A stretch of 64,000 bases of DNA from an uncultured Acidimicrobiaceae bacterium (GCA_964579415.1 CAZOGW010000003.1:7759-71758); one strand, 5' to 3'. Positions 1 through 64,000 are shown, counted from the stretch's first letter. Translations and numbers: made by a program. The notes: generated from the letters alone by a model not told the origin.

Positions 1-2813
1 GGGATGGTCGGGTGCCCGCCGAGCAGGTGCTCCAGCGCGCTGGCTCCCGACCCGTTGGGGTGGGTGGCTTGGGAGACCTGGGGCAACTGTTGGGGGTCGC
101 CGAGCAGGATGACCGTGGCCGCGGAGATGGTGGCCGCGAGGGTGTCAGCCAAACCTAGTTGTCCGGCCTCATCCACGATCAGCACATCCACGGGATGCGC
201 ACGCATGTCCTTGCTGGCGAACAGCCACGGGGTCCCGCCCACGACGTTGTAGTCGCCCGTCGCGCAGGTGCCGTTGTCGTCGATGTAGTCCACGCCGCGC
301 ACGCTCCCGCCGGTGGCCTTGCGCACGGCGCGCAGATCACCACCGTCCTCGGCGAACCGGTCGACCACGGCCTGCAGCTGGTTGTCGATGGCGTAGTGAC
401 TCAGGGCGGTCACACCCACCCGCTTCCCCTGGCCGACGAGGGCGCGGATGACGTGGGCGCCGGTGAAGGTCTTGCCGGTCCCGGGCGGACCTTGCACGGG
501 GACGCAGCTGGCGTCCAGATCACCAGCCCACCCGCAGATCGCCTCGTAGCCCCCGACGAACCTGCCTCCGGCCGGGCCGGTGCCGGGCCGGAACCGGGGT
601 AGGTCCCGGCGCAGCATGGCGTGCCCGACGGAGGTGGCGGCACCGTCGAGCATGCGTTGGGCGAGGTCGGACAGCGCCTGCTGCTTGGTCTTGGTCGGGA
701 ACTTCTGGTAGTGGACCAGGTGGGTGGGGGACACGCCCGCGTCGATCGCCTCCTGGTCCCAGATGAGCTTGAGGAGGCCCGCTTCGCGGTCGATCGCGGC
801 GACGTTGAAGAAGGCCCATTTGTGTTCCTGCAGGGCGAGGATCAGCGTCGAGTCGGGCTTTATCTCGGGGTCGACCGGCTGCGGGGGGAAGGTGAACACC
901 GCCGCTTGCCACTTCAGCGGCCTGCCGGTCCTCGTGCTGAGCCGATCCTCGAACTCGCGGAAAGCCAGGCCCGCGATCGCTTGGGGCGATTCCCGCTGGT
1001 CGGCCTCCTCGGCGATCGAAAGCCGAAGGCAGTCCGCAGCCACGGCCCGGTCCTCGCGGCGCCAGTAGCCGAGCAGGTCGCCCATCAGGTGCTCGGGCGT
1101 ACCCGGGCCATAGGCGTGCAACGCCTCGATCCGGGCGTCCAGCTCGGGGTCGGGCCTGCCGGCCTCGACCAGGGCCGGCGGCCAGGCGAGCTCGGCCGGG
1201 CGGTGGGCCACGAGCCAGTCGCGCACTGCGCGGGTGGCACGCACGTCGTCCTCGTTGTACCGGGCGATCCGGTCCAGCCGGGACCCATCCAGATCGGCGG
1301 TCCAGGCCTCGTACTCCACGACCGCGCCGGCTCCCCGGTCGATGTCGTGGCTGCGCACGTACTCGGTGAGCCGCTCGACCTGCTTGAGGCCATAGGACTC
1401 CACACCGATTTGGACCGAGCTCACGATGATCGGGTACAGGTCCACAAACGTGCCGCTGGTGACCAGCTGCTCCAGCTCCAGCTCGGCCACCCCGTACTCG
1501 CGGGTCAGGCGCTCCAGGGACGACCGCTCGGTATGGTTGTAGTGGTAGACGTGCATGTCCGGGAAGCGCTGCTTCCGCTCGGTGAGATGGTCGACGAGAC
1601 CCCGCACCGCTTGCGCCTCCTGGGCCTGGTCGTGCGCCCAGAACGTCCGATACCCCCAGCCGTCGCGTCCGTGCTCGATCAGGCCGAACAGGAAGAACAG
1701 GCCCACCTCCGGCTTCCAGAACGGGTGGCCCTCAAAGTCCAGGAACACGTCCCCGGCGTGGGGCCTGGGCAGGGCCGCCAGACCGGCCAGCTCCACCGGG
1801 TCGGTCGCGTCCTCGGCCTGATCGGCGGACGGGTCGGCGGCATGCAGGATCGGGTCCAGCAGCTGGAACGGGGGCCGCTCGTCGGGGGCGTTGCGTGCCC
1901 GGACCTGCAGCGCCGCCTGGGTCACCGACCGGGTCAGCCGGTCGGCGTCCAGGTCGGGCAGCACCCCCTCGAACCCGGCCAGCTGCGCGATCGTGGACAC
2001 CCCCCCTGCCTCCAGCACCACCCGGTCGGCGCGGCGCAAGCCGGCGACATGGACCAGCGAGTCCTCGGCCCGCCACCGGTCCTGGCAGACCTGTTCGAAC
2101 TCGCAGAACGCGCAATGGCCACAGGGTTCCGGCCTGGTGGGCTGCTGGGGCGGGGCCGCCACCACTGAGGCCAGCTGGGCGCGCAGCCGGCGCCAGTACG
2201 CCAGCACCTCGTCCACCCGGATCGACTCCCGCCCCCCCGCGCCCAGCTCCAAGTGCATCAGCTTGGGCAGCGTCCCCGTTCTCGCGGCGAGCGCGTCGGC
2301 GTAGAAGCACAGCTGCAATACGTGACCAGGTTTGGCCTCGCGGCGGGCCAGCTTGGCGTCCACCGGTTGGTAGCCGAACGATCCATCGCCGTGATCCACA
2401 CGTTCGAGGAAGTCGGCGACCCCGCGGATCCCGTCATGCACCAACGGCATCTGGTACAGCACGTCGTGGCCCTCGTCCAGGATCGGCGCGACTCGATCGG
2501 TCCACCGCTGGAACGACTCGCCCCTCGCCTTCCCCGGCACCTCAAGCACCGTCCGCCCTTGGGCGCGGTACTTCACCAGGACCGCCTGCTCGTGCTGAAG
2601 TCCCTTGGCCTTCAGCATCTCGGACATCGCGCCAGCCCGGAAGCTGGCCGGTGCCCTGATGCCCTGGTCCACTTCGTGCTGCAGGCTCAGGAAGTGCGCA
2701 CAATCCAGCCACGCCGTGATCTTGGTCGGAGTCAGCAGCACAACGGTCACACTCGAATAGTCGCCCTCCGACGGTGGCCAAGGCCGAGTGAGGCCGTGAT
2801 CGCGCCGCGCCAT
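1..2813 (-). CDS. RecB-family (PD-(D/E)xK) nuclease fused to SF1B (DNA2/Upf1-type) helicase; 3' end lies beyond the window start; diverged paralog of the gene at 48826..52356
   Basis: The minus-strand frame is absent from the ORF track because it runs off the window edge. From ATG at 2813 it reads MARRDHGLTRPWPPSEGDYSSVTVVLLTPTKITAWLDCAHFLSLQHEV... The Walker A motif GPPGTGKTFT is encoded by the reverse complement of 462-491. Near 1-160, IVDEAGQLGLADTL...LLGDPQQLPQVSQATHP is about 60% identical to LVVDEAGQFALAPTL...LLGDPQQLPQVSQGTHP in the 1176-aa protein at 48826. The 515-aa plus-strand ORF 621..2168 is its antisense shadow. Confidence 0.8.
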   Translation of the reverse strand, partial: MARRDHGLTRPWPPSEGDYSSVTVVLLTPTKITAWLDCAHFLSLQHEVDQGIRAPASFRAGAMSEMLKAKGLQHEQAVLVKYRAQGRTVLEVPGKARGESFQRWTDRVAPILDEGHDVLYQMPLVHDGIRGVADFLERVDHGDGSFGYQPVDAKLARREAKPGHVLQLCFYADALAARTGTLPKLMHLELGAGGRESIRVDEVLAYWRRLRAQLASVVAAPPQQPTRPEPCGHCAFCEFEQVCQDRWRAEDSLVHVAGLRRADRVVLEAGGVSTIAQLAGFEGVLPDLDADRLTRSVTQAALQVRARNAPDERPPFQLLDPILHAADPSADQAEDATDPVELAGLAALPRPHAGDVFLDFEGHPFWKPEVGLFFLFGLIEHGRDGWGYRTFWAHDQAQEAQAVRGLVDHLTERKQRFPDMHVYHYNHTERSSLERLTREYGVAELELEQLVTSGTFVDLYPIIVSSVQIGVESYGLKQVERLTEYVRSHDIDRGAGAVVEYEAWTADLDGSRLDRIARYNEDDVRATRAVRDWLVAHRPAELAWPPALVEAGRPDPELDARIEALHAYGPGTPEHLMGDLLGYWRREDRAVAADCLRLSIAEEADQRESPQAIAGLAFREFEDRLSTRTGRPLKWQAAVFTFPPQPVDPEIKPDSTLILALQEHKWAFFNVAAIDREAGLLKLIWDQEAIDAGVSPTHLVHYQKFPTKTKQQALSDLAQRMLDGAATSVGHAMLRRDLPRFRPGTGPAGGRFVGGYEAICGWAGDLDASCVPVQGPPGTGKTFTGAHVIRALVGQGKRVGVTALSHYAIDNQLQAVVDRFAEDGGDLRAVRKATGGSVRGVDYIDDNGTCATGDYNVVGGTPWLFASKDMRAHPVDVLIVDEAGQLGLADTLAATISAATVILLGDPQQLPQVSQATHPNGSGASALEHLLGGHPTI

Positions 2814-2854
2814 TTGGCGCACTGGCAACTCAGCCCTGGAGCTAGGGCGTGTCT

Positions 2855-3391
2855 CTAAAGGTGCTTGAGCCAGATGGTGATGGCTCGTAGGACGGCGGCG
2901 CCGCGGTAGACGATGGCGAGCTTGTCGTAGCGGGTGGCCAGGCCGCGCCATTGCTTGATGGTGTTGAAGGAGCGCTCGACGACGTTGCGTGCGCGGTAGG
3001 TCTGGGCGTCGAACGCCGGTGGTCGCCCGCCCCGAGATCCTCGCCGTTGGCGGTTGCGGATCTGGTCGGAGGGTTCGGGGATCACCGTCTTGATCCCGCG
3101 GGCGCGCAGCCGCTCGCGGTGGGCACGCGAGGAATAGGCCTTGTCACCGAGGACCGCGTCCGGTCTCGTGCGAGGCCGACCAGGACCGCGCCGCTGGACG
3201 CGAAGGTGCTCCAGCAGCAGGGGGAACACCGGAGAGTCGTTGGCCTGGCCGGGACCGACCAACACGACAAGCGGTCGTCCGCGGCCGTCGACGAGCTGGT
3301 GGATCTTGGATGACAACCCTCCGCGAGAGCGGCCGATCCCGTGGTGGAACGGCTCGACGTAAAGCCCCGGAACAGCACGTTGACCTGCCAA
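2855..3391 (-). CDS. IS5-family transposase OrfB (DDE catalytic part); the frame stays open upstream past 3442 and overlaps orfA, so a programmed frameshift fusion is likely
   Basis: ...DKAYSSRAHRERLRARGIKTVIPEPSDQIRNRQRRGSRGGRPPAFDAQTYRARNVVERSFNTIKQWRGLATRYDKL is the DDE_Tnp_1 C-terminal signature. The track start at 3391 is a TTG codon. In-frame codons upstream read ATQGAESNYKDPLDSGV without a stop. orfB lies in the +1 frame relative to orfA. Confidence 0.75.
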   Translation of the reverse strand: MAGQRAVPGLYVEPFHHGIGRSRGGLSSKIHQLVDGRGRPLVVLVGPGQANDSPVFPLLLEHLRVQRRGPGRPRTRPDAVLGDKAYSSRAHRERLRARGIKTVIPEPSDQIRNRQRRGSRGGRPPAFDAQTYRARNVVERSFNTIKQWRGLATRYDKLAIVYRGAAVLRAITIWLKHL

Positions 3392-3425
3392 GACCCCCGA
3401 ATCGAGCGGATCCTTGTAGTTCGAC

Positions 3426-3860
3426 TCAGCCCCCTGTGTGGCCCGCGAGCACGGCGACGACCGAGGCTGCCGGGGCCTCCAGGGACACCAAGCCGCCGAC
3501 GGTGTCGGCCTTCTCGCGGGGAAGGTTCGTGGCGTGCTGGTGCGCCCGGTTGATGGTGGAGTCCACGCTCACCGTCCAATCGACCTCGCCGGCGTGGTCG
3601 GCCTGCGCCAGGAGGGCTTGGTGGATCCGGTCCCAGGTGCCGTCCGCACTGAACCGCCGGTGCCGCTTCCACACCGTCTGCCACGGACCGAACGAAGCTG
3701 GCAGATCCCGCCACGCCAGCCCGCACCGATAGCGGTAGATCACGCCCTCGACGACCTGCCGGTGGTCACGCATCGGCCGACCCCTGCCCGAGCGCTGCGG
3801 CGGCAGCAACGGCTCGATCAGTTCCCACTGGTCATCACTGAGAAGCGCATCACGATCCAC
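3426..3860 (-). CDS. IS5-family transposase OrfA (N-terminal DUF4096-like part)
   Basis: MDRDALLSDDQWELIEPLLPPQRSGRGRPMRDHRQVVEGVIYRYRCGLAWRDLP... is typical of the IS5/IS427-group OrfA. It ends HTGG* at 3426-3428. Confidence 0.8.
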   Translation of the reverse strand: MDRDALLSDDQWELIEPLLPPQRSGRGRPMRDHRQVVEGVIYRYRCGLAWRDLPASFGPWQTVWKRHRRFSADGTWDRIHQALLAQADHAGEVDWTVSVDSTINRAHQHATNLPREKADTVGGLVSLEAPAASVVAVLAGHTGG

Positions 3861-4278
3861 GACCGCCAGCCTGCCCGTTCGGCACCGTCACGCTTTGGAG
3901 ACACGCCCTAGACCACCTCCACTTCGACGCGGGCTGCCTGACCTAGATGCCGCGCCGGTGAGCTGGGGCCATCCCCTCGGTCCGCTGAACCCAGGCTTCC
4001 TTCGAAGGCGCACCGCCATCCGTCTCCCGGCAGCGCCGGGCCTCGCCGCACACAGCAGTCCGCTGCGCACCGCTTCCAGGTGGCCGCGGCCGCCACGTCA
4101 GTCCAAGCGCGCACCCGCGAGTTCGCTTCGTCCACGAACCGATGCTGCCCGCACACCCGGGGCTACTAGTCCGTGGATTCGTGTCCCGGACCTCTTCGAG
4201 CAAGAGGCCGGAAGCCACCTTCTGCAGCAGGCGGGCTTGTGGTCCCCCATGGAGACCGCGTGTGCGAGCGGACGATCG

Positions 4279-7200
4279 TCAGGACTCGAAGGTGTAGCGC
4301 AGGGCCTTGGCGGTGCGGATCCCTCCCAGGCTGACGGAGCCCTGCGGGAGCACATTCAGATGGTTGAGCGGATCGGTGATGATCCGGACCTCCGGACCCT
4401 TGTCGCCCCGCTCGACGTTGCCGACCACGACGAGGAAAAACTGCTCGGTCACACGGGCACGACGGAACTCCGAGTTGGTAAGCGAAATCATCTCCGGGAT
4501 CGGGCCGGCATAGACCTTCAGCTCGAAGAAGTTCTCCAGGTCGTCGATCGCGTCGGCGCCGACATGGCGTTGGTGTCGGATGTCGATGATCTGTTGCTCG
4601 TCGCCGCCGAGTATGCGCCGCACAAGCGCCAGTCCGACCGACTCGCGCTCTGAGTCGGTGTAGTTCTTGGTGGGGCGTCCCCCCTCCGACGGTTTCTTGG
4701 GCTTCGACGGATCAGGATCCCGGGGCCCGCTTACCGGGGATGTCGACTTCATGAAGGTAAAGCTAGCCCGTCCCGTCCCCCCACCGACAATCTCGCCATC
4801 CTCATTCCTCAGGGTCAGGTTGTCCGGGTCGACGAGCATCCTGGTCGGCTTCGCTGGGCTCGCCTCGGAGGCCGCGGGCGCCTTCACGCGCTTGGTCTGG
4901 GAAGTGTCCTCGGGGGTCGAGCGCCGGTCCTTCCCCTGTTCGGCCAACTTCCGCAGGAGTTCCTCACTGCGCTCGTCGCGCTTCTTCTTCCACTCGGCGT
5001 CGAGCCGCGCCGCCGTCGTGATCTCTTCCTCGCGGTGCCCGTCGAGGGCGATCGTCCAAGCTGCTATCCAGTCATGAGCGACCCGGCGAGCGTCGCTGTC
5101 GAAGACCGAGGCGATGGCGTAGGCGCCTGCGCTTGGCGACCAGATCGCGGCTTCGTCAGCGACAAAGAACGCCCCAGCGGCCAGGTCCAGCCAGGCGTTC
5201 ACCGGGACTGTCTCGTCGAGGCCGCCATTCGGCTCGAGCAGCCTGACCCGCAGTTCCGGCGACTGCCGGACGCTCAATGCTGCCAGCTCGTCCCATGAGA
5301 CGCGCAGACTCTGCTCGGCCTTCGGGTCGCTCCGCGCGAGGTCCGCCCGGAGGTTAGCGATAGCCCCGGAGAAGACTTGCGTCAGGTTCGGGTCGTAAGC
5401 GGCGCTGTCGGCATCAATCACGTCCCCGTGCGAAGCGTCGAGGAGAGTCAGCCTGAAGGCGCCGATCAGGGAATCGAGCTGCGCCAGTGACCCCCCTGGG
5501 CTCCAGATCGGCACGCGATCCTTGAGGGCCTCGACGATCAGTTCGTTATGCGTCGCGTAGACCGGCCGCTTGCGTTCCCACCGATCACCGACCCAGACCG
5601 CCGCCTTTCTAGGCCTTCCCACTTCGCTCTCGGGTGCTCCGGCCAGCACCCGGAGCGCTTCGAGCATCACGAGCTTCTCGGCGGGGGTGAGCGATTTCTT
5701 GCGCGCGAGTTGGCCGAGCACTCGCTGCGCGTCATGGGCGCTGGGTAGGTGGATGCCGAGCAGCGTCCAGAGCGAGTCGGTACCTGACACGGAGGGCACG
5801 AAGTCGCGCATGCGCCCGAAGATCGGCGGACCGGCGAGCACCACGCTCGGGCGGCGCCAGCCACTTCGGGTCGCGATCAGGCCCTCGCCTCGACCGAAGG
5901 CGTCCCGGGCTGGACCCGCCGGCTGGCCGCCGAGGCGGTTGCCGCGGACCTGCGCGGCCAGCGCCTGGTAGAGCGGTGCCGCGAGGTCTTCAGCCGCCTC
6001 TGGCGTCAAGTTCGTATTGGCGCGCACTGCTTCGAGCTTCAGGATCAGCTCGGAAGCTGTCGGATCGCCCGCCACCCCGATGCTGGCCAGCACTTCGCGG
6101 TATGCCTCGATCTCGAGGGCGGGGCTCAGGTAGCGGCGAGGGTTGTCGCCGTAGAGGGCAACGGTCGCCGGACTCTTGATCCGCAATTGCCCCGGGGCCG
6201 TCGCGGTGCCGTTCTCTGAGGGCAGCCATGCGATCGAAGCGGTGCTGCTGACCCACCAGGCCTCGACGATGCCCTTGTTTTCCCAACTGTAGTAGGGCCT
6301 GGCTGCGCTGACTGTCGCGTGGTCGCCCAGACGATCCCAGGCCCGTGCGAGGGTCCCCAGCACTGCACCCGCTCGCCGGACCTGCTGGGCAGCGTCCTTC
6401 TCCTTCGCGATGCTGCTGAGGACGGCTTCAAGGTCGGGCGACGTCCAGTCACGTAGCGTGAAGGTCGCCTTGGCCTGCCGCAGTGCTTCACGCCGGCGCA
6501 GGGGTGAGCCTGGTGCCGAATCAGGTACGCCAGGACTGTAGTTCGACAGCCGGAATTGGTTGGCCGGGTGACTCTTGATGCGGGGGGCTACCTCGGCACC
6601 GAGCAGCCGGAACAGACGTTGGGCCCCAATGCCGCCGCCGTCCCTCCGGAACTTCTCCGAGTAGCGCCTGTCGATCCAGGTCAGCCCATGGGTCTTCCCT
6701 GCTGCCACGAACCAGGTGTTGACCTCTCGTTCGATGAAGTACGCATCGCACGGACGTGCTTGGACTCGCTTGCGCTCCCCGGAACGATCGTAGGTGACCG
6801 CGTCGACCTGGACCGCTTGGCCAAGGCCGAGGCCAAGTCCTGGGCGCTCGGTGTCCGGGATTGCTTCGAGTGCTCGGCGAAGCCCGTCGACCTGGGCGTC
6901 GGTCAGAGGGGTTTTCAGCATGGTTCCCGCCGTCCCAGCGCCGGCCAGCACGAGCAACGCGTCTGCGCTGGTCGCTGATGCCCGAAGCCATCTCTTCTGC
7001 TGAAGCCAGTCACGGATCACGGTCCACCCCGCCTGATCAATGAACGTCGGGTGGAGCCGCGCACCGACCCGCAGCAGCTCCCACAGGGGGTCGGGGTCAG
7101 GATCTGCCGGGAGCAGGACGGCTAGGCCGGGACGGCTGGACGGTGTGACGCGGGAGCCGTCCTCGAGCACGAGGCAAGCTCGTGACTCGAGCGCGGCGCT

Positions 7201-8787
7201 CATGCCCGCATTGACCGCGATGGCCAACAGTTGGGCAACGAACTGCGGCGTCCGCTGTTCGTCACCCAACAGGGTGCTCGCGGCCTGCACGCTCACCATC
7301 GTTGGCGTCATGGCACCGATGTCCCACAGGTCGTCCAGCACGTCGCGCCACCGATCACCCTCAGAGCGCGCCTCGGCGGCCAGAAAGCCGCGTGTTCCTG
7401 CGATCAGGATCACGTCATCCGCGGAGAGAAGCGAGGTGAGCTCGTCTGCCTCGTAGGCGAGATCACTCAAGCGGTAGGTGGTTCCTTCAGATTCAAACGT
7501 CAGGGCTTCGGCGAACTCAATACGTGCTCTCTGGAGCAGATGCTCTGCGAAGCCGGCGCGGAGTCTGCCGGTCGTGCGGTCGTCGGCATCGAACTCGGCG
7601 GTCGTCGGAACGGTTGCCCAGCTGTGGGCTGGCGCCTGTAGGAAGGCGTCAAGCGCCGCGTCTCGCCAGAGGTCGCTGAGCAACGGAACGAGCGCCAGGT
7701 TCCAGTCAGTGTCGGCGATATCGCGCCTGGACGGCTGAGGATCGAACTGTGCCAGCATCCGGAACGGCAGAGAGGTTCTGCGAACAGGCAAGCCGACATG
7801 GATATGCCCAGTGTCACCTTCGAAAAGTGCGAACGCGATGGCCACCGGCGTGCGAGAGCCCAGCGCCTTCCCCGCCCGCTCGACGCCTTCAGGAGTACGA
7901 GCGCTACGGGTGTAGATCAGCCACTCCCGGCCGTCAGCAGCCGACACTCGGCGCCGAGCCGTGCGGTCACCCGCCAGCGGGAGCAACTCCTCAGGGCCGA
8001 GCTCCAGGTGCAGCCTGGCGATCTCGTTTCCAGCTTCGTCATCGAGCCGTACCGACCTCAAGTGTCGGAGAAAGACCAGACCGGCGTCATCCCAGTACTT
8101 GAGCCACTTCTCGACGTCATTCGTGCTGATGGCCGCTCGCGTGAAGGGGATAGCGAACGTGGTCCATGAGCTGTCGACTCGGGGCCAGCCGATGTGCCCG
8201 TCCAGCGGCTGGATGGTGTTGGAGCTGAAGCGAACATGAAAGTGGCCCTGGTGGACGTCGAGAACGTCCGACAGCGAATGGAGCGTCTTCAACCCGATTC
8301 CGAAGCGGCCGAGCTTCGCCTCGTCGGCCACTTTGAGGCTGAGCCAGGGGATCGCCAGTGCCCACACGTCATGCAAGGTGAGTGCCGCACCATTGTGCGA
8401 GAACAACAGTTGTGAGCTGGAGGCGTCGATGGCAACAACGGCGTCGGATGCACCCAGATCGTCAGCGTTCTGGATCAGCTCGGCCAGCCCTTGAAGACGG
8501 TCGTCGCTGAGGTAGGCGGCGCTGTCACCAGCCCGCTGGAGGGCGGACCGGATGGACTTCGGCAGACTGTGCAACCGCTCGACCAACGCAAGGACACCGG
8601 CGTCGGCCGCAGCCTCGTCTGCCGGTGTGAGGGAGACGGTGCGCGGGGTCTCAGGGTCATGATCTGCGACCAGATGGGCCACCTCGGACGCCTCACGCGC
8701 CTCGAATACGCGCGGCGTCAACCCATTCGCCATGCCGCCTCCCGCCCGGCTCACGGACGCTGCCTGATCGATCATCTCGCAGTCCAC
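4279..8787 (-). CDS. Giant GHKL/HATPase_c (sacsin-like) ATPase with C-terminal DUF3883 (NO VEIN C-terminal-like) domain
   Basis: 1502-aa ORF. The Bergerat-fold N-box LAELIQNADDLGA lies near the N-terminus. The C-terminal region ...ILGGDEQQIIDIRHQRHVGADAIDDLENFFELKVYAGPIPEMISLTNSEFRRARVTEQFFLVVVGNV resembles DUF3883. Confidence 0.7.
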   Translation of the reverse strand: MDCEMIDQAASVSRAGGGMANGLTPRVFEAREASEVAHLVADHDPETPRTVSLTPADEAAADAGVLALVERLHSLPKSIRSALQRAGDSAAYLSDDRLQGLAELIQNADDLGASDAVVAIDASSSQLLFSHNGAALTLHDVWALAIPWLSLKVADEAKLGRFGIGLKTLHSLSDVLDVHQGHFHVRFSSNTIQPLDGHIGWPRVDSSWTTFAIPFTRAAISTNDVEKWLKYWDDAGLVFLRHLRSVRLDDEAGNEIARLHLELGPEELLPLAGDRTARRRVSAADGREWLIYTRSARTPEGVERAGKALGSRTPVAIAFALFEGDTGHIHVGLPVRRTSLPFRMLAQFDPQPSRRDIADTDWNLALVPLLSDLWRDAALDAFLQAPAHSWATVPTTAEFDADDRTTGRLRAGFAEHLLQRARIEFAEALTFESEGTTYRLSDLAYEADELTSLLSADDVILIAGTRGFLAAEARSEGDRWRDVLDDLWDIGAMTPTMVSVQAASTLLGDEQRTPQFVAQLLAIAVNAGMSAALESRACLVLEDGSRVTPSSRPGLAVLLPADPDPDPLWELLRVGARLHPTFIDQAGWTVIRDWLQQKRWLRASATSADALLVLAGAGTAGTMLKTPLTDAQVDGLRRALEAIPDTERPGLGLGLGQAVQVDAVTYDRSGERKRVQARPCDAYFIEREVNTWFVAAGKTHGLTWIDRRYSEKFRRDGGGIGAQRLFRLLGAEVAPRIKSHPANQFRLSNYSPGVPDSAPGSPLRRREALRQAKATFTLRDWTSPDLEAVLSSIAKEKDAAQQVRRAGAVLGTLARAWDRLGDHATVSAARPYYSWENKGIVEAWWVSSTASIAWLPSENGTATAPGQLRIKSPATVALYGDNPRRYLSPALEIEAYREVLASIGVAGDPTASELILKLEAVRANTNLTPEAAEDLAAPLYQALAAQVRGNRLGGQPAGPARDAFGRGEGLIATRSGWRRPSVVLAGPPIFGRMRDFVPSVSGTDSLWTLLGIHLPSAHDAQRVLGQLARKKSLTPAEKLVMLEALRVLAGAPESEVGRPRKAAVWVGDRWERKRPVYATHNELIVEALKDRVPIWSPGGSLAQLDSLIGAFRLTLLDASHGDVIDADSAAYDPNLTQVFSGAIANLRADLARSDPKAEQSLRVSWDELAALSVRQSPELRVRLLEPNGGLDETVPVNAWLDLAAGAFFVADEAAIWSPSAGAYAIASVFDSDARRVAHDWIAAWTIALDGHREEEITTAARLDAEWKKKRDERSEELLRKLAEQGKDRRSTPEDTSQTKRVKAPAASEASPAKPTRMLVDPDNLTLRNEDGEIVGGGTGRASFTFMKSTSPVSGPRDPDPSKPKKPSEGGRPTKNYTDSERESVGLALVRRILGGDEQQIIDIRHQRHVGADAIDDLENFFELKVYAGPIPEMISLTNSEFRRARVTEQFFLVVVGNVERGDKGPEVRIITDPLNHLNVLPQGSVSLGGIRTAKALRYTFES

Positions 8788-9010
8788 CGATGGAAGTTCA
8801 GCTCACAGCGGCGTTGCCGTACTTGACCGTCCCCGCCGCGCGACCCGAGTCCGATGTACGAGGACTGGCGTCCAGGGGCGCAGGCGCGGTCGAAGGCATT
8901 GAGCGGCGACTTGCGCGCCACTGAAGTATGCGTGCGCGAAGTGTGTGGAATACTGAAGTTCGTCCCGGCTGATTCACCCCTCCGGACATACAGCTTGAGG
9001 AGGTTCATGC

Positions 9011-9679
9011 ATGCTCCCGGACACACCCGTCGAGGCACTCGGCGCTCAAGCGCACGGTGTTCGCGGTCTGGTCGTCGACGTCGTCCGTTCCCGGCACGAC
9101 AAGGCGGCAGAAGCCCACCAGGTCTCGGGGTCGCGGTACGGGCTGGGCTTCGGCAGTCAGTGGCGTGACCTTCTGGACGATACGCACGATGCGCTGATCG
9201 AGCGCGGGTTTCGGTCGCACAGGCTGGTTCCCGGCGGTCACAAGGTCGGGGTTGTCAACGACTGTCTGGTCTACGTGTGGCGCGTCCCGGACAACGCGAA
9301 CGCGGTACGGGACTTCGCCTCCAGCCCGACGCGCCAGAACGGCTTCGTCGCGCCGCCGCCGCCAGCGATGCTGTGGGAGGGCCTCCTGCCTGAGGAGGCT
9401 GCGTCTGCGGAGGTTGCGAGCATGATGGAGGCGGTCCGCGACACGATGCCTCTGGTCCTCGTCATGGTCTGGTCGACGCCGCGGCAGCTCCTGTCTATAG
9501 AGTGGGCCGTCGCCATCCTGGACGACTCAGGCAAGGTCGAGCTGCGAGGGCAAGAGTCGCTCTGGGAGCCGGAGCTCGTCGCCGACGACGTGTTCTCGGG
9601 CGTCGAGTCCTTCGACAGCGGCACGCCAGAAGGCCCAACGATCGAGCCGCGCGAGCGGGACAGGCCTTCGGATGCGTGA
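9011..9679 (+). CDS. Hypothetical protein (222 aa); first gene of a three-gene plus-strand module
   Basis: The Shine-Dalgarno-like sequence GAGGAGG lies 10 nt upstream of the ATG. Its end overlaps the start of the next gene by 8 nt. GC-rich third codon positions. No motif recognised. Confidence 0.5.
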   Translation: MLPDTPVEALGAQAHGVRGLVVDVVRSRHDKAAEAHQVSGSRYGLGFGSQWRDLLDDTHDALIERGFRSHRLVPGGHKVGVVNDCLVYVWRVPDNANAVRDFASSPTRQNGFVAPPPPAMLWEGLLPEEAASAEVASMMEAVRDTMPLVLVMVWSTPRQLLSIEWAVAILDDSGKVELRGQESLWEPELVADDVFSGVESFDSGTPEGPTIEPRERDRPSDA

Positions 9680-10796
9680 CGACAATCCCGGGCTGTTCGA
9701 CCTGACCGGATCCGAGCAGGCGCACGGCCGGTTCGAGCCGGCGCGGCTCACCCAGGCCCGTGCCCGCCGCGGGTTGAGCAAAACGGACCTGGCCGCTGAG
9801 GTCGGAGTCTCGGCCTCGGCGGTGGGGCAGTACGAGGCAGGAGTGAACTCGCCTCGGCCCGACGTGGTGAACCGCTTGGCGCGCGCACTTACGGTGCGCG
9901 CGGAGTTCTTCAACGTCGGACGCCCGCTGGCGCGCGTCGACACCGTCCACGCGCATTTCCGCAGCCTGCGTTCGGCACGCGTCAGCGACCGCCAGAAGGC
10001 TCTGGCAACAGCGACCTTGGTCTGGGAACTGACGTTCGCCCTCGAGCGCTACGTCAGGCTGCCAGATGTCGACCTGCCCGTCCTCCCCGCCGGCACGCCG
10101 CCGCCGGTGGCCGCAGCTGCACTCCGCGAGCACTGGGCCTTGCCGGACGGTCCGGTCAAGCACCTGGTCGCCACTGCGGAGGCTCACGGCGTAGTCGTCG
10201 CGGTGCGTCCTCTTCGCGAGATCGACGCCGTGGACGCCTTCTCGGTTGTTATCGTCGAGCGGCCGATCATCATCACGACGCCTCGCCGAAGCGAGAACGT
10301 GTTCCGGCACCGCTTCTCGATCGCGCACGAGATCGGGCATCTCCTCCTGCATCGCGACACAGAGGAGTACAGCGCCGTGATCGAGAAGGAGGCCGACGAG
10401 TTCGCTGCCGCCTTCCTGACGCCGGCGGCCCCCATGGACGCGGCGTTGCCACAGCGGCTCGACCTTTCGGCACTGGACCGGCTCGGCAGGACATGGGGCG
10501 TGTCGCCGCATTCGCTCGTGCGTCGAATGGTCGAGCGCGGTCGTACTACGGAGTCGTCGGCGCGACGGGCTTACCAGCGCCTGGCCGCCGCTGACGATCC
10601 GCTGTCTGACCCGACCAGCGCGTACCCGGGGGAGATGCCATCGCTGCTGAAGAAGGCCGCGGAGTTGGCAGGTGAGCATGGCGCGGGAGTGCCCGCTCTC
10701 GCCCAGGCGCTGAAGCTCAGCGCCGCGCAGGTGAGTGATCTGCTCGGCGACGCAGACCACCGCCCGATTCTGCACCTCGTCGGCAGCGAGGACTGA
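9672..10796 (+). CDS. HTH_XRE DNA-binding domain fused to ImmA/IrrE-family zinc metallopeptidase (COG2856/DUF955)
   Basis: N-terminal RLTQARARRGLSKTDLAAEVGVSASAVGQYEAGVNSPRPDVVNRLARAL is an XRE-type HTH. Central FSIAHEIGHLLLH plus downstream EADEFAAAFLTP is the HEXXH...E signature of ImmA/IrrE. Confidence 0.8.
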   Translation: MRDDNPGLFDLTGSEQAHGRFEPARLTQARARRGLSKTDLAAEVGVSASAVGQYEAGVNSPRPDVVNRLARALTVRAEFFNVGRPLARVDTVHAHFRSLRSARVSDRQKALATATLVWELTFALERYVRLPDVDLPVLPAGTPPPVAAAALREHWALPDGPVKHLVATAEAHGVVVAVRPLREIDAVDAFSVVIVERPIIITTPRRSENVFRHRFSIAHEIGHLLLHRDTEEYSAVIEKEADEFAAAFLTPAAPMDAALPQRLDLSALDRLGRTWGVSPHSLVRRMVERGRTTESSARRAYQRLAAADDPLSDPTSAYPGEMPSLLKKAAELAGEHGAGVPALAQALKLSAAQVSDLLGDADHRPILHLVGSED

Positions 10797-10801
10797 CCGC
10801 T

Positions 10802-13543
10802 GTGGCGTCGGTGCAGAAGCAGGTGCAGAGCGCCGACGGCGTGATCTGCCAGAGCATCGCCAGTCTGGATGGCCACCGTGGCTTCGTCTCCCAGACCGTC
10901 CTCGCGCAGCTCCGAAACCTGGTCGAGGGCCTCATCGTCTGGGCGTGCCTCGAAGATCCGGCAGCCGAGTTCCACTACGACCAGGTGGGGTCGGCGCTGG
11001 TCGAGGTCAAGGCGAAGGCGAAGTTCCGCCTGCTCGGCAGGTTCCACAACCTGCTCCAGGCCAGCACCTCGCACTACACGCTGGACGGGGATCCGTCCGA
11101 GCGCCTGATGCTCAAGTACTACGAGTACCTGCTACGCACGCGCGATCTCGCGCTGAAGCAGTTCGGCATCGCGATCCTTCGCAACCTTGAGCTGTTCCCA
11201 GTGGATCTCGACCCGTCCCTGCGCGAGTACCACGAGAAGATCGCGGAGCGCATCGAGGCAGTCCGGGGGACGCCGACGGAGCCTCGCCGCGAGCGCTACT
11301 ACGTCCACAGCTCGCGACCGCTCTTCGTCGGTGGCCGGATCTACTACGAAGTCACGCTTTCGCTCGCCCACGACTGGAGGAGCAAGTTCGACCGCACGAT
11401 CGCGTTCACCGACGTCGATATGTCCGACAAGTACGCGGCGTACCTGTACCTGTCAAGCGAATCGATCACCGTGCTCGGCCAGACCATGCCAATCCTGATC
11501 ATCCGTGCCTGGGAGGTCTCGATCCGCCCGTGCGAGCTCAAGAACTTCGCCCGCATCTTCGGCCAGGAGTCGCGAATCCAGTCGAGCCACACCGAATACC
11601 GCAACCTGATGCGGTATTTGACGACGACCCGCTCCAGCCTCCTTGATCTCGTCGATATGGCCGACGCGAGCTACAACCAGATCCGCGCGTGGGCTCTCCG
11701 TGACTCGCGCGGATCGGCGGCGTTCTTCCCCGCGCTCGACCAGGCCCGGGAGATCATCCGCGCGAACCGCCCAGGCTCGCGCGTGCTGCGGTACCTGATG
11801 CTTCAGATGCGCAACCAGGTCATCAAGGCTCAATCCGACGCGACACCCTGCAGCTGGCTGTCAAATCTGCGGCTGTCATGGAGCTGTCGGCCGTTCGACA
11901 CTATGCCCTTCTGCACCTCACCGCGTGGACACAACCCACGCTTCGCTGACCTCGCGGACAGCCTGGATGCAACCGGCCGTGAGCACGAACTGCTGGCACG
12001 CCGAGTGAGGACCAACGTCGAGCAGCACGGCGCGATCTACACCCCGGCCGGGGAGCTTGAAGATCTCGGCGACGTGGACCAGCTGATCGCCAAGCACAAC
12101 CGCCTCCTGCCGCCGACCGACCGGCACGCCCCTCGGAAGCTCAAGCACGAGAACGGGCACGTGTTCATCGTCGGCTACGAAGACGACACTGTCGCGATCA
12201 TCGAGAAGCTGCAGGAGGCCGCCGGCGAGGGCCTCGACCGGCATGCCGACGACGTGCAGGACTGGTTGGACGCGAACCCGGGCATGATCGACGACCCCTC
12301 GAAGGCCGAGGCTCTGAAGGCCCTCTTCGAGCAGTCGAACGTCGCCCTCGTCGTCGGAGCAGCCGGCACGGGCAAGTCGACCATGGTGAACCACATCGCC
12401 AACTACTTCTCTCCCAAGAGCAAGCTCTTCCTCGCACACACGAACCCGGCCGTCGACAACCTGAAGCGACGCGTCGACGCGCCCAATACCGACTTCAGCA
12501 CGATCACCAGTCATGTCAAGAAGAGTGAGGACTTCGGCTCCACCTACGACGTGCTGGTCATCGATGAGTGCAGCACCGTCGACAACGCGAGCCTGCTGAA
12601 GGTGCTCAACTGCACCACGTTCGATCTGCTCGTGCTCGTCGGCGATGTCTACCAGATCGAGTCGATCCAGTTCGGCAATTGGTTCAGCCTCGCCCGCTCG
12701 TACATCCCGGAAGGCTCAACGTTCGAGCTCACAAAGCCGTTCCGAACTGACAATGCTGAGCTGCTCACGCTGTGGCACAGAGTGCGCAACCTAGATGATC
12801 GAATCGAGGAATCGCTGTCGAAGAACGGCTACTCGATGGTGCTGGGCGAGGATTTGTTCACGCGCCGGAGCGACGACGAGATCGTTCTCTGTCTGAACTA
12901 CGACGGCCTTTACGGCATCAACAACGTCAACCGCTTCCTGCAGGCGGGCAACCCAAGCCCAGCCGTCGCCTGGGGGGAGTCGCTCTACAAGGTCGGCGAT
13001 CCCGTGCTATTCAACGAGACTGACCGATTCCGGCCCGTCATCTTCAACAACATGAAGGGCACGATCGCCGCCATCGATCGCGCGCCCGGACGGATCACGT
13101 TCGACGTCGACCTCGAACGAGAGGTCACCCCAGGCGAAGTGGCCTGGACAGAACTGCGCTGGATGGCGGGGTCGACAGTCCAGTTCGATGTCTACGAGCG
13201 CGCGAACAGCGACGAGGACGATGACACGCTCAACACCCTCATCCCGTTCCAGACCGCGTACGCGGTGTCGATCCACAAAGCCCAAGGCCTCGAGTACGAC
13301 TCGGTCAAGGTCGTCATCACCGATGCCAACCAGGAGCGGATCTCTCACAACATCTTCTACACGGCGATAACCCGAGCACGCCGGCGGCTCGGGATTTTCT
13401 GGACCCCGGAGACGCAGCAGAGGATCCTCAGCCGGCTCGCCGTACGAGAGAACACGAAGGACGAGAGCCTGCTGAGGGCCCGGCGCGGTGTGACTCCACT
13501 CGCTGGTCGGCAAAGGCGGCAGAAGGGGCGGCCGTCGGTGTAG
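10802..13543 (+). CDS. Large protein: unknown ~520-aa N-terminal region fused to a RecD/TraA-like SF1 helicase (AAA_30/UvrD_C_2-type)
   Basis: GTG start 6 nt after the ImmA-like stop. Walker A VVGAAGTGKSTM, Walker B VLVIDECSTV, C-terminal AVSIHKAQGLEYDSVKVV and YTAITRAR motifs. The N-terminal half has no recognisable motif. Confidence 0.8.
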   Translation: MASVQKQVQSADGVICQSIASLDGHRGFVSQTVLAQLRNLVEGLIVWACLEDPAAEFHYDQVGSALVEVKAKAKFRLLGRFHNLLQASTSHYTLDGDPSERLMLKYYEYLLRTRDLALKQFGIAILRNLELFPVDLDPSLREYHEKIAERIEAVRGTPTEPRRERYYVHSSRPLFVGGRIYYEVTLSLAHDWRSKFDRTIAFTDVDMSDKYAAYLYLSSESITVLGQTMPILIIRAWEVSIRPCELKNFARIFGQESRIQSSHTEYRNLMRYLTTTRSSLLDLVDMADASYNQIRAWALRDSRGSAAFFPALDQAREIIRANRPGSRVLRYLMLQMRNQVIKAQSDATPCSWLSNLRLSWSCRPFDTMPFCTSPRGHNPRFADLADSLDATGREHELLARRVRTNVEQHGAIYTPAGELEDLGDVDQLIAKHNRLLPPTDRHAPRKLKHENGHVFIVGYEDDTVAIIEKLQEAAGEGLDRHADDVQDWLDANPGMIDDPSKAEALKALFEQSNVALVVGAAGTGKSTMVNHIANYFSPKSKLFLAHTNPAVDNLKRRVDAPNTDFSTITSHVKKSEDFGSTYDVLVIDECSTVDNASLLKVLNCTTFDLLVLVGDVYQIESIQFGNWFSLARSYIPEGSTFELTKPFRTDNAELLTLWHRVRNLDDRIEESLSKNGYSMVLGEDLFTRRSDDEIVLCLNYDGLYGINNVNRFLQAGNPSPAVAWGESLYKVGDPVLFNETDRFRPVIFNNMKGTIAAIDRAPGRITFDVDLEREVTPGEVAWTELRWMAGSTVQFDVYERANSDEDDDTLNTLIPFQTAYAVSIHKAQGLEYDSVKVVITDANQERISHNIFYTAITRARRRLGIFWTPETQQRILSRLAVRENTKDESLLRARRGVTPLAGRQRRQKGRPSV

Positions 13544-14262
13544 ACGTCAGGGCAGGCTCCGGCCCCGAGTAACCTTCGCGATGGGTGTGCGATCGACCAC
13601 CCGTTCCCGCTGATCAATGTCGTGATCGACCTGGCCCGGACCGATGCAATGCCCAGGCTGGGACCGTGGACGACCTGCGCGATGGCCCGACCCGCTGATG
13701 CGCGCCCGCCGGTGGGCGCCCTGCCCTGTTCAGGCACCCACTGGGCCGGCATGGGCAGAGCCACTGGTCACAGATTGCCTTGGAGTGGGTGCGGGCCGGC
13801 CGGCCGTCGATCGCAGGTGCTGTGCGATCCGTGGGTGCTGTAGCGGACAGAGAGATCCGTAGCGGCGGCGTAGCGGGTCTGGTGGCCGGTGGCCGCTACA
13901 CCCTTGGGGTCCACGGCTCAAGGGCCGCAACCGGTTCGCCGGGACAGATCGAGCACGACCGGGGCCGCGGGGGCGGTGCCCAGCGCCGCCATTCTGCCCG
14001 TCCTGCAACGGCTCCGAGCGGCCAGCGCGGACGTGTAGCGCGTGTAGCGCCTGGTGGGGGGCAAGGGCGAGGACCCGGGGATACGGGAGCACCCAGGGGC
14101 AGTTGGGGCGATCACCCAGTACGCGCCTCGACTGCTGGCCCGGGTCGCCACCGTGTAGCGCGACAGCTTCACCCGATTCCTGCCCGTGAGCGTCCTTGCC
14201 GGGCCCACCAGTGGCACCCGCGGCGAGGATCGGCCCCCGGCGGGCCTTCGCGGTGGCCCACT

Positions 14263-14501
14263 GGTCACACTTTGGTCACAAACGCCTACGCAATAGGTGC
14301 CACAGAGGGCACCCAATGGAATTTCGTGAGCACGGAACGCACCGTATGGACGCGGTAACACCGATCTCACTTCTCTTGTAAACAGGTGGTTCCCGGTTCG
14401 AGTCCGGGCGTCGGCTCCGTATCGTCGCAGGTCAGAGGCATGTTGCGGCTCGTGAGTGGCCACCGTCTGGGGGTCCTTGGTCACAGATTGGTCACAAACG
14501 C
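14263..14501 (+). repeat. Direct repeats TGGTCACA-N4-GGTCACAAACGC (14263-14286 and 14478-14501) and a related copy CCACTGGTCACAGATTG (13761-13777), plus an 18-bp palindrome GGTGCCACAGAGGGCACC (14296-14313). They sit in a 1.1-kb non-coding spacer that also carries recurring GTAGCG motifs
   Basis: Read directly from the sequence. The repeats flank the tRNA 3'-end remnant. No credible ORF in 13560-14700; the listed ORFs there are low-complexity and rich in R, G and A. Confidence 0.6.
14385..14418 (+). other. tRNA 3'-end remnant (T-arm plus acceptor 3' strand); putative att core of an integrative element
   Basis: cccgg-TTCGAGT-ccggg T-stem/loop (14392-14408), then 7-nt acceptor strand cgtcggc, discriminator t and cc. 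No complementary 5' acceptor strand, D-arm or anticodon arm upstream, so it is not an intact tRNA. Confidence 0.5.
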
Positions 14502-14713
14502 TCTGGGATGGAGCGCCCTCGATGGACCGTTTGAGGTCCTGGGGACAGGCGAAGGTCGGTGCGCGAAGAACGACGCGCACACCTGGTCGGGTCTACTTGA
14601 CCCCGTTCATGATGGGGCGGCACACATCTGCTCCTGGGCCGTCTTGTCGGACCCCGCGGCTAGGCTCGTAGGACCATCCGTGCGTCGCCACAGCTAGGAC
14701 GGGAGTCAAGTCA

Positions 14714-15823
14714 ATGGGGGTCCTCTGGCCTCTCGAGCCTCACACGGAGGCCAAGCACCGTCTCTACAAGAGATACCTGGACGCGTGGTTCCCCATCTTC
14801 CTGCAGCAGGGGTGGGTCGATCGGGTGACCTACGTCGATGCGTTCGCCGGGCCTGGTGAGTATGAGGGCGGCGAGGAGGGCTCGCCGTTGTTCGCGATCG
14901 ACCGCCTGCTCCACCATGAGGCTCGTCAGCGCATGAACCTCACTCGCAATCGCGTCACGATGCTCTTCATCGAGGGTGACCAGGCCCGGCACAAGCACCT
15001 GACCGACCTGCTTCTGGCGCGGTTCGGCCCCCTTGATCGGCTACCTGTCACGGTGATCGTGATGCAGGGCCGCGCCGAGCTGGACACGCTGCCACTCCTG
15101 ACCCAAACCGGGGCGTGGGGCTCCCCAATCCTCGCCATCTTCGACAGCTGGGGGAACGTAGGCGTCCCCTGGGAGCACTTGCAGGCGATCGCTGCTAACC
15201 CATCCAGCGAGGCCATCGTGACGTTCGGCGCGAACTGGTTCAGCCGCCGCGAGCGTGAAGAGCCACGGAAGTTGGATGTCGTGTTCGGCGGCTCCCAGCA
15301 CTGGACCGCCAGCGACAAGGCGCTGCAGCCAAGCGACCGCTGGCGGTTCTGGCTCGAGACATACCGCGCCGCCATGCTCCGAGCTGGGTTCGACTACTGC
15401 CTGCCTTTTCAGGTTGTCCCCCACACGGGCCAGCCCTTGGATCTGGTCTTTGGGACCGGGCACCATCGGGCTGTCGAGGCCTTCAAGGATGCGATGTGGA
15501 ATGTCGATCGCTCGGACGGAATGCGGTTCAGCGATCCCCGAACCACGATCGCCAAGGAGGCCGCCATGGCAGCCGTACAGCCCACCCTCTTTGAAGATCC
15601 CGACTCCCCCGACGCCGAACTGCTCGGCTTCGTGGCAGACAGCCTCCAGGATGGGCCGAAGTCACTGGAGAACGTCCGGGACTTCCTGTTGCGCGAGACC
15701 GCGCGTTGGCTCCCGAAGCATGCAAAGGAAGCAGTGCAGTACCTGATCGACGAGGGCCGCGTTGTGCGGGATCCTGCCACCGGTCGACTCACAAGGACAA
15801 GCGTTCTGCGCTTGGTGGGCTAG
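14714..15823 (+). CDS. tcmP: TcmP (three-Cys-motif partner protein)
   Basis: N-terminal MGVLWPLEPHTEAKHRLYKRYLDAWFPIF matches the TcmP family hallmark. Convergent with, and overlapping by 4 bp, the Gp37/Gp68 partner gene. Confidence 0.75.
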   Translation: MGVLWPLEPHTEAKHRLYKRYLDAWFPIFLQQGWVDRVTYVDAFAGPGEYEGGEEGSPLFAIDRLLHHEARQRMNLTRNRVTMLFIEGDQARHKHLTDLLLARFGPLDRLPVTVIVMQGRAELDTLPLLTQTGAWGSPILAIFDSWGNVGVPWEHLQAIAANPSSEAIVTFGANWFSRREREEPRKLDVVFGGSQHWTASDKALQPSDRWRFWLETYRAAMLRAGFDYCLPFQVVPHTGQPLDLVFGTGHHRAVEAFKDAMWNVDRSDGMRFSDPRTTIAKEAAMAAVQPTLFEDPDSPDAELLGFVADSLQDGPKSLENVRDFLLRETARWLPKHAKEAVQYLIDEGRVVRDPATGRLTRTSVLRLVG

Positions 15824-16563
15824 CTGGCAAGTTCGGGCATCTCGTCCCACGTGCGGCCGTCGAGTTCACGGCCTCCACTCTTGGATCGAATCCCGCCCCA
15901 CTGCTTGAAGAAGAAGGGAGTGCGCGCCGCGACGCACTGATCGCGGATGTCCCGGATCCATTCAGGTTCGACGGGCCGGGCGCTGAACCCGCTCTCGCCA
16001 CCAGCGATGACCCAGTCGACGCCATCGAGGGGGAGTTCCGGGAGCTCGTTCAGCAGCGGCTCACACGAAAGGAAACGCACCGCTGCTGGTACCTTCGCCA
16101 GATCGTGGATCCGGTCGTAGTGGTCGGGCGACTCGACGCTCACACCCATCCACACGTTGCTGGGCCACTCGAGCTTGTCAGCGATCCTGGTCAGCCGGTG
16201 GGCCCGCTTCGTTAGGACTTGGTAAGTGTGGTGGGGAGTGTCGGCCATGACCGCGAACACCTGCTGGATGAAGTCCATCCCGACCCGAGCATGGAACAGG
16301 TCGCTCATCGAGTTCACGAAGACCACCCGTGGTCGTTTCCACGAGTACGGGATGAGGAGCGCATCGGGGTGAGCGGTCACGCCGAAGCCGGGTCCACTGG
16401 TACGCGCGTCGCCGTCGTTCTGGTACTTGGGATTACCCATTGCCTTAAGTCGCTTCGCGAGCGTGAGCGCGTAGCAGTTGTCACATCCTGCGGAGACACG
16501 GTCACACCCGGTCGTTGGGTTCCAGGTGGCCTCCGTCCACTCAATCGCACTCTTGTCGCCCAT
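15820..16563 (-). CDS. Phage Gp37/Gp68 family (PF07505/DUF5131) three-Cys-motif protein; canonical partner of TcmP
   Basis: MGDKSAIEWTEATWNPTTGCDRVSAGCDNCYA carries the family's conserved N-terminal W-N-P-x-x-G-C...C-x-x-C motif. Confidence 0.85.
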   Translation of the reverse strand: MGDKSAIEWTEATWNPTTGCDRVSAGCDNCYALTLAKRLKAMGNPKYQNDGDARTSGPGFGVTAHPDALLIPYSWKRPRVVFVNSMSDLFHARVGMDFIQQVFAVMADTPHHTYQVLTKRAHRLTRIADKLEWPSNVWMGVSVESPDHYDRIHDLAKVPAAVRFLSCEPLLNELPELPLDGVDWVIAGGESGFSARPVEPEWIRDIRDQCVAARTPFFFKQWGGIRSKSGGRELDGRTWDEMPELAS

Positions 16564-17594
16564 GACCTCACCGTAGTTGGTCGAACATGCGTTCGATAGT
16601 GAGCGCCACTCTGTACCTCACTGGTCTTCTTGGCTTCCGCGCAGAGATTCGTGCGATGACAGCGCGCGGTGGGGTGGATCTTCTCTCGGACAAGCCAACA
16701 CGCGTTGGGCCTGGGGCGCGAGCCGCTCATGTACCCCGCGGCTTGACCTCCCAAGCTGCAGCTGGGCAGTGCGTGCACCAACTCGCGACCACCACCCCGC
16801 GGAGTGAGTCTTGAGCTGGCGGCCATCGGTGGCCCTGTCCGGGGCCCTGGCAGGGGCGGCGGCGTTTCATCTGGCCCACTTCTGGTGATGAGGCGGTCAC
16901 AGCACCTCGGCGACTTGTCCAAGTCTCCGGGCATGAGGTGGCTGTAGGTACGGCGCATCGTCTGTTCGTCGTGGCCGTGGTAGGCGGCGATGACCTGGTC
17001 GGAGATGCCCTTGGAGCGCATCAGGGACACGGAGCTGTGACGGGCCTCGTGGAGGGTCAGCTCCCGCACCTTGGCCTTGCGGCACAGCCTCTTCCAGTGC
17101 TCGGAGTAGAGCCGCGGTCTCATCGGCTCCCCGATTTCGGTGATGGCCAGGTAGCCGTCGGCCACGTGCGCCTCGCCGAGGTGCTCGGCGTGCTTCGCGC
17201 GCATCTCCTTGAGCGCCTCCACGTAGCTGGTGGGGATCGAGAGTTGGCGCGCGCTGTTGTGGCTCTTGGGGTCGCCCTCGGTGACGTTCTTGGTGTCGAC
17301 GAGGACGCGGCCGCGGGAGATGGTGACGATCCCATGTTCGAGGTCCACGTCGCTCCAGCGCAGCCCGAGGACCTCGGACCGGCGGAGCCCGGCCAGGCTC
17401 AGCAGCCAGCAGGCGGACAGCCATTCGTCGGCTGCGGCGGACTTGAGTGCGGCGCGCTCCTTGTCGGTGTGCGCAGTCCGCCCGGTGGGGGCCTCGCCGC
17501 GGGGTTTGATCTTGCGCCCGGGGTTGCTGGCCAGGATTGCCCGATCGAGCTCGGCCAGTTTGCCCCTTCGGAGATGGTCCGGAATTCGCTCCAC
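16377..17594 (-). pseudogene. Tyrosine recombinase/phage integrase remnant. The catalytic domain is present (about 16950-17594) but the N-terminal arm/core-binding domain is missing, and the ORF runs on about 190 codons past the catalytic Tyr into low-complexity sequence
   Basis: LSLAGLRRSEVLGLRWSDVDL...HEARHSSVSLMRSKGISDQVIAAYHGHDEQTMRRTYSHL carries the R..H..R..Y catalytic residues. The frame upstream of the GTG at 17594 closes within 17 codons at a TGA (17643-17645). The tail PPPLPGPRTGPP... overlaps the Gp37/Gp68 gene. Confidence 0.6.
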
Positions 17595-17803
17595 TGGTTC
17601 CGCGACTTGATGCTTTCGCCGGGGCCGGCTCCGCGTGGAGCATCAGGCTCAGGCGCCCGCTGCTGGCACTTGCCGACCGAGACGGGCGCATCCTCGACGG
17701 GGTGCTGGCTCCGACGACGTCGGCGGCTGCGGATGTCCTGGACGGGTACACCAGCTGGTGGCGCCGCGGATAGTGACCGCGACATCAGTAGCCAGGTCGA
17801 CCG

Positions 17804-20800
17804 ATGTTCCAGCCCCACGCTTCGCGAGCGCCTGCCGTCGCGCTTCCGCCAGGGGCGCCGCCCAATAATCCCAGCGTGACGGCCATCGCGGAGGCCCGCC
17901 GGACTTGGATGGCGTACGACCGTGCCTTCCACGTCCAGGCTGACTCGGTGTCGCTGGTCGCCGAGCTCATGCTTCCGGCATCTGACCTCGCCGAGATGGT
18001 CAACGCTCTCACCGTTATCGGCACGCAGCCGCCCGCCGCGACAAAGGCGGACGTGAAGCACGGCGCCACGGCGCTGGCGGTGCTGATGCCCAACGTGTGT
18101 CGCGAAGACTACGGCGAAGCGACCTTCTGGCCCCACTTTTGGGACCGGATCGGTGTCCCACAGCCCCGCCGGCAGGCACTCCAGACCGCCTTCGGCGAGA
18201 CCTTCCTCGAAGGACTCAAGCGCGCGCGGTGGCCCGCGTTCGATGACGTTGGACAGAAGTACCTCGCCAACATCCTCATGCATGCCGGCGTCCCCGATGC
18301 GCTGCTTCCGGACTGGTTCGAGCTGCTGGACGCGGCGACCCGCGCCGTGACCTTGGAGCCCGACCTCGTCACCCGTTGGATCAGGGATAGAGCGGGTGTG
18401 GGAGGCCTGCCGTGGGTGAACGTGCCCCTGCGCCGGCTGGTCTTGCATGGCGGCCCGTTCGCGGCGGATCTGATCGAGCGCAGCCTGACGTTGCTGGACC
18501 TTGTCCGATCGGGCTCCGACCGCGACCCGGCCTTCCTGGGCCTCCCTCCGGCCTACCTCACAGCTGCCGAGACCCACTGTCGCGCCCGCGCTGCTCTACG
18601 GGCGACCGGGGGCATCCGGGCAGCCTCGGCTCCCGTGCTGCGGCTGGTGCCGGAGGAGGGTCGAGTCGAGCTCGCCCTGCCACAGCTGGAAGACGTCGTA
18701 GACACGTTGCGCTGGCTGGTCAAGATCGAGCAGCGCACCGTCGAGATCGTCCCGCATCGGCTCTGGGGCGGCGATCGGGTCCAGTTCGCAGGGGCAACAG
18801 TCCCGGTGGACACACCGACACGGTCCATTGAAGTCCGTGCCATCGGCGCGGATCGAGCCGCCCTGGTACCGGTCGTTCCTGATGACCTGCCGTTGCTCGC
18901 CTTCGACCGAAGCGGTGCGGCTATTCGGGTAGCTGAGGGACTGCCAGCCGAGCCGGTATGGCTCCTGGGACCTCCGTCGGGGTCGGCTGCCGGTCCCCAG
19001 CTCAGCGTCGTGGGAGGCCGCCTGATGGCCGACATGGGGTCACCCCTGGGATGGGCCGGCTGGCCGCTTTCCCTGTGGGATCTCGGCGGCGCCGAAGCGG
19101 TCGAGGTGGGGGATCACACAGTAGGTCTCACACGCCGCACGCGTGCCCAGATCGAGTCGGCGCCTGCCGGGCATGTCGAGGCCGCCTCGATCGCCGGGCT
19201 GCCCCTGCATACGCAGCGTCCGGCCGTCAGTCTCCCGGCTGGCCACGCACAGTGGTCGGTGACGGTCAGCGACTACCAGACCGGTCAGATCGTGACCGAG
19301 CTCCGACACCAGGGTGAGGCTATGAGCCTGGACCCGTTCGCGGGGATGCCCGCCCCCATCGTCGGCGCATTCACGATCGTTGTGCGTGGACCTTTGGGCC
19401 GCGGCGCCAGCCGCACTTTCGCGCTCGCCGAGGGACTCAGCGTCAAGGTCGAGCCACACTTCCGGACCTTCGGACCTGACGGGCTGCGACCTGCCCGGGC
19501 CGCGATCGCCTTGCCTGGGGGCACGACCTCGTCTGCTGTGGTGGAGTTCGCCGCGGCTGAGCGACTCAGCTCCGTGCTGGTCACCGGTGCTGAGGGGCGG
19601 CAGGAGCGCATTGTCATCCAGCCCCCCTCGCTCGCTGTCGCGATCCAAGCTGAGGGCCAACCGCCGGGAGCGTGGAGCAACGGCCCTATCACGGTGCTGA
19701 AAGAGGACTTGGTCCATACGCACTTGCTCTTGCGGATCGGGCTCGGAGCACAGCCGGAGCTGGCCGTGTGCAGCGGAAACAGCGCGGTTCAAACTCTGGA
19801 CCCGATCTCGGTGACAGCAGAGCGGAACGTCGCATACAAGCTTGCCCGGATCGTCGACTCGGTTGATCACCTTGGGGCCAATGGACTCGTGCTCGGTCGT
19901 ACGTCCGACGATCCGGGGGTCCTGGTCGCGCGAATCGTTCCGCGGAAGCTGGCCACAGGAATCGCGGTCGACGACCCGGGGCTCCGGTTGGTCGATCCAG
20001 GCAGCGGTGACCTGGAGGTTGCGCTGTGGAGCACGGGCGAGCCTTGGCGTCCACCCATCGTCCGACGCTGCGACCAGGACGGTCGCATTGCGCTGCTCCC
20101 TGGCGATGTTCTCTCCGGAAGAGTCGTCGCCGTGCCCCGAGTCAGCGACCCGTGGAGCCTGCCCGACCCGTTCCCGCGATTCCCCTACCGGTTCAGCATG
20201 CTCGTCAGCGATCCCATGTCGGCCGAGGAGGAGTCGACCATTGCGCCCGCCGATACCTCGGTTGAACGGGCGTGGGCCACGGTCCTGCTCAACGTGGTGC
20301 TGCCGGGCTCCGTCCAGGCCAGCGGGCTCGCGGACGCCCGCCAGGCCCTGGATGCGCACGGACCGGAGGCCCTCGCTGCACTATCGACGTTCGCCCTGCC
20401 GCCAACGGAATCAGCAGCGGCCCTCGTCCGCACAGGCGTCGCTGGGGCATGCTCGAATGTCGCGGGCGATGACCTCAGCATCGCTGAAAGCCTTCGCGCA
20501 GATCCTGTGGCCGCTTCCCTGGCGCACCTGCCGACGGTGATGGCGCGACCCGACGACTTTCCGGAAGCACGCCTCGCGGTGCGCGACGCGTTGGGCGATG
20601 CGGGGCTGGCCTTCCTCGACACCGGTGTGGACGATCACATGGCTGCTGGCGCTTACGGGGATGACCCCTCGCTGATCGCGCTCGCACGACTCCGGAAGGC
20701 CGACGTGGCGCGGTTCGAGACGTTGCTGGCGTCCATGGCGCTGCGGCCGGTCGGGCTGCTCCACCCTGACAACCGGGTTCTCCGGTCGGTCGAGATCTTG

Positions 20801-21157
20801 GAGCGTGTCGGAGCCGAGCGCGTTCGGATCCTTGCCAAGGACTCGCTCAAGCTCGTGGTGACCGTCCGGGCATCACTGGCGAAGTCAGGGTTCGACCGGG
20901 CCGCTCACGCAATCGAGGAGCGAGGCGTGTCCGACGGTACGCCGTGGCTCAACCTCTCGGCCGCGTCGCTCGCCTGGTGCATAGCCCTGCGATACGGGGC
21001 TCGGGGACATGAGCTTGAGAGGCTGAGCCCACATCCTCAGATGTCCTCCTGGCGCGAGAACGCGCATGCCATAGCACCACTACAAGCCGTTGACCTCGTG
21101 CTGGCGGAGATCCATGCCTCGCACGACCTGCCGATCAACGATGGGAGACGACGGTGA
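17804..21157 (+). CDS. Large hypothetical protein (1117 aa), translationally coupled to the downstream helicase+DUF1998 gene; DruH-like by position (Druantia type III)
   Basis: No recognisable motif. Its stop TGA (21155-21157) overlaps the GTG start (21154) of the next gene as GTGA. Size and context match DruH. Confidence 0.6.
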   Translation: MFQPHASRAPAVALPPGAPPNNPSVTAIAEARRTWMAYDRAFHVQADSVSLVAELMLPASDLAEMVNALTVIGTQPPAATKADVKHGATALAVLMPNVCREDYGEATFWPHFWDRIGVPQPRRQALQTAFGETFLEGLKRARWPAFDDVGQKYLANILMHAGVPDALLPDWFELLDAATRAVTLEPDLVTRWIRDRAGVGGLPWVNVPLRRLVLHGGPFAADLIERSLTLLDLVRSGSDRDPAFLGLPPAYLTAAETHCRARAALRATGGIRAASAPVLRLVPEEGRVELALPQLEDVVDTLRWLVKIEQRTVEIVPHRLWGGDRVQFAGATVPVDTPTRSIEVRAIGADRAALVPVVPDDLPLLAFDRSGAAIRVAEGLPAEPVWLLGPPSGSAAGPQLSVVGGRLMADMGSPLGWAGWPLSLWDLGGAEAVEVGDHTVGLTRRTRAQIESAPAGHVEAASIAGLPLHTQRPAVSLPAGHAQWSVTVSDYQTGQIVTELRHQGEAMSLDPFAGMPAPIVGAFTIVVRGPLGRGASRTFALAEGLSVKVEPHFRTFGPDGLRPARAAIALPGGTTSSAVVEFAAAERLSSVLVTGAEGRQERIVIQPPSLAVAIQAEGQPPGAWSNGPITVLKEDLVHTHLLLRIGLGAQPELAVCSGNSAVQTLDPISVTAERNVAYKLARIVDSVDHLGANGLVLGRTSDDPGVLVARIVPRKLATGIAVDDPGLRLVDPGSGDLEVALWSTGEPWRPPIVRRCDQDGRIALLPGDVLSGRVVAVPRVSDPWSLPDPFPRFPYRFSMLVSDPMSAEEESTIAPADTSVERAWATVLLNVVLPGSVQASGLADARQALDAHGPEALAALSTFALPPTESAAALVRTGVAGACSNVAGDDLSIAESLRADPVAASLAHLPTVMARPDDFPEARLAVRDALGDAGLAFLDTGVDDHMAAGAYGDDPSLIALARLRKADVARFETLLASMALRPVGLLHPDNRVLRSVEILERVGAERVRILAKDSLKLVVTVRASLAKSGFDRAAHAIEERGVSDGTPWLNLSAASLAWCIALRYGARGHELERLSPHPQMSSWRENAHAIAPLQAVDLVLAEIHASHDLPINDGRRR

Positions 21158-24100
21158 CGAGCACGTCCCTGGACGCCATGAGCGCGAGCGCGCATATAGA
21201 GTCGGACTATCGGCGGTACGTGGGCTCGCTCATGGAGCCCCGTGAGGCCCCCCTTGCTGACGCGCTGGCAAGGGCCACCAGAAGTCATCCGATCGCAAAA
21301 GGCCCCTACCTCGAGGTCACCCCCCCGTATCGACGGGGCCGAACGATTCGACAGCTCATTGCTGAGGGACTCCTCCCCGCTGGGTTCGACAGATTGGGCG
21401 GCCCGGCTTTGCCGCTCGACCGGCCTCTCTACGCGCATCAGGAGGAGGCGCTGCGCAAAGTCCGGGCCGGGCGAAACGTGATTGTCTCCACCGGGACCGG
21501 TTCGGGAAAGACCGAGTCCTTCCTGCTTCCCATCCTGGCCCACCTCGTCTCCGAAGAGGAGGCGGGAACGCTCGGACCGGGAGTCCGCGCGCTGCTGCTA
21601 TACCCGATGAACGCGCTGGCCAATGATCAGATGAAGCGCCTGCGGGCCGTCCTGGCCGACCACCCCGCCATCAGCTTCGGACGCTACGTCGGCGACACCC
21701 GGGAGGAACCGAAGGATGCGAGGGCGGCCTTCGCGGACATCAACCCCGGCGAACCCCTGCTGGCGAACGAACTGCTGTCGCGCAAGGAGATGCGTGCCAC
21801 TCCACCGCACCTGCTGCTGACCAACTACGCGATGTTGGAGTACCTGCTGCTCCGGCCGGCCGACCTGGACCTGTTCGAGGGTCATGGAGCGTCGACCTGG
21901 TCGTTCGTCGTTGTCGACGAGGCCCACGTGTATGACGGCGCTCAAGGGGCGGAGATCGCCATGCTCCTGAGGCGGCTGCGCCATCGTGTGCGACCCAACG
22001 ATGGTTTGCGTTGCATCGCAACGTCAGCGACCGTGGGCGACCGCGGGGCCGAGCCGCGAGTGACGGCGTTCGCGGCCGACCTCTTCGACGCCCCGTTCGA
22101 GTGGGTTGAGGGACAACCGGGTCGCCAGGATCTGGTCGTCTCTCAACGCGTCCATCCTCCAACAGGCACATGGGGACCGATCAGCTTCACATCGTGGGCC
22201 CAGTTGGCCTCGGCATCCGATCCAGACCCCCGAATCCTCGAGTTGGCCGCCCAGTTCGGCCGACCTGGGATGAGCGTGTTCGAGGCGCTCTCCACCGAGC
22301 GGACCATCGCACGTCTGCGCGACTCGCTCGTCGACCGTCCCAAGCGTGCCGACGTCTTGGCGGGCGACCTTGTCGGTGACGCCGACGATCCCCTGAGGAC
22401 CCTGCACCAGGTCATCAGCGTGGGCAGTCGTGTCACCGACGAGTTCGACTCGCCACTGATCTCCGCCCGCTACCACCTGTGGTTGACGAGCATCGAAGGC
22501 GCGTTCGCGTGCCTGCACCCGACCCAGCCGCATGTGACGCTCTCGCGTCATGAGATATGTGAGACGTGCTCGCGTCCCATGTACGAGATCGCCGCGTGCA
22601 AGCGCTGTGGAGCGGTCCATGCGCAGGGCGTTCGAATCACCGGTCAGGGTCGCGAGAAGCTGGTGCCCCGGGTGCGCCTTCAGGACGCTCCCACTTGGAT
22701 CGTCCTGGAGACCACCTCGGTCGAGGATGAGGATGAGCAGGAGGCCAACGTTGCGGCCGAGGCTCCCCAGATCCGCGACGCGGCGTTCTGTTACGACTGC
22801 GGCACACTCTCAGGGCCCGAGGCCGGCACCTGCGCAGGCTGTGATTCGAACACGCTGCGACATGTGGCGCTCATCGAGGGCAGGCGCCGCGAGCTTCGGA
22901 TGTGCCGAGCATGCGGAGCCAGGTCCAGCGGGATCATCCGTCCGCTATCCGCGGGCGCCGATGCGACCACAGCAGTGCTCACCACCTCGCTTTACGAGCA
23001 GCTGCCACCTGGTCCGCAAGATATTCGGGACAACCCAGGGGATGGCCGTCGCCTCCTGGCCTTCAGCGACTCCCGGCAGGCGGCGGCATACTTCGCTCCC
23101 TACCTGCAGACCACGTACGGGCGCATTCAGCATCGGGCAATGGTCCTCGAGGGAGTCCGACGCGCAGAGGAATTGGAGCGCGGCCCGGCGCGGCTCCGGG
23201 ACGTCATCTCCCATACCGCTGATGCCGCCTCGGAGGCCGGGTTCTTCTTGTCACGTGACAGTCGTCAGCTGAAGGAGCGACAGGCCGGTACATGGCTCTC
23301 CGCTGAGCTGGTGGGAGTGGACGACCGCCAGTCCCTGGAAGGGCTCGGACTGCTCCGCGTCGAGTTCGAGCCACTCGACGGAACACCGTTGCCCCGCGGG
23401 TTCGCGGATGCGGGTCTGACCGACGAAGTAGCGCTAGGCGTCGTGGCCGAGCTCATCCGATCGGTCCGCCTGCAAGGGGCGATGAGCATGCCGGCGGGCG
23501 TAGCCGCCGATGATCCGCTCTTCGAACCTCGGGTCGGGCCCTTCTACATCAGGGAAGGCGCAGCCGAGGTCAAGCGGAAGGTGTACTCGTGGATGCCGAC
23601 GAAGGGCCGCAATCGACGCCTCGACTACGTAGAGCGGGTATTGGCCCGCCTTGACTCCCGTGCGGACCCCAAGCGCCTGCTTCAGGGCATCTGGGCGTTC
23701 GCCTCCGATCCTCGGGCGATGAGATGGATGACCTCGGCCACCGTTCGGGTGCTGGGGGCCGTGTGGCAGGTCGACTCGGGAAGCCTCCTGCTGTCCACGC
23801 TCAAGCCGGGTGCGTCGGTCTGGCGGTGCTCGTCGTGCCGGCGCCTCGCATCGGCAAGCGTGGCGGGCGTCTGCCCCGCGATGGGTTGTTCCGGTGAGTT
23901 GCAGGCCCTTGTGACGCCGACCGAGAGGGAGGAGACGAACCACTACCGCCTTCTCTATCTCGCCCAGCGGCATATACCCCTCTCCGCCGAGGAGCACACA
24001 GCCCAGTGGACGAGCGAGGAGGCGGCCGCCGTCCAGCAGCGGTTCCTCCGCGGGGAGATCAACCTGCTGTCGTGCTCCACGACGTTCGAGCTGGGCGTGG

Positions 24101-25800
24101 ACGTCGGTGACCTGCAGAGCGTGGTCCTGCGCAATGTGCCTCCGACGACCGCGAACTACGTCCAGCGGGCTGGGCGAGCCGGGCGACGGGCGGAAAGCGC
24201 CGCGCTGGTCCTCACGCATGCGGCGCTGCGATCTCACGACCAGAGTCGCTTCGCCCGGCCTGAGACCATGATCAAGGGCGAGGTGCGCACCCCGGCCATC
24301 CCTCTGACCAACGAGCGGATCGATCGACGGCATGCCCACTCGGTCGTGATCGCAGCCTTCTTCGCCGAGCAGTCACGGCAGCATGGCCGCGTATGGAAGA
24401 AGGCGGGCGAATTCTTCGTTCCAGACGACGATGCGCAATCGGGGCCGGCGCTGTTGCGGGAGTTCTTGACTCCACCCCCGCAGGCGCTCGTCGACTCGGT
24501 CCGGTCGATCCTCCCCGAGCCGGTTGCCCAGGAGATCGATCTCGATGGCTCAGGCTGGGTCGACGAGCTTCTCGCACGTGTCCTGACGATCTCCGAGGAG
24601 CTCCACACAGACCTTTCCTACTTCGAGGCTCAACGGCAGGCGGCATTCGAGGCACGCAAGGACGGCCTCGCCCAGCAGTTCGGCCGCATCGTGAGGACGC
24701 TTCGCGAGCGGGATCTCATCGGTGTCCTGTCCCGGAAGAACGTCCTGCCGAAGTACGGCTTTCCCGTCGACGTCGTGGAGCTGCGAACGGCGCACGTCGT
24801 CGAGGGCGGCGGAAGCAGACTCTCTCTGGACCGGGACCTCACCATGGCAATCAACGAGTTCGCGCCTACCGCGCAGATCGTGGCCGGTGGAAGCCTCTGG
24901 ACGTCAGCCGGCCTATACCGCCTACCGCAACGCGGATTGGAGACCAAGTTCTACGCGGTCTGTGGCGGCCCGGCAGGGTGCGGGAGGTTCAAACGGAGCA
25001 ACGACAGGGATGAACTCGGTGCTCAGTGCGATGTGTGTCAGAGGGATTGGCGTGTCAGCCAATGGGTGGTCCCCGAGTTCGGCTTCGTGGCCGATCGCCA
25101 GCCCACGAGAGCGGGGGCCGAGCCACCCAAGCGGATCTGGAACAGCGCCACCTATATCCAATCGATCGGCGCCGATGTGACCGAGATGTCCATCGACCTC
25201 CCGGGTCGGAGCCTCTCACTCACGTTCGGGACCCGAGGCGAGCTCGTCACGATCAACGAGGGCTCCACTGGTGCTGGTTTCCTGATCTGTGAGTGGTGCG
25301 GGCGCGGCATGGAACTCACGGGCACGAAGATCCGAAAGCACAAGCGGACTTTCAAGGACGAGGACTGCGAAGGGCCATTACGCCTCCAATCGCTCGCGCA
25401 CCACTACCAGACGGATGTGCTCGCGATCGACGCCGGGATCGACCGATGGGCCGACAGGGGCGCAGTGCTCTCCGTCCTCTACGCGATCCTCGAGGCTGGA
25501 GCGATGGAGCTTCAGCTCTCACGTGACGACATCGACGGGACCGTAGAAGTGACGGGCAAAGGCCAGCGGTTCGTGCTTTTCGATACGGTCCCTGCCGGAG
25601 CAGGCGCCGCTATCTCCATCGCCCATCAGCTGGGCCCGATCCTCGACAAGGCGCTCACCCGTGTCACCAACTGCGAATGCGGGGAGGAAACCAGCTGCTA
25701 TACGTGCCTTCGAAGTTTCAGGAACCAGCGCTTCCACGAAGTGCTGAGCCGCGGAGCAGCGAAGGACTTCCTCGGGGGGCTCCTCGGGGTCGCGAGCTAG
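21154..25800 (+). CDS. DruE-like (DrmA/B-like) SF2 DEAH-box helicase with C-terminal DUF1998 zinc-ribbon domain (1548 aa)
   Basis: Motif I VIVSTGTGSGKTESFLLP, Ia LLLYPMNALANDQ, II VVVDEAHVYDG, V-VI LLSCSTTFELGVDVGDLQSVVLRNVPPTTANYVQRAGRAGRR. The C-terminal Cys clusters CGGPAGCGRF...CDVCQ and ICEWCG, and NCECGEETSCYTCLRSFRNQRFHEVLSRGAAKDFL, match the DUF1998/MrfA Zn-binding hallmark. Confidence 0.85.
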   Translation: MTSTSLDAMSASAHIESDYRRYVGSLMEPREAPLADALARATRSHPIAKGPYLEVTPPYRRGRTIRQLIAEGLLPAGFDRLGGPALPLDRPLYAHQEEALRKVRAGRNVIVSTGTGSGKTESFLLPILAHLVSEEEAGTLGPGVRALLLYPMNALANDQMKRLRAVLADHPAISFGRYVGDTREEPKDARAAFADINPGEPLLANELLSRKEMRATPPHLLLTNYAMLEYLLLRPADLDLFEGHGASTWSFVVVDEAHVYDGAQGAEIAMLLRRLRHRVRPNDGLRCIATSATVGDRGAEPRVTAFAADLFDAPFEWVEGQPGRQDLVVSQRVHPPTGTWGPISFTSWAQLASASDPDPRILELAAQFGRPGMSVFEALSTERTIARLRDSLVDRPKRADVLAGDLVGDADDPLRTLHQVISVGSRVTDEFDSPLISARYHLWLTSIEGAFACLHPTQPHVTLSRHEICETCSRPMYEIAACKRCGAVHAQGVRITGQGREKLVPRVRLQDAPTWIVLETTSVEDEDEQEANVAAEAPQIRDAAFCYDCGTLSGPEAGTCAGCDSNTLRHVALIEGRRRELRMCRACGARSSGIIRPLSAGADATTAVLTTSLYEQLPPGPQDIRDNPGDGRRLLAFSDSRQAAAYFAPYLQTTYGRIQHRAMVLEGVRRAEELERGPARLRDVISHTADAASEAGFFLSRDSRQLKERQAGTWLSAELVGVDDRQSLEGLGLLRVEFEPLDGTPLPRGFADAGLTDEVALGVVAELIRSVRLQGAMSMPAGVAADDPLFEPRVGPFYIREGAAEVKRKVYSWMPTKGRNRRLDYVERVLARLDSRADPKRLLQGIWAFASDPRAMRWMTSATVRVLGAVWQVDSGSLLLSTLKPGASVWRCSSCRRLASASVAGVCPAMGCSGELQALVTPTEREETNHYRLLYLAQRHIPLSAEEHTAQWTSEEAAAVQQRFLRGEINLLSCSTTFELGVDVGDLQSVVLRNVPPTTANYVQRAGRAGRRAESAALVLTHAALRSHDQSRFARPETMIKGEVRTPAIPLTNERIDRRHAHSVVIAAFFAEQSRQHGRVWKKAGEFFVPDDDAQSGPALLREFLTPPPQALVDSVRSILPEPVAQEIDLDGSGWVDELLARVLTISEELHTDLSYFEAQRQAAFEARKDGLAQQFGRIVRTLRERDLIGVLSRKNVLPKYGFPVDVVELRTAHVVEGGGSRLSLDRDLTMAINEFAPTAQIVAGGSLWTSAGLYRLPQRGLETKFYAVCGGPAGCGRFKRSNDRDELGAQCDVCQRDWRVSQWVVPEFGFVADRQPTRAGAEPPKRIWNSATYIQSIGADVTEMSIDLPGRSLSLTFGTRGELVTINEGSTGAGFLICEWCGRGMELTGTKIRKHKRTFKDEDCEGPLRLQSLAHHYQTDVLAIDAGIDRWADRGAVLSVLYAILEAGAMELQLSRDDIDGTVEVTGKGQRFVLFDTVPAGAGAAISIAHQLGPILDKALTRVTNCECGEETSCYTCLRSFRNQRFHEVLSRGAAKDFLGGLLGVAS

Positions 25801-25809
25801 GAGGGTCGG

Positions 25810-26406
25810 ATGACGCGATTGACGACGTTGGAGGACGTCACCCTGACCAGCGCTGGGAGCCCGGTGGCCCACATCGGGCAGGACGTGGGGGGCAAGGACA
25901 CCTCGGGGCGCCTGCACACAAGCGTGGTCAGCTGCTCTGGGGGTTCAGTGATGCTGCAGCTTGCGTACTTCGAGTACGGGGACCGGCCTGAGGGGGAGGT
26001 GGGATGCCTGGACCATCTCGGAAGTCCGGTGTACTTCGGCCCCCGTATCGGCCTTGTCGGACGCCTTCGGATCGGGGTGTACACGAGGGAAGGCGTCACC
26101 TTCGGGGAGTTGGGAGGCGCTGAGTTCGTGGCTGACAAGGGTCCAGCCAGGTTCAAGGCCCAGAAGAAGACGTGGCCCACGCTCCCAGAGCTTGACCGAC
26201 GGGCTGGCGGGTCGGTCGCCGGCTTCCTCAGCGAGAAAGGGATCGTTCGGCTCGGATCGCGCGAGGAGCTGTTCGGCGACCGCACGAGGATGCGCAACAG
26301 GCTCGCCGCACGGTTCCAGGACGCATCAGCCCCGGCACCGCCGATGTGGGTCTTCGTGGCCACCCGGGTTGTGCCCCTGGTGAGGCAGTGGGAGGAGGGA
26401 CTGTGA
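25810..26406 (+). CDS. Hypothetical protein (198 aa), co-transcribed with the DruE-like gene
   Basis: GGAGGG Shine-Dalgarno-like sequence then ATG 10 nt after the DruE-like stop. Its stop overlaps the next start as GTGA. No motif recognised. Confidence 0.5.
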   Translation: MTRLTTLEDVTLTSAGSPVAHIGQDVGGKDTSGRLHTSVVSCSGGSVMLQLAYFEYGDRPEGEVGCLDHLGSPVYFGPRIGLVGRLRIGVYTREGVTFGELGGAEFVADKGPARFKAQKKTWPTLPELDRRAGGSVAGFLSEKGIVRLGSREELFGDRTRMRNRLAARFQDASAPAPPMWVFVATRVVPLVRQWEEGL

Positions 26407-27797
26407 CGACGACGCCCACCCATGACCTGTATGTCGGCGCAGCACCGATCTACCACCCGACCGAGCAGACGCCAGGGCAGATGGTCGGCGCGTGGTCGAC
26501 CGCGCTGGGTGCTGCGGCCGCCGAGCTGGGAGCTGTCTTCGACGCGTTCCTGAAGGACCGCATCGGCCCCGATTGGCGGCCCGCATTGGAGAATGTCCGG
26601 GCAGAGCGGGAGAGGAAGCCCAACTACAGCATCAATGTCCGCGATCCCCAGTGGGTCTTCTCCGAGGCGAAGAAGCCGAACAGCCCCCTTCATCCAGCGA
26701 TGCGTCCAGGCTGGAGCCGAAGCTTCGGAGACGTGATCGAATGCCGGAACGACTGGTACCACTACAACCATCAGTGGACGCTGGACGAACTGGTGAACTC
26801 GATCGAGGCTCTCTACCGGGCGACGCGTCTGTGGCCCGAGCTGCGCGTGAATGACGCCGTCAAGGCCCTTCATGTCCATCTCGGGAGGCTGCGGGAGCAG
26901 CGGGTCCTCCCCGGCCCGCGGGAGAAGGAGCTGCGCAACCTGCTCGCGGACCAGGCACGGAGGGCAGAGGAAACTCAGGCAGAGCTGGGCGGGCAGCTCG
27001 ACAGCCTCCGCAGAATCGTGGCGGAGCAAGCCGGCAATGCCGAGCTTCAGGACCTGTTGCGGGGACAGATAGCTGAGAACGAGGAGCGGGCTCGCGTCGC
27101 CGAGGAGCAGTCGCGGATGCTCGAACGACGGCTGGCCGAGCTGGAGCGCGAGGCCGCAAATCAGGCTGATCCTGACTCGCTGCTTCCCATCACGATTCGA
27201 CCCGGCGACAAGTGGCCCGATGACGTTCCGCACGGACGGCGTGTCATGAAGCTCATGGCGCGACCCGTGGATCAGATCTTCGACCCGGCGAAGGGTGACT
27301 TCATCACGTCAGAGCTCGGGGATGTGGCCCGTGCGGCGGCGACTCGTTGGCACGAGGTGATGCCCCTGGGTGGGGAGATCCACGTGACGGACGGTTGGAA
27401 CAGTGCCGGCCGGGTGAACGGTGTGTGGACCTATCTCGGCCGTCTCGACGATCCAGGAGAACAGGATCGAACACTGGGGGCGGCGATCAGCGACTTCCTC
27501 GTACCGCGCAGCTACGCGCTGCTCACATCCGAGGTCGTCGATCTCAGGAGTGACGTCCGGCTGACCGACGTCCGGCCGGAGACGGCGGAACTCACTATCG
27601 AACGGCTTGAGTCCGCGGTCGCGGATGCTCGGGCCCGCCAGCTCTTGGAACGTGAGGAGATAACTGACGGCGAGGAGGATTCCACTGGCCTTCGCATCAC
27701 CGTGAATGGACACGTTGTCGCCACGTTCGGAGAGGATCGTGGGTACCTGGCCACTGTGACCCCCGACGAGTGGTTCCCCGGGCACCTTCGCGAGTAG
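26403..27797 (+). CDS. Hypothetical protein (about 464 aa) with a candidate HEPN-like RNxxxH motif and a long coiled-coil segment
   Basis: GGAGGAGG Shine-Dalgarno-like sequence then GTG at 26403; the track lists an alternative upstream start at 26346. Motif SFGDVIECRNDWYHYNHQW (R-N-x3-H, the HEPN Rx4-6H pattern). Heptad-like charged region LRNLLADQARRAEETQAELGGQLDSLRRIVAEQAGNAELQDLLRGQIAENEERARVAEEQSRMLERRLAELEREAANQ. Confidence 0.55.
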   Translation: MTTTPTHDLYVGAAPIYHPTEQTPGQMVGAWSTALGAAAAELGAVFDAFLKDRIGPDWRPALENVRAERERKPNYSINVRDPQWVFSEAKKPNSPLHPAMRPGWSRSFGDVIECRNDWYHYNHQWTLDELVNSIEALYRATRLWPELRVNDAVKALHVHLGRLREQRVLPGPREKELRNLLADQARRAEETQAELGGQLDSLRRIVAEQAGNAELQDLLRGQIAENEERARVAEEQSRMLERRLAELEREAANQADPDSLLPITIRPGDKWPDDVPHGRRVMKLMARPVDQIFDPAKGDFITSELGDVARAAATRWHEVMPLGGEIHVTDGWNSAGRVNGVWTYLGRLDDPGEQDRTLGAAISDFLVPRSYALLTSEVVDLRSDVRLTDVRPETAELTIERLESAVADARARQLLEREEITDGEEDSTGLRITVNGHVVATFGEDRGYLATVTPDEWFPGHLRE

Positions 27798-28024
27798 GGG
27801 CCCCCGGTCTGGCCCCTGGGCACTCGACAGGTGGCGTTGACCTAAGTTTTGCACGTGAGTGAATTGAATAGGGCCGGCCCGCAATGACATCAATTGACCG
27901 ACCGATCCGAGACATGCTGGCTTCGCATGCTGCCGACGCTGGCGCGGCACGCACTGCCTTCGAATCGGAGCCGAGATGGCCCAGCCCAACTCCCAGCCGA
28001 GCCTTCATTCACAGCGGGCCCGAG

Positions 28025-31000
28025 TCAGTACTTCGGTGCCATTCTCTCTGCGTCTGTCGGAGGCGGAAAGTCCCTTGGGGAGAAGACCGGGCCATCAAGG
28101 ATGCGATCCAGAAGATCCCGAGCAACCGGCGTCACGTCGATCGTGTTCTGCAGGATCGATATGACAGCGAGGAGTTCGTCCGTGAAGACCCACTCCACGT
28201 ACCGGATGTCGTCGAGGGGGCTGGACTTCCTGCCCTTGCCGCCCGCCATTCGGTTTCCGAGCCAGGATTGCAGGACTCTGAGCCCGGAAACCTCGAAGTC
28301 ATAGACGTCTTGGCTTACGGGCGCGATGGCCCCGTTTCCCACTAAGAGCTCGGATGTCTTAGAGTCGTACCCGAACGTTGTTGGCCTCCCGCTGATCCGT
28401 CGAACTTCCCTTGTCGAGATCACAAGCTCATCCTGCCTGCCGCGCTCTCCGAACGTGTGCCACCCGATCAGGTCACGACCGAGCGCGACGGTCTCGTCGA
28501 AACAGCCGACGTCCTTTGTAATCGGGATGCGAGGGCCCGTGGTGAGCGCAGCAACTTCCTTCGCGAACCGATCGCTGTAGGCGCCGGTCCCTAGGATGCC
28601 GTAGACATACGCAGCCACATCCTCAGGTTCGATACCTGCGCGAAGTTCTTTGCGCAATAATTCCAGGACTCCGCTGGCAACGTTCGAGCTGGTCCGGGCC
28701 GCGTCGCGCCATAGGGGCATCACTCCCTTGTCGCCTCGGCCGCGAAACGCGTGGCAGTCAGGTACATCGGCGAAGGCCATCAGTGCGGGCCCGGCGCCGA
28801 GTGGCGACATCACGAGGGTTTGGAAATAGATCTGCTGGTCACTGGAACAGCCCCACAGCTGCGGCCGCAGGTAGTCTCCCAGGCGTCCATCGGGCATGCA
28901 CCATTCTCGATCAAAAGACCGATAGGCGTATCGACGAATGGTAGGTACGGGGCTCGTCGCCGGCAGCGCTTCGATTGGCGCTAGGGGCGTCCCGGTCAGC
29001 ACGTCCTTGTAAGGCTTCGAGGCCTTTCTGTCACGAGATTCCTTGAGCAATGCGCCGCGGCCCGCTGGCTCGGCAGCCATAAGGGCAGACCAGCGACGCA
29101 CAAGGTCGTCGGCTGACTCCGCTATTGGCCATGTGCGATAGAAGTGGAGGCCGGTCTCCCGCCAGGGGAAGAGATCGGTAAGAAGCGGGAGGGAGTCGAA
29201 GCTCGTGTCGGCTGCGGGTAGGAACGACGACGCGCATCCACCCTCGATCGTGAGCCAACTGGGGTCGGCTTGGTCAAGTCCAGCGAGGTTGTCGAGCAGC
29301 TGGAACTTGGTCGCTCGGTCACCGCGGATCCTCCGGTAACGGATCTGCGTGCGCTGTGGGCCCCGAGTTCGGTAGCGAACCCCGACACCTATAACCACGG
29401 GGGTCAGCACGCCGTCAAAGACGTTGTCCTCCCTGTGGACGCCCCGCCCCTCGCCCCCCAGGTCGACGAGCCACAGTTCGTCGAAGGTCTTTCGCATAAA
29501 CTCGCGCATTCCCGCGAATGCGGGGCCTGCAAGGAATGAAGAGGGCGAGATGAGGGCAATAACTGCTGGCCCCGGGCTTTGCTCACAGGCCTTCCAGATT
29601 GCCCAACGCCAGAAGTAGACGTAGTCGTTGTAGAGGGACTTCGCATAGACCCCCATACCGTCCCGCTTCAGGGGCGCAATAAAATCTCGGATAAGACCGT
29701 AGTCATTCGTCAAACCGTGATAGCGAACAAGTCCGCCCTTTCGCCTTACGGTGGACTTCGTCTGCGACTCGTCGCGATCATAGGGCGGGTTTCCTATGAT
29801 CACCGTATGGTTACGCTCAAACTTTCTCTCATTTGCTCGGTGGCCCTCGAGAGAGATAGGGTCGTCGAAGATCTCCAGAACTTGTGAAGGTCCTTCCAGT
29901 GTGTCGGTCAGGAAGACTGGAACCGAGACGTCTGACACGCCGACTTCAAGCTGAATCTTGAGTTGGGAGACTGCGTACGAAGCGAGTGAAACCTCGAACG
30001 CTGTGTACCGGTCGAGGACGTCCTCCGCAGAGCGCCCTACTCCTCGGGCCGCCTTGAGCCACTGGACCAGGAAGGTTCCAGTTCCGTTGGCAGGGTCGAG
30101 GGCGTTCAGGATGGGGTCGCTCGGGCGCGCTAATGGGGGCGCGTCCCAACACAAGTCCTGCCATGTGGATTGGTCTGCGATACCGCGTTGCAGACCTACG
30201 GACATCTTGAGGGCCGTGTCCACAGCGCGGATCATGAACCGAACGACGGGCAGCGGTGTGTAGTACGCCCCGAGATTCCTGCGCTGCTCCGGGTCGTACT
30301 GGGCCAGAAACTCCTCGTAGAAGTACACGACCGGATCGTCACGCTGATTATCCGCACCGAAGTCGGCGAGCAGCTCGTCGACGTCTGTCCTCGCCAACTC
30401 CTCCGCCAGCTCGTTGAGCCCGAGCTCGTCCACGTCGATGATGCCGTCGGAGTCGTCACGGAAGCGCGAGTAGATGGCATCGAGGAAGTCGTTGTCGAAC
30501 CGCAGCGTCGAGACGGACTGCTCGACCTTGAACTGATCCGGGTGGGCGATCCGGGCTGTCAGCAGGCCGTAGACCATGGTCTGCGCGTAAACGTCTGCAA
30601 ACCGTTTGGGTGTGAGGTCGCCGAGTAGCTGGGTACGGACGTCCTGAAAGAGCGCTCGAATCGGCCCATCCTCCGTCTCGACCTCATAGAGCGCGCGGAC
30701 CTCGTCGCGGACGTCCTGGGCTACTTCGGCCATGCGCCGCGACAATGCTGCCGCGGATCTGATGCCTTCCCGATATCCGTGGAAGCCGTCGCCGGAGTCG
30801 GGGCTCAGGATGATCCTCGGACCTGAGCCGGGCGACCAGACCAAGTCCGGCACGCCGCGGCGAACCAGAAGGTCAAGCCGGGTACTCGTGAGCTCATCGC
30901 TCCATGACATGACCCGCAGGACGCGCTTGCCGTCCCTCTCTCGGAAGTTCACGACGTGCAACAGCTTCTCGTGTCCATCAGAGAGGCAGAAGAACAGCAG

Positions 31001-31363
31001 GTCGTTGAGGGACCACTGGGCGTGAGTGCCGCTGCCTGTGCGGGCCCGCTCGTTCTTGACCAGCCGATGTACCAGACGTCGGATCGCGCCGATCGGGAGC
31101 CGGCCACCTTCGAAGTCCAGGACGAAGGTGCCGAAGCCTTGGTTCTTCGTCAGGGGCGGGATCTGCGAGATCCGCTTGAGATTGGCGACCTTCTCCGGGT
31201 CGAGATGGAGCTCCTCCGGCTCCCACGCCAACTCAAGTTCATCCCATGACATGCCGTCAGGGATCGGCCAATCGAGCCCGTTGAGCAGCAGATCGAGCAG
31301 GTGATCGGCTGAGGTGGGAGCCGCTCGGAGCAGCTTGCGCATGCGATCCTCGGCGACGCTCAT
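28025..31363 (-). CDS. Large gamma-class N6-adenine DNA methyltransferase (PglX / DrmMI / type IIG-like), 1112 aa
   Basis: LGAYYTPLPVVRFMI; motif I LDPANGTGTFLV; motif IV IIGNPPY. Long unknown N- and C-terminal extensions as in PglX. Overlaps the upstream gene by 4 bp (31360-31363). Confidence 0.85.
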   Translation of the reverse strand: MSVAEDRMRKLLRAAPTSADHLLDLLLNGLDWPIPDGMSWDELELAWEPEELHLDPEKVANLKRISQIPPLTKNQGFGTFVLDFEGGRLPIGAIRRLVHRLVKNERARTGSGTHAQWSLNDLLFFCLSDGHEKLLHVVNFRERDGKRVLRVMSWSDELTSTRLDLLVRRGVPDLVWSPGSGPRIILSPDSGDGFHGYREGIRSAAALSRRMAEVAQDVRDEVRALYEVETEDGPIRALFQDVRTQLLGDLTPKRFADVYAQTMVYGLLTARIAHPDQFKVEQSVSTLRFDNDFLDAIYSRFRDDSDGIIDVDELGLNELAEELARTDVDELLADFGADNQRDDPVVYFYEEFLAQYDPEQRRNLGAYYTPLPVVRFMIRAVDTALKMSVGLQRGIADQSTWQDLCWDAPPLARPSDPILNALDPANGTGTFLVQWLKAARGVGRSAEDVLDRYTAFEVSLASYAVSQLKIQLEVGVSDVSVPVFLTDTLEGPSQVLEIFDDPISLEGHRANERKFERNHTVIIGNPPYDRDESQTKSTVRRKGGLVRYHGLTNDYGLIRDFIAPLKRDGMGVYAKSLYNDYVYFWRWAIWKACEQSPGPAVIALISPSSFLAGPAFAGMREFMRKTFDELWLVDLGGEGRGVHREDNVFDGVLTPVVIGVGVRYRTRGPQRTQIRYRRIRGDRATKFQLLDNLAGLDQADPSWLTIEGGCASSFLPAADTSFDSLPLLTDLFPWRETGLHFYRTWPIAESADDLVRRWSALMAAEPAGRGALLKESRDRKASKPYKDVLTGTPLAPIEALPATSPVPTIRRYAYRSFDREWCMPDGRLGDYLRPQLWGCSSDQQIYFQTLVMSPLGAGPALMAFADVPDCHAFRGRGDKGVMPLWRDAARTSSNVASGVLELLRKELRAGIEPEDVAAYVYGILGTGAYSDRFAKEVAALTTGPRIPITKDVGCFDETVALGRDLIGWHTFGERGRQDELVISTREVRRISGRPTTFGYDSKTSELLVGNGAIAPVSQDVYDFEVSGLRVLQSWLGNRMAGGKGRKSSPLDDIRYVEWVFTDELLAVISILQNTIDVTPVARDLLDRILDGPVFSPRDFPPPTDAERMAPKY

Positions 31364-34300
31364 CGGATCTCCATCCAGCAGAGCGTCTTGGGGCTGGGTG
31401 CGTCGAGTGGCAGTTGTGTCTCCTTGCGCAGTCGCTTGGTCTCACCACGCTCGAATTCGCGCAGCGTAGCTCGGAGGCTGGATCGGTCACTAAACGCTTG
31501 CGCTTGGTCAGTCGGTTGGGCGGAGATAGCAGCGTCGACGGTGTGCAGGCCCCGCTCGACGCCGTCCGAGGTGCGCAGCGCCCACTCCACCGCGCCGGTA
31601 TCGAGCGTCCATTCCGAGTCCGCGTCGTCGTCGTGCGCCTTGGTCAGGACGGGCACGCGGCGGCAGATGAACACTCCAGACGGTTCGCCGGTCTTCGCCA
31701 CCGAGATACCCTCGGGCAACCGTTCGATCAGCTCCTCCAGGCCCGGGTCGTCCTTGACCAGCTGAAGCCATGTGAGGCGGAGCGCCTCGATCGGGGCGAT
31801 GTCGCCGTCGTATTCGTCCTTGAACGCCTGGAAGACCTTCACGTCATCAAACATGTCGCTCTCGTCGAAGAGCTTGCCGCCAGGTATGCCGAGGGCTTTC
31901 GAGATCATGAGCGTCTTGTTCTGAACTCGGTTGTAGAGCGTGAGCAATGCCTCGATCTCTGCGGGCGGAAGGAAGTTGCGGATCTGAATGTGCCCTCTGG
32001 ACTTCTTGGCGGACGGCTTCTCCCGGATGAGCTGGGCCTCGATGACAGGGTTCATCCGGCGGTCTACACGACCGATGCGCTGCATGAGCCGCACCGGGTT
32101 CCAGTGGATGTCGTAGTTGACCAGCAGAGTGCCGTCCTGGAGGTTCACACCCTCGCTCAGAACGTCGGTGGAGATGAGGACTCGAAGAGGGGCGAGGGTC
32201 CTGCGGTCGGCTGCTGAAACCTTGTTGTAGAACGGGGCGAACCGCTTGATCATCGCGTAGCGGTCGTTGCTGCGGGTCCCGTCCAGGCGGTCGATATCGG
32301 CGACGCCATCCTTCCTGAGCTGTTCTTCGAGGTAGCGAGCGGTGTCGGCAAACTCCGTGAACACGATGACCTGTTCATTGCGGAACTCTGGAGTGAAGAC
32401 CGCCTTGTCCAGGGTCCTGATGCCTGCCTTGGACGGTCCGAGCAGCAGGTCGCGCAGGCGCAGGTACTTGTCGTCGTACCCGGCACCGGCGAGGGTCAGG
32501 TCCATGAAGCGGTTGAGCTGGTCGAGGTCCTCGAAGGCAGCGTCGATCATCTCCTGGAGGTTGTACTCCCCACCCACGAGGTTGACGCCCAGCTCGCCCA
32601 GCTCCTCCTCGGTGAGATCCTCCTCGTGCCAGACTTCTTCGAGCGTTGAGCGGTAGCGGTCGTGGATGGCCTGCAGCGTCGAGTCATTCGCAGCCCGCCA
32701 GTCGGCGAGCCGCATCTGCTGATCGGGGTCGATCCTTGTGTTGACGTCCAGCCAGTGCAGGATCTTGGCCGACAGATCCAGACAGGAGCCAGCGAATGCG
32801 GCGAGGCTGGACTCGAACCGCTTCAGGAAGATGGTCCGGATGAGGGCGACGACCTGACGCTGCCGGTTCTCCGCCACCGTGTCGACGTCTTCGTCCTTCG
32901 AGAACGCCAACGGGTAGTACATCGGCAGGACGAACAATGGGGTCTTGCGGTTGAAGGCATTTTGAAGTTCGGTGAAGAGCGGGGAGTAGAGAGCGCCGAA
33001 CTCGTACTCCACGACGCGAGGGACCTGGGTCTCTGGGAATACCACGTCCGCGCCGCCAACGATTCGCGAGCTCTCGATGGCGTATTTTCGGCTGCTCTGG
33101 TGGATGATCGATTGGAACAGCTTGTCCCGTGACATCAGGCCCGCGATGGCTGCGTGGTCGGGCACGTTGCTCTTGAACGGCTTCTCCAGTTCGACGGTGT
33201 ATTTGCGCAGACTGTTGACGCCGATGCTGGCGAAGTGGTCGTCGGCGTCGACCCCGGTGAACAGCTCAGCCTGATGCACAAGGTCGAAGAAGGAGTTGTT
33301 GATAGGTGTCGCGGTGAGCAGGAACACGGTCTTGCCCTGGCAGATCTCATGCATCCGCCACCATCGAGAACCCCACGGATTCTCCTCTGTGGGGGTCTTG
33401 CCGTGGTTCCGGAAATTGTGGGCTTCGTCGATGATGATGACATCGGCTCGCTCGGCGAGGTGCTCGATCTCCGCGAGACCCTGCTTGGTTGTCAGGTCGG
33501 TGTGCGCCCGGACAAGCACGTTGGAGAACTGGCCGAACAGCGAGGGAAGCTTCTCCTTGAGCTCGGGGCTCCACACGGCGTCCTGGCCAGTCTTGGTGGC
33601 CATGATGAGCACGTTCTTTCGGTGTCGCACCGCGTAGTACTCCGTGAGCATCAGGCCGACGAAGGTCTTGCCCAGCCCGACGCCGTCAGTGAGGAATCCG
33701 CCATTCCACCGTCGTGACATCTCAATCAGTGCGTGGAACGCCTCGCGCTGGTACGGCGCCAGCATCGGGTAAATGACGGATTCGGATTCCTCCCAACTCT
33801 TGTCGGTCTGATCCACGTTCGCCGTCAGTGCATGAAGCGCCTTCGCATAAACCTCGAACGGAGTGAACCCGCGGATGTTGTGCTCTAGCACCGACAGTAG
33901 CTCGGCATTGACAGGGGTGGCCAACTCCCAATGCTGCTCATACCATGACTGCAGGTCGGCGACCTCCGGGCCCTGGAACCTTACATTGAGCTCGACGTTC
34001 TGCGTCAGTCCCGGGCGGGTGAAGTTGGAGGAGCCGACCAATGCCGCGGAGCCGACAACCTTGAGCTTGCTGTGCGTGATGTATGCCTTCGCATGGAACT
34101 TCTTCGGCTTGTAGACGCGAATCTCGATCTTGTCGTTGCGGATGCCATCAACGACAGCTTCTATGCCGGCCAGAAAGGCGTCTCCGTTCTGGCGCTCGAT
34201 AACGATGGATGTATCGAGCGCGGCTGCGATTGCGTCTGCGGTCGTGCGGCTAGTCTCGCCGCCGATGAGAAGGCGGATCTTGTTGACCTTCTGCCAGGCT

Positions 34301-34446
34301 CCATCCAGAGCGAGGAAGGCTCCGATCTCGAAGTGCCCACTGGCGATGTCTATCGCCGAACTGATGTCGCACCACTCTCGGACGTACTGCAGCGCCTTCC
34401 ACTCCTCGTCGGTGTTGTCGACGATGAACTGCTCAGGAGTCGCCAT
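31360..34446 (-). CDS. Phospholipase-D-family (HKD) nuclease domain fused to SNF2-family helicase (DrmC+DrmD-like fusion), 1028 aa
   Basis: N-terminal KFHAKAYITHSKLKVVGSAALVGSSNFTRPGLTQNVELN is a PLD HxK(x)4D...N motif. SNF2 motifs GFLTDGVGLGKTFVGLML (I), DVIIIDEAHNFRN (II) and VFLLTATPINN (III). C-terminal helicase lobe LRVLISTDVLSEGVNLQDGTLLVNYDIHWNPVRLMQRIGRVDR. Confidence 0.85.
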   Translation of the reverse strand: MATPEQFIVDNTDEEWKALQYVREWCDISSAIDIASGHFEIGAFLALDGAWQKVNKIRLLIGGETSRTTADAIAAALDTSIVIERQNGDAFLAGIEAVVDGIRNDKIEIRVYKPKKFHAKAYITHSKLKVVGSAALVGSSNFTRPGLTQNVELNVRFQGPEVADLQSWYEQHWELATPVNAELLSVLEHNIRGFTPFEVYAKALHALTANVDQTDKSWEESESVIYPMLAPYQREAFHALIEMSRRWNGGFLTDGVGLGKTFVGLMLTEYYAVRHRKNVLIMATKTGQDAVWSPELKEKLPSLFGQFSNVLVRAHTDLTTKQGLAEIEHLAERADVIIIDEAHNFRNHGKTPTEENPWGSRWWRMHEICQGKTVFLLTATPINNSFFDLVHQAELFTGVDADDHFASIGVNSLRKYTVELEKPFKSNVPDHAAIAGLMSRDKLFQSIIHQSSRKYAIESSRIVGGADVVFPETQVPRVVEYEFGALYSPLFTELQNAFNRKTPLFVLPMYYPLAFSKDEDVDTVAENRQRQVVALIRTIFLKRFESSLAAFAGSCLDLSAKILHWLDVNTRIDPDQQMRLADWRAANDSTLQAIHDRYRSTLEEVWHEEDLTEEELGELGVNLVGGEYNLQEMIDAAFEDLDQLNRFMDLTLAGAGYDDKYLRLRDLLLGPSKAGIRTLDKAVFTPEFRNEQVIVFTEFADTARYLEEQLRKDGVADIDRLDGTRSNDRYAMIKRFAPFYNKVSAADRRTLAPLRVLISTDVLSEGVNLQDGTLLVNYDIHWNPVRLMQRIGRVDRRMNPVIEAQLIREKPSAKKSRGHIQIRNFLPPAEIEALLTLYNRVQNKTLMISKALGIPGGKLFDESDMFDDVKVFQAFKDEYDGDIAPIEALRLTWLQLVKDDPGLEELIERLPEGISVAKTGEPSGVFICRRVPVLTKAHDDDADSEWTLDTGAVEWALRTSDGVERGLHTVDAAISAQPTDQAQAFSDRSSLRATLREFERGETKRLRKETQLPLDAPSPKTLCWMEIR

Positions 34447-34761
34447 CTTGCTCCCCTCGCCTGCTTAGTGCCTCTAGGACTGCGAGTGGCTGTGTTCTTG
34501 GTGGATTGGCTATGTCGGGCCGTTGCCGGCCCGAGCTTGTGACGGTAGCGGGCTGCGGCGTCGATCTCCACCGGGGGTGATCTGGCGAACTGGGCACTTG
34601 CTGGCGTCCGAGGTCGTTGGAGGTCAGCACCGATCGCCGAGCATCCCGTAAGCCCGGGACTGAGTCCGCCGTGATGAGGCCGGGAAGGCCGGGCGCCGCC
34701 CGCTCCGTCGGGGCAGCTCTGCGGTCGACTTCCGAGAAGTCGAGCTGCAAAGCTCACGCCC

Positions 34762-35001
34762 ATGGCCAGCAAGCACGATCTCCCCGCGTGGGTCGTCGAG
34801 GCGCTCACCGAACTGGGCGGTTCCGGAAGCGTCGTGGAGGTCTGCGAGGTGATCTGGCGTCGCCACGAGCCTGAGCTCCGCACGTCACGCGAGCTCTTCT
34901 ACGCGTGGCAATACGACGTCAGGTGGGCGGCACAACAGCTGCGCGATTCCGGCCGACTCCAGCCGATGGCCGGAAGGAGGGGTCCCTGGGAGCTCGCCTG
35001 A
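34762..35001 (+). CDS. Small winged-helix protein (79 aa), Mrr_N-like wHTH
   Basis: LPAWVVEALTELGGSGSVVEVCEVIWRRHE...WQYDVRWAAQQLRDSGRLQPMAGRRGPWELA follows the pattern of the Mrr N-terminal winged helix. Confidence 0.4.
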   Translation: MASKHDLPAWVVEALTELGGSGSVVEVCEVIWRRHEPELRTSRELFYAWQYDVRWAAQQLRDSGRLQPMAGRRGPWELA

Positions 35002-35141
35002 GCAGGCAACGCCCGAGCCTCACGTCCCCATGAGAACGTTCGCTTATTGGTCGCGTGCCTCTTCGCGGTGGTCGATTCAGGGTCAGCAAGCTTCGATGAT
35101 CGTGGCCGGGCGATGTAGGTCCCTCGGGGAAGTCATCGACG

Positions 35142-35747
35142 TCAGTGACCGCCGGCGACCTTGAAGCCCAATCCCGCGAGTCGCTCGGCGGTTGCGCTCT
35201 CCTCGGCTTTGGCCTGATCGCGATCGAACAGCGGGCCCACCGGCTCTAGGTCCGGGCGTCGTCGCAGGAAGTGCTTGGCCACCACAGGTGAGTAGAGCTT
35301 TCCATGAGCTCCGACCGCGAGAGTCCGATGCTGCTCGATCCGGCGGTCCACGTCGATCGCCGTCTCCCCTACGTAGACCCAGCCAACAGTCCCCGGGGGA
35401 CTCGGACTCAGCTCGACGACGTAGACGCGCCAGAGGCGCTGATCCCGGTTGACGGTGAAGCCGAGCCCGGCCAGGCGCCGACAGGCGTCCCGTCCCGTCG
35501 CATCACTCGGATCCGCGAGGTCGGGGCGCAGCCTCTTGACACGTTCGCGAGCCCACTTGGGCTTCCCCCTTCCCGCCGCCAAAGCACCCAGCTTCGCCTC
35601 AGTGTCGAGCGTCAGGATGACGACCAGGTTCGGCCGATCACCCACTCGGCGGGGCACGACATCATCGACTTCGATGATCGCCAGACGCAGCGCAGGAACA
35701 GCCTGAAGGCCACCGCCGGTGGGCTGAGAGGTCGCCTCGCGTGTCAT
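35142..35747 (-). CDS. Hypothetical protein with a possible GIY-YIG-like nuclease core; start uncertain (the track ORF extends to 35894 through a low-complexity P/R/S-rich leader)
   Basis: WRVYVVELSPSPPGTVGWVYVGETAIDVDRRIEQHR reads as GIY...YIG...R..E.H. RLAGLGF occurs twice, the second copy at the C-terminus. Internal Met MTREATS taken as the start. Confidence 0.4.
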   Translation of the reverse strand: MTREATSQPTGGGLQAVPALRLAIIEVDDVVPRRVGDRPNLVVILTLDTEAKLGALAAGRGKPKWARERVKRLRPDLADPSDATGRDACRRLAGLGFTVNRDQRLWRVYVVELSPSPPGTVGWVYVGETAIDVDRRIEQHRTLAVGAHGKLYSPVVAKHFLRRRPDLEPVGPLFDRDQAKAEESATAERLAGLGFKVAGGH

Positions 35748-35871
35748 TAGCTGCGATCCTCGCTCGGGCTGGCGGTGACCCATGAGAGATCGGGGATTCG
35801 CCACCGGGCGCGGGGACCCTTGTGGCGAGGGACGCGGGCGCACGGACGGCGTGGCATCAGTCGCGCGTGCC

Positions 35872-36519
35872 TCACCAGCGTCTCCAAGTGTCACGGCCAG
35901 ACAGCTCCATGGATGTCACGAAGTCCGCGGCCGCCAACAACCCGGGGCCGTTCGCGGTCTGAAGGGGTAACGGCGCGCTGTCGGGGCTGCTCAACCAGAA
36001 GTGTTGTTCGGCGGCGCGGAAGTCGCTGTCAACGACGACCAGCCGACCCTCCGGCCATTGAACAGGTTGGTCGATAGCGTGGAACAACGTGTGGAGTTCC
36101 GCGCTCATCCTTCGGACGTCCGCTGCAGCCCGCTCCTCGTCCATGTAGACCCCACCCCAGCCGCGCTGGGCGAACACTGCGGCTCGATCGGTGACGATGA
36201 GGTAGGTGATGCCGTAGGAGTTCGCGCCATGACCGCAGTGGCCGAGGTAATAGCGCTGTCGCCAGTCGCCGTCCACGAAGCGCGACACCTCGGGAGAGAG
36301 AAGGTAGGCATCCGCCACGGTTGCAGTCTCGGTCTTGCTCCAGCCGCGCTCGTGTAGAAGGCAGCCCCATGCCCATTCGTGGTAGTGCGACAGCTCTGAC
36401 GCGAACCGCGCAGGGACAAAGGGCTCGCCCAAATCCGCCCGCCGCCATCCCGTGAACGACTCATCCACGTCTGGTGACAGGGTCGGTTCGTCCATCAAGT
36501 CGTCGGAATCGGATGCCAT
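35872..36519 (-). CDS. Hypothetical protein (about 215 aa from MASDSDDLMDEP); unknown function
   Basis: The ORF 35872..36759 has an R-rich low-complexity leader, so an internal start is preferred. GC-rich third codon positions. Confidence 0.4.
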   Translation of the reverse strand: MASDSDDLMDEPTLSPDVDESFTGWRRADLGEPFVPARFASELSHYHEWAWGCLLHERGWSKTETATVADAYLLSPEVSRFVDGDWRQRYYLGHCGHGANSYGITYLIVTDRAAVFAQRGWGGVYMDEERAAADVRRMSAELHTLFHAIDQPVQWPEGRLVVVDSDFRAAEQHFWLSSPDSAPLPLQTANGPGLLAAADFVTSMELSGRDTWRRW

Positions 36520-36640
36520 CCTTACCTCCTGGCGGTGTCGAGTCGCTTGAGCTCTGTGACGCCCCGGGCGCTCCGATCCGTCACGTCGGCGAGTGCGCTC
36601 GCCCTCAGCGACCTGGGCTCCGGGCAGTCCCCCCACTCGG

Positions 36641-38407
36641 TCATGTCGCCAAAGCCGCCACTGATGGTCGGACCCTGCCCACGCCCCCTGCACGCTCGTG
36701 CAGCCACTCCTGGACCGTGACCCAACCCATGCAGTCCGCAGCAGTGGCCTGACTCTCAACCCACTTCGGAGCCTGCTGCTTCAGAAGAGCCTTCGGCAGG
36801 TTGACCAGGTCCGCCGCCATGGCAGTCGTGAGCGCCCGCGGCCAGACATCTTCGGCTTCCCGCACGGCGAGCTTGCGATCGAGCGGCGCCTGCCCGTACC
36901 TGAGGACGATCCGATTCGGCTGGGTGTGGAAGTTGTGGAGGATCTTGGCCGAGCGCTTGCCCATCTGGTCGCTGTCGAGGAGGGCCAGCACCGGCTTGGA
37001 GGTGGATTGCGACATGAGGACGGCGATCGCAGGCAGCTTCGTGGCTCCCGCCGCGGCCACGAACTGGACTCTGTCGAGCAGATCCTCGCGACCGGCTATC
37101 CGGGCTGCTATCCGCATGTAGTCGATGTCCGTCTGCCCCTCGGTGATGACGACGAAAGCCGCGTGCCTGTCGACGGACTGGGCGGTTGCGAGCAGCCGAC
37201 TCACGCCTGCGTCCCGGAAGAGGAACCCCGCGTGATCGCGTCGACTGTCCGAATGGATAGAAGAGCGACCATCCGGCGCCTTGCTGATTCCGACAACTCG
37301 ACCCTCCTTTGCGTCGAGGTCCGGGATCATGAAAGGCGAATGGGACGTGACGAGCACGGACGTGTCTCGGCTGGCCGCAAGACCGACCAGAGACTCTCGC
37401 ATGAGCTCCTGGGCGGCCGGATGCAGGAAGGACTCGGGCTCCTCCACAGCAAGCACCAGGGAGCGATGGCTCTGCGCGGCCAGGTAGCGAAGGACGGCGA
37501 CCAGCACGCCCGCGCGCACGCCGGTGCCCTTGGCGCGAATGTCGGACTCCATCGCGTCGCGCAGCTGCACGCTCATCGAGGAGAGGGTGTCCTGGAGGGA
37601 AGGGATGGCTGGCAGGAGATCGGCCGAGGACATCTCCGGGAACAGCTGCCCAGTCATGGCTGCGATGTCGTCGCTCAGTGGTCGTAGGAGGGATTGCCTC
37701 ACGTGTTCGGCGTAGTGGTTGCGCGCCTCCTTCGCCCGATCCAGGTCCTCCCTCAGGTGATCCTCGATCACGCCTTCGAGGACCTCCCGGAAGGGGCCTT
37801 GCAGCACCGAATCAAGCGATTCACCGCTGCGGATCTTGACGAGGCGAACGTGCTCGTGGAGGAGGTCGAAGAGCCTGTCGTGCTCGCGGGACCCCTCCGG
37901 AGGGTAGGGCGAATCGCTGGCGGTCGGCTTCTTCCTCCCGAGCCCGGGGACCCCCAGGTACTCATGGCGTGTGACGGTGCCGGCGCGGACCCGCACGAGC
38001 GTGGTGAGAACGATGCGTCCCTGGGCCGCATGGGTGCCCCGACGATTGAACTGTCGGTTCGCCGACCGCTCGTAGTCGAGGGCACGCCTCAACAGCGTCC
38101 GGTCCCGGCTGGGCGCACGCGAGTCCGGGCGCGCTGTAGTCGTGAGGATCAGCTCGACCCGGAACTCCTTCGTCGCCGCACCGTCGGCGAATTTGGGAAA
38201 GTCCAACCGGGGGTTGACGTACGCGTGCGTCGAGGGGTCCTCCCAATGCGCCCCACCATGCAGCGCGATCCCGATCGCATCGAGGATGTTCGACTTCCCG
38301 CTGTTGTTGGGGCCGACCAGGCACGTCAATCCCGGACCCACAGGCATGTGGTGCGCCGAACCCGCGAATGAGCGGAATGCGCTGACCTTGACCGACTCCA
38401 GAATCAT
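36641..38407 (-). CDS. OLD-family ATP-dependent endonuclease (AAA/ABC-type ATPase + TOPRIM), 588 aa
   Basis: GGAGGG Shine-Dalgarno-like sequence then ATG at 38407: MILESVKVSAFRSF...LTCLVGPNNSGKSNILDAIGIAL (P-loop). LVLAVEEPESFLHPAAQ is the Walker B/D-loop of OLD/GajA-type ATPases. TOPRIM FVVITEGQTDIDYM...LALLDSDQMGKRSAK. The track ORF 36641..41248 (1535 aa) continues upstream only as antisense read-through of the Hsp70-like gene. Confidence 0.85.
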   Translation of the reverse strand: MILESVKVSAFRSFAGSAHHMPVGPGLTCLVGPNNSGKSNILDAIGIALHGGAHWEDPSTHAYVNPRLDFPKFADGAATKEFRVELILTTTARPDSRAPSRDRTLLRRALDYERSANRQFNRRGTHAAQGRIVLTTLVRVRAGTVTRHEYLGVPGLGRKKPTASDSPYPPEGSREHDRLFDLLHEHVRLVKIRSGESLDSVLQGPFREVLEGVIEDHLREDLDRAKEARNHYAEHVRQSLLRPLSDDIAAMTGQLFPEMSSADLLPAIPSLQDTLSSMSVQLRDAMESDIRAKGTGVRAGVLVAVLRYLAAQSHRSLVLAVEEPESFLHPAAQELMRESLVGLAASRDTSVLVTSHSPFMIPDLDAKEGRVVGISKAPDGRSSIHSDSRRDHAGFLFRDAGVSRLLATAQSVDRHAAFVVITEGQTDIDYMRIAARIAGREDLLDRVQFVAAAGATKLPAIAVLMSQSTSKPVLALLDSDQMGKRSAKILHNFHTQPNRIVLRYGQAPLDRKLAVREAEDVWPRALTTAMAADLVNLPKALLKQQAPKWVESQATAADCMGWVTVQEWLHERAGGVGRVRPSVAALAT

Positions 38408-38626
38408 GGGCTGCCCTCCGTTGAGGCACGGCAGTCGCACTGTGCAGTGCCGAGGCCCCTCGATTCCTGCTGACCAAGTATTCCGCTGGGTCGCTCGGCC
38501 GATGACCTTCAGGGTGCAGTTCAGTTCTTGAGCTTGCGCGGTTGACGTGGTCGGCCGACCCTCGGCGCCGCGCGTCCGGCTCCCCACTGCGCCTAGCCTC
38601 GGAGGCCCGAGTCGCGGCCGCATGCC

Positions 38627-41092
38627 ATGGGGAAGGCGAGGTACCCGATGTCCGCACCCTTCGATTGGCTCGCCGATTGGCAGCAGCCCCTCACCACGAA
38701 GGACTCGCTGCGCGTTCTCGGGATCGACCTGGGCACCACCAACAGCACGATCACGGAGATCGTCTGGGAGCCGGGCTCGGATCAGCCGCCGCGTCCCGAG
38801 GTCATCGATGTCGTCCAGCCCACCCACTTGGGGCAGGAGTACGCGGCTGACGTCGTTCCCTCCGTGGTGGCGCTCACGGGCGGCGCGATTCTGGTGGGCG
38901 AGGGGGCAAGCCGACTCCGAGGCACCGCCGAGCCGCACCTCACCCGGAACAAGGACATCTTCTGGGAGTGCAAGAACGAGATCGGCACACGCCGGACCTA
39001 CCGAGGTGCGCCGGATGGGTTCAAGACCCCACGCGACATCGCTTCGCATGTCCTGCGGTTCCTGCACGAGGCCGCGCTCGACTATGCCCCTTCGCCGATC
39101 GATCGGGTGGTCATCACCGTGCCCGCCTCCTTCGGCTGGGAGCAGCGCCAGGACACGTTCCTCGCCGCGGAGCAGGCGGGCCTCCACGTGCGACCCGGGG
39201 ATCTCCTCGACGAACCGGTGGCCGCATTCCTCGACTATCTGTCCGTGCACGGTGGGCAGGCCGCCCTCGGCAGGCGCTCGGTGAGCCGCCTCATGGTGCT
39301 GGACTTCGGTGGCGGCACCTGCGACGTGGCGATCCTGGAGGCCCGGGCTGGCAGCGCACACGCACCCGCACAGCCGGGGCCGGCCGGTGGACTCGGCGTC
39401 TCCAGGCTGGGGGTGTCCCGGTTCCATCGCATCGGCGGCGGTGATCTCGACACCGCCCTGGCGCTCAAGGTCCTCCTGCCCCAACTCGTGGCCCAGAACG
39501 CCGACGCGGGGCGCTTCTCGTACTCGGACAAGCGCGACTACTTGCTGCCCGCCCTCACGGGGGTGGCGGCTGTGCTCAAGATGAAGCAGTCCGAGTTGGT
39601 CCGGAATCGGCGACGTCTGGGCAGGTTCGACCCCAAGGATCCAGCGCTGACCGTCTCCCTGCCAGGTGTCTCCACCATCCCGGTCGGGGTCAGGGGCGGC
39701 GTGGTCCAGACGCTGCGCCTGGCCGCCCCCTCCCTCACGTACGACCAATTCGTCCAGGCGGCCCAGCCCTTCCTCTCCCGCAGGCTGCTCATGCCGCGTG
39801 GCGACGAGTACCTCCAGGCCCAGAGCGTGTTCGCGCCCGTCGCCGACGTGCTGCAGCGCAGCGATCTCGAACCGGGTGACATCGACGCCTGTCTGTTGGT
39901 AGGGGGCAGCAGCCTCCTCCCGCTGCTCGCCGACGAGGTCGAGAAGTACCTGCCGGACGCGGCGATCCTCACCTACAAGGAGTCTCGCGACGCGCTGCGC
40001 TGTGTTGGCCGGGGCGCCGCCGTCCATGCCCTGCTGCTCGCCGCGTACCACGAGAGCCCGCTGTCGCCGACGACGGGAGACGCGGTCAGCATCCGCACAC
40101 GCCAAGGCTTGGAGATCATCGTCCCCCGCAACGCTCCGCTGCCCTACCCGGCGGCGGGCCGCCAGGCCACCCGCCCGAGCCTGCGCATGGCGACGGGGGA
40201 CGGCGCGAGCGCGCAGCCCCTCACCCTCCAGGTGATGTCCGGCATCAGCGAGACGGACGCCCGGACTCTGAGCCTGCACCCGATCACGGTGCAGGCGCCC
40301 GTACGCGCCGGCGACCCCATCGAGCTGGACGTCAGCGTCGACGAGAACCAGCGGCTGTCGCTTCGGGCCGAGGTGCAGACCTCCGCAGGCCCCCAGACGT
40401 TCACTCTGGAGCTGGACAACCCGTTCTCCGTCGTGGTGAATCCGGACGCCAAGCGGGAGCGCATCCGCGAGCTCGAGGAACAGGCGGACGGCATGAGCCG
40501 TGCAGAGCGGATCGAGGCGATCCAGACCCTCGCCCGCCTGCATTGGGAGATCGGCGAGCGCGAGCGGGCGCGTGAATACCTGGAGCGCGTGCTGCCGATG
40601 GTCCCGGCACATCGCCGCGGCTACGTGCTCAACCTCCTCGGCATCATCAGCGGCGAGCTGGGCGACACCGATGCGCAGGTGGAGTACTACCAGGCTGCGG
40701 CAGAAGCCGGGCTCGGCACCGTGCCCCTGTTCAACCTGGCGATCGCTCTCCTGCGCCAAGGCAAGCCGGACGAGGCCCTGCTCATCATCGACGACGTGGT
40801 GGCTCGCGACCGAAGTCCGGAGAACCACGCCCTTCGCGGCCGGATCCTCGATGAGCTGGGTCGCGACACCGAGGCGCGAGCGGCGCAGCAGAAGGCGATC
40901 GACGGGCTGCACAACCCCAGAGGCGAGGACGACTTCGTCCTCTCCTGGGTCAAAGGCGCGGCGGACGCGGTCGGTGACGAGGACAAGGCCCGGTCGATCA
41001 AAGAGGAGCAGGCTCGACGACGGCGCGAGGGCGACGGGGGACGCAACGCTGCCCCCATCGGTACCCCGGACGGCTTGCCGGACCGGGCCTGA
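38627..41092 (+). CDS. Hsp70/DnaK-superfamily ATPase with C-terminal TPR repeats (821 aa)
   Basis: LRVLGIDLGTTNSTITEI is the phosphate-1 motif. VLDFGGGTCDVAILE is the DxGGGTxD motif. The C-terminal 200 aa have TPR-like helices (AIQTLARLHWEIGERERAREYLERVL..., YYQAAAEAGLGTVPLFNLAIALLRQGKPDEALLIIDDVV). Confidence 0.8.
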   Translation: MGKARYPMSAPFDWLADWQQPLTTKDSLRVLGIDLGTTNSTITEIVWEPGSDQPPRPEVIDVVQPTHLGQEYAADVVPSVVALTGGAILVGEGASRLRGTAEPHLTRNKDIFWECKNEIGTRRTYRGAPDGFKTPRDIASHVLRFLHEAALDYAPSPIDRVVITVPASFGWEQRQDTFLAAEQAGLHVRPGDLLDEPVAAFLDYLSVHGGQAALGRRSVSRLMVLDFGGGTCDVAILEARAGSAHAPAQPGPAGGLGVSRLGVSRFHRIGGGDLDTALALKVLLPQLVAQNADAGRFSYSDKRDYLLPALTGVAAVLKMKQSELVRNRRRLGRFDPKDPALTVSLPGVSTIPVGVRGGVVQTLRLAAPSLTYDQFVQAAQPFLSRRLLMPRGDEYLQAQSVFAPVADVLQRSDLEPGDIDACLLVGGSSLLPLLADEVEKYLPDAAILTYKESRDALRCVGRGAAVHALLLAAYHESPLSPTTGDAVSIRTRQGLEIIVPRNAPLPYPAAGRQATRPSLRMATGDGASAQPLTLQVMSGISETDARTLSLHPITVQAPVRAGDPIELDVSVDENQRLSLRAEVQTSAGPQTFTLELDNPFSVVVNPDAKRERIRELEEQADGMSRAERIEAIQTLARLHWEIGERERAREYLERVLPMVPAHRRGYVLNLLGIISGELGDTDAQVEYYQAAAEAGLGTVPLFNLAIALLRQGKPDEALLIIDDVVARDRSPENHALRGRILDELGRDTEARAAQQKAIDGLHNPRGEDDFVLSWVKGAADAVGDEDKARSIKEEQARRRREGDGGRNAAPIGTPDGLPDRA

Positions 41093-41093
41093 G

Positions 41094-42323
41094 ATGTGGC
41101 TCGTCCCCTTCGAGGACCTCTCGGCCGACCAAGCAGCTGCGGTGGCGCTGGACACGAGCAAGCACCGGATCATCCGCGGTGGTCCGGGCTCCGGCAAGAC
41201 CTTGGTGCTAGCCCACCGGGCCAAGGCCCTGATCGAGCAGCGCGGCATCCCACGGGAGCGGCTGCGCGTGCTCGTCTATACCCGGGTGCTCAATGCCTAC
41301 ATCCGGCAAGGCCTGGCCGACCTTGGGCTCGCAGACGTCTGCCAGGGCTACGACGAGTGGTGCCGATCGGTTCTGAGCGCTCGGCGGATCCCGACGCCGA
41401 AGGGCAGTCCCGGGAGCGTGACCGAGCTGCTCCGGACGCTCGTACTGGAGGCCCTGTCGCAGGACGCCGAGCCGATGCTCGACGCGATCCTCGTCGACGA
41501 GGGCCAGGACCTCACCGAGACGATGCTGCGCATCCTGCCCCGCGCCGCTCGCCACGTGACCGTGGCCATGGACTCCGCGCAGCAGCTCTACGAGGAGGGC
41601 TCCGACCTGGGTCGCGTCGCGGCAGCCCTCTCCTTGCCGGCCCGCCCCGCTGCCCTCCTGACGGCCTATCGCTGCACTCCGCACATCGTCGGTCTGGCAT
41701 CGGTCTTCCTCGACGACCCAGGGGAGCGGCACCGCTTCCGCTACGCCAACCTGATGCCGCTCGGCGCGAGCGAGCAGCCGGTGCTCGTCACCTCCCCGGA
41801 TGAGGAGGCAGAGCTCGACACGCTCGCCGCTGCCCTCCAGGAGCGGGCCTTCGTGGGCCAGCGCAGCGTCGTGCTGCTCCCCACCAATCGCGACCTGTTC
41901 CGCTTCAAGAAGCGGTTGCGGGAACGGGGCATGGACGTCTATCACCGCAAGGAGCTCGGCTTCGACGGCAACCGGCCTCTCCTGCTCACCTACCACTCCG
42001 CCAAGGGTCTCACCGCCGAGGCGGTCTTCCTGCCCAAGCTAACCGTGGGAGGCTTCGACAGCAGGCCCGACGACATGGTTGCCCGGATGCTGTTCGTCGG
42101 CGTGACCCGGGCCACCGAGTGGGCGTGGTTGGGGACCCGAGCGTCCGACCGGCTGCCGCTGCTCGCCCGGCTCGGGGCCCCCCTTCGCGAGGGTCATCTG
42201 GTGGACCTGTCGACTTCGGCGCCGCAGACCGTCGAACCCGACGGGGGCGGCCGGCCGAAACCGCCGACGGAGCCGACGGACGACTCTGCGGGCGACGACG
42301 AACTCATGGACCTGTTCGACTGA
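41094..42323 (+). CDS. Short UvrD/Rep-like SF1A helicase (409 aa)
   Basis: ATG 2 nt after the Hsp70-like stop. IIRGGPGSGKTLVLAHRAKALIE (Walker A), ILVDEGQDLT (DExQD), C-terminal TYHSAKGLTAEAVFLPKL and LFVGVTRATEWAWL (UvrD_C motifs). Confidence 0.75.
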   Translation: MWLVPFEDLSADQAAAVALDTSKHRIIRGGPGSGKTLVLAHRAKALIEQRGIPRERLRVLVYTRVLNAYIRQGLADLGLADVCQGYDEWCRSVLSARRIPTPKGSPGSVTELLRTLVLEALSQDAEPMLDAILVDEGQDLTETMLRILPRAARHVTVAMDSAQQLYEEGSDLGRVAAALSLPARPAALLTAYRCTPHIVGLASVFLDDPGERHRFRYANLMPLGASEQPVLVTSPDEEAELDTLAAALQERAFVGQRSVVLLPTNRDLFRFKKRLRERGMDVYHRKELGFDGNRPLLLTYHSAKGLTAEAVFLPKLTVGGFDSRPDDMVARMLFVGVTRATEWAWLGTRASDRLPLLARLGAPLREGHLVDLSTSAPQTVEPDGGGRPKPPTEPTDDSAGDDELMDLFD

Positions 42324-42334
42324 GAGGCAGCGCG

Positions 42335-45067
42335 ATGACCGAGATCGAGCACCGGTACGCGATGTTCGTTAGAGGACTCGCGGATCGGCTCGCTATGCCC
42401 GCTCCGGATATCCAGGCCGAGCTGTCCGGCCTGCGTGAGGCGTGGGCGCAGCCCCTGCCTCGCGAGCACCGCCTCGTGAGGCTGCCACCCGATGTGTGGG
42501 GGCGGCTGGCCGCGGCGATCAACGGCCATCGGTTCGGAGCCGACCCGTACGACCGGTTCCTCCCACCGGCGATCCTGCGAGGCCTCGACGCGACGTCGGC
42601 GGAGGGGAGGGGGGCTCTCGAGTCGGCCTGGCCGCTGGTCCAGACGTGGCTGGCCGTCCAGGCCGGGCTGTCGACAAACGCCGACAGCCTTCGGCTGATC
42701 AATGAGCGCTACGCGCCACACGTCTGGACCCAGCAGATCGACGAGGGCGACGATCTCGGCGAGGATGCCGATGGGCGTCACCAGCCCGCGAGTGACGGCC
42801 AAAGCGAGACCGAGCGCGGCGGGGGGCGTACCCCGATGGGGCGCGCATCCGAGCCAGCTGGGCGCACGCCGGCCTCGCCCGGGGTTGCCCTTCCACTGGA
42901 TGCGGCCGCGCGCCGCCAGCTTGCACGCTTGCAGGACTCTTTGCCCGACTCGGCCGCGCAGCGAGTCTGCCTGCCCGCGGTGCTGCTTGGGCTGTGGTGT
43001 GGCTCGCTGCGCATCCCGCGGCTGGCATCCGAGTGGGACGAGGTGCGTGGGCTGGTCGAGGAGGGGAGTACCGATGCCGTGGAGAGTCTGCAGCAGGTCG
43101 CTGCGATCCGAGTCTCGATGCTGGCGGAGAACTCCATCGGCGGCCTGGTCCCGGACGCGTGGGAGCGATTGGTGACCTGGGCCTACGCCCGGGCCTCCCG
43201 GTGGGCCGGACAGCGCACGCTCGATCCGGTCCTGCACGCCCAGCTCATCGAGGGCTGGCGGGCCGACCCGCTCCGGGGTGAACCGGTCGGCCCCGGCCTG
43301 GCTGCCAGCCCACGCTGGTCGGCCACTGTGGTCGAAGCGATCACCACCGGCAGCGCCCCCGAGATGACGACCGACGCCGACGTCGTGGTCTCCCGGCCGG
43401 CCTCCACCGCCGATGGGCTGCTCGCCGAGCTGGACGATCTCGAGGGCCTGGCGGAGGTCAAGACGGCCGTCCACGAACTGGTGCAGCAGGTGCAGTTCGA
43501 CCAGGCACGTCGGGTGCAGGGCCTGCCCGTCGTGCCGATGACACGGCACCTCGTCCTCATGGGCAACCCGGGCACGGGAAAGACGACAGTCGCACGGCTG
43601 ATCGGGCGCATCCTGCATGCGGCCGAGGCACTGCCCAGCGCGACGTTCCTCGAAGTGCGGCGAGGCGACCTCGTCAGCAAGTACTACGGCGAGACCGAGA
43701 AGCGGGTCCGCCGGGCCATCGACCAAGCCAAGGGTGGAGTGCTCTTCATCGATGAGGCGCACGCCCTGGCCTCTGGCGATCGGGACGAGTCCGGTGCGCA
43801 CCTCCTCCCGGAGCTCGTCGCCGGCATGGAGAACCAGCGCGACGAGTTCGTCCTCATGCTGGCCGGGTACTCCGCACCCATGCAGAAACTGCTGTCCTCG
43901 GACCCCGGCTTGGCCGGCCGGTTCGGCAGGATCCTCAGCTTCCCCGATCTCAGCGACGACGCCCTGACCTCGGCCTTCCTCAAGCGGGCCGCGGCCAGCA
44001 GGTACCGTCTCGCCGACGACGTCGAGGGCGCGGCGCGCTCCTACTTCGCGCGGCTCAACCGGGGCCAGGGCTTCGCGAACGCTCGTGAGGCACGCAGCCT
44101 GTTCGAGAGCGCGGTTGCCCGGCTCGCGTCCAGGTACGCCGCGGATCGTGAAGCGGTGGACGTAACCGTCATCACGGCTGACGACATCCCCAGGCCTGCG
44201 GGGCCAGGTCACATCGACGAGCCTGCATTGGCGCAGGCGCGCGCTGGGATCGACCGGCTTGCGGGACTCGAGTCAGTCAAAGCCGCGCTGTCCAAGGTCG
44301 CGGACAAGGCGCGACTCGAGCTGCTGCGCGTGCAGCGCGGGATCGCAGCGAAGCCGGTGGTGCCCGGTCACTTCGCGTTCGTGGGGCCGCCGGGCACCGG
44401 AAAGACCACGGTCGCCCGGCAGCTCGGGCAGCTGTTCGCGGCACTCGGTGTGCTGCGCTCCGGGCACGTTGTGGCGGCCAACCGCTCCACTCTCGTTGCC
44501 GAGTTCATCGGACAGACCGCTCCCAAGGTGCGCGAGCAGGTGCAGGCGGCGCTGGACGGTGTCCTGTTCGTCGACGAGGCCTACGCGCTCATGCCGGCGG
44601 ACGCCGCGCGGGACTTCGGAGCCGAGGCCGTGGCCACCCTGGTGGAGGAGATGGAGACCCACCGCGAACGGCTGGTGGTTGTGCTGGCGGGCTATCAGGA
44701 GGACGTCGATCGGCTCCTCGACGCCAACCAGGGATTGCGGTCGCGCGTGAACAATGTGCTCCAGTTCGAGGCCTTCACCCGAGACGAGTTGCGCGTGGTC
44801 GCCGACCAGATGGCTGCCGACTCCCGACTCGTGCTCGAGCCGGACGTGGCCGACCTGTTGGCCGAGCGCGCTTTCGCTGCCCGCAGCGAGCCTGGTTTCG
44901 CGAACGCGCGGGCCATCCGCAACCTGCTCGACGAGGCGGAGGGTCGACTGGCGGCCCGCCTGTCGAGCAGGCCGGCCGACCAGGTCGCCACGCGCGAGCT
45001 CTCGCTGATCACCGTTGCAGATGTGCCTGCAGCGGTCAGCCGGGAGCGCATCATCGGGTTCGTATAG
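42335..45067 (+). CDS. Protein with unknown ~400-aa N-terminal region and two tandem CbxX/SpoVK/EccA-type AAA+ ATPase domains (910 aa)
   Basis: ATG at 42335, 12 nt after the UvrD-like stop; the track ORF starts earlier at 42119 inside the upstream gene. Two copies of the LxxLxGLxxVK...HLVLMGNPGTGKTTVARLIGRIL...GVLFIDEAHAL pattern: VVPMTRHLVLMGNPGTGKTTVARL/GGVLFIDEAHAL and VVPGHFAFVGPPGTGKTTVARQL/DGVLFVDEAYAL. Confidence 0.8.
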   Translation: MTEIEHRYAMFVRGLADRLAMPAPDIQAELSGLREAWAQPLPREHRLVRLPPDVWGRLAAAINGHRFGADPYDRFLPPAILRGLDATSAEGRGALESAWPLVQTWLAVQAGLSTNADSLRLINERYAPHVWTQQIDEGDDLGEDADGRHQPASDGQSETERGGGRTPMGRASEPAGRTPASPGVALPLDAAARRQLARLQDSLPDSAAQRVCLPAVLLGLWCGSLRIPRLASEWDEVRGLVEEGSTDAVESLQQVAAIRVSMLAENSIGGLVPDAWERLVTWAYARASRWAGQRTLDPVLHAQLIEGWRADPLRGEPVGPGLAASPRWSATVVEAITTGSAPEMTTDADVVVSRPASTADGLLAELDDLEGLAEVKTAVHELVQQVQFDQARRVQGLPVVPMTRHLVLMGNPGTGKTTVARLIGRILHAAEALPSATFLEVRRGDLVSKYYGETEKRVRRAIDQAKGGVLFIDEAHALASGDRDESGAHLLPELVAGMENQRDEFVLMLAGYSAPMQKLLSSDPGLAGRFGRILSFPDLSDDALTSAFLKRAAASRYRLADDVEGAARSYFARLNRGQGFANAREARSLFESAVARLASRYAADREAVDVTVITADDIPRPAGPGHIDEPALAQARAGIDRLAGLESVKAALSKVADKARLELLRVQRGIAAKPVVPGHFAFVGPPGTGKTTVARQLGQLFAALGVLRSGHVVAANRSTLVAEFIGQTAPKVREQVQAALDGVLFVDEAYALMPADAARDFGAEAVATLVEEMETHRERLVVVLAGYQEDVDRLLDANQGLRSRVNNVLQFEAFTRDELRVVADQMAADSRLVLEPDVADLLAERAFAARSEPGFANARAIRNLLDEAEGRLAARLSSRPADQVATRELSLITVADVPAAVSRERIIGFV

Positions 45068-45202
45068 GTCCGGTGGCGGCGCCGAGTCCCCGGTTCCGCG
45101 GCACCATGACGTAGCCGACCTCGGCGCAGGCGCCCCCTGGCCCCGAGCTCCCGCGCGAGACTGGCCCGCGAGGTCTCTTCGATGCGTGGGGAGAATGCGG
45201 AC

Positions 45203-46048
45203 ATGTCGCACGTACCCTTCGAGATCATCCCTGGAGACCTCGCCTCGCCGGTCGTCATGCACGTCCCGCACGCCGCCACGTGGATCGAGCCGTCGGTGCG
45301 TGCCGACATCCTTCTGTCCGATGCCGAGCTTGCCGCCGAGCTCGCCGCGATCACCGACGCGATCACCGACGTCGTCGCCGAACGGGCGGCCGCTGCGGCC
45401 AGCATGCGGCCGTGGATCCTCGTCAATCGGACCTCCCGCCTCGTCGTCGATCCAGAGCGATTCCCGGACGAGCGTGAGGAGCTCAACAAGGTCGGAATGG
45501 GCGCCGTCTACGAGCGAACGACCACCGGTGCGGTCCTGCGCAGGCCGACCCCCGCCGAGCGGCAGGCCCTGATCGACGACTACTTCACGCCCTACGCGGA
45601 AGGCATCGCGCAGCTGGTCCGGGACCGGCTCGCGGAGGTGGGAACGGTCACGATCCTCGACGTCCACTCCTATCCACAGGTGCCGAATCCGTACGAGCTG
45701 CACGTCGACCAGCGGCGACCGGAGGTCTGCGTCGGGACCGACGAGCTGCACACGCCGACGGAGCTGCGGGAGCAGACGCTCGCCGCCATGCGCGCGGCCG
45801 CCCCGACCGGGGACGTGGGCCTCGACGCGCCGTTCTGGGGCTGCTACGTCCCCCTCGACCAGTACGGCACGAACCCCGCCGTGCGTGCCGTCATGGTGGA
45901 GATCCGCCGCGACGTGGTCGCGAACCACCTCGATCCCCTCGTCGAGGGCGTGGCCGCGCTGGTCACGCGGATCAGCGAACTGGGGCGGGCCACGGACGCG
46001 GGCGCTTTCGGCCTCGCCGGATCGCCGGAGCACTGCTCGCTGGGGTGA
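45203..46048 (+). CDS. N-formylglutamate amidohydrolase (FGase, PF05013) family protein
   Basis: PVVMHVPHAATWIEP matches the family's N-terminal HxPHAGT-like motif. Start taken at the second ATG, MSHVPF. Confidence 0.65.
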   Translation: MSHVPFEIIPGDLASPVVMHVPHAATWIEPSVRADILLSDAELAAELAAITDAITDVVAERAAAAASMRPWILVNRTSRLVVDPERFPDEREELNKVGMGAVYERTTTGAVLRRPTPAERQALIDDYFTPYAEGIAQLVRDRLAEVGTVTILDVHSYPQVPNPYELHVDQRRPEVCVGTDELHTPTELREQTLAAMRAAAPTGDVGLDAPFWGCYVPLDQYGTNPAVRAVMVEIRRDVVANHLDPLVEGVAALVTRISELGRATDAGAFGLAGSPEHCSLG

Positions 46049-46156
46049 TCGAGGCCTAGGAGCCTTCCTCGGCGCCCTCCACCAGGCGCCCCGGTTGTGT
46101 CAGACCGTCGTTGCACCATCGACGAGACACAGCGACAGAACCGGGAAGGACCGACG

Positions 46157-46834
46157 ATGACGACTCTCACGAATGACCCCTCGACCGCCAGGCACGACCC
46201 GGCCGCTGCGGGATGCGCGCCGGTCCTCGACGACTCCCGCCGCGTCGTCGCTTCGAGGGAAGGCTTCTGCGGTCGCCCTGACGATGCGACGCTCGCCGAG
46301 GCTCATCGCCTGGCTCGGCGCGTCGCCCGACGGATGCTCGGCTCCGACGCCCGCGACGGCCTCGATGCCGAGGATGTGGCCCAGGTGGTGCTGCTGCGGT
46401 TCGCCGACATCGACCTCGCGACACTGGGCAACTGGCGGGCCTGGATCACGACGATCACCCGCAACCGGGCCCTCGACTTGCTGCGGGCGGAGCGTCGTCA
46501 TGGGCACGAAGCCCTCGGTGACTCCCGGGACCCGCAGGACCAGCGGGCGGACGCACCACTGCCCCGACAGCTGCGGCAGCTCGGCCCGAGTGGCGAGGTC
46601 ATGGCGCGGATGGCGCTCCGACAGTCCGCTGCGGTCCTCGGGCCGCGCGAACGCCAGGTCCTCATGGCGCACCTGCATGGGTGGTCCAACCAGGAGATCG
46701 CCCACCGCCTGGGCTACGCGAGCCCCGGATCGGTTGCCGTCATCCTGACCCGCGCACGCCGACGGGTGCGCACTGCCTTTCCTGAGGGCCCCGAGCGCAG
46801 CCTGCTGCTCGGCGACGTTCGGGGCCTCTACTGA
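46157..46834 (+). CDS. ECF-type sigma-70 family RNA polymerase sigma factor
   Basis: Region 2 ...AWITTITRNRALDLLRAERR. Region 4 HTH LGPRERQVLMAHLHGWSNQEIAHRLGYASPGSVAVILTRARRRVR. GGAAGGA Shine-Dalgarno-like sequence then ATG at 46157. Confidence 0.75.
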   Translation: MTTLTNDPSTARHDPAAAGCAPVLDDSRRVVASREGFCGRPDDATLAEAHRLARRVARRMLGSDARDGLDAEDVAQVVLLRFADIDLATLGNWRAWITTITRNRALDLLRAERRHGHEALGDSRDPQDQRADAPLPRQLRQLGPSGEVMARMALRQSAAVLGPRERQVLMAHLHGWSNQEIAHRLGYASPGSVAVILTRARRRVRTAFPEGPERSLLLGDVRGLY

Positions 46835-46969
46835 GCCGCCCACGACCTGCCTGAACGGCCAAGGGCGGCTGTTCACAATCGCCAGCCCTCGTTCGTCGAC
46901 CAGATGACGACTGATCCACCCCCATCGCCGACCCATGCCTGACCAGACCAACGCAAGGAGACCCCAGCC

Positions 46970-48295
46970 ATGAAGATCAACACCTTCCTCGACGTCGACG
47001 TCGTCGCCATCGAGAACGACGACACCGTCACAGTCATGATCGACATCCAGGCCCCAGAGGCACCGCAGAACCCGGACGCGCCCCGCCCGGAGCACACCGC
47101 GATCGTGGTTCTCGATCGCTCGGGCTCGATGTCAGGCGGTCGGCTCGAGGCCGCCAAGCGTGCCTTGATCGACCTCGTGGCGCGGCTGGACGACCGCGAC
47201 ACCTTCGGCCTGGTCACGTTCGACAGCCAGGCGGAGATCGTCATCCCCGCCGGCCGGGTCGCCGAGCTCGGTCGCGAGCGCATCCATCGCCGGATCGCCG
47301 CCGTCCGCACGGGCGGCAGCACCGACTTGTCGAGCGGATACCTGCGCGGACTGTCCGAGGCGCAGCGCGCCGCTGGCGCCGCAGGTGCCACCATCGTGCT
47401 GCTGTCCGATGGGCATGCCAACGCGGGCATCACCGACCCGAAGGCCCTGCGTGACCTGGCCGCCGGTGCCGGAGCGCAGACGATCACGACCTCCACCATC
47501 GGCCTGGGTCACGGCTACGACCAGGACCTGCTCGCCGAAATCGCCACTGGCGGCAACGGCAACCACTCGTTCGCCGTCGACGGCGACGCCGCCGCGGCCG
47601 CCCTGGCCGGAGAGATCGAGGGTCTGCTGAACAAGACCGTCCAGGCTGCGAGCCTGCTCATCCGCCCGACGAACGACGTCGCGACGGTGAGCATCCTCAA
47701 CGACCTGCCGATCCATGCCGTGCAGGGCGGACTGCTGGTCGAACTGGGCGACTTCTACTCCAGTGAGAACCGCCGCCTTCTCATCTCCTTCGCCGTGCCG
47801 GCGATGGCCGCGTTGGGTCTGGCCCAGATCGCCGACCTGGAGATGTCCTACGTCGAGCTTCCCGCGCTGCGGCAGCACACGGTGCGGGTGCCGATCTCGG
47901 TGAACGTGGTTCCCGCCGACCTGGCGGCGGAGCGCGTTCCCGCCCCGGAAGTGCATGCTGAGCGGATGATCCTCACCGCCCAGCAGGCCAAGCGGGCAAG
48001 CGAGGAAGCGCTGGCTGCCGGCGACTTCCAGGCTGCGCAGGCCTCGCTGGACGGGGCGATCACGCACTTTGCTGCGATGGCGCCGGCCGACCTGACCGGT
48101 GACGCTGCCTCAGAGCTCGACTGGCTGCGCACGACGCGCGAAGGCCTCGACCATTGGGACAGCGCCTACACCTCGAAGCGTCTGCGCTCGGACCGCTCCC
48201 GCAAGCACCGCGGGTACCGGACCCGCGAGCAGGGCGGCGAGAAGGGTCCCCACGGGACAAGTGAGCGGGGCTCCGTCGAGGAGTCGCAGAGGTGA
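46970..48295 (+). CDS. von Willebrand factor type A (vWA) domain protein
   Basis: MIDAS motif VVLDRSGSMSGGRLEAAK, and downstream TDLSSG...VLLSDGHAN. AAGGAG Shine-Dalgarno-like sequence upstream of ATG. Confidence 0.75.
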   Translation: MKINTFLDVDVVAIENDDTVTVMIDIQAPEAPQNPDAPRPEHTAIVVLDRSGSMSGGRLEAAKRALIDLVARLDDRDTFGLVTFDSQAEIVIPAGRVAELGRERIHRRIAAVRTGGSTDLSSGYLRGLSEAQRAAGAAGATIVLLSDGHANAGITDPKALRDLAAGAGAQTITTSTIGLGHGYDQDLLAEIATGGNGNHSFAVDGDAAAAALAGEIEGLLNKTVQAASLLIRPTNDVATVSILNDLPIHAVQGGLLVELGDFYSSENRRLLISFAVPAMAALGLAQIADLEMSYVELPALRQHTVRVPISVNVVPADLAAERVPAPEVHAERMILTAQQAKRASEEALAAGDFQAAQASLDGAITHFAAMAPADLTGDAASELDWLRTTREGLDHWDSAYTSKRLRSDRSRKHRGYRTREQGGEKGPHGTSERGSVEESQR

Positions 48296-48807
48296 GCGGC
48301 ACCGGGACTGGGACAGACGGCGCTGCCAAGAACGCTCCGGACGAGGCCAGTGGCGCGCCCATGACACCGCGCGAGCTGCTCGAGCGCTACGAGCAGCGGC
48401 GCGAGACCGTTTCGGAGGAGCGCCTGCTGCGAGCCATCGTCGAACCGGACCCGTCGAAACCAAGGATCGACGACGACCCGGTCGCGGTGGCGCTGCTCCA
48501 GGCGACGGGGCCCGTGATCCAGGCAGTACTGGCTGTTCTGACCGCGCACGATCCGATCGGTGTTGTCTTCGAGGAGAACTCTGACGAATACGAGCCAGAA
48601 GCACGGACGATCGCGCTGCGCCTGATGATCGCCACGGCCCAGGTGGAGGGGCCGGCCGCATTGGCTACTGGTTTCAGCGGCCTGGGGCTGCTCAACGACG
48701 TCCGCCGAATGGTCCACGGCGAGTTCGTGCGCTGGTTCGACGAGGAGACTGCCGGCCCAGAGATCAAGTACACCGAGGTTGCACGGGAGATCCTCGATCT
48801 CCGGTGA
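48292..48807 (+). CDS. Hypothetical protein (171 aa), coupled to the vWA gene by a GTGA overlap
   Basis: Start overlaps the vWA stop. No motif recognised. Sits immediately upstream of the nuclease-helicase gene. Confidence 0.5.
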   Translation: MSGTGTGTDGAAKNAPDEASGAPMTPRELLERYEQRRETVSEERLLRAIVEPDPSKPRIDDDPVAVALLQATGPVIQAVLAVLTAHDPIGVVFEENSDEYEPEARTIALRLMIATAQVEGPAALATGFSGLGLLNDVRRMVHGEFVRWFDEETAGPEIKYTEVAREILDLR

Positions 48808-48825
48808 CCGTCGGGGCACGGGGCC

Positions 48826-51800
48826 GTGGCTGTCATTGAACGGGTATGGCGCGGACCTCGTGGGGAGAGTCTGCCGAACAGTTGCGATGTGTGGAGGGAT
48901 GGGTCGATGTTCCTGATCGACGGCGAACTGCGGTGGAGCGCGTCCGACCTGTCGGTCGCCGCAAGGTGCGAGTACTCGGTGCTGCGCACGCTGGACTACA
49001 AGCTGGGCCGGGCCGAGCGGATCGAGACACCGCCGAATGCCCTGATGGAGCACATCGCGCGGCTCGGTGACCGGCACGAGGAAACCTTGCTGCGCGAGCT
49101 GACCGCGGCGGGTGATGTGATCGCGCTGGAGCACGTCCGGCCGCCCTACTCCGCGACCGCTCTGCGCGCTGCCTCTCAGGCGACCATCGAGGCATTCCAG
49201 GCCCGCCCCTCCGTGGTGTACCAGGCCGCCTTCTTGGACGGTGAGTTCTTCGGATACGCGGACTTCGTCGAGAGGTCCGAGGACGGCTGGCTGGTCTCCG
49301 ACGCGAAGCTGGCTCGTTCCGCTAAGCCGGTCGCGTTGCTGCAACTGGGCGCCTACGCCGATCAGATCGCGCGGCTCGGGCTGCCGGTGTCCTCGACCGT
49401 GTCGCTGCTCCTGGGCAATGGTGAGCGCGCCGACTTCCGGACCTCCGACGTTCTGCCGGTCTTCGCGGAGCGCCGCGACCGGCTGCGCCAGCTCCTGGCC
49501 GACCATCGCGACGGCGGTACCCCGATCCAGTGGGGCGATGACCGGTACGTCGAGTGCGGCCGATGCGACGAGTGCGGGCAGGCCGCCGAACGGTCCAACG
49601 ACATCCTGCTCGTGGCCGGGTTGCGCGCCGACCATCGCCGCAAGCTCAGAGCCGCCGGCATCACGACGATCGGCGACCTGGCTCGCGCTACAAACCGGCC
49701 GAAGGGGATCGCGCCAGCCACCTTCGCCCGGATCCACTCGCAGGCGGCGCTCCAATGGGATCAGCTGCGGGCCGGACCAGACGCGCCGATCCGCTACGAG
49801 CTCCGGCCGAGCGCTGCGCAGACCCTCGCGCTGCTGCCTGCCCCCTCGGTCGGAGACCTGTTCTTCGACTTCGAGGGCGATCCACTCTACGACGAGGGCG
49901 ACCTGTCGCGGACGGGCCTGGAATACCTCTGGGGGGTCCTCGACGCCAGCGGCTCCCACCAGGCGGCGTGGGCGCACAGCTCGGCGGAGGAGCGCGAGGC
50001 GTTCGAGCGGTTCATCGACGACGTCGCCGAGCGGCGGGTCGTCCATCCCGACTTGCACATCTACCACTACGCGGCTTACGAGACGGCCGCACTCAAGCGC
50101 CTCGCGATGCGCTACCAGACCCGGGAGAAGCAGCTGGACGACCTGCTGCGCTCGGAAGTCTTCGTCGACCTGTACGCGACCGTCCGCGGATCGGTGATGA
50201 TCTCGGCCGGCTCGTACAGCATCAAGAAGCTCGAGCCGCTCTACATGGGCGACGACCTTCGGTCTGCCGACGGCGTGCAAGCAGGCGACGCGTCGATCCT
50301 CGCCTACCACGAGTTCCGCGACCTGCGGGCATCCGAACCGAGAGAAGCGGCGGCCCGGCTCGCAGCCCTCGAGGATTACAACGCCTACGACTGCCGCTCA
50401 ACCCTTCGGTTGCGCGACTGGCTGCTGGAGCGTGCCGTTGAAGCCGGAGTCCGCGACATGATCGAGCCTCGGGCCTTGGACCACCAGGGTGAGCAGGACT
50501 CCGATCAGGACCCGGTGTTCCTCGAGCTCATGGCCCGATCGGGCCCGGCTCGGCACGCTGACCGGACCAGCGAACAGCAGGCGCACGCCATGCTCGCGGC
50601 AGCCATCGACTACTACGGCCGGGAGCGCAAGCAGTTCTGGTGGGAGCACTACGACCGCCTCCAGCACCCCGTCGAGGATTGGTCGCACACGCGAGACGTG
50701 TTCTCGGTGGAGTCCGTCGTGGTCGTGTCGGATTGGGAGGTCCCGGACGGCCGGGCGCGCAACGCCCGCCGGGTCCTGCGGCTCACTGGTGACTGGGCCC
50801 CGGGCAGCAAGCCGAGTGCGTCGTTCCAGGTCGTGTACGCGACTCCCATCCCGCCCGGCGCGGTCGGCCCCGCGGGGGGGCGCTATGGGACGGCCGACGC
50901 CGAGTCGGTCCGACCGGATGAGCTCGATCCACGAGTGGCCCACGTGGTCGAGGACCGCCCGCTCGCCGACACCTTCGCAGACCTGCCCGTGGCGCTGGCC
51001 CCGCCGAAGCCACCCGGCACCAGGCTGATCGAGGAAGCGATCAGGGCCGTAGCTGCGGACGCCGCGACAGCCCTCAGCCTGCCGGATTCGGCTGCGCTGG
51101 ACATCCTCTCCCGGCGCCCCCCGAGACTCCGCAGTGGAGCAGCCCTGGCTGCCGTCGGCTCGACGATTGACGACGTGGTCGCCTCGCTGCTGGCGATGGA
51201 CGACTCGTATGTGGCGATCCAGGGCCCCCCAGGGACGGGCAAGACGTACACCGGGTCCCGGGTCATCAGGGAGCTGGTCAAGGAACACCGCTGGCGGATC
51301 GGTGTGGTCGCCCAGTCCCATGCGGTGGTGGAGAACATGCTCGGCGCGATCGTCAAGGCGGGGCTGGATCCCGCGCTGGTGGGCAAGAACGACAACGACT
51401 CTGGCGACCCCACGTGGACCGTCCTGAAGAAGAACGTGGGGCCTCGGGTGCGGTTCCTGCAGGAGCATGCCGGCAGCGGCTGCGTGCTCGGCGGGACAGC
51501 GTGGACGTTCGCCAACTCCAAGCTGGCGCAGGCAGGTGGGCTGGACCTTCTGGTCGTCGACGAGGCGGGCCAGTTCGCCTTGGCCCCGACGCTCGGCGCC
51601 TCGGTGTCGGCCCGGCGTCTGCTGCTGCTCGGCGATCCGCAGCAGCTGCCCCAGGTCAGCCAGGGCACACACCCCGAGCCCGTCGACGAGTCCGCGCTCG
51701 GCTGGCTGATGCGCGGCCACGACACACTCCCGCCGGAGCACGGGTACTTCCTCGGGCAGACGTATCGGATGCATCCACGCCTGGCCGAGAAAGTGTCGGG

Positions 51801-52356
51801 GCTGTCGTACGAGGGACGGCTGACCGCCGCTCCGTCGGCTGGTGCGCGACGACTCGACGCAGTGGAGCCGGGCCTTCACGTCGTGACGCTCGCCCACACG
51901 GGCAACCGAAGCGAGTCGCCAGAGGAAGCGAGTGCAGTCGTCGCCCAGGTCCGGGCGCATCTGGGCAAGACGTGGCATGACCCTGACGATCGGACCACTC
52001 CACGCCCGCTGGCGGCCCGGGACTTCTTGGTCGTAGCCCCCTACAACGCGCAGGTCGCGCTCATCCGCCGCGAGCTCGCCAGGGCCGGGCTCGAAGGCGT
52101 CCGGGTGGGCACCGTCGACAAGTTCCAGGGCCAGGAGGCGCCGATCGCCATCGTCTCGATGACCGCCTCATCGCACGGGGACGTCCCCCGGGGCATGGGC
52201 TTCCTGCTCAGCCGCAACCGCGTCAACGTCGCGGTCTCCCGCGCCCAGTGGGCCGCGATCCTGATCCGCTCCGACGCGCTGACGGCCTACATGCCCACCA
52301 GCGCTCATCAGATGACAGAGCTGGGCGCTTTCGTCGGCCTATGCCGAACATCGTGA
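48826..52356 (+). CDS. RecB-family nuclease (PD-(D/E)xK with Cys cluster) fused to SF1B (DNA2/Upf1-type) helicase, 1176 aa; paralog B of the gene at the window start
   Basis: N-terminal ARCEYSVLRTLDYKLGRAE... and ECGRCDECGQ, a Cas4/RecB-like nuclease with a Cys cluster. Helicase motifs QGPPGTGKTYTG, LVVDEAGQFALAPTL, LLLGDPQQLPQVSQG and YRMHPRLAEKVSGLSYEGRL; C-terminal VDKFQGQEAPIAIVSM...NRVNVAVSRAQ. Confidence 0.85.
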   Translation: MAVIERVWRGPRGESLPNSCDVWRDGSMFLIDGELRWSASDLSVAARCEYSVLRTLDYKLGRAERIETPPNALMEHIARLGDRHEETLLRELTAAGDVIALEHVRPPYSATALRAASQATIEAFQARPSVVYQAAFLDGEFFGYADFVERSEDGWLVSDAKLARSAKPVALLQLGAYADQIARLGLPVSSTVSLLLGNGERADFRTSDVLPVFAERRDRLRQLLADHRDGGTPIQWGDDRYVECGRCDECGQAAERSNDILLVAGLRADHRRKLRAAGITTIGDLARATNRPKGIAPATFARIHSQAALQWDQLRAGPDAPIRYELRPSAAQTLALLPAPSVGDLFFDFEGDPLYDEGDLSRTGLEYLWGVLDASGSHQAAWAHSSAEEREAFERFIDDVAERRVVHPDLHIYHYAAYETAALKRLAMRYQTREKQLDDLLRSEVFVDLYATVRGSVMISAGSYSIKKLEPLYMGDDLRSADGVQAGDASILAYHEFRDLRASEPREAAARLAALEDYNAYDCRSTLRLRDWLLERAVEAGVRDMIEPRALDHQGEQDSDQDPVFLELMARSGPARHADRTSEQQAHAMLAAAIDYYGRERKQFWWEHYDRLQHPVEDWSHTRDVFSVESVVVVSDWEVPDGRARNARRVLRLTGDWAPGSKPSASFQVVYATPIPPGAVGPAGGRYGTADAESVRPDELDPRVAHVVEDRPLADTFADLPVALAPPKPPGTRLIEEAIRAVAADAATALSLPDSAALDILSRRPPRLRSGAALAAVGSTIDDVVASLLAMDDSYVAIQGPPGTGKTYTGSRVIRELVKEHRWRIGVVAQSHAVVENMLGAIVKAGLDPALVGKNDNDSGDPTWTVLKKNVGPRVRFLQEHAGSGCVLGGTAWTFANSKLAQAGGLDLLVVDEAGQFALAPTLGASVSARRLLLLGDPQQLPQVSQGTHPEPVDESALGWLMRGHDTLPPEHGYFLGQTYRMHPRLAEKVSGLSYEGRLTAAPSAGARRLDAVEPGLHVVTLAHTGNRSESPEEASAVVAQVRAHLGKTWHDPDDRTTPRPLAARDFLVVAPYNAQVALIRRELARAGLEGVRVGTVDKFQGQEAPIAIVSMTASSHGDVPRGMGFLLSRNRVNVAVSRAQWAAILIRSDALTAYMPTSAHQMTELGAFVGLCRTS

Positions 52357-52490
52357 GCACGTGAGGCTGCTCTGCCTCCGGAGTGGACAGGCCGTCCTCT
52401 ACGGGAGGGCTCGAACAGGTCACCCGAACGTGTCATGGGCTCGTCGCCTCATGCTCACCGACAACGACATGCAATCTGAGGAGAGATTCG

Positions 52491-53661
52491 ATGACGGTGA
52501 ACGAGGAGCCGACCCAGAGCGCAGGCGGCACGCACCGCGGTGGAACCGGGAGTGGGGCCGCAGGCGGGAGTGGGGCCGCAGGCAAGATGGTGCTGATGGC
52601 GGGCCATCTGGATGACGAATCGTGGGAGGCGTTCAAGGACCGCGTCGCCCGTGGATTCTGGGCCGCTGGGCTGCTCCCCTCCGACGCGACCGAGCACGCG
52701 CTCCGGGCCGACACCTACGCCTTGGCCACAGCGGCAGGGCGGGTTCCGGGGACCGCCGGGCACGACGCCGCACGCGACCACGTGGAGGGTCGACTCACCG
52801 AGCTCGGCTTGCAGTCGTATCCCGGCATCGACGGGCATCTGCACACCTACCAGGCACGCGGCGCGCTGGAGCTGACCAACCTGATCGGCGTCATCCCCGG
52901 GGCCGACCGCACCCTGCCCCCGATCCTGATCGGGGCCCACTACGACTCCGTGATCGAGGCGCCGTGCGCCGACGACAACGCCGCGGGTGTCGCAGTCATG
53001 CTGCAGGTCGCTGCGCGGATCGCCGCCCAGCCCCTCGGTCGTGACGTGATCGTCGCCGCGTTCGACGCCGAGGAACCCCCGTTCTACCTCGGCCAGAGCA
53101 TGGGCAGCACACGCTTCGTTGAGGACGTCCTCGACCGACCCGTGCACCTCGGGGTGATTCATGGACCTCGTCGGGCATGCCGTCAGCGTCCCCGGGTTCG
53201 ACCTGAGCCCCGACCTGATGCTCGTCGTGGGCGCCGAGTCCCACCCCGCCCTCCCCGGACTGCTCGACGATCTCACCCTGCCGATCGCAGCCACCACACA
53301 GCCGCGCGTCGGGGACATGAGCGACTACCACGCCTTGCGCCTGGCCGGCGCCCCGTACCTGTTCCTCTCCTGCGGGGAATGGCGGCACTACCACCAGCCC
53401 AGTGACCACCCCGACCTGCTCGACTTCCCGAAGGTGGCCAAGCTGGTCGACGATGTGGACACCGTTGTGCGCCGCGCCGACCGCGTGAGCACCGGGTACC
53501 ACCGCCCGGCCGACACGACCGCCTTCGAGGTCGCCACCCTCGAAGGCGCCCTCGGCCCCGAGGCCATGGCCGGCCTCGCCCAGGTGTTCGGCCGACCCGG
53601 CTACCGCACCTCCGCCGACCTCGACACCATCGTCGAAGGCCTGCGCAGCCGCCCCGCCTAG
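52491..53661 (+). pseudogene. M28-family aminopeptidase interrupted by a frameshift near 53150-53165
   Basis: Frame 0: IGAHYDSVIEAPCADDNAAGVAVMLQVA (M28 metal-ligand motifs), then degenerate P/R-rich sequence. The M28 C-terminal part continues in frame +1 from 53161: MSDYHALRLAGAPYLFLSCGEWRHYHQPSD. Confidence 0.6.
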
Positions 53662-53671
53662 CAGCCAGCCC

Positions 53672-54855
53672 GTGGGCTCGGACAGCTGGATCGACAGGCG
53701 ATCGGGCCTTGCCCGGAGCGCCGGCCGTCCGGACAGAACCCTCACCGGTCTAGACGGTGTGGGGGTGACCCACGCTGAGTTCGGAGAGATGGGATCGGGT
53801 CCGGCGTTCCTCGTTGTCGATGATGTTGTGCCGGCGCTTGGTCGGTGTCAACGGGCCCGGCTGACCCCGTCCTATGAGGACATCCGGTCCTGGGTGGGTG
53901 ATCTGCCCGGCCCGGCGGCAGTGGTCTACGAAGCGGACCCGACCGGGTTCGGGCTCTACCGCCATCTGAGCGCGGCGGGGATCCGGTGCGAGGTCGCGGC
54001 ACCGAGCAAGGTGCAGCGACCGTCCGGGGATCGGGTCAAGACCGACGCCCGCGACGCGCTGCACCTGGCTCGGCTGTTGCGCTTGGACGAGATCGTCGCG
54101 GTCGCGATCCCCACGGTCGACCAGGAGGCCGCCCGCGACCTGGTCCGCGCGCGCGGGGACGCCCGCAGCGATCTGATGCGGGCCCGGCACCGACTGTCCA
54201 AGCTGCTGCTGCGACACGGACTCGTCTACGCCGACGGCAGGGCGTGGACCGGCAAGCACGACGCGTGGCTCTGCGTCGCGACGCGTTGCCGCAGCTGACC
54301 TGCACCCCGACTCGGATGGCGTTCGACTCCGACTACGAGGCGGTGCTGGCCGTGAAGGCTCGCCGGGATCGGTTGGACGCCGCGATCGAGGCGATGGCCG
54401 CCGACAGCGAATTCACCGCGCTGGTGCGCCGGCTGGGCTGCCTGCGCGGGATCAGCACCCTGACCGGGTTCGCGCTGGCCGTCGAGATCGGTGACTGGCA
54501 CCGGTTCACCGGCAACACCATCGCCTCGTTCGTCGGGCTCGTGCCCTCGGAGCACTCCTCGGGAGCCTCGCGGAGCCTGGGGCCGATCACCAAGACCGGG
54601 AACCGACACGTGCGCCGGCTGCTGGTCGAGGCCGCCTGGCATTACCAGCCCCGCTATCAGATCGGCAAGACCATGACAGACCGCTGGGCCCTGGCCCCGG
54701 CAGCCGCCCGGGCTCGCGGCGATCTGGGCAGCCGGCGCCTGCATCAGCGCTGGGTCGACTTCACAGCCCGCCGCAAACGCCACACCGTGGCCGACGTCGC
54801 CGTCGCCCGCGAACTCGCTGGCTGGTGCTGGTCGCTGGCCGTGATGACCGACTGA
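53672..54855 (+). mobile_element. IS110-family (DEDD) transposase remnant; N-terminus degenerate and a frameshift near 54298
   Basis: Frame A: ...VVYEADPTGFGLYRHLSAAGIRCEVAAPSKVQRPSGDRVKTDARDALHLARLLRL (IS110 N-domain). Frame B from about 54300: LRGISTLTGFALAVEIGDWHRFTGNTIASFVGLVPSEHSSGASRSLGPITKTGNRHVRRLLVEAAW (Transposase_20 C-domain). No canonical MxxVxVGIDVSK start. Confidence 0.65.
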
Positions 54856-55156
54856 CCCCCACCCCCTGATCTGCTCCGTTGACCAACCAGTTCTGGCGGC
54901 AGCGCGAGGACGACCCGCGACCGTTCTATGAGCAGCCCCGGGCTACCGAGGCCACGCTCGACCCTAGACACGCGCACCCGCTCCAGCCGAAACACCGTCC
55001 TGCGGTAACCAACCCGCGCACATCAGTCTGACCACGCGTCGCCGACGACACGCTCGCCAGATCAGGCCACAACGAAGCAGAGGCGCCCGCCCCGGAGCAA
55101 TCCAGGACGGGCGCCTCACCCTGCCTCTTGACAGGCACTCACTCCATATCAGAACG

Positions 55157-64000: not shown

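Follow-up and report, generated by a model that had tools for sequence, protein, structure and literature searches.

An Hsp70-TPR protein, a minimal UvrD-like helicase and a tandem AAA+ protein form a candidate defence cassette in an uncultured actinobacterium

Organization of the operon and domain architecture of its products

The window analyzed here, a stretch of 64,000 nucleotides from an uncultured Acidimicrobiaceae bacterium (GCA_964579415.1 CAZOGW010000003.1:7759-71758), contains three consecutive genes on one strand, designated A, B and C, with a divergent OLD-family gene upstream (Table 1), which had already been recognized from the sequence. The ORF coordinates and Pfam assignments confirm that the three genes encode tightly coupled NTPases of the superfamilies named in the earlier note: Hsp70, UvrD-like helicase and AAA+. 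A single nucleotide separates the stop codon of gene A (TGA, 41090–41092) from the ATG of gene B (41094), as originally proposed, while the second gap, thought to be 12 nt, is actually 11 nt. It lies between the stop codon of gene B (42321–42323) and the ATG of gene C (42335), and its sequence, GAGGCAGCGCG, holds a Shine-Dalgarno-like GAGG. Longer reading frames for B and C appear in the ORF listing with starts at 40500 and 42119, respectively; these starts are unlikely to be real, since the extensions run into the preceding genes. An NCBI product with 100% identity to A (P0001, 814 aa) would place the start 7 codons after 38627. GC3 is 0.88, 0.89 and 0.85 for A, B and C, and a scan of positions 38300–45400 for sigma-70 consensus promoters and intrinsic terminators found neither, including any promoter of this type in the divergent region between the OLD gene and gene A. 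The GC3 values and the lack of an internal promoter or terminator fit one transcription unit.

Table 1. Features of the operon and of its divergent neighbour, numbered from the first nucleotide of the window.
Feature	Position	Strand	Remarks
OLD-family ABC-ATPase/TOPRIM nuclease	36641..38404	-	PADLOC Old, 1.1e-34; independent neighbour gene
Divergent intergenic region, OLD/gene A	38405..38626	.	222 bp, sequence read
Gene A	38627..41092	+	Hsp70-family ATPase, 821 aa, C-terminal TPR domain; alternative start at codon 8
A, nucleotide-binding domain (NBD), aa 28–475	38708..40051	+	Secondary structure from model; profile matches to DnaK/BiP NBDs
A, beta-sandwich substrate-binding domain (SBD-beta), aa 479–597	40061..40417	+	All-beta in model; aligns with DnaK SBD-beta
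A, TPR domain, aa 608–803	40448..41035	+	Eleven helices in model; at usual site of Hsp70 alpha-helical lid
Gene B	41094..42323	+	Minimal SF1A UvrD-like helicase/translocase, 409 aa
B, extreme C-terminal acidic-hydrophobic tail	42300..42320	+	ELMDLFD-COOH; conserved motif
Gene C	42335..45067	+	910 aa; system-specific helical N-domain and tandem CbbX/SpoVK/EccA-type AAA+ modules
C, N-terminal all-alpha domain, aa 1–365	42335..43429	+	Low-complexity insert at ~142–184
C, AAA+ module 1	43430..44209	+	Walker A GNPGTGKT, Walker B FIDEA, pore-loop-like KYYG
C, AAA+ module 2	44222..45034	+	GPPGTGKT, FVDEA, pore-loop-like EFIGQT

Protein A matches the Pfam HSP70 family (E = 1.9e-23) and, at residues 610–760, several TPR families (TPR_8, TPR_16, TPR_2, TPR_19 and TPR-S), as well as consensus TPR proteins in the PDB. 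The best Foldseek matches of its AF2 model (pLDDT 86, pTM 0.80) are to the NBD and SBD-beta of DnaK (7kru, TM 0.71). The catalytic residues D34, K116, E196, D226, T231 and D233 are invariant across 28 homologues. The NCBIfam DnaK model scores 92 bits on A, compared to a cut-off of 822, and the protein matches none of the PADLOC families (PADLOC 2.0.0). J-domain or GrpE partner genes were found neither in the operon nor among the recurrent neighbours.

Protein B (Pfam UvrD-helicase, AAA_19 and UvrD_C_2) has the motifs of the SF1A helicases UvrD, Rep and PcrA (Q, I, II and IV–VI of the 1A/2A motor), and motifs Q, GxPGSGKT, DEGQD, YRC, SAKGL and VGxTRA are kept in 59 homologues. The best PADLOC match is to the NERD+UvrD model (4.4e-23); GajB is also detected (1.3e-13). 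Full-length UvrD, Rep and PcrA contain the accessory subdomains 1B and 2B and are ~650–720 aa long. Members of the B family have 400–510 aa, and the NCBIfam uvrD, pcrA and rep models match the first ~70 residues of B with ~20–32 bits versus >900. The C-terminal tail of B has the family consensus DDLxDL[LF]-COOH, and a strict pattern, phi-x-[DEN]-phi-phi(-x)-COOH, is matched by 32 of the 63 complete B proteins, besides LDFL-type variants. This motif is specific to B: it occurs 36 times among all 930 ORFs scanned, with just five occurrences outside B proteins, and is absent from the alternative ORFs that follow A in about seven loci lacking B.

Two Pfam AAA (PF00004) plus AAA_lid_6 modules are found in protein C, at residues ~400–620 and ~680–900, in agreement with the two CbxX-type AAA+ domains first noticed; the preceding region, at first put at 400 aa, is shorter (~365 aa). 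The modules match the NCBIfam SpoVK, EccA and CbbX models with E-values from 1e-121 to 5e-110, all under the curated cut-offs. The AF2 model (pLDDT 82) is closest in Foldseek to CbbX (3syl, 38% identity), with a tandem layout like that of p97/Cdc48, and Walker A and Walker B are invariant in both modules across homologues. Residues 1–365 have no match in Pfam, NCBIfam or PADLOC; as to the fold of this domain, Foldseek on C returned mainly AAA+ module matches. An exhaustive phmmer search of 1.84 billion proteins recovered only nine representatives of the N-domain, all of them 853–891 aa long and with the same architecture. In one related locus (L240), the N-domain is a separate ORF.

Distribution and genomic context

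The A family is large, with 3576 proteins scored at E≤1e-5. The top 120 are ~800 aa long, share ~40% identity and come from many phyla. The A-B pair is present in at least 429 loci of species-representative genomes; the best 80 of these are all from MAGs and again span many phyla. In 73 of 85 loci, A is immediately followed by gene B, and the two frequently overlap by 4 nt. An apparent A-B fusion (L048) is an artefact of ORF calling, since tblastn puts A and B in different frames. The conserved core of the system is the A-B pair, which is widespread and apparently undescribed: no description of the A-B(-C) module was found in the literature searched, PADLOC or NCBIfam. B and C match just generic PADLOC helicase or AAA models (GajB, IetA and TRIP13), and no NCBIfam model passes its cut-off. 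The earlier statement that the combination cannot be assigned to a named system therefore stands.

Gene C is a lineage-specific third gene, and A-B-C is a rare three-gene subtype. C follows A-B in seven loci (L006, L086, L087, L088, L239, L240 and L241), and the C-bearing loci form one clade in the A tree. The closest relatives of the window operon are actinobacterial, including a Nanopelagicales MAG, with flanks that contain WhiB. The operon ends at B in 20 of the 47 loci with enough downstream sequence, so that about half of the pairs stand alone. A single conserved third gene for all A-B pairs was rejected, as the downstream genes are heterogeneous: they encode SF1 helicase-nuclease fusions, NERD-UvrD (directly after B in L046), a YhcG PDDEXK protein, DUF3800, a symporter, a hydrolase and a metallopeptidase. 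We also considered, and dismissed, a small gene conserved upstream of A; the ORFs of 140–270 aa at this position are mostly mutually unrelated, and just those of L018 and L020 match. A search of 2.9 million viral contigs detected only one full-length member, and 72,556 plasmids yielded none. Since the family is nearly absent from both, we infer the mobility of the module from its patchy occurrence across phyla and its variable contexts.

The window is a defence island, containing Tiamat, PDC-S53, a Druantia-type DruE, a IIG methyltransferase with an HKD-SNF2 helicase, Old and an MkoA-like gene. Individual A-B loci elsewhere adjoin Druantia, GmrSD or Type ISP genes, DISARM-like genes or type III CRISPR; one triad sits inside a DISARM/ARMADA-like operon, another adjoins a Type I restriction-modification (RM) system, and A adjoins a Type III RM system in L080. 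The commonest flanking Pfam families are ResIII, PLDc_2, Eco57I, N6_Mtase and SNF2. By raw count, 18 of 82 loci, spread across the whole A tree, have an HKD-SNF2 helicase and/or a IIG methylase no more than 10 kb from the pair, on the same strand as A-B in 14 of 17. The genes are co-linear in the order PLDhel-MT-x-A-B in six loci (L018, L020, L026, L071, L072 and L075) and PLDhel-A-B-MT in L051, and PLDhel abuts A in L009 and L013. Of the A-B loci with complete flanks, roughly three quarters lack such a partner within this distance. In the reciprocal census, A was found in none of 80 HKD-SNF2 loci from metagenomes (17 close homologues, 12 with a methylase, included), and A-B was therefore rejected as a core part of an HKD-SNF2 plus methylase system. 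Many A-B flanks consist of ordinary metabolic genes, and several triads lie between housekeeping genes, as in L086, next to groES/groEL, whiB and IMPDH genes. Integrase or transposase genes are close by in L001 and L086; no integrase, relaxase or replication gene is conserved alongside A-B. Overall, the related loci have conflict-type neighbourhoods, repeatedly with methylation-based restriction systems around or beside the module, and show no housekeeping, stress or secretion pattern, in line with the conflict-system setting suggested at the outset.

Two further suggestions of the earlier note did not hold. It had proposed that the OLD gene might co-vary with the operon, but no homologue of the window OLD protein was found in the 82 A-B loci (tblastn and phmmer). 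Its own homologues occur in other contexts, without Hsp70, UvrD or AAA+ neighbours, and the locus of the closest one lacks A, B and C. The OLD gene (Pfam AAA_15, AAA_21 and SMC_N; TOPRIM called from E...DxD motifs read in the translation, without a profile match) has a GC3 of 0.82, compared to 0.85–0.89 for A–C, and its codon-position GC signature differs. The co-occurrence, the contexts of the homologues and GC3 rule it out as part of the system; it is a separate, adjacent defence gene outside the module. The other suggestion was an EccA split across proteins. The likeness comes down to membership of the same AAA+ clade: TIGR03922 (EccA) scores 392 bits on C against a cut-off of 467, and the TPR is that of the Hsp70 protein. 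The link to ESX and EccA was discarded because C has two AAA+ modules and a helical N-domain that is not a TPR (no TPR match in Pfam), and because ESX genes are missing; EccB-E, MycP and WXG100 were not found around the window operon or among the Pfam-labelled genes of L086, L087, L088, L239, L240 and L241.

Proposed function and alternative explanations

The catalytic motifs of all three ATPases are intact across homologues, and A, B and C encode no nuclease or other obvious toxic effector. On balance, A-B-C is probably a self-contained, co-transcribed cassette, the AAA+-bearing subtype of a mobile defence-island module whose role, judged from sequence and context, would most likely be directed against phages or other mobile genetic elements. 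The principle of guilt by embedding backs a defence reading (10.1101/2024.01.29.577857).

A more specific proposal, which we put forward tentatively, is that the A-B pair, with or without C, could represent an unrecognized chaperone-centred immune system in more than ten phyla of uncultured bacteria, in which a lidless Hsp70 would detect infection through a phage protein or a nucleoprotein complex that is stalled, and license a helicase through a latch between TPR and C-terminal tail. Protein A would be the sensor and regulator. The conservation of the DDLxDL[LF] tail suggests that B may be tethered by it in the TPR groove of A, as EEVD tails are on TPR co-chaperones. The SBD-beta of A may catch an extended segment belonging either to an invader protein or to a nucleoprotein complex that has stalled, whereupon ATP hydrolysis by the NBD would release or activate B on the invader DNA. 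B might then strip proteins, unwind replication intermediates or pass the DNA to nucleases in the neighbourhood. C, in the triad subtype, would act as a hexameric, pore-loop-bearing, double-ring remodeller of the CbbX type, docked to A or B by its private N-domain, and could add an unfolding step like that of ClpB/DnaK, as effector or resetting factor. The tail of B could alternatively be a DNA mimic, an SSB-like tail or a ligand of another partner.

We know of no validated defence system that uses Hsp70 sensing; the hints so far are computational (CoCoNuT CnuD and DnaK-like protease modules). Such precedents for Hsp70-like sensors in predicted defence are CnuD (PMC11090510) and modules of lidless DnaK-like domains with protease effectors (PMC12642450). 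The near confinement of the family to MAGs may explain why it was missed by screens using cultured genomes and homologues from E. coli or Bacillus. If the chaperone-centred proposal is true, a bacterial Hsp70 would serve as an immune receptor, often as a second layer inside restriction systems, and chaperone-based sensing, with an Hsp70 that controls a helicase and an optional unfoldase, would be added to prokaryotic defence. The conserved helicase tail and the Hsp70-fused TPR offer a directly testable interaction hypothesis, and the HKD-SNF2/methylase, DISARM/ARMADA-like and Type I loci in which the module is repeatedly embedded provide a model of the way restriction systems acquire second-layer modules.

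The restriction-type neighbours themselves suggest another role, which we regard as rather unlikely: A-B(-C) could be an accessory or remodelling module of translocating restriction machines, namely HKD-SNF2 with Type IIG/ISP methylase, DISARM/ARMADA-like systems and Type I or III RM. By analogy with the action of ClpXP on HsdR, such a module might act on stalled helicase-nuclease complexes by loading, recycling or removing them, or might shield the host chromosome through restriction alleviation. The co-linear PLDhel/MT/A-B operons, the triad embedded in a DISARM/ARMADA-like operon and the Type III RM neighbour in L080 argue for it, as do the spread of this association over the whole A tree and the lack of an effector domain in A and B. 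However, the link is one-sided, as the reciprocal census shows, most pairs with full flanks have no such partner nearby, the partner systems are of differing type, and several triads lie amid housekeeping genes. The chaperonin, whiB and IMPDH genes beside L086 would suit a paralogous set for housekeeping or stress proteostasis or DNA repair, in which a specialized Hsp70-AAA+ disaggregase accompanies a repair helicase. Hsp70 plus tandem AAA+ does resemble the DnaK-ClpB bichaperone, and the GC3 of A–C is host-like. Such a set is nonetheless quite improbable in view of the unconserved neighbourhood, the sporadic occurrence among phyla, scores far under the DnaK/HscA cut-offs, flanks that are mostly restriction-type or variable (with chaperonin genes beside L086 only) and the extreme rarity of the N-domain of C.

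Remodelling of helicase complexes by Hsp70 is classical in phage lambda replication. With this precedent, the cassette might serve a mobile element in replication, transfer or anti-defence, its Hsp70 and helicase remodelling replication complexes or host defence complexes. The patchy distribution across phyla at ~40% identity and the integrase or transposase genes near L001 and L086 are compatible with this role, which is made highly improbable by the near absence from viral contigs and plasmids and by the lack of a conserved integrase, relaxase or replication gene with A-B. Hardly credible is a conflict system of four genes, with the divergent OLD nuclease as effector of the three NTPases, in the manner of a Gabija-like OLD and UvrD combined with a split EccA. 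OLD and UvrD-like proteins are indeed the two Gabija components, B weakly matches GajB, and the divergent region is common to both units, but this arrangement was already refuted on co-occurrence; in addition, homologues of OLD at other sites are not accompanied by A, B or C, GC3 differs, B is coupled to A and not to the OLD gene, and there are no ESX genes.

Comparison with known systems

Protein A shares with canonical Hsp70s (DnaK, HscA and HscC) the actin-fold NBD, with its catalytic Asp, Lys, Glu and Thr, and the SBD-beta, but has a TPR domain where the lid would be, and its score is sub-equivalog. The occurrence of an Hsp70 together with a tandem AAA+ remodeller is reminiscent of DnaK-ClpB (Hsp70-Hsp104), although the operon encodes neither a J-protein nor GrpE. 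In Hop and CHIP, TPR domains dock acidic C-terminal EEVD tails. The pairing we infer here, of a TPR domain with a conserved acidic C-terminal peptide of its partner, would be similar, except that here the Hsp70 itself carries the TPR, as a fusion, and the helicase carries the tail. CbbX, SpoVK and EccA have a single AAA+ module, and the N-domain of EccA, which occurs in ESX loci, is a TPR. C shares AAA_lid_6 and the pore-loop-like motifs with these proteins; it differs in having two modules, a tandem resembling type II AAA+ proteins (p97/Cdc48), and a unique helical N-domain known from this system only.

Gabija consists of GajA, an OLD-type nuclease, and GajB, a UvrD-like helicase of ~500–650 aa, which are co-operonic. 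A UvrD-family motor in a defence context is common to both systems, and an OLD gene is adjacent in this window. B, however, is ~410 aa long, matches the GajB model in part (E = 1e-13) and follows an Hsp70 gene, and the window OLD gene runs on the opposite strand, with 222 bp and the entire Hsp70 gene between it and B. NERD-UvrD (PADLOC C3a187, associated with type III CRISPR), the best match of B, covers the whole helicase core, but B lacks the NERD nuclease domain and has the conserved C-terminal tail instead.

In Type III CoCoNuT systems, CnuD/CnuCD contains an Hsp70-like NBD and SBD followed by alpha-helical repeats and is encoded in predicted defence operons, and some CoCoNuT operons contain tandem SpoVK-type AAA+ ATPases, beside RM, GmrSD or Druantia III (Bell et al. 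2024; PMC11090510). To judge by its description, CnuD would resemble A in overall architecture, with NBD/SBD and helical repeats; however, its repeats are HEAT-like and its ATPase motifs are described as degenerate, whereas A has TPRs and invariant catalytic residues. McrB-like NxD GTPases and McrC (DUF2357) are the fixed associates of CnuD (PMC11090510), whereas the partner of A is a UvrD-like helicase. McrB or McrC genes were found neither among the recurrent neighbours nor in the window operon. Hsp70 also occurs with GTPases, tubulin, GrpE or DnaJ in GTPase-centric conflict systems (Kaur et al. 2020; PMC7159879), and lidless DnaK-like domains are fused to EACC1-protease modules, with a caspase-like protease and a pore former (PMC12642450). 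As proposed for A, the Hsp70 or DnaK-like protein of these systems putatively acts in predicted immunity as a sensor or assembly factor; unlike A-B, they have no UvrD-like helicase or TPR fusion.

DISARM and ARMADA contain an SNF2 helicase, a large adenine methylase and a YprA-type (DUF1998/MZB) helicase (10.1101/2025.09.15.676423; 10.1101/2025.09.22.677730). ArmD is UvrD-like and bears a RelE-like domain at its N-terminus; the main text of the YprA/ARMADA paper does not mention Hsp70, and the EHEC paper gives armABCD as the four genes of the system. Loci of the DISARM/ARMADA type repeatedly harbour or adjoin A-B(-C) (L002, L087 and L239). Since A, B and C are none of the DISARM/ARMADA core genes and are only their neighbours in these three loci, the systems are related through genomic context or embedding.

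Architecture of the operon and its proteins

The window contains an operon of three NTPase genes, encoding an Hsp70-TPR protein (A), a short UvrD-like helicase (B) and a protein with an N-terminal domain followed by tandem CbbX/SpoVK-type AAA+ modules (C). An earlier note had described such an operon, and the reading frames, junctions and domain matches confirm it. The TGA of A is separated by one base from the ATG of B, and the TGA of B by 11 nt (GAGGCAGCGCG) from the ATG of C; the short B-C spacer described earlier is thus present, with a length of 11 rather than 12 nt. The three genes have a common codon-position GC signature (GC3 of 0.88, 0.89 and 0.85 for A, B and C, respectively), and a sequence scan found no consensus promoter or terminator interrupting them. 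Together with the ORF coordinates and the Pfam and NCBIfam domains, these features show the earlier description to be correct save for small details.

Features of the operon and of its neighbours in the window
Feature	Position	Strand	Description
Tiamat TmtA	4279-8787	-	near full-length match, E 0, 1331 bits
PDC-S53	10802-13543	+	PADLOC candidate; near full-length match, E 0, 1312 bits
1117-aa ORF	17804-21157	+	no match; overlaps DruE-type gene, DruH position
DruE-type helicase	21154-25800	+	PADLOC DruE, 4e-178
Methylase (MT)	28025-31363	-	Type_ISP_C domain; overlaps PLDhel by 4 nt
PLDhel	31360-34446	-	HKD/PLD-SNF2 helicase
Two overlapping ORFs	35142-36759	-	250 and 295 aa; between OLD and PLDhel; GC3 0.73-0.74 (moderate)
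OLD	36641-38404	-	OLD-family; PADLOC Old, 1.1e-34; divergent from A
A	38627-41092	+	821 aa; Pfam HSP70 (1.9e-23) and many TPR families
B	41094-42323	+	409 aa; Pfam UvrD-helicase, AAA_19, UvrD_C_2
B tail	42300-42320	+	ELMDLFD, extreme C-terminus
C	42335-45067	+	910 aa; Pfam, two AAA + AAA_lid_6 modules
vWA protein	46970-48295		precedes MkoA-like gene
MkoA-like	48826-52356	+	1176 aa; PD-(D/E)xK, RNase_H_2-like, SF1 (AAA_11/AAA_12); Mokosh MkoA, 1.9e-44

A confident AlphaFold2 model of A, built from 28 homologues (pLDDT 86, pTM 0.80), predicts an actin-fold nucleotide-binding domain (NBD, aa 28-475), a beta-sandwich substrate-binding domain (SBD, aa 479-597) and eleven TPR helices (aa 608-803) that replace the usual helical lid. 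DnaK structures comprising NBD and SBD-beta rank first in a Foldseek search (7kru, TM 0.71 on target), and the Hsp70 catalytic residues are invariant across the A family.

B retains the SF1A motifs Q, GxPGSGKT, DEGQD, YRC, SAKGL and VGxTRA (59 homologues) in only ~410 aa. PADLOC places it closest to the helicase part of NERD+UvrD proteins (4.4e-23), with partial matches to GajB. The helicase is followed by a variable, low-complexity linker and a conserved acidic-hydrophobic C-terminal motif (DDLxDL[LF]-COOH; for example DDLLDLL, DDLSDLF and DLDFL), which was observed among the B homologues of L001-L088 and L239-L241 and thus also in the C-bearing clade. Of 63 complete B proteins, 32 match the strict pattern phi-x-[DEN]-phi-phi(-x)-COOH, and LDFL-type variants add to these; among all 930 ORFs of the same loci there are 36 matches, only five of them in non-B ORFs. 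The tail is similar in form to EEVD-type TPR ligands and also to acidic SSB tails. The presence of such a tail on B and of a TPR domain fused to its partner A suggests, by analogy, a docking pair resembling EEVD/TPR co-chaperones; alternatively, the motif could be an SSB-like or DNA-mimic tail, or an autoinhibition element.

C was described earlier as two CbbX-type AAA+ modules behind an N-terminus of 400 aa; the modules and the Pfam-blank N-terminus are present, with the blank part covering residues 1-365. NCBIfam groups the modules with SpoVK/EccA/CbbX (E-values of 1e-121 to 5e-110), with all scores under the curated cut-offs. Both modules have invariant Walker A and B motifs and carry the pore-loop-like motifs KYYG and EFIGQT. 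Structurally, C comes closest to CbbX (38% identity), with a tandem layout resembling p97/Cdc48. The N-domain is all-helical and has only nine relatives in an exhaustive search of 1.84 billion representatives, all of 853-891 aa and of the same architecture. In locus L240 (13635-16185), C is encoded by two ORFs, a 330-aa N-domain (25% identical to aa 12-305) and a 506-aa tandem AAA+ protein (48.5% identical to aa 406-910). The gene may be truly split here, or the assembly may contain a frameshift; in both cases the N-domain is a separable unit.

Distribution of the pair and the triad

The A family is large, consisting of ~800-aa Hsp70-TPR proteins of ~40% identity from many phyla. Scanning of species-representative genomes brought the number of confirmed loci to at least 429, of which the best 80 (L006-L085) were retained. 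These 80 all derive from metagenome-assembled genomes, with no cultured isolate among them, which may explain the absence of the module from defence-system catalogues. They span Acidobacteriota, Desulfobacterota, Verrucomicrobiota, Planctomycetota, Gamma-, Beta- and Alphaproteobacteria, Clostridia and others. A-B(-C) is nearly absent from plasmids and viral contigs.

In 73 of 85 loci the gene directly 3' of A is B, and the two often overlap by 4 nt; the exceptions are mostly contig ends. A C homologue is present in only one of the 85 (L006, the closest relative), and the full-length C homologues found by protein search all follow A-B (L086, L087, L088, L239, L241). The C-bearing loci form one clade of A in a neighbour-joining tree. 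Thus, the conserved core is the pair A-B, and A-B-C is a rare, monophyletic subtype of it.

About seven of 82 Hsp70-TPR genes have no UvrD-like partner (L049, L052, L054, L063, L067, L076, L080). In some of these an uncharacterised ORF of 240-325 aa comes next; in L080, the genes after A are a 245-aa ORF, a Schlafen/AlbA_2 gene and then Type III Mod and Res.

Among the 47 loci whose sequence extends 1 kb or more beyond B, the operon ends at B with a convergent gene next in 20, an adjacent same-strand gene follows in 20, and a same-strand gene lies further off in seven. The genes adjoining B are heterogeneous and some are plainly unrelated flanking genes; defence-like ones include a 1730-aa SF1 helicase with DUF559, an SF1 helicase-PLD fusion, NERD-UvrD, YhcG PDDEXK, DUF3800 and a IIG methylase. 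The small ORFs that precede A mostly lack homology to one another.

Defence neighbourhoods and the OLD-family gene

The window is a long defence island with Tiamat TmtA, PDC-S53, a Druantia-type DruE, MT (a Type IIG/ISP-like methylase) and PLDhel, Old, and an MkoA-like PD-(D/E)xK/SF1 helicase; the TmtA and PDC-S53 matches place at least its first 52 kb in the island. The DruE-type helicase and the 1117-aa ORF are probably a Druantia type III system, since the latter holds the DruH position. PLDhel and MT look like a split Type ISP-like restriction system (28025-34446) and lie in a low-GC patch (0.60-0.63); the two genes are also conserved as a pair in metagenomes. A 171-aa ORF without a match also precedes the MkoA-like gene.

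Unsupervised clustering of all ORFs from 82 non-redundant A loci yields only two recurrent neighbour families, PLDhel (17 other loci, on the A-B strand in 14) and MT (nine other loci), both of which are also found in the window. One or both occur in 18 of the 82 loci, and in 9 of the 34 that have 8 kb or more on each side. Such loci are spread across the entire A tree, with co-linear PLDhel-MT-x-A-B operons in six distant lineages; in L051, A-B sits between PLDhel and MT. This placement between or behind PLDhel and MT fits the 'embedded defence' pattern of Payne et al. (10.1101/2024.01.29.577857). Four loci with PLDhel, MT and A-B (L018, L020, L022, L075) also encode a DUF3800 protein of ~280-320 aa, between MT and A or directly 3' of B; L018 is from Thiohalocapsa sp. 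PB-PSB1 (CP050890) and L075 from Rhodoferax. A DUF3800 gene is also found near a distant OLD homologue.

Other A-B(-C) loci lie beside DruA-domain, GmrSD and Type ISP methylase genes (L001), after DISARM-like genes (L002), after a type III CRISPR-Cas/Csm6 cluster (L004), beside UvrD and a YprA-type helicase (L087), or beside Type I hsdMSR (L241). In L239, A-B-C is inside a DISARM/ARMADA-like operon with all genes on one strand, in the order DEAD helicase, UvrD, Helicase_C, MZB, A, B, C, a 384-aa ORF, SNF2 and Eco57I methylase. When the nearest flanking genes encoding 250 aa or more are considered, the commonest Pfam families are ResIII, PLDc_2, Eco57I, Helicase_C, N6_Mtase and SNF2; the remainder are diverse and include metabolic genes.

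The OLD gene, whose co-variation with the operon the earlier note had named as a point to check, does not co-vary with it from either side. No homologue of it is found in the 82 A-B loci, and no Hsp70, UvrD or AAA+ gene neighbours its closest homologue (52% identity); another homologue, of 38% identity, lies in a McrBC / Type III RM / OLD + UvrD-PDDEXK block. These observations rule it out as a part of the A-B-C system. OLD and the block downstream as far as MT have lower GC and GC3 than A-C, which suggests that the two were acquired separately. OLD is therefore an independent neighbouring defence gene. The 250- and 295-aa ORFs next to it have no Pfam, PADLOC or NCBIfam match; they are putative genes and may be its partners.

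Proposed function and relation to known systems

Judging from gene context and sequence conservation, A would act as sensor and regulator, B as a DNA motor and, in the triad subtype, C as a protein remodeller. The TPR of A would hold B through its tail; the SBD-beta would bind an extended stretch of an invader protein or of a stalled nucleoprotein complex, and ATP turnover by the NBD would then release or activate B on the invader DNA. With its pore loops and private N-domain, C would act as a double-ring CbbX-type ATPase that adds a ClpB/DnaK-like unfolding or resetting step. Since no nuclease is encoded by A, B or C, killing may come about through protein or DNA remodelling as such, or be left to neighbouring nucleases; this second option would agree with the frequent embedding of the module in restriction systems. 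The main rival explanation is that A-B(-C) is an accessory of translocating restriction enzymes and not a stand-alone system. If obligate, however, such a role is at odds with the many A-B loci that lack these restriction partners, and with the one-sided nature of the PLDhel-MT association: in a reciprocal census of 80 metagenomic loci of PLDhel homologues none contains A, and MT lies directly downstream of close PLDhel homologues in 12 of 17.

The earlier interpretation is thus supported in part. The reading as a conflict-type multi-NTPase operon agrees, as a matter of gene context, with the defence-type neighbours of related loci, and the combination indeed corresponds to no named system: PADLOC 2.0.0 has no model matching A, no NCBIfam model reaches its cut-off, and a full-text literature search found no description of an Hsp70/DnaK-like and UvrD/helicase pair in defence. 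It was wrong on OLD and on a split EccA. The find is more interesting than the note had stated, as the triad in the window is the rare form of an Hsp70-centred module that is widespread in uncultured bacteria and apparently undescribed.

A-B-C falls outside Gabija, EccA/ESX, the canonical DnaK systems and CoCoNuT by the features that define each. Hsp70, DnaK and chaperones go unmentioned in the main text of the ARMADA/YprA preprint, and ARMADA II consists of four genes, armABCD, in the EHEC paper. Among the closest precedents is CnuD of Type III CoCoNuTs, an Hsp70 NBD/SBD protein with HEAT-like repeats in place of the TPR of A, degenerate ATPase motifs and a tie to McrBC (PMC11090510). The others are the HSP70 of the GTPase-centric systems of Kaur et al. 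(PMC7159879) and lidless DnaK-like domains fused to EACC1-protease modules (PMC12642450).
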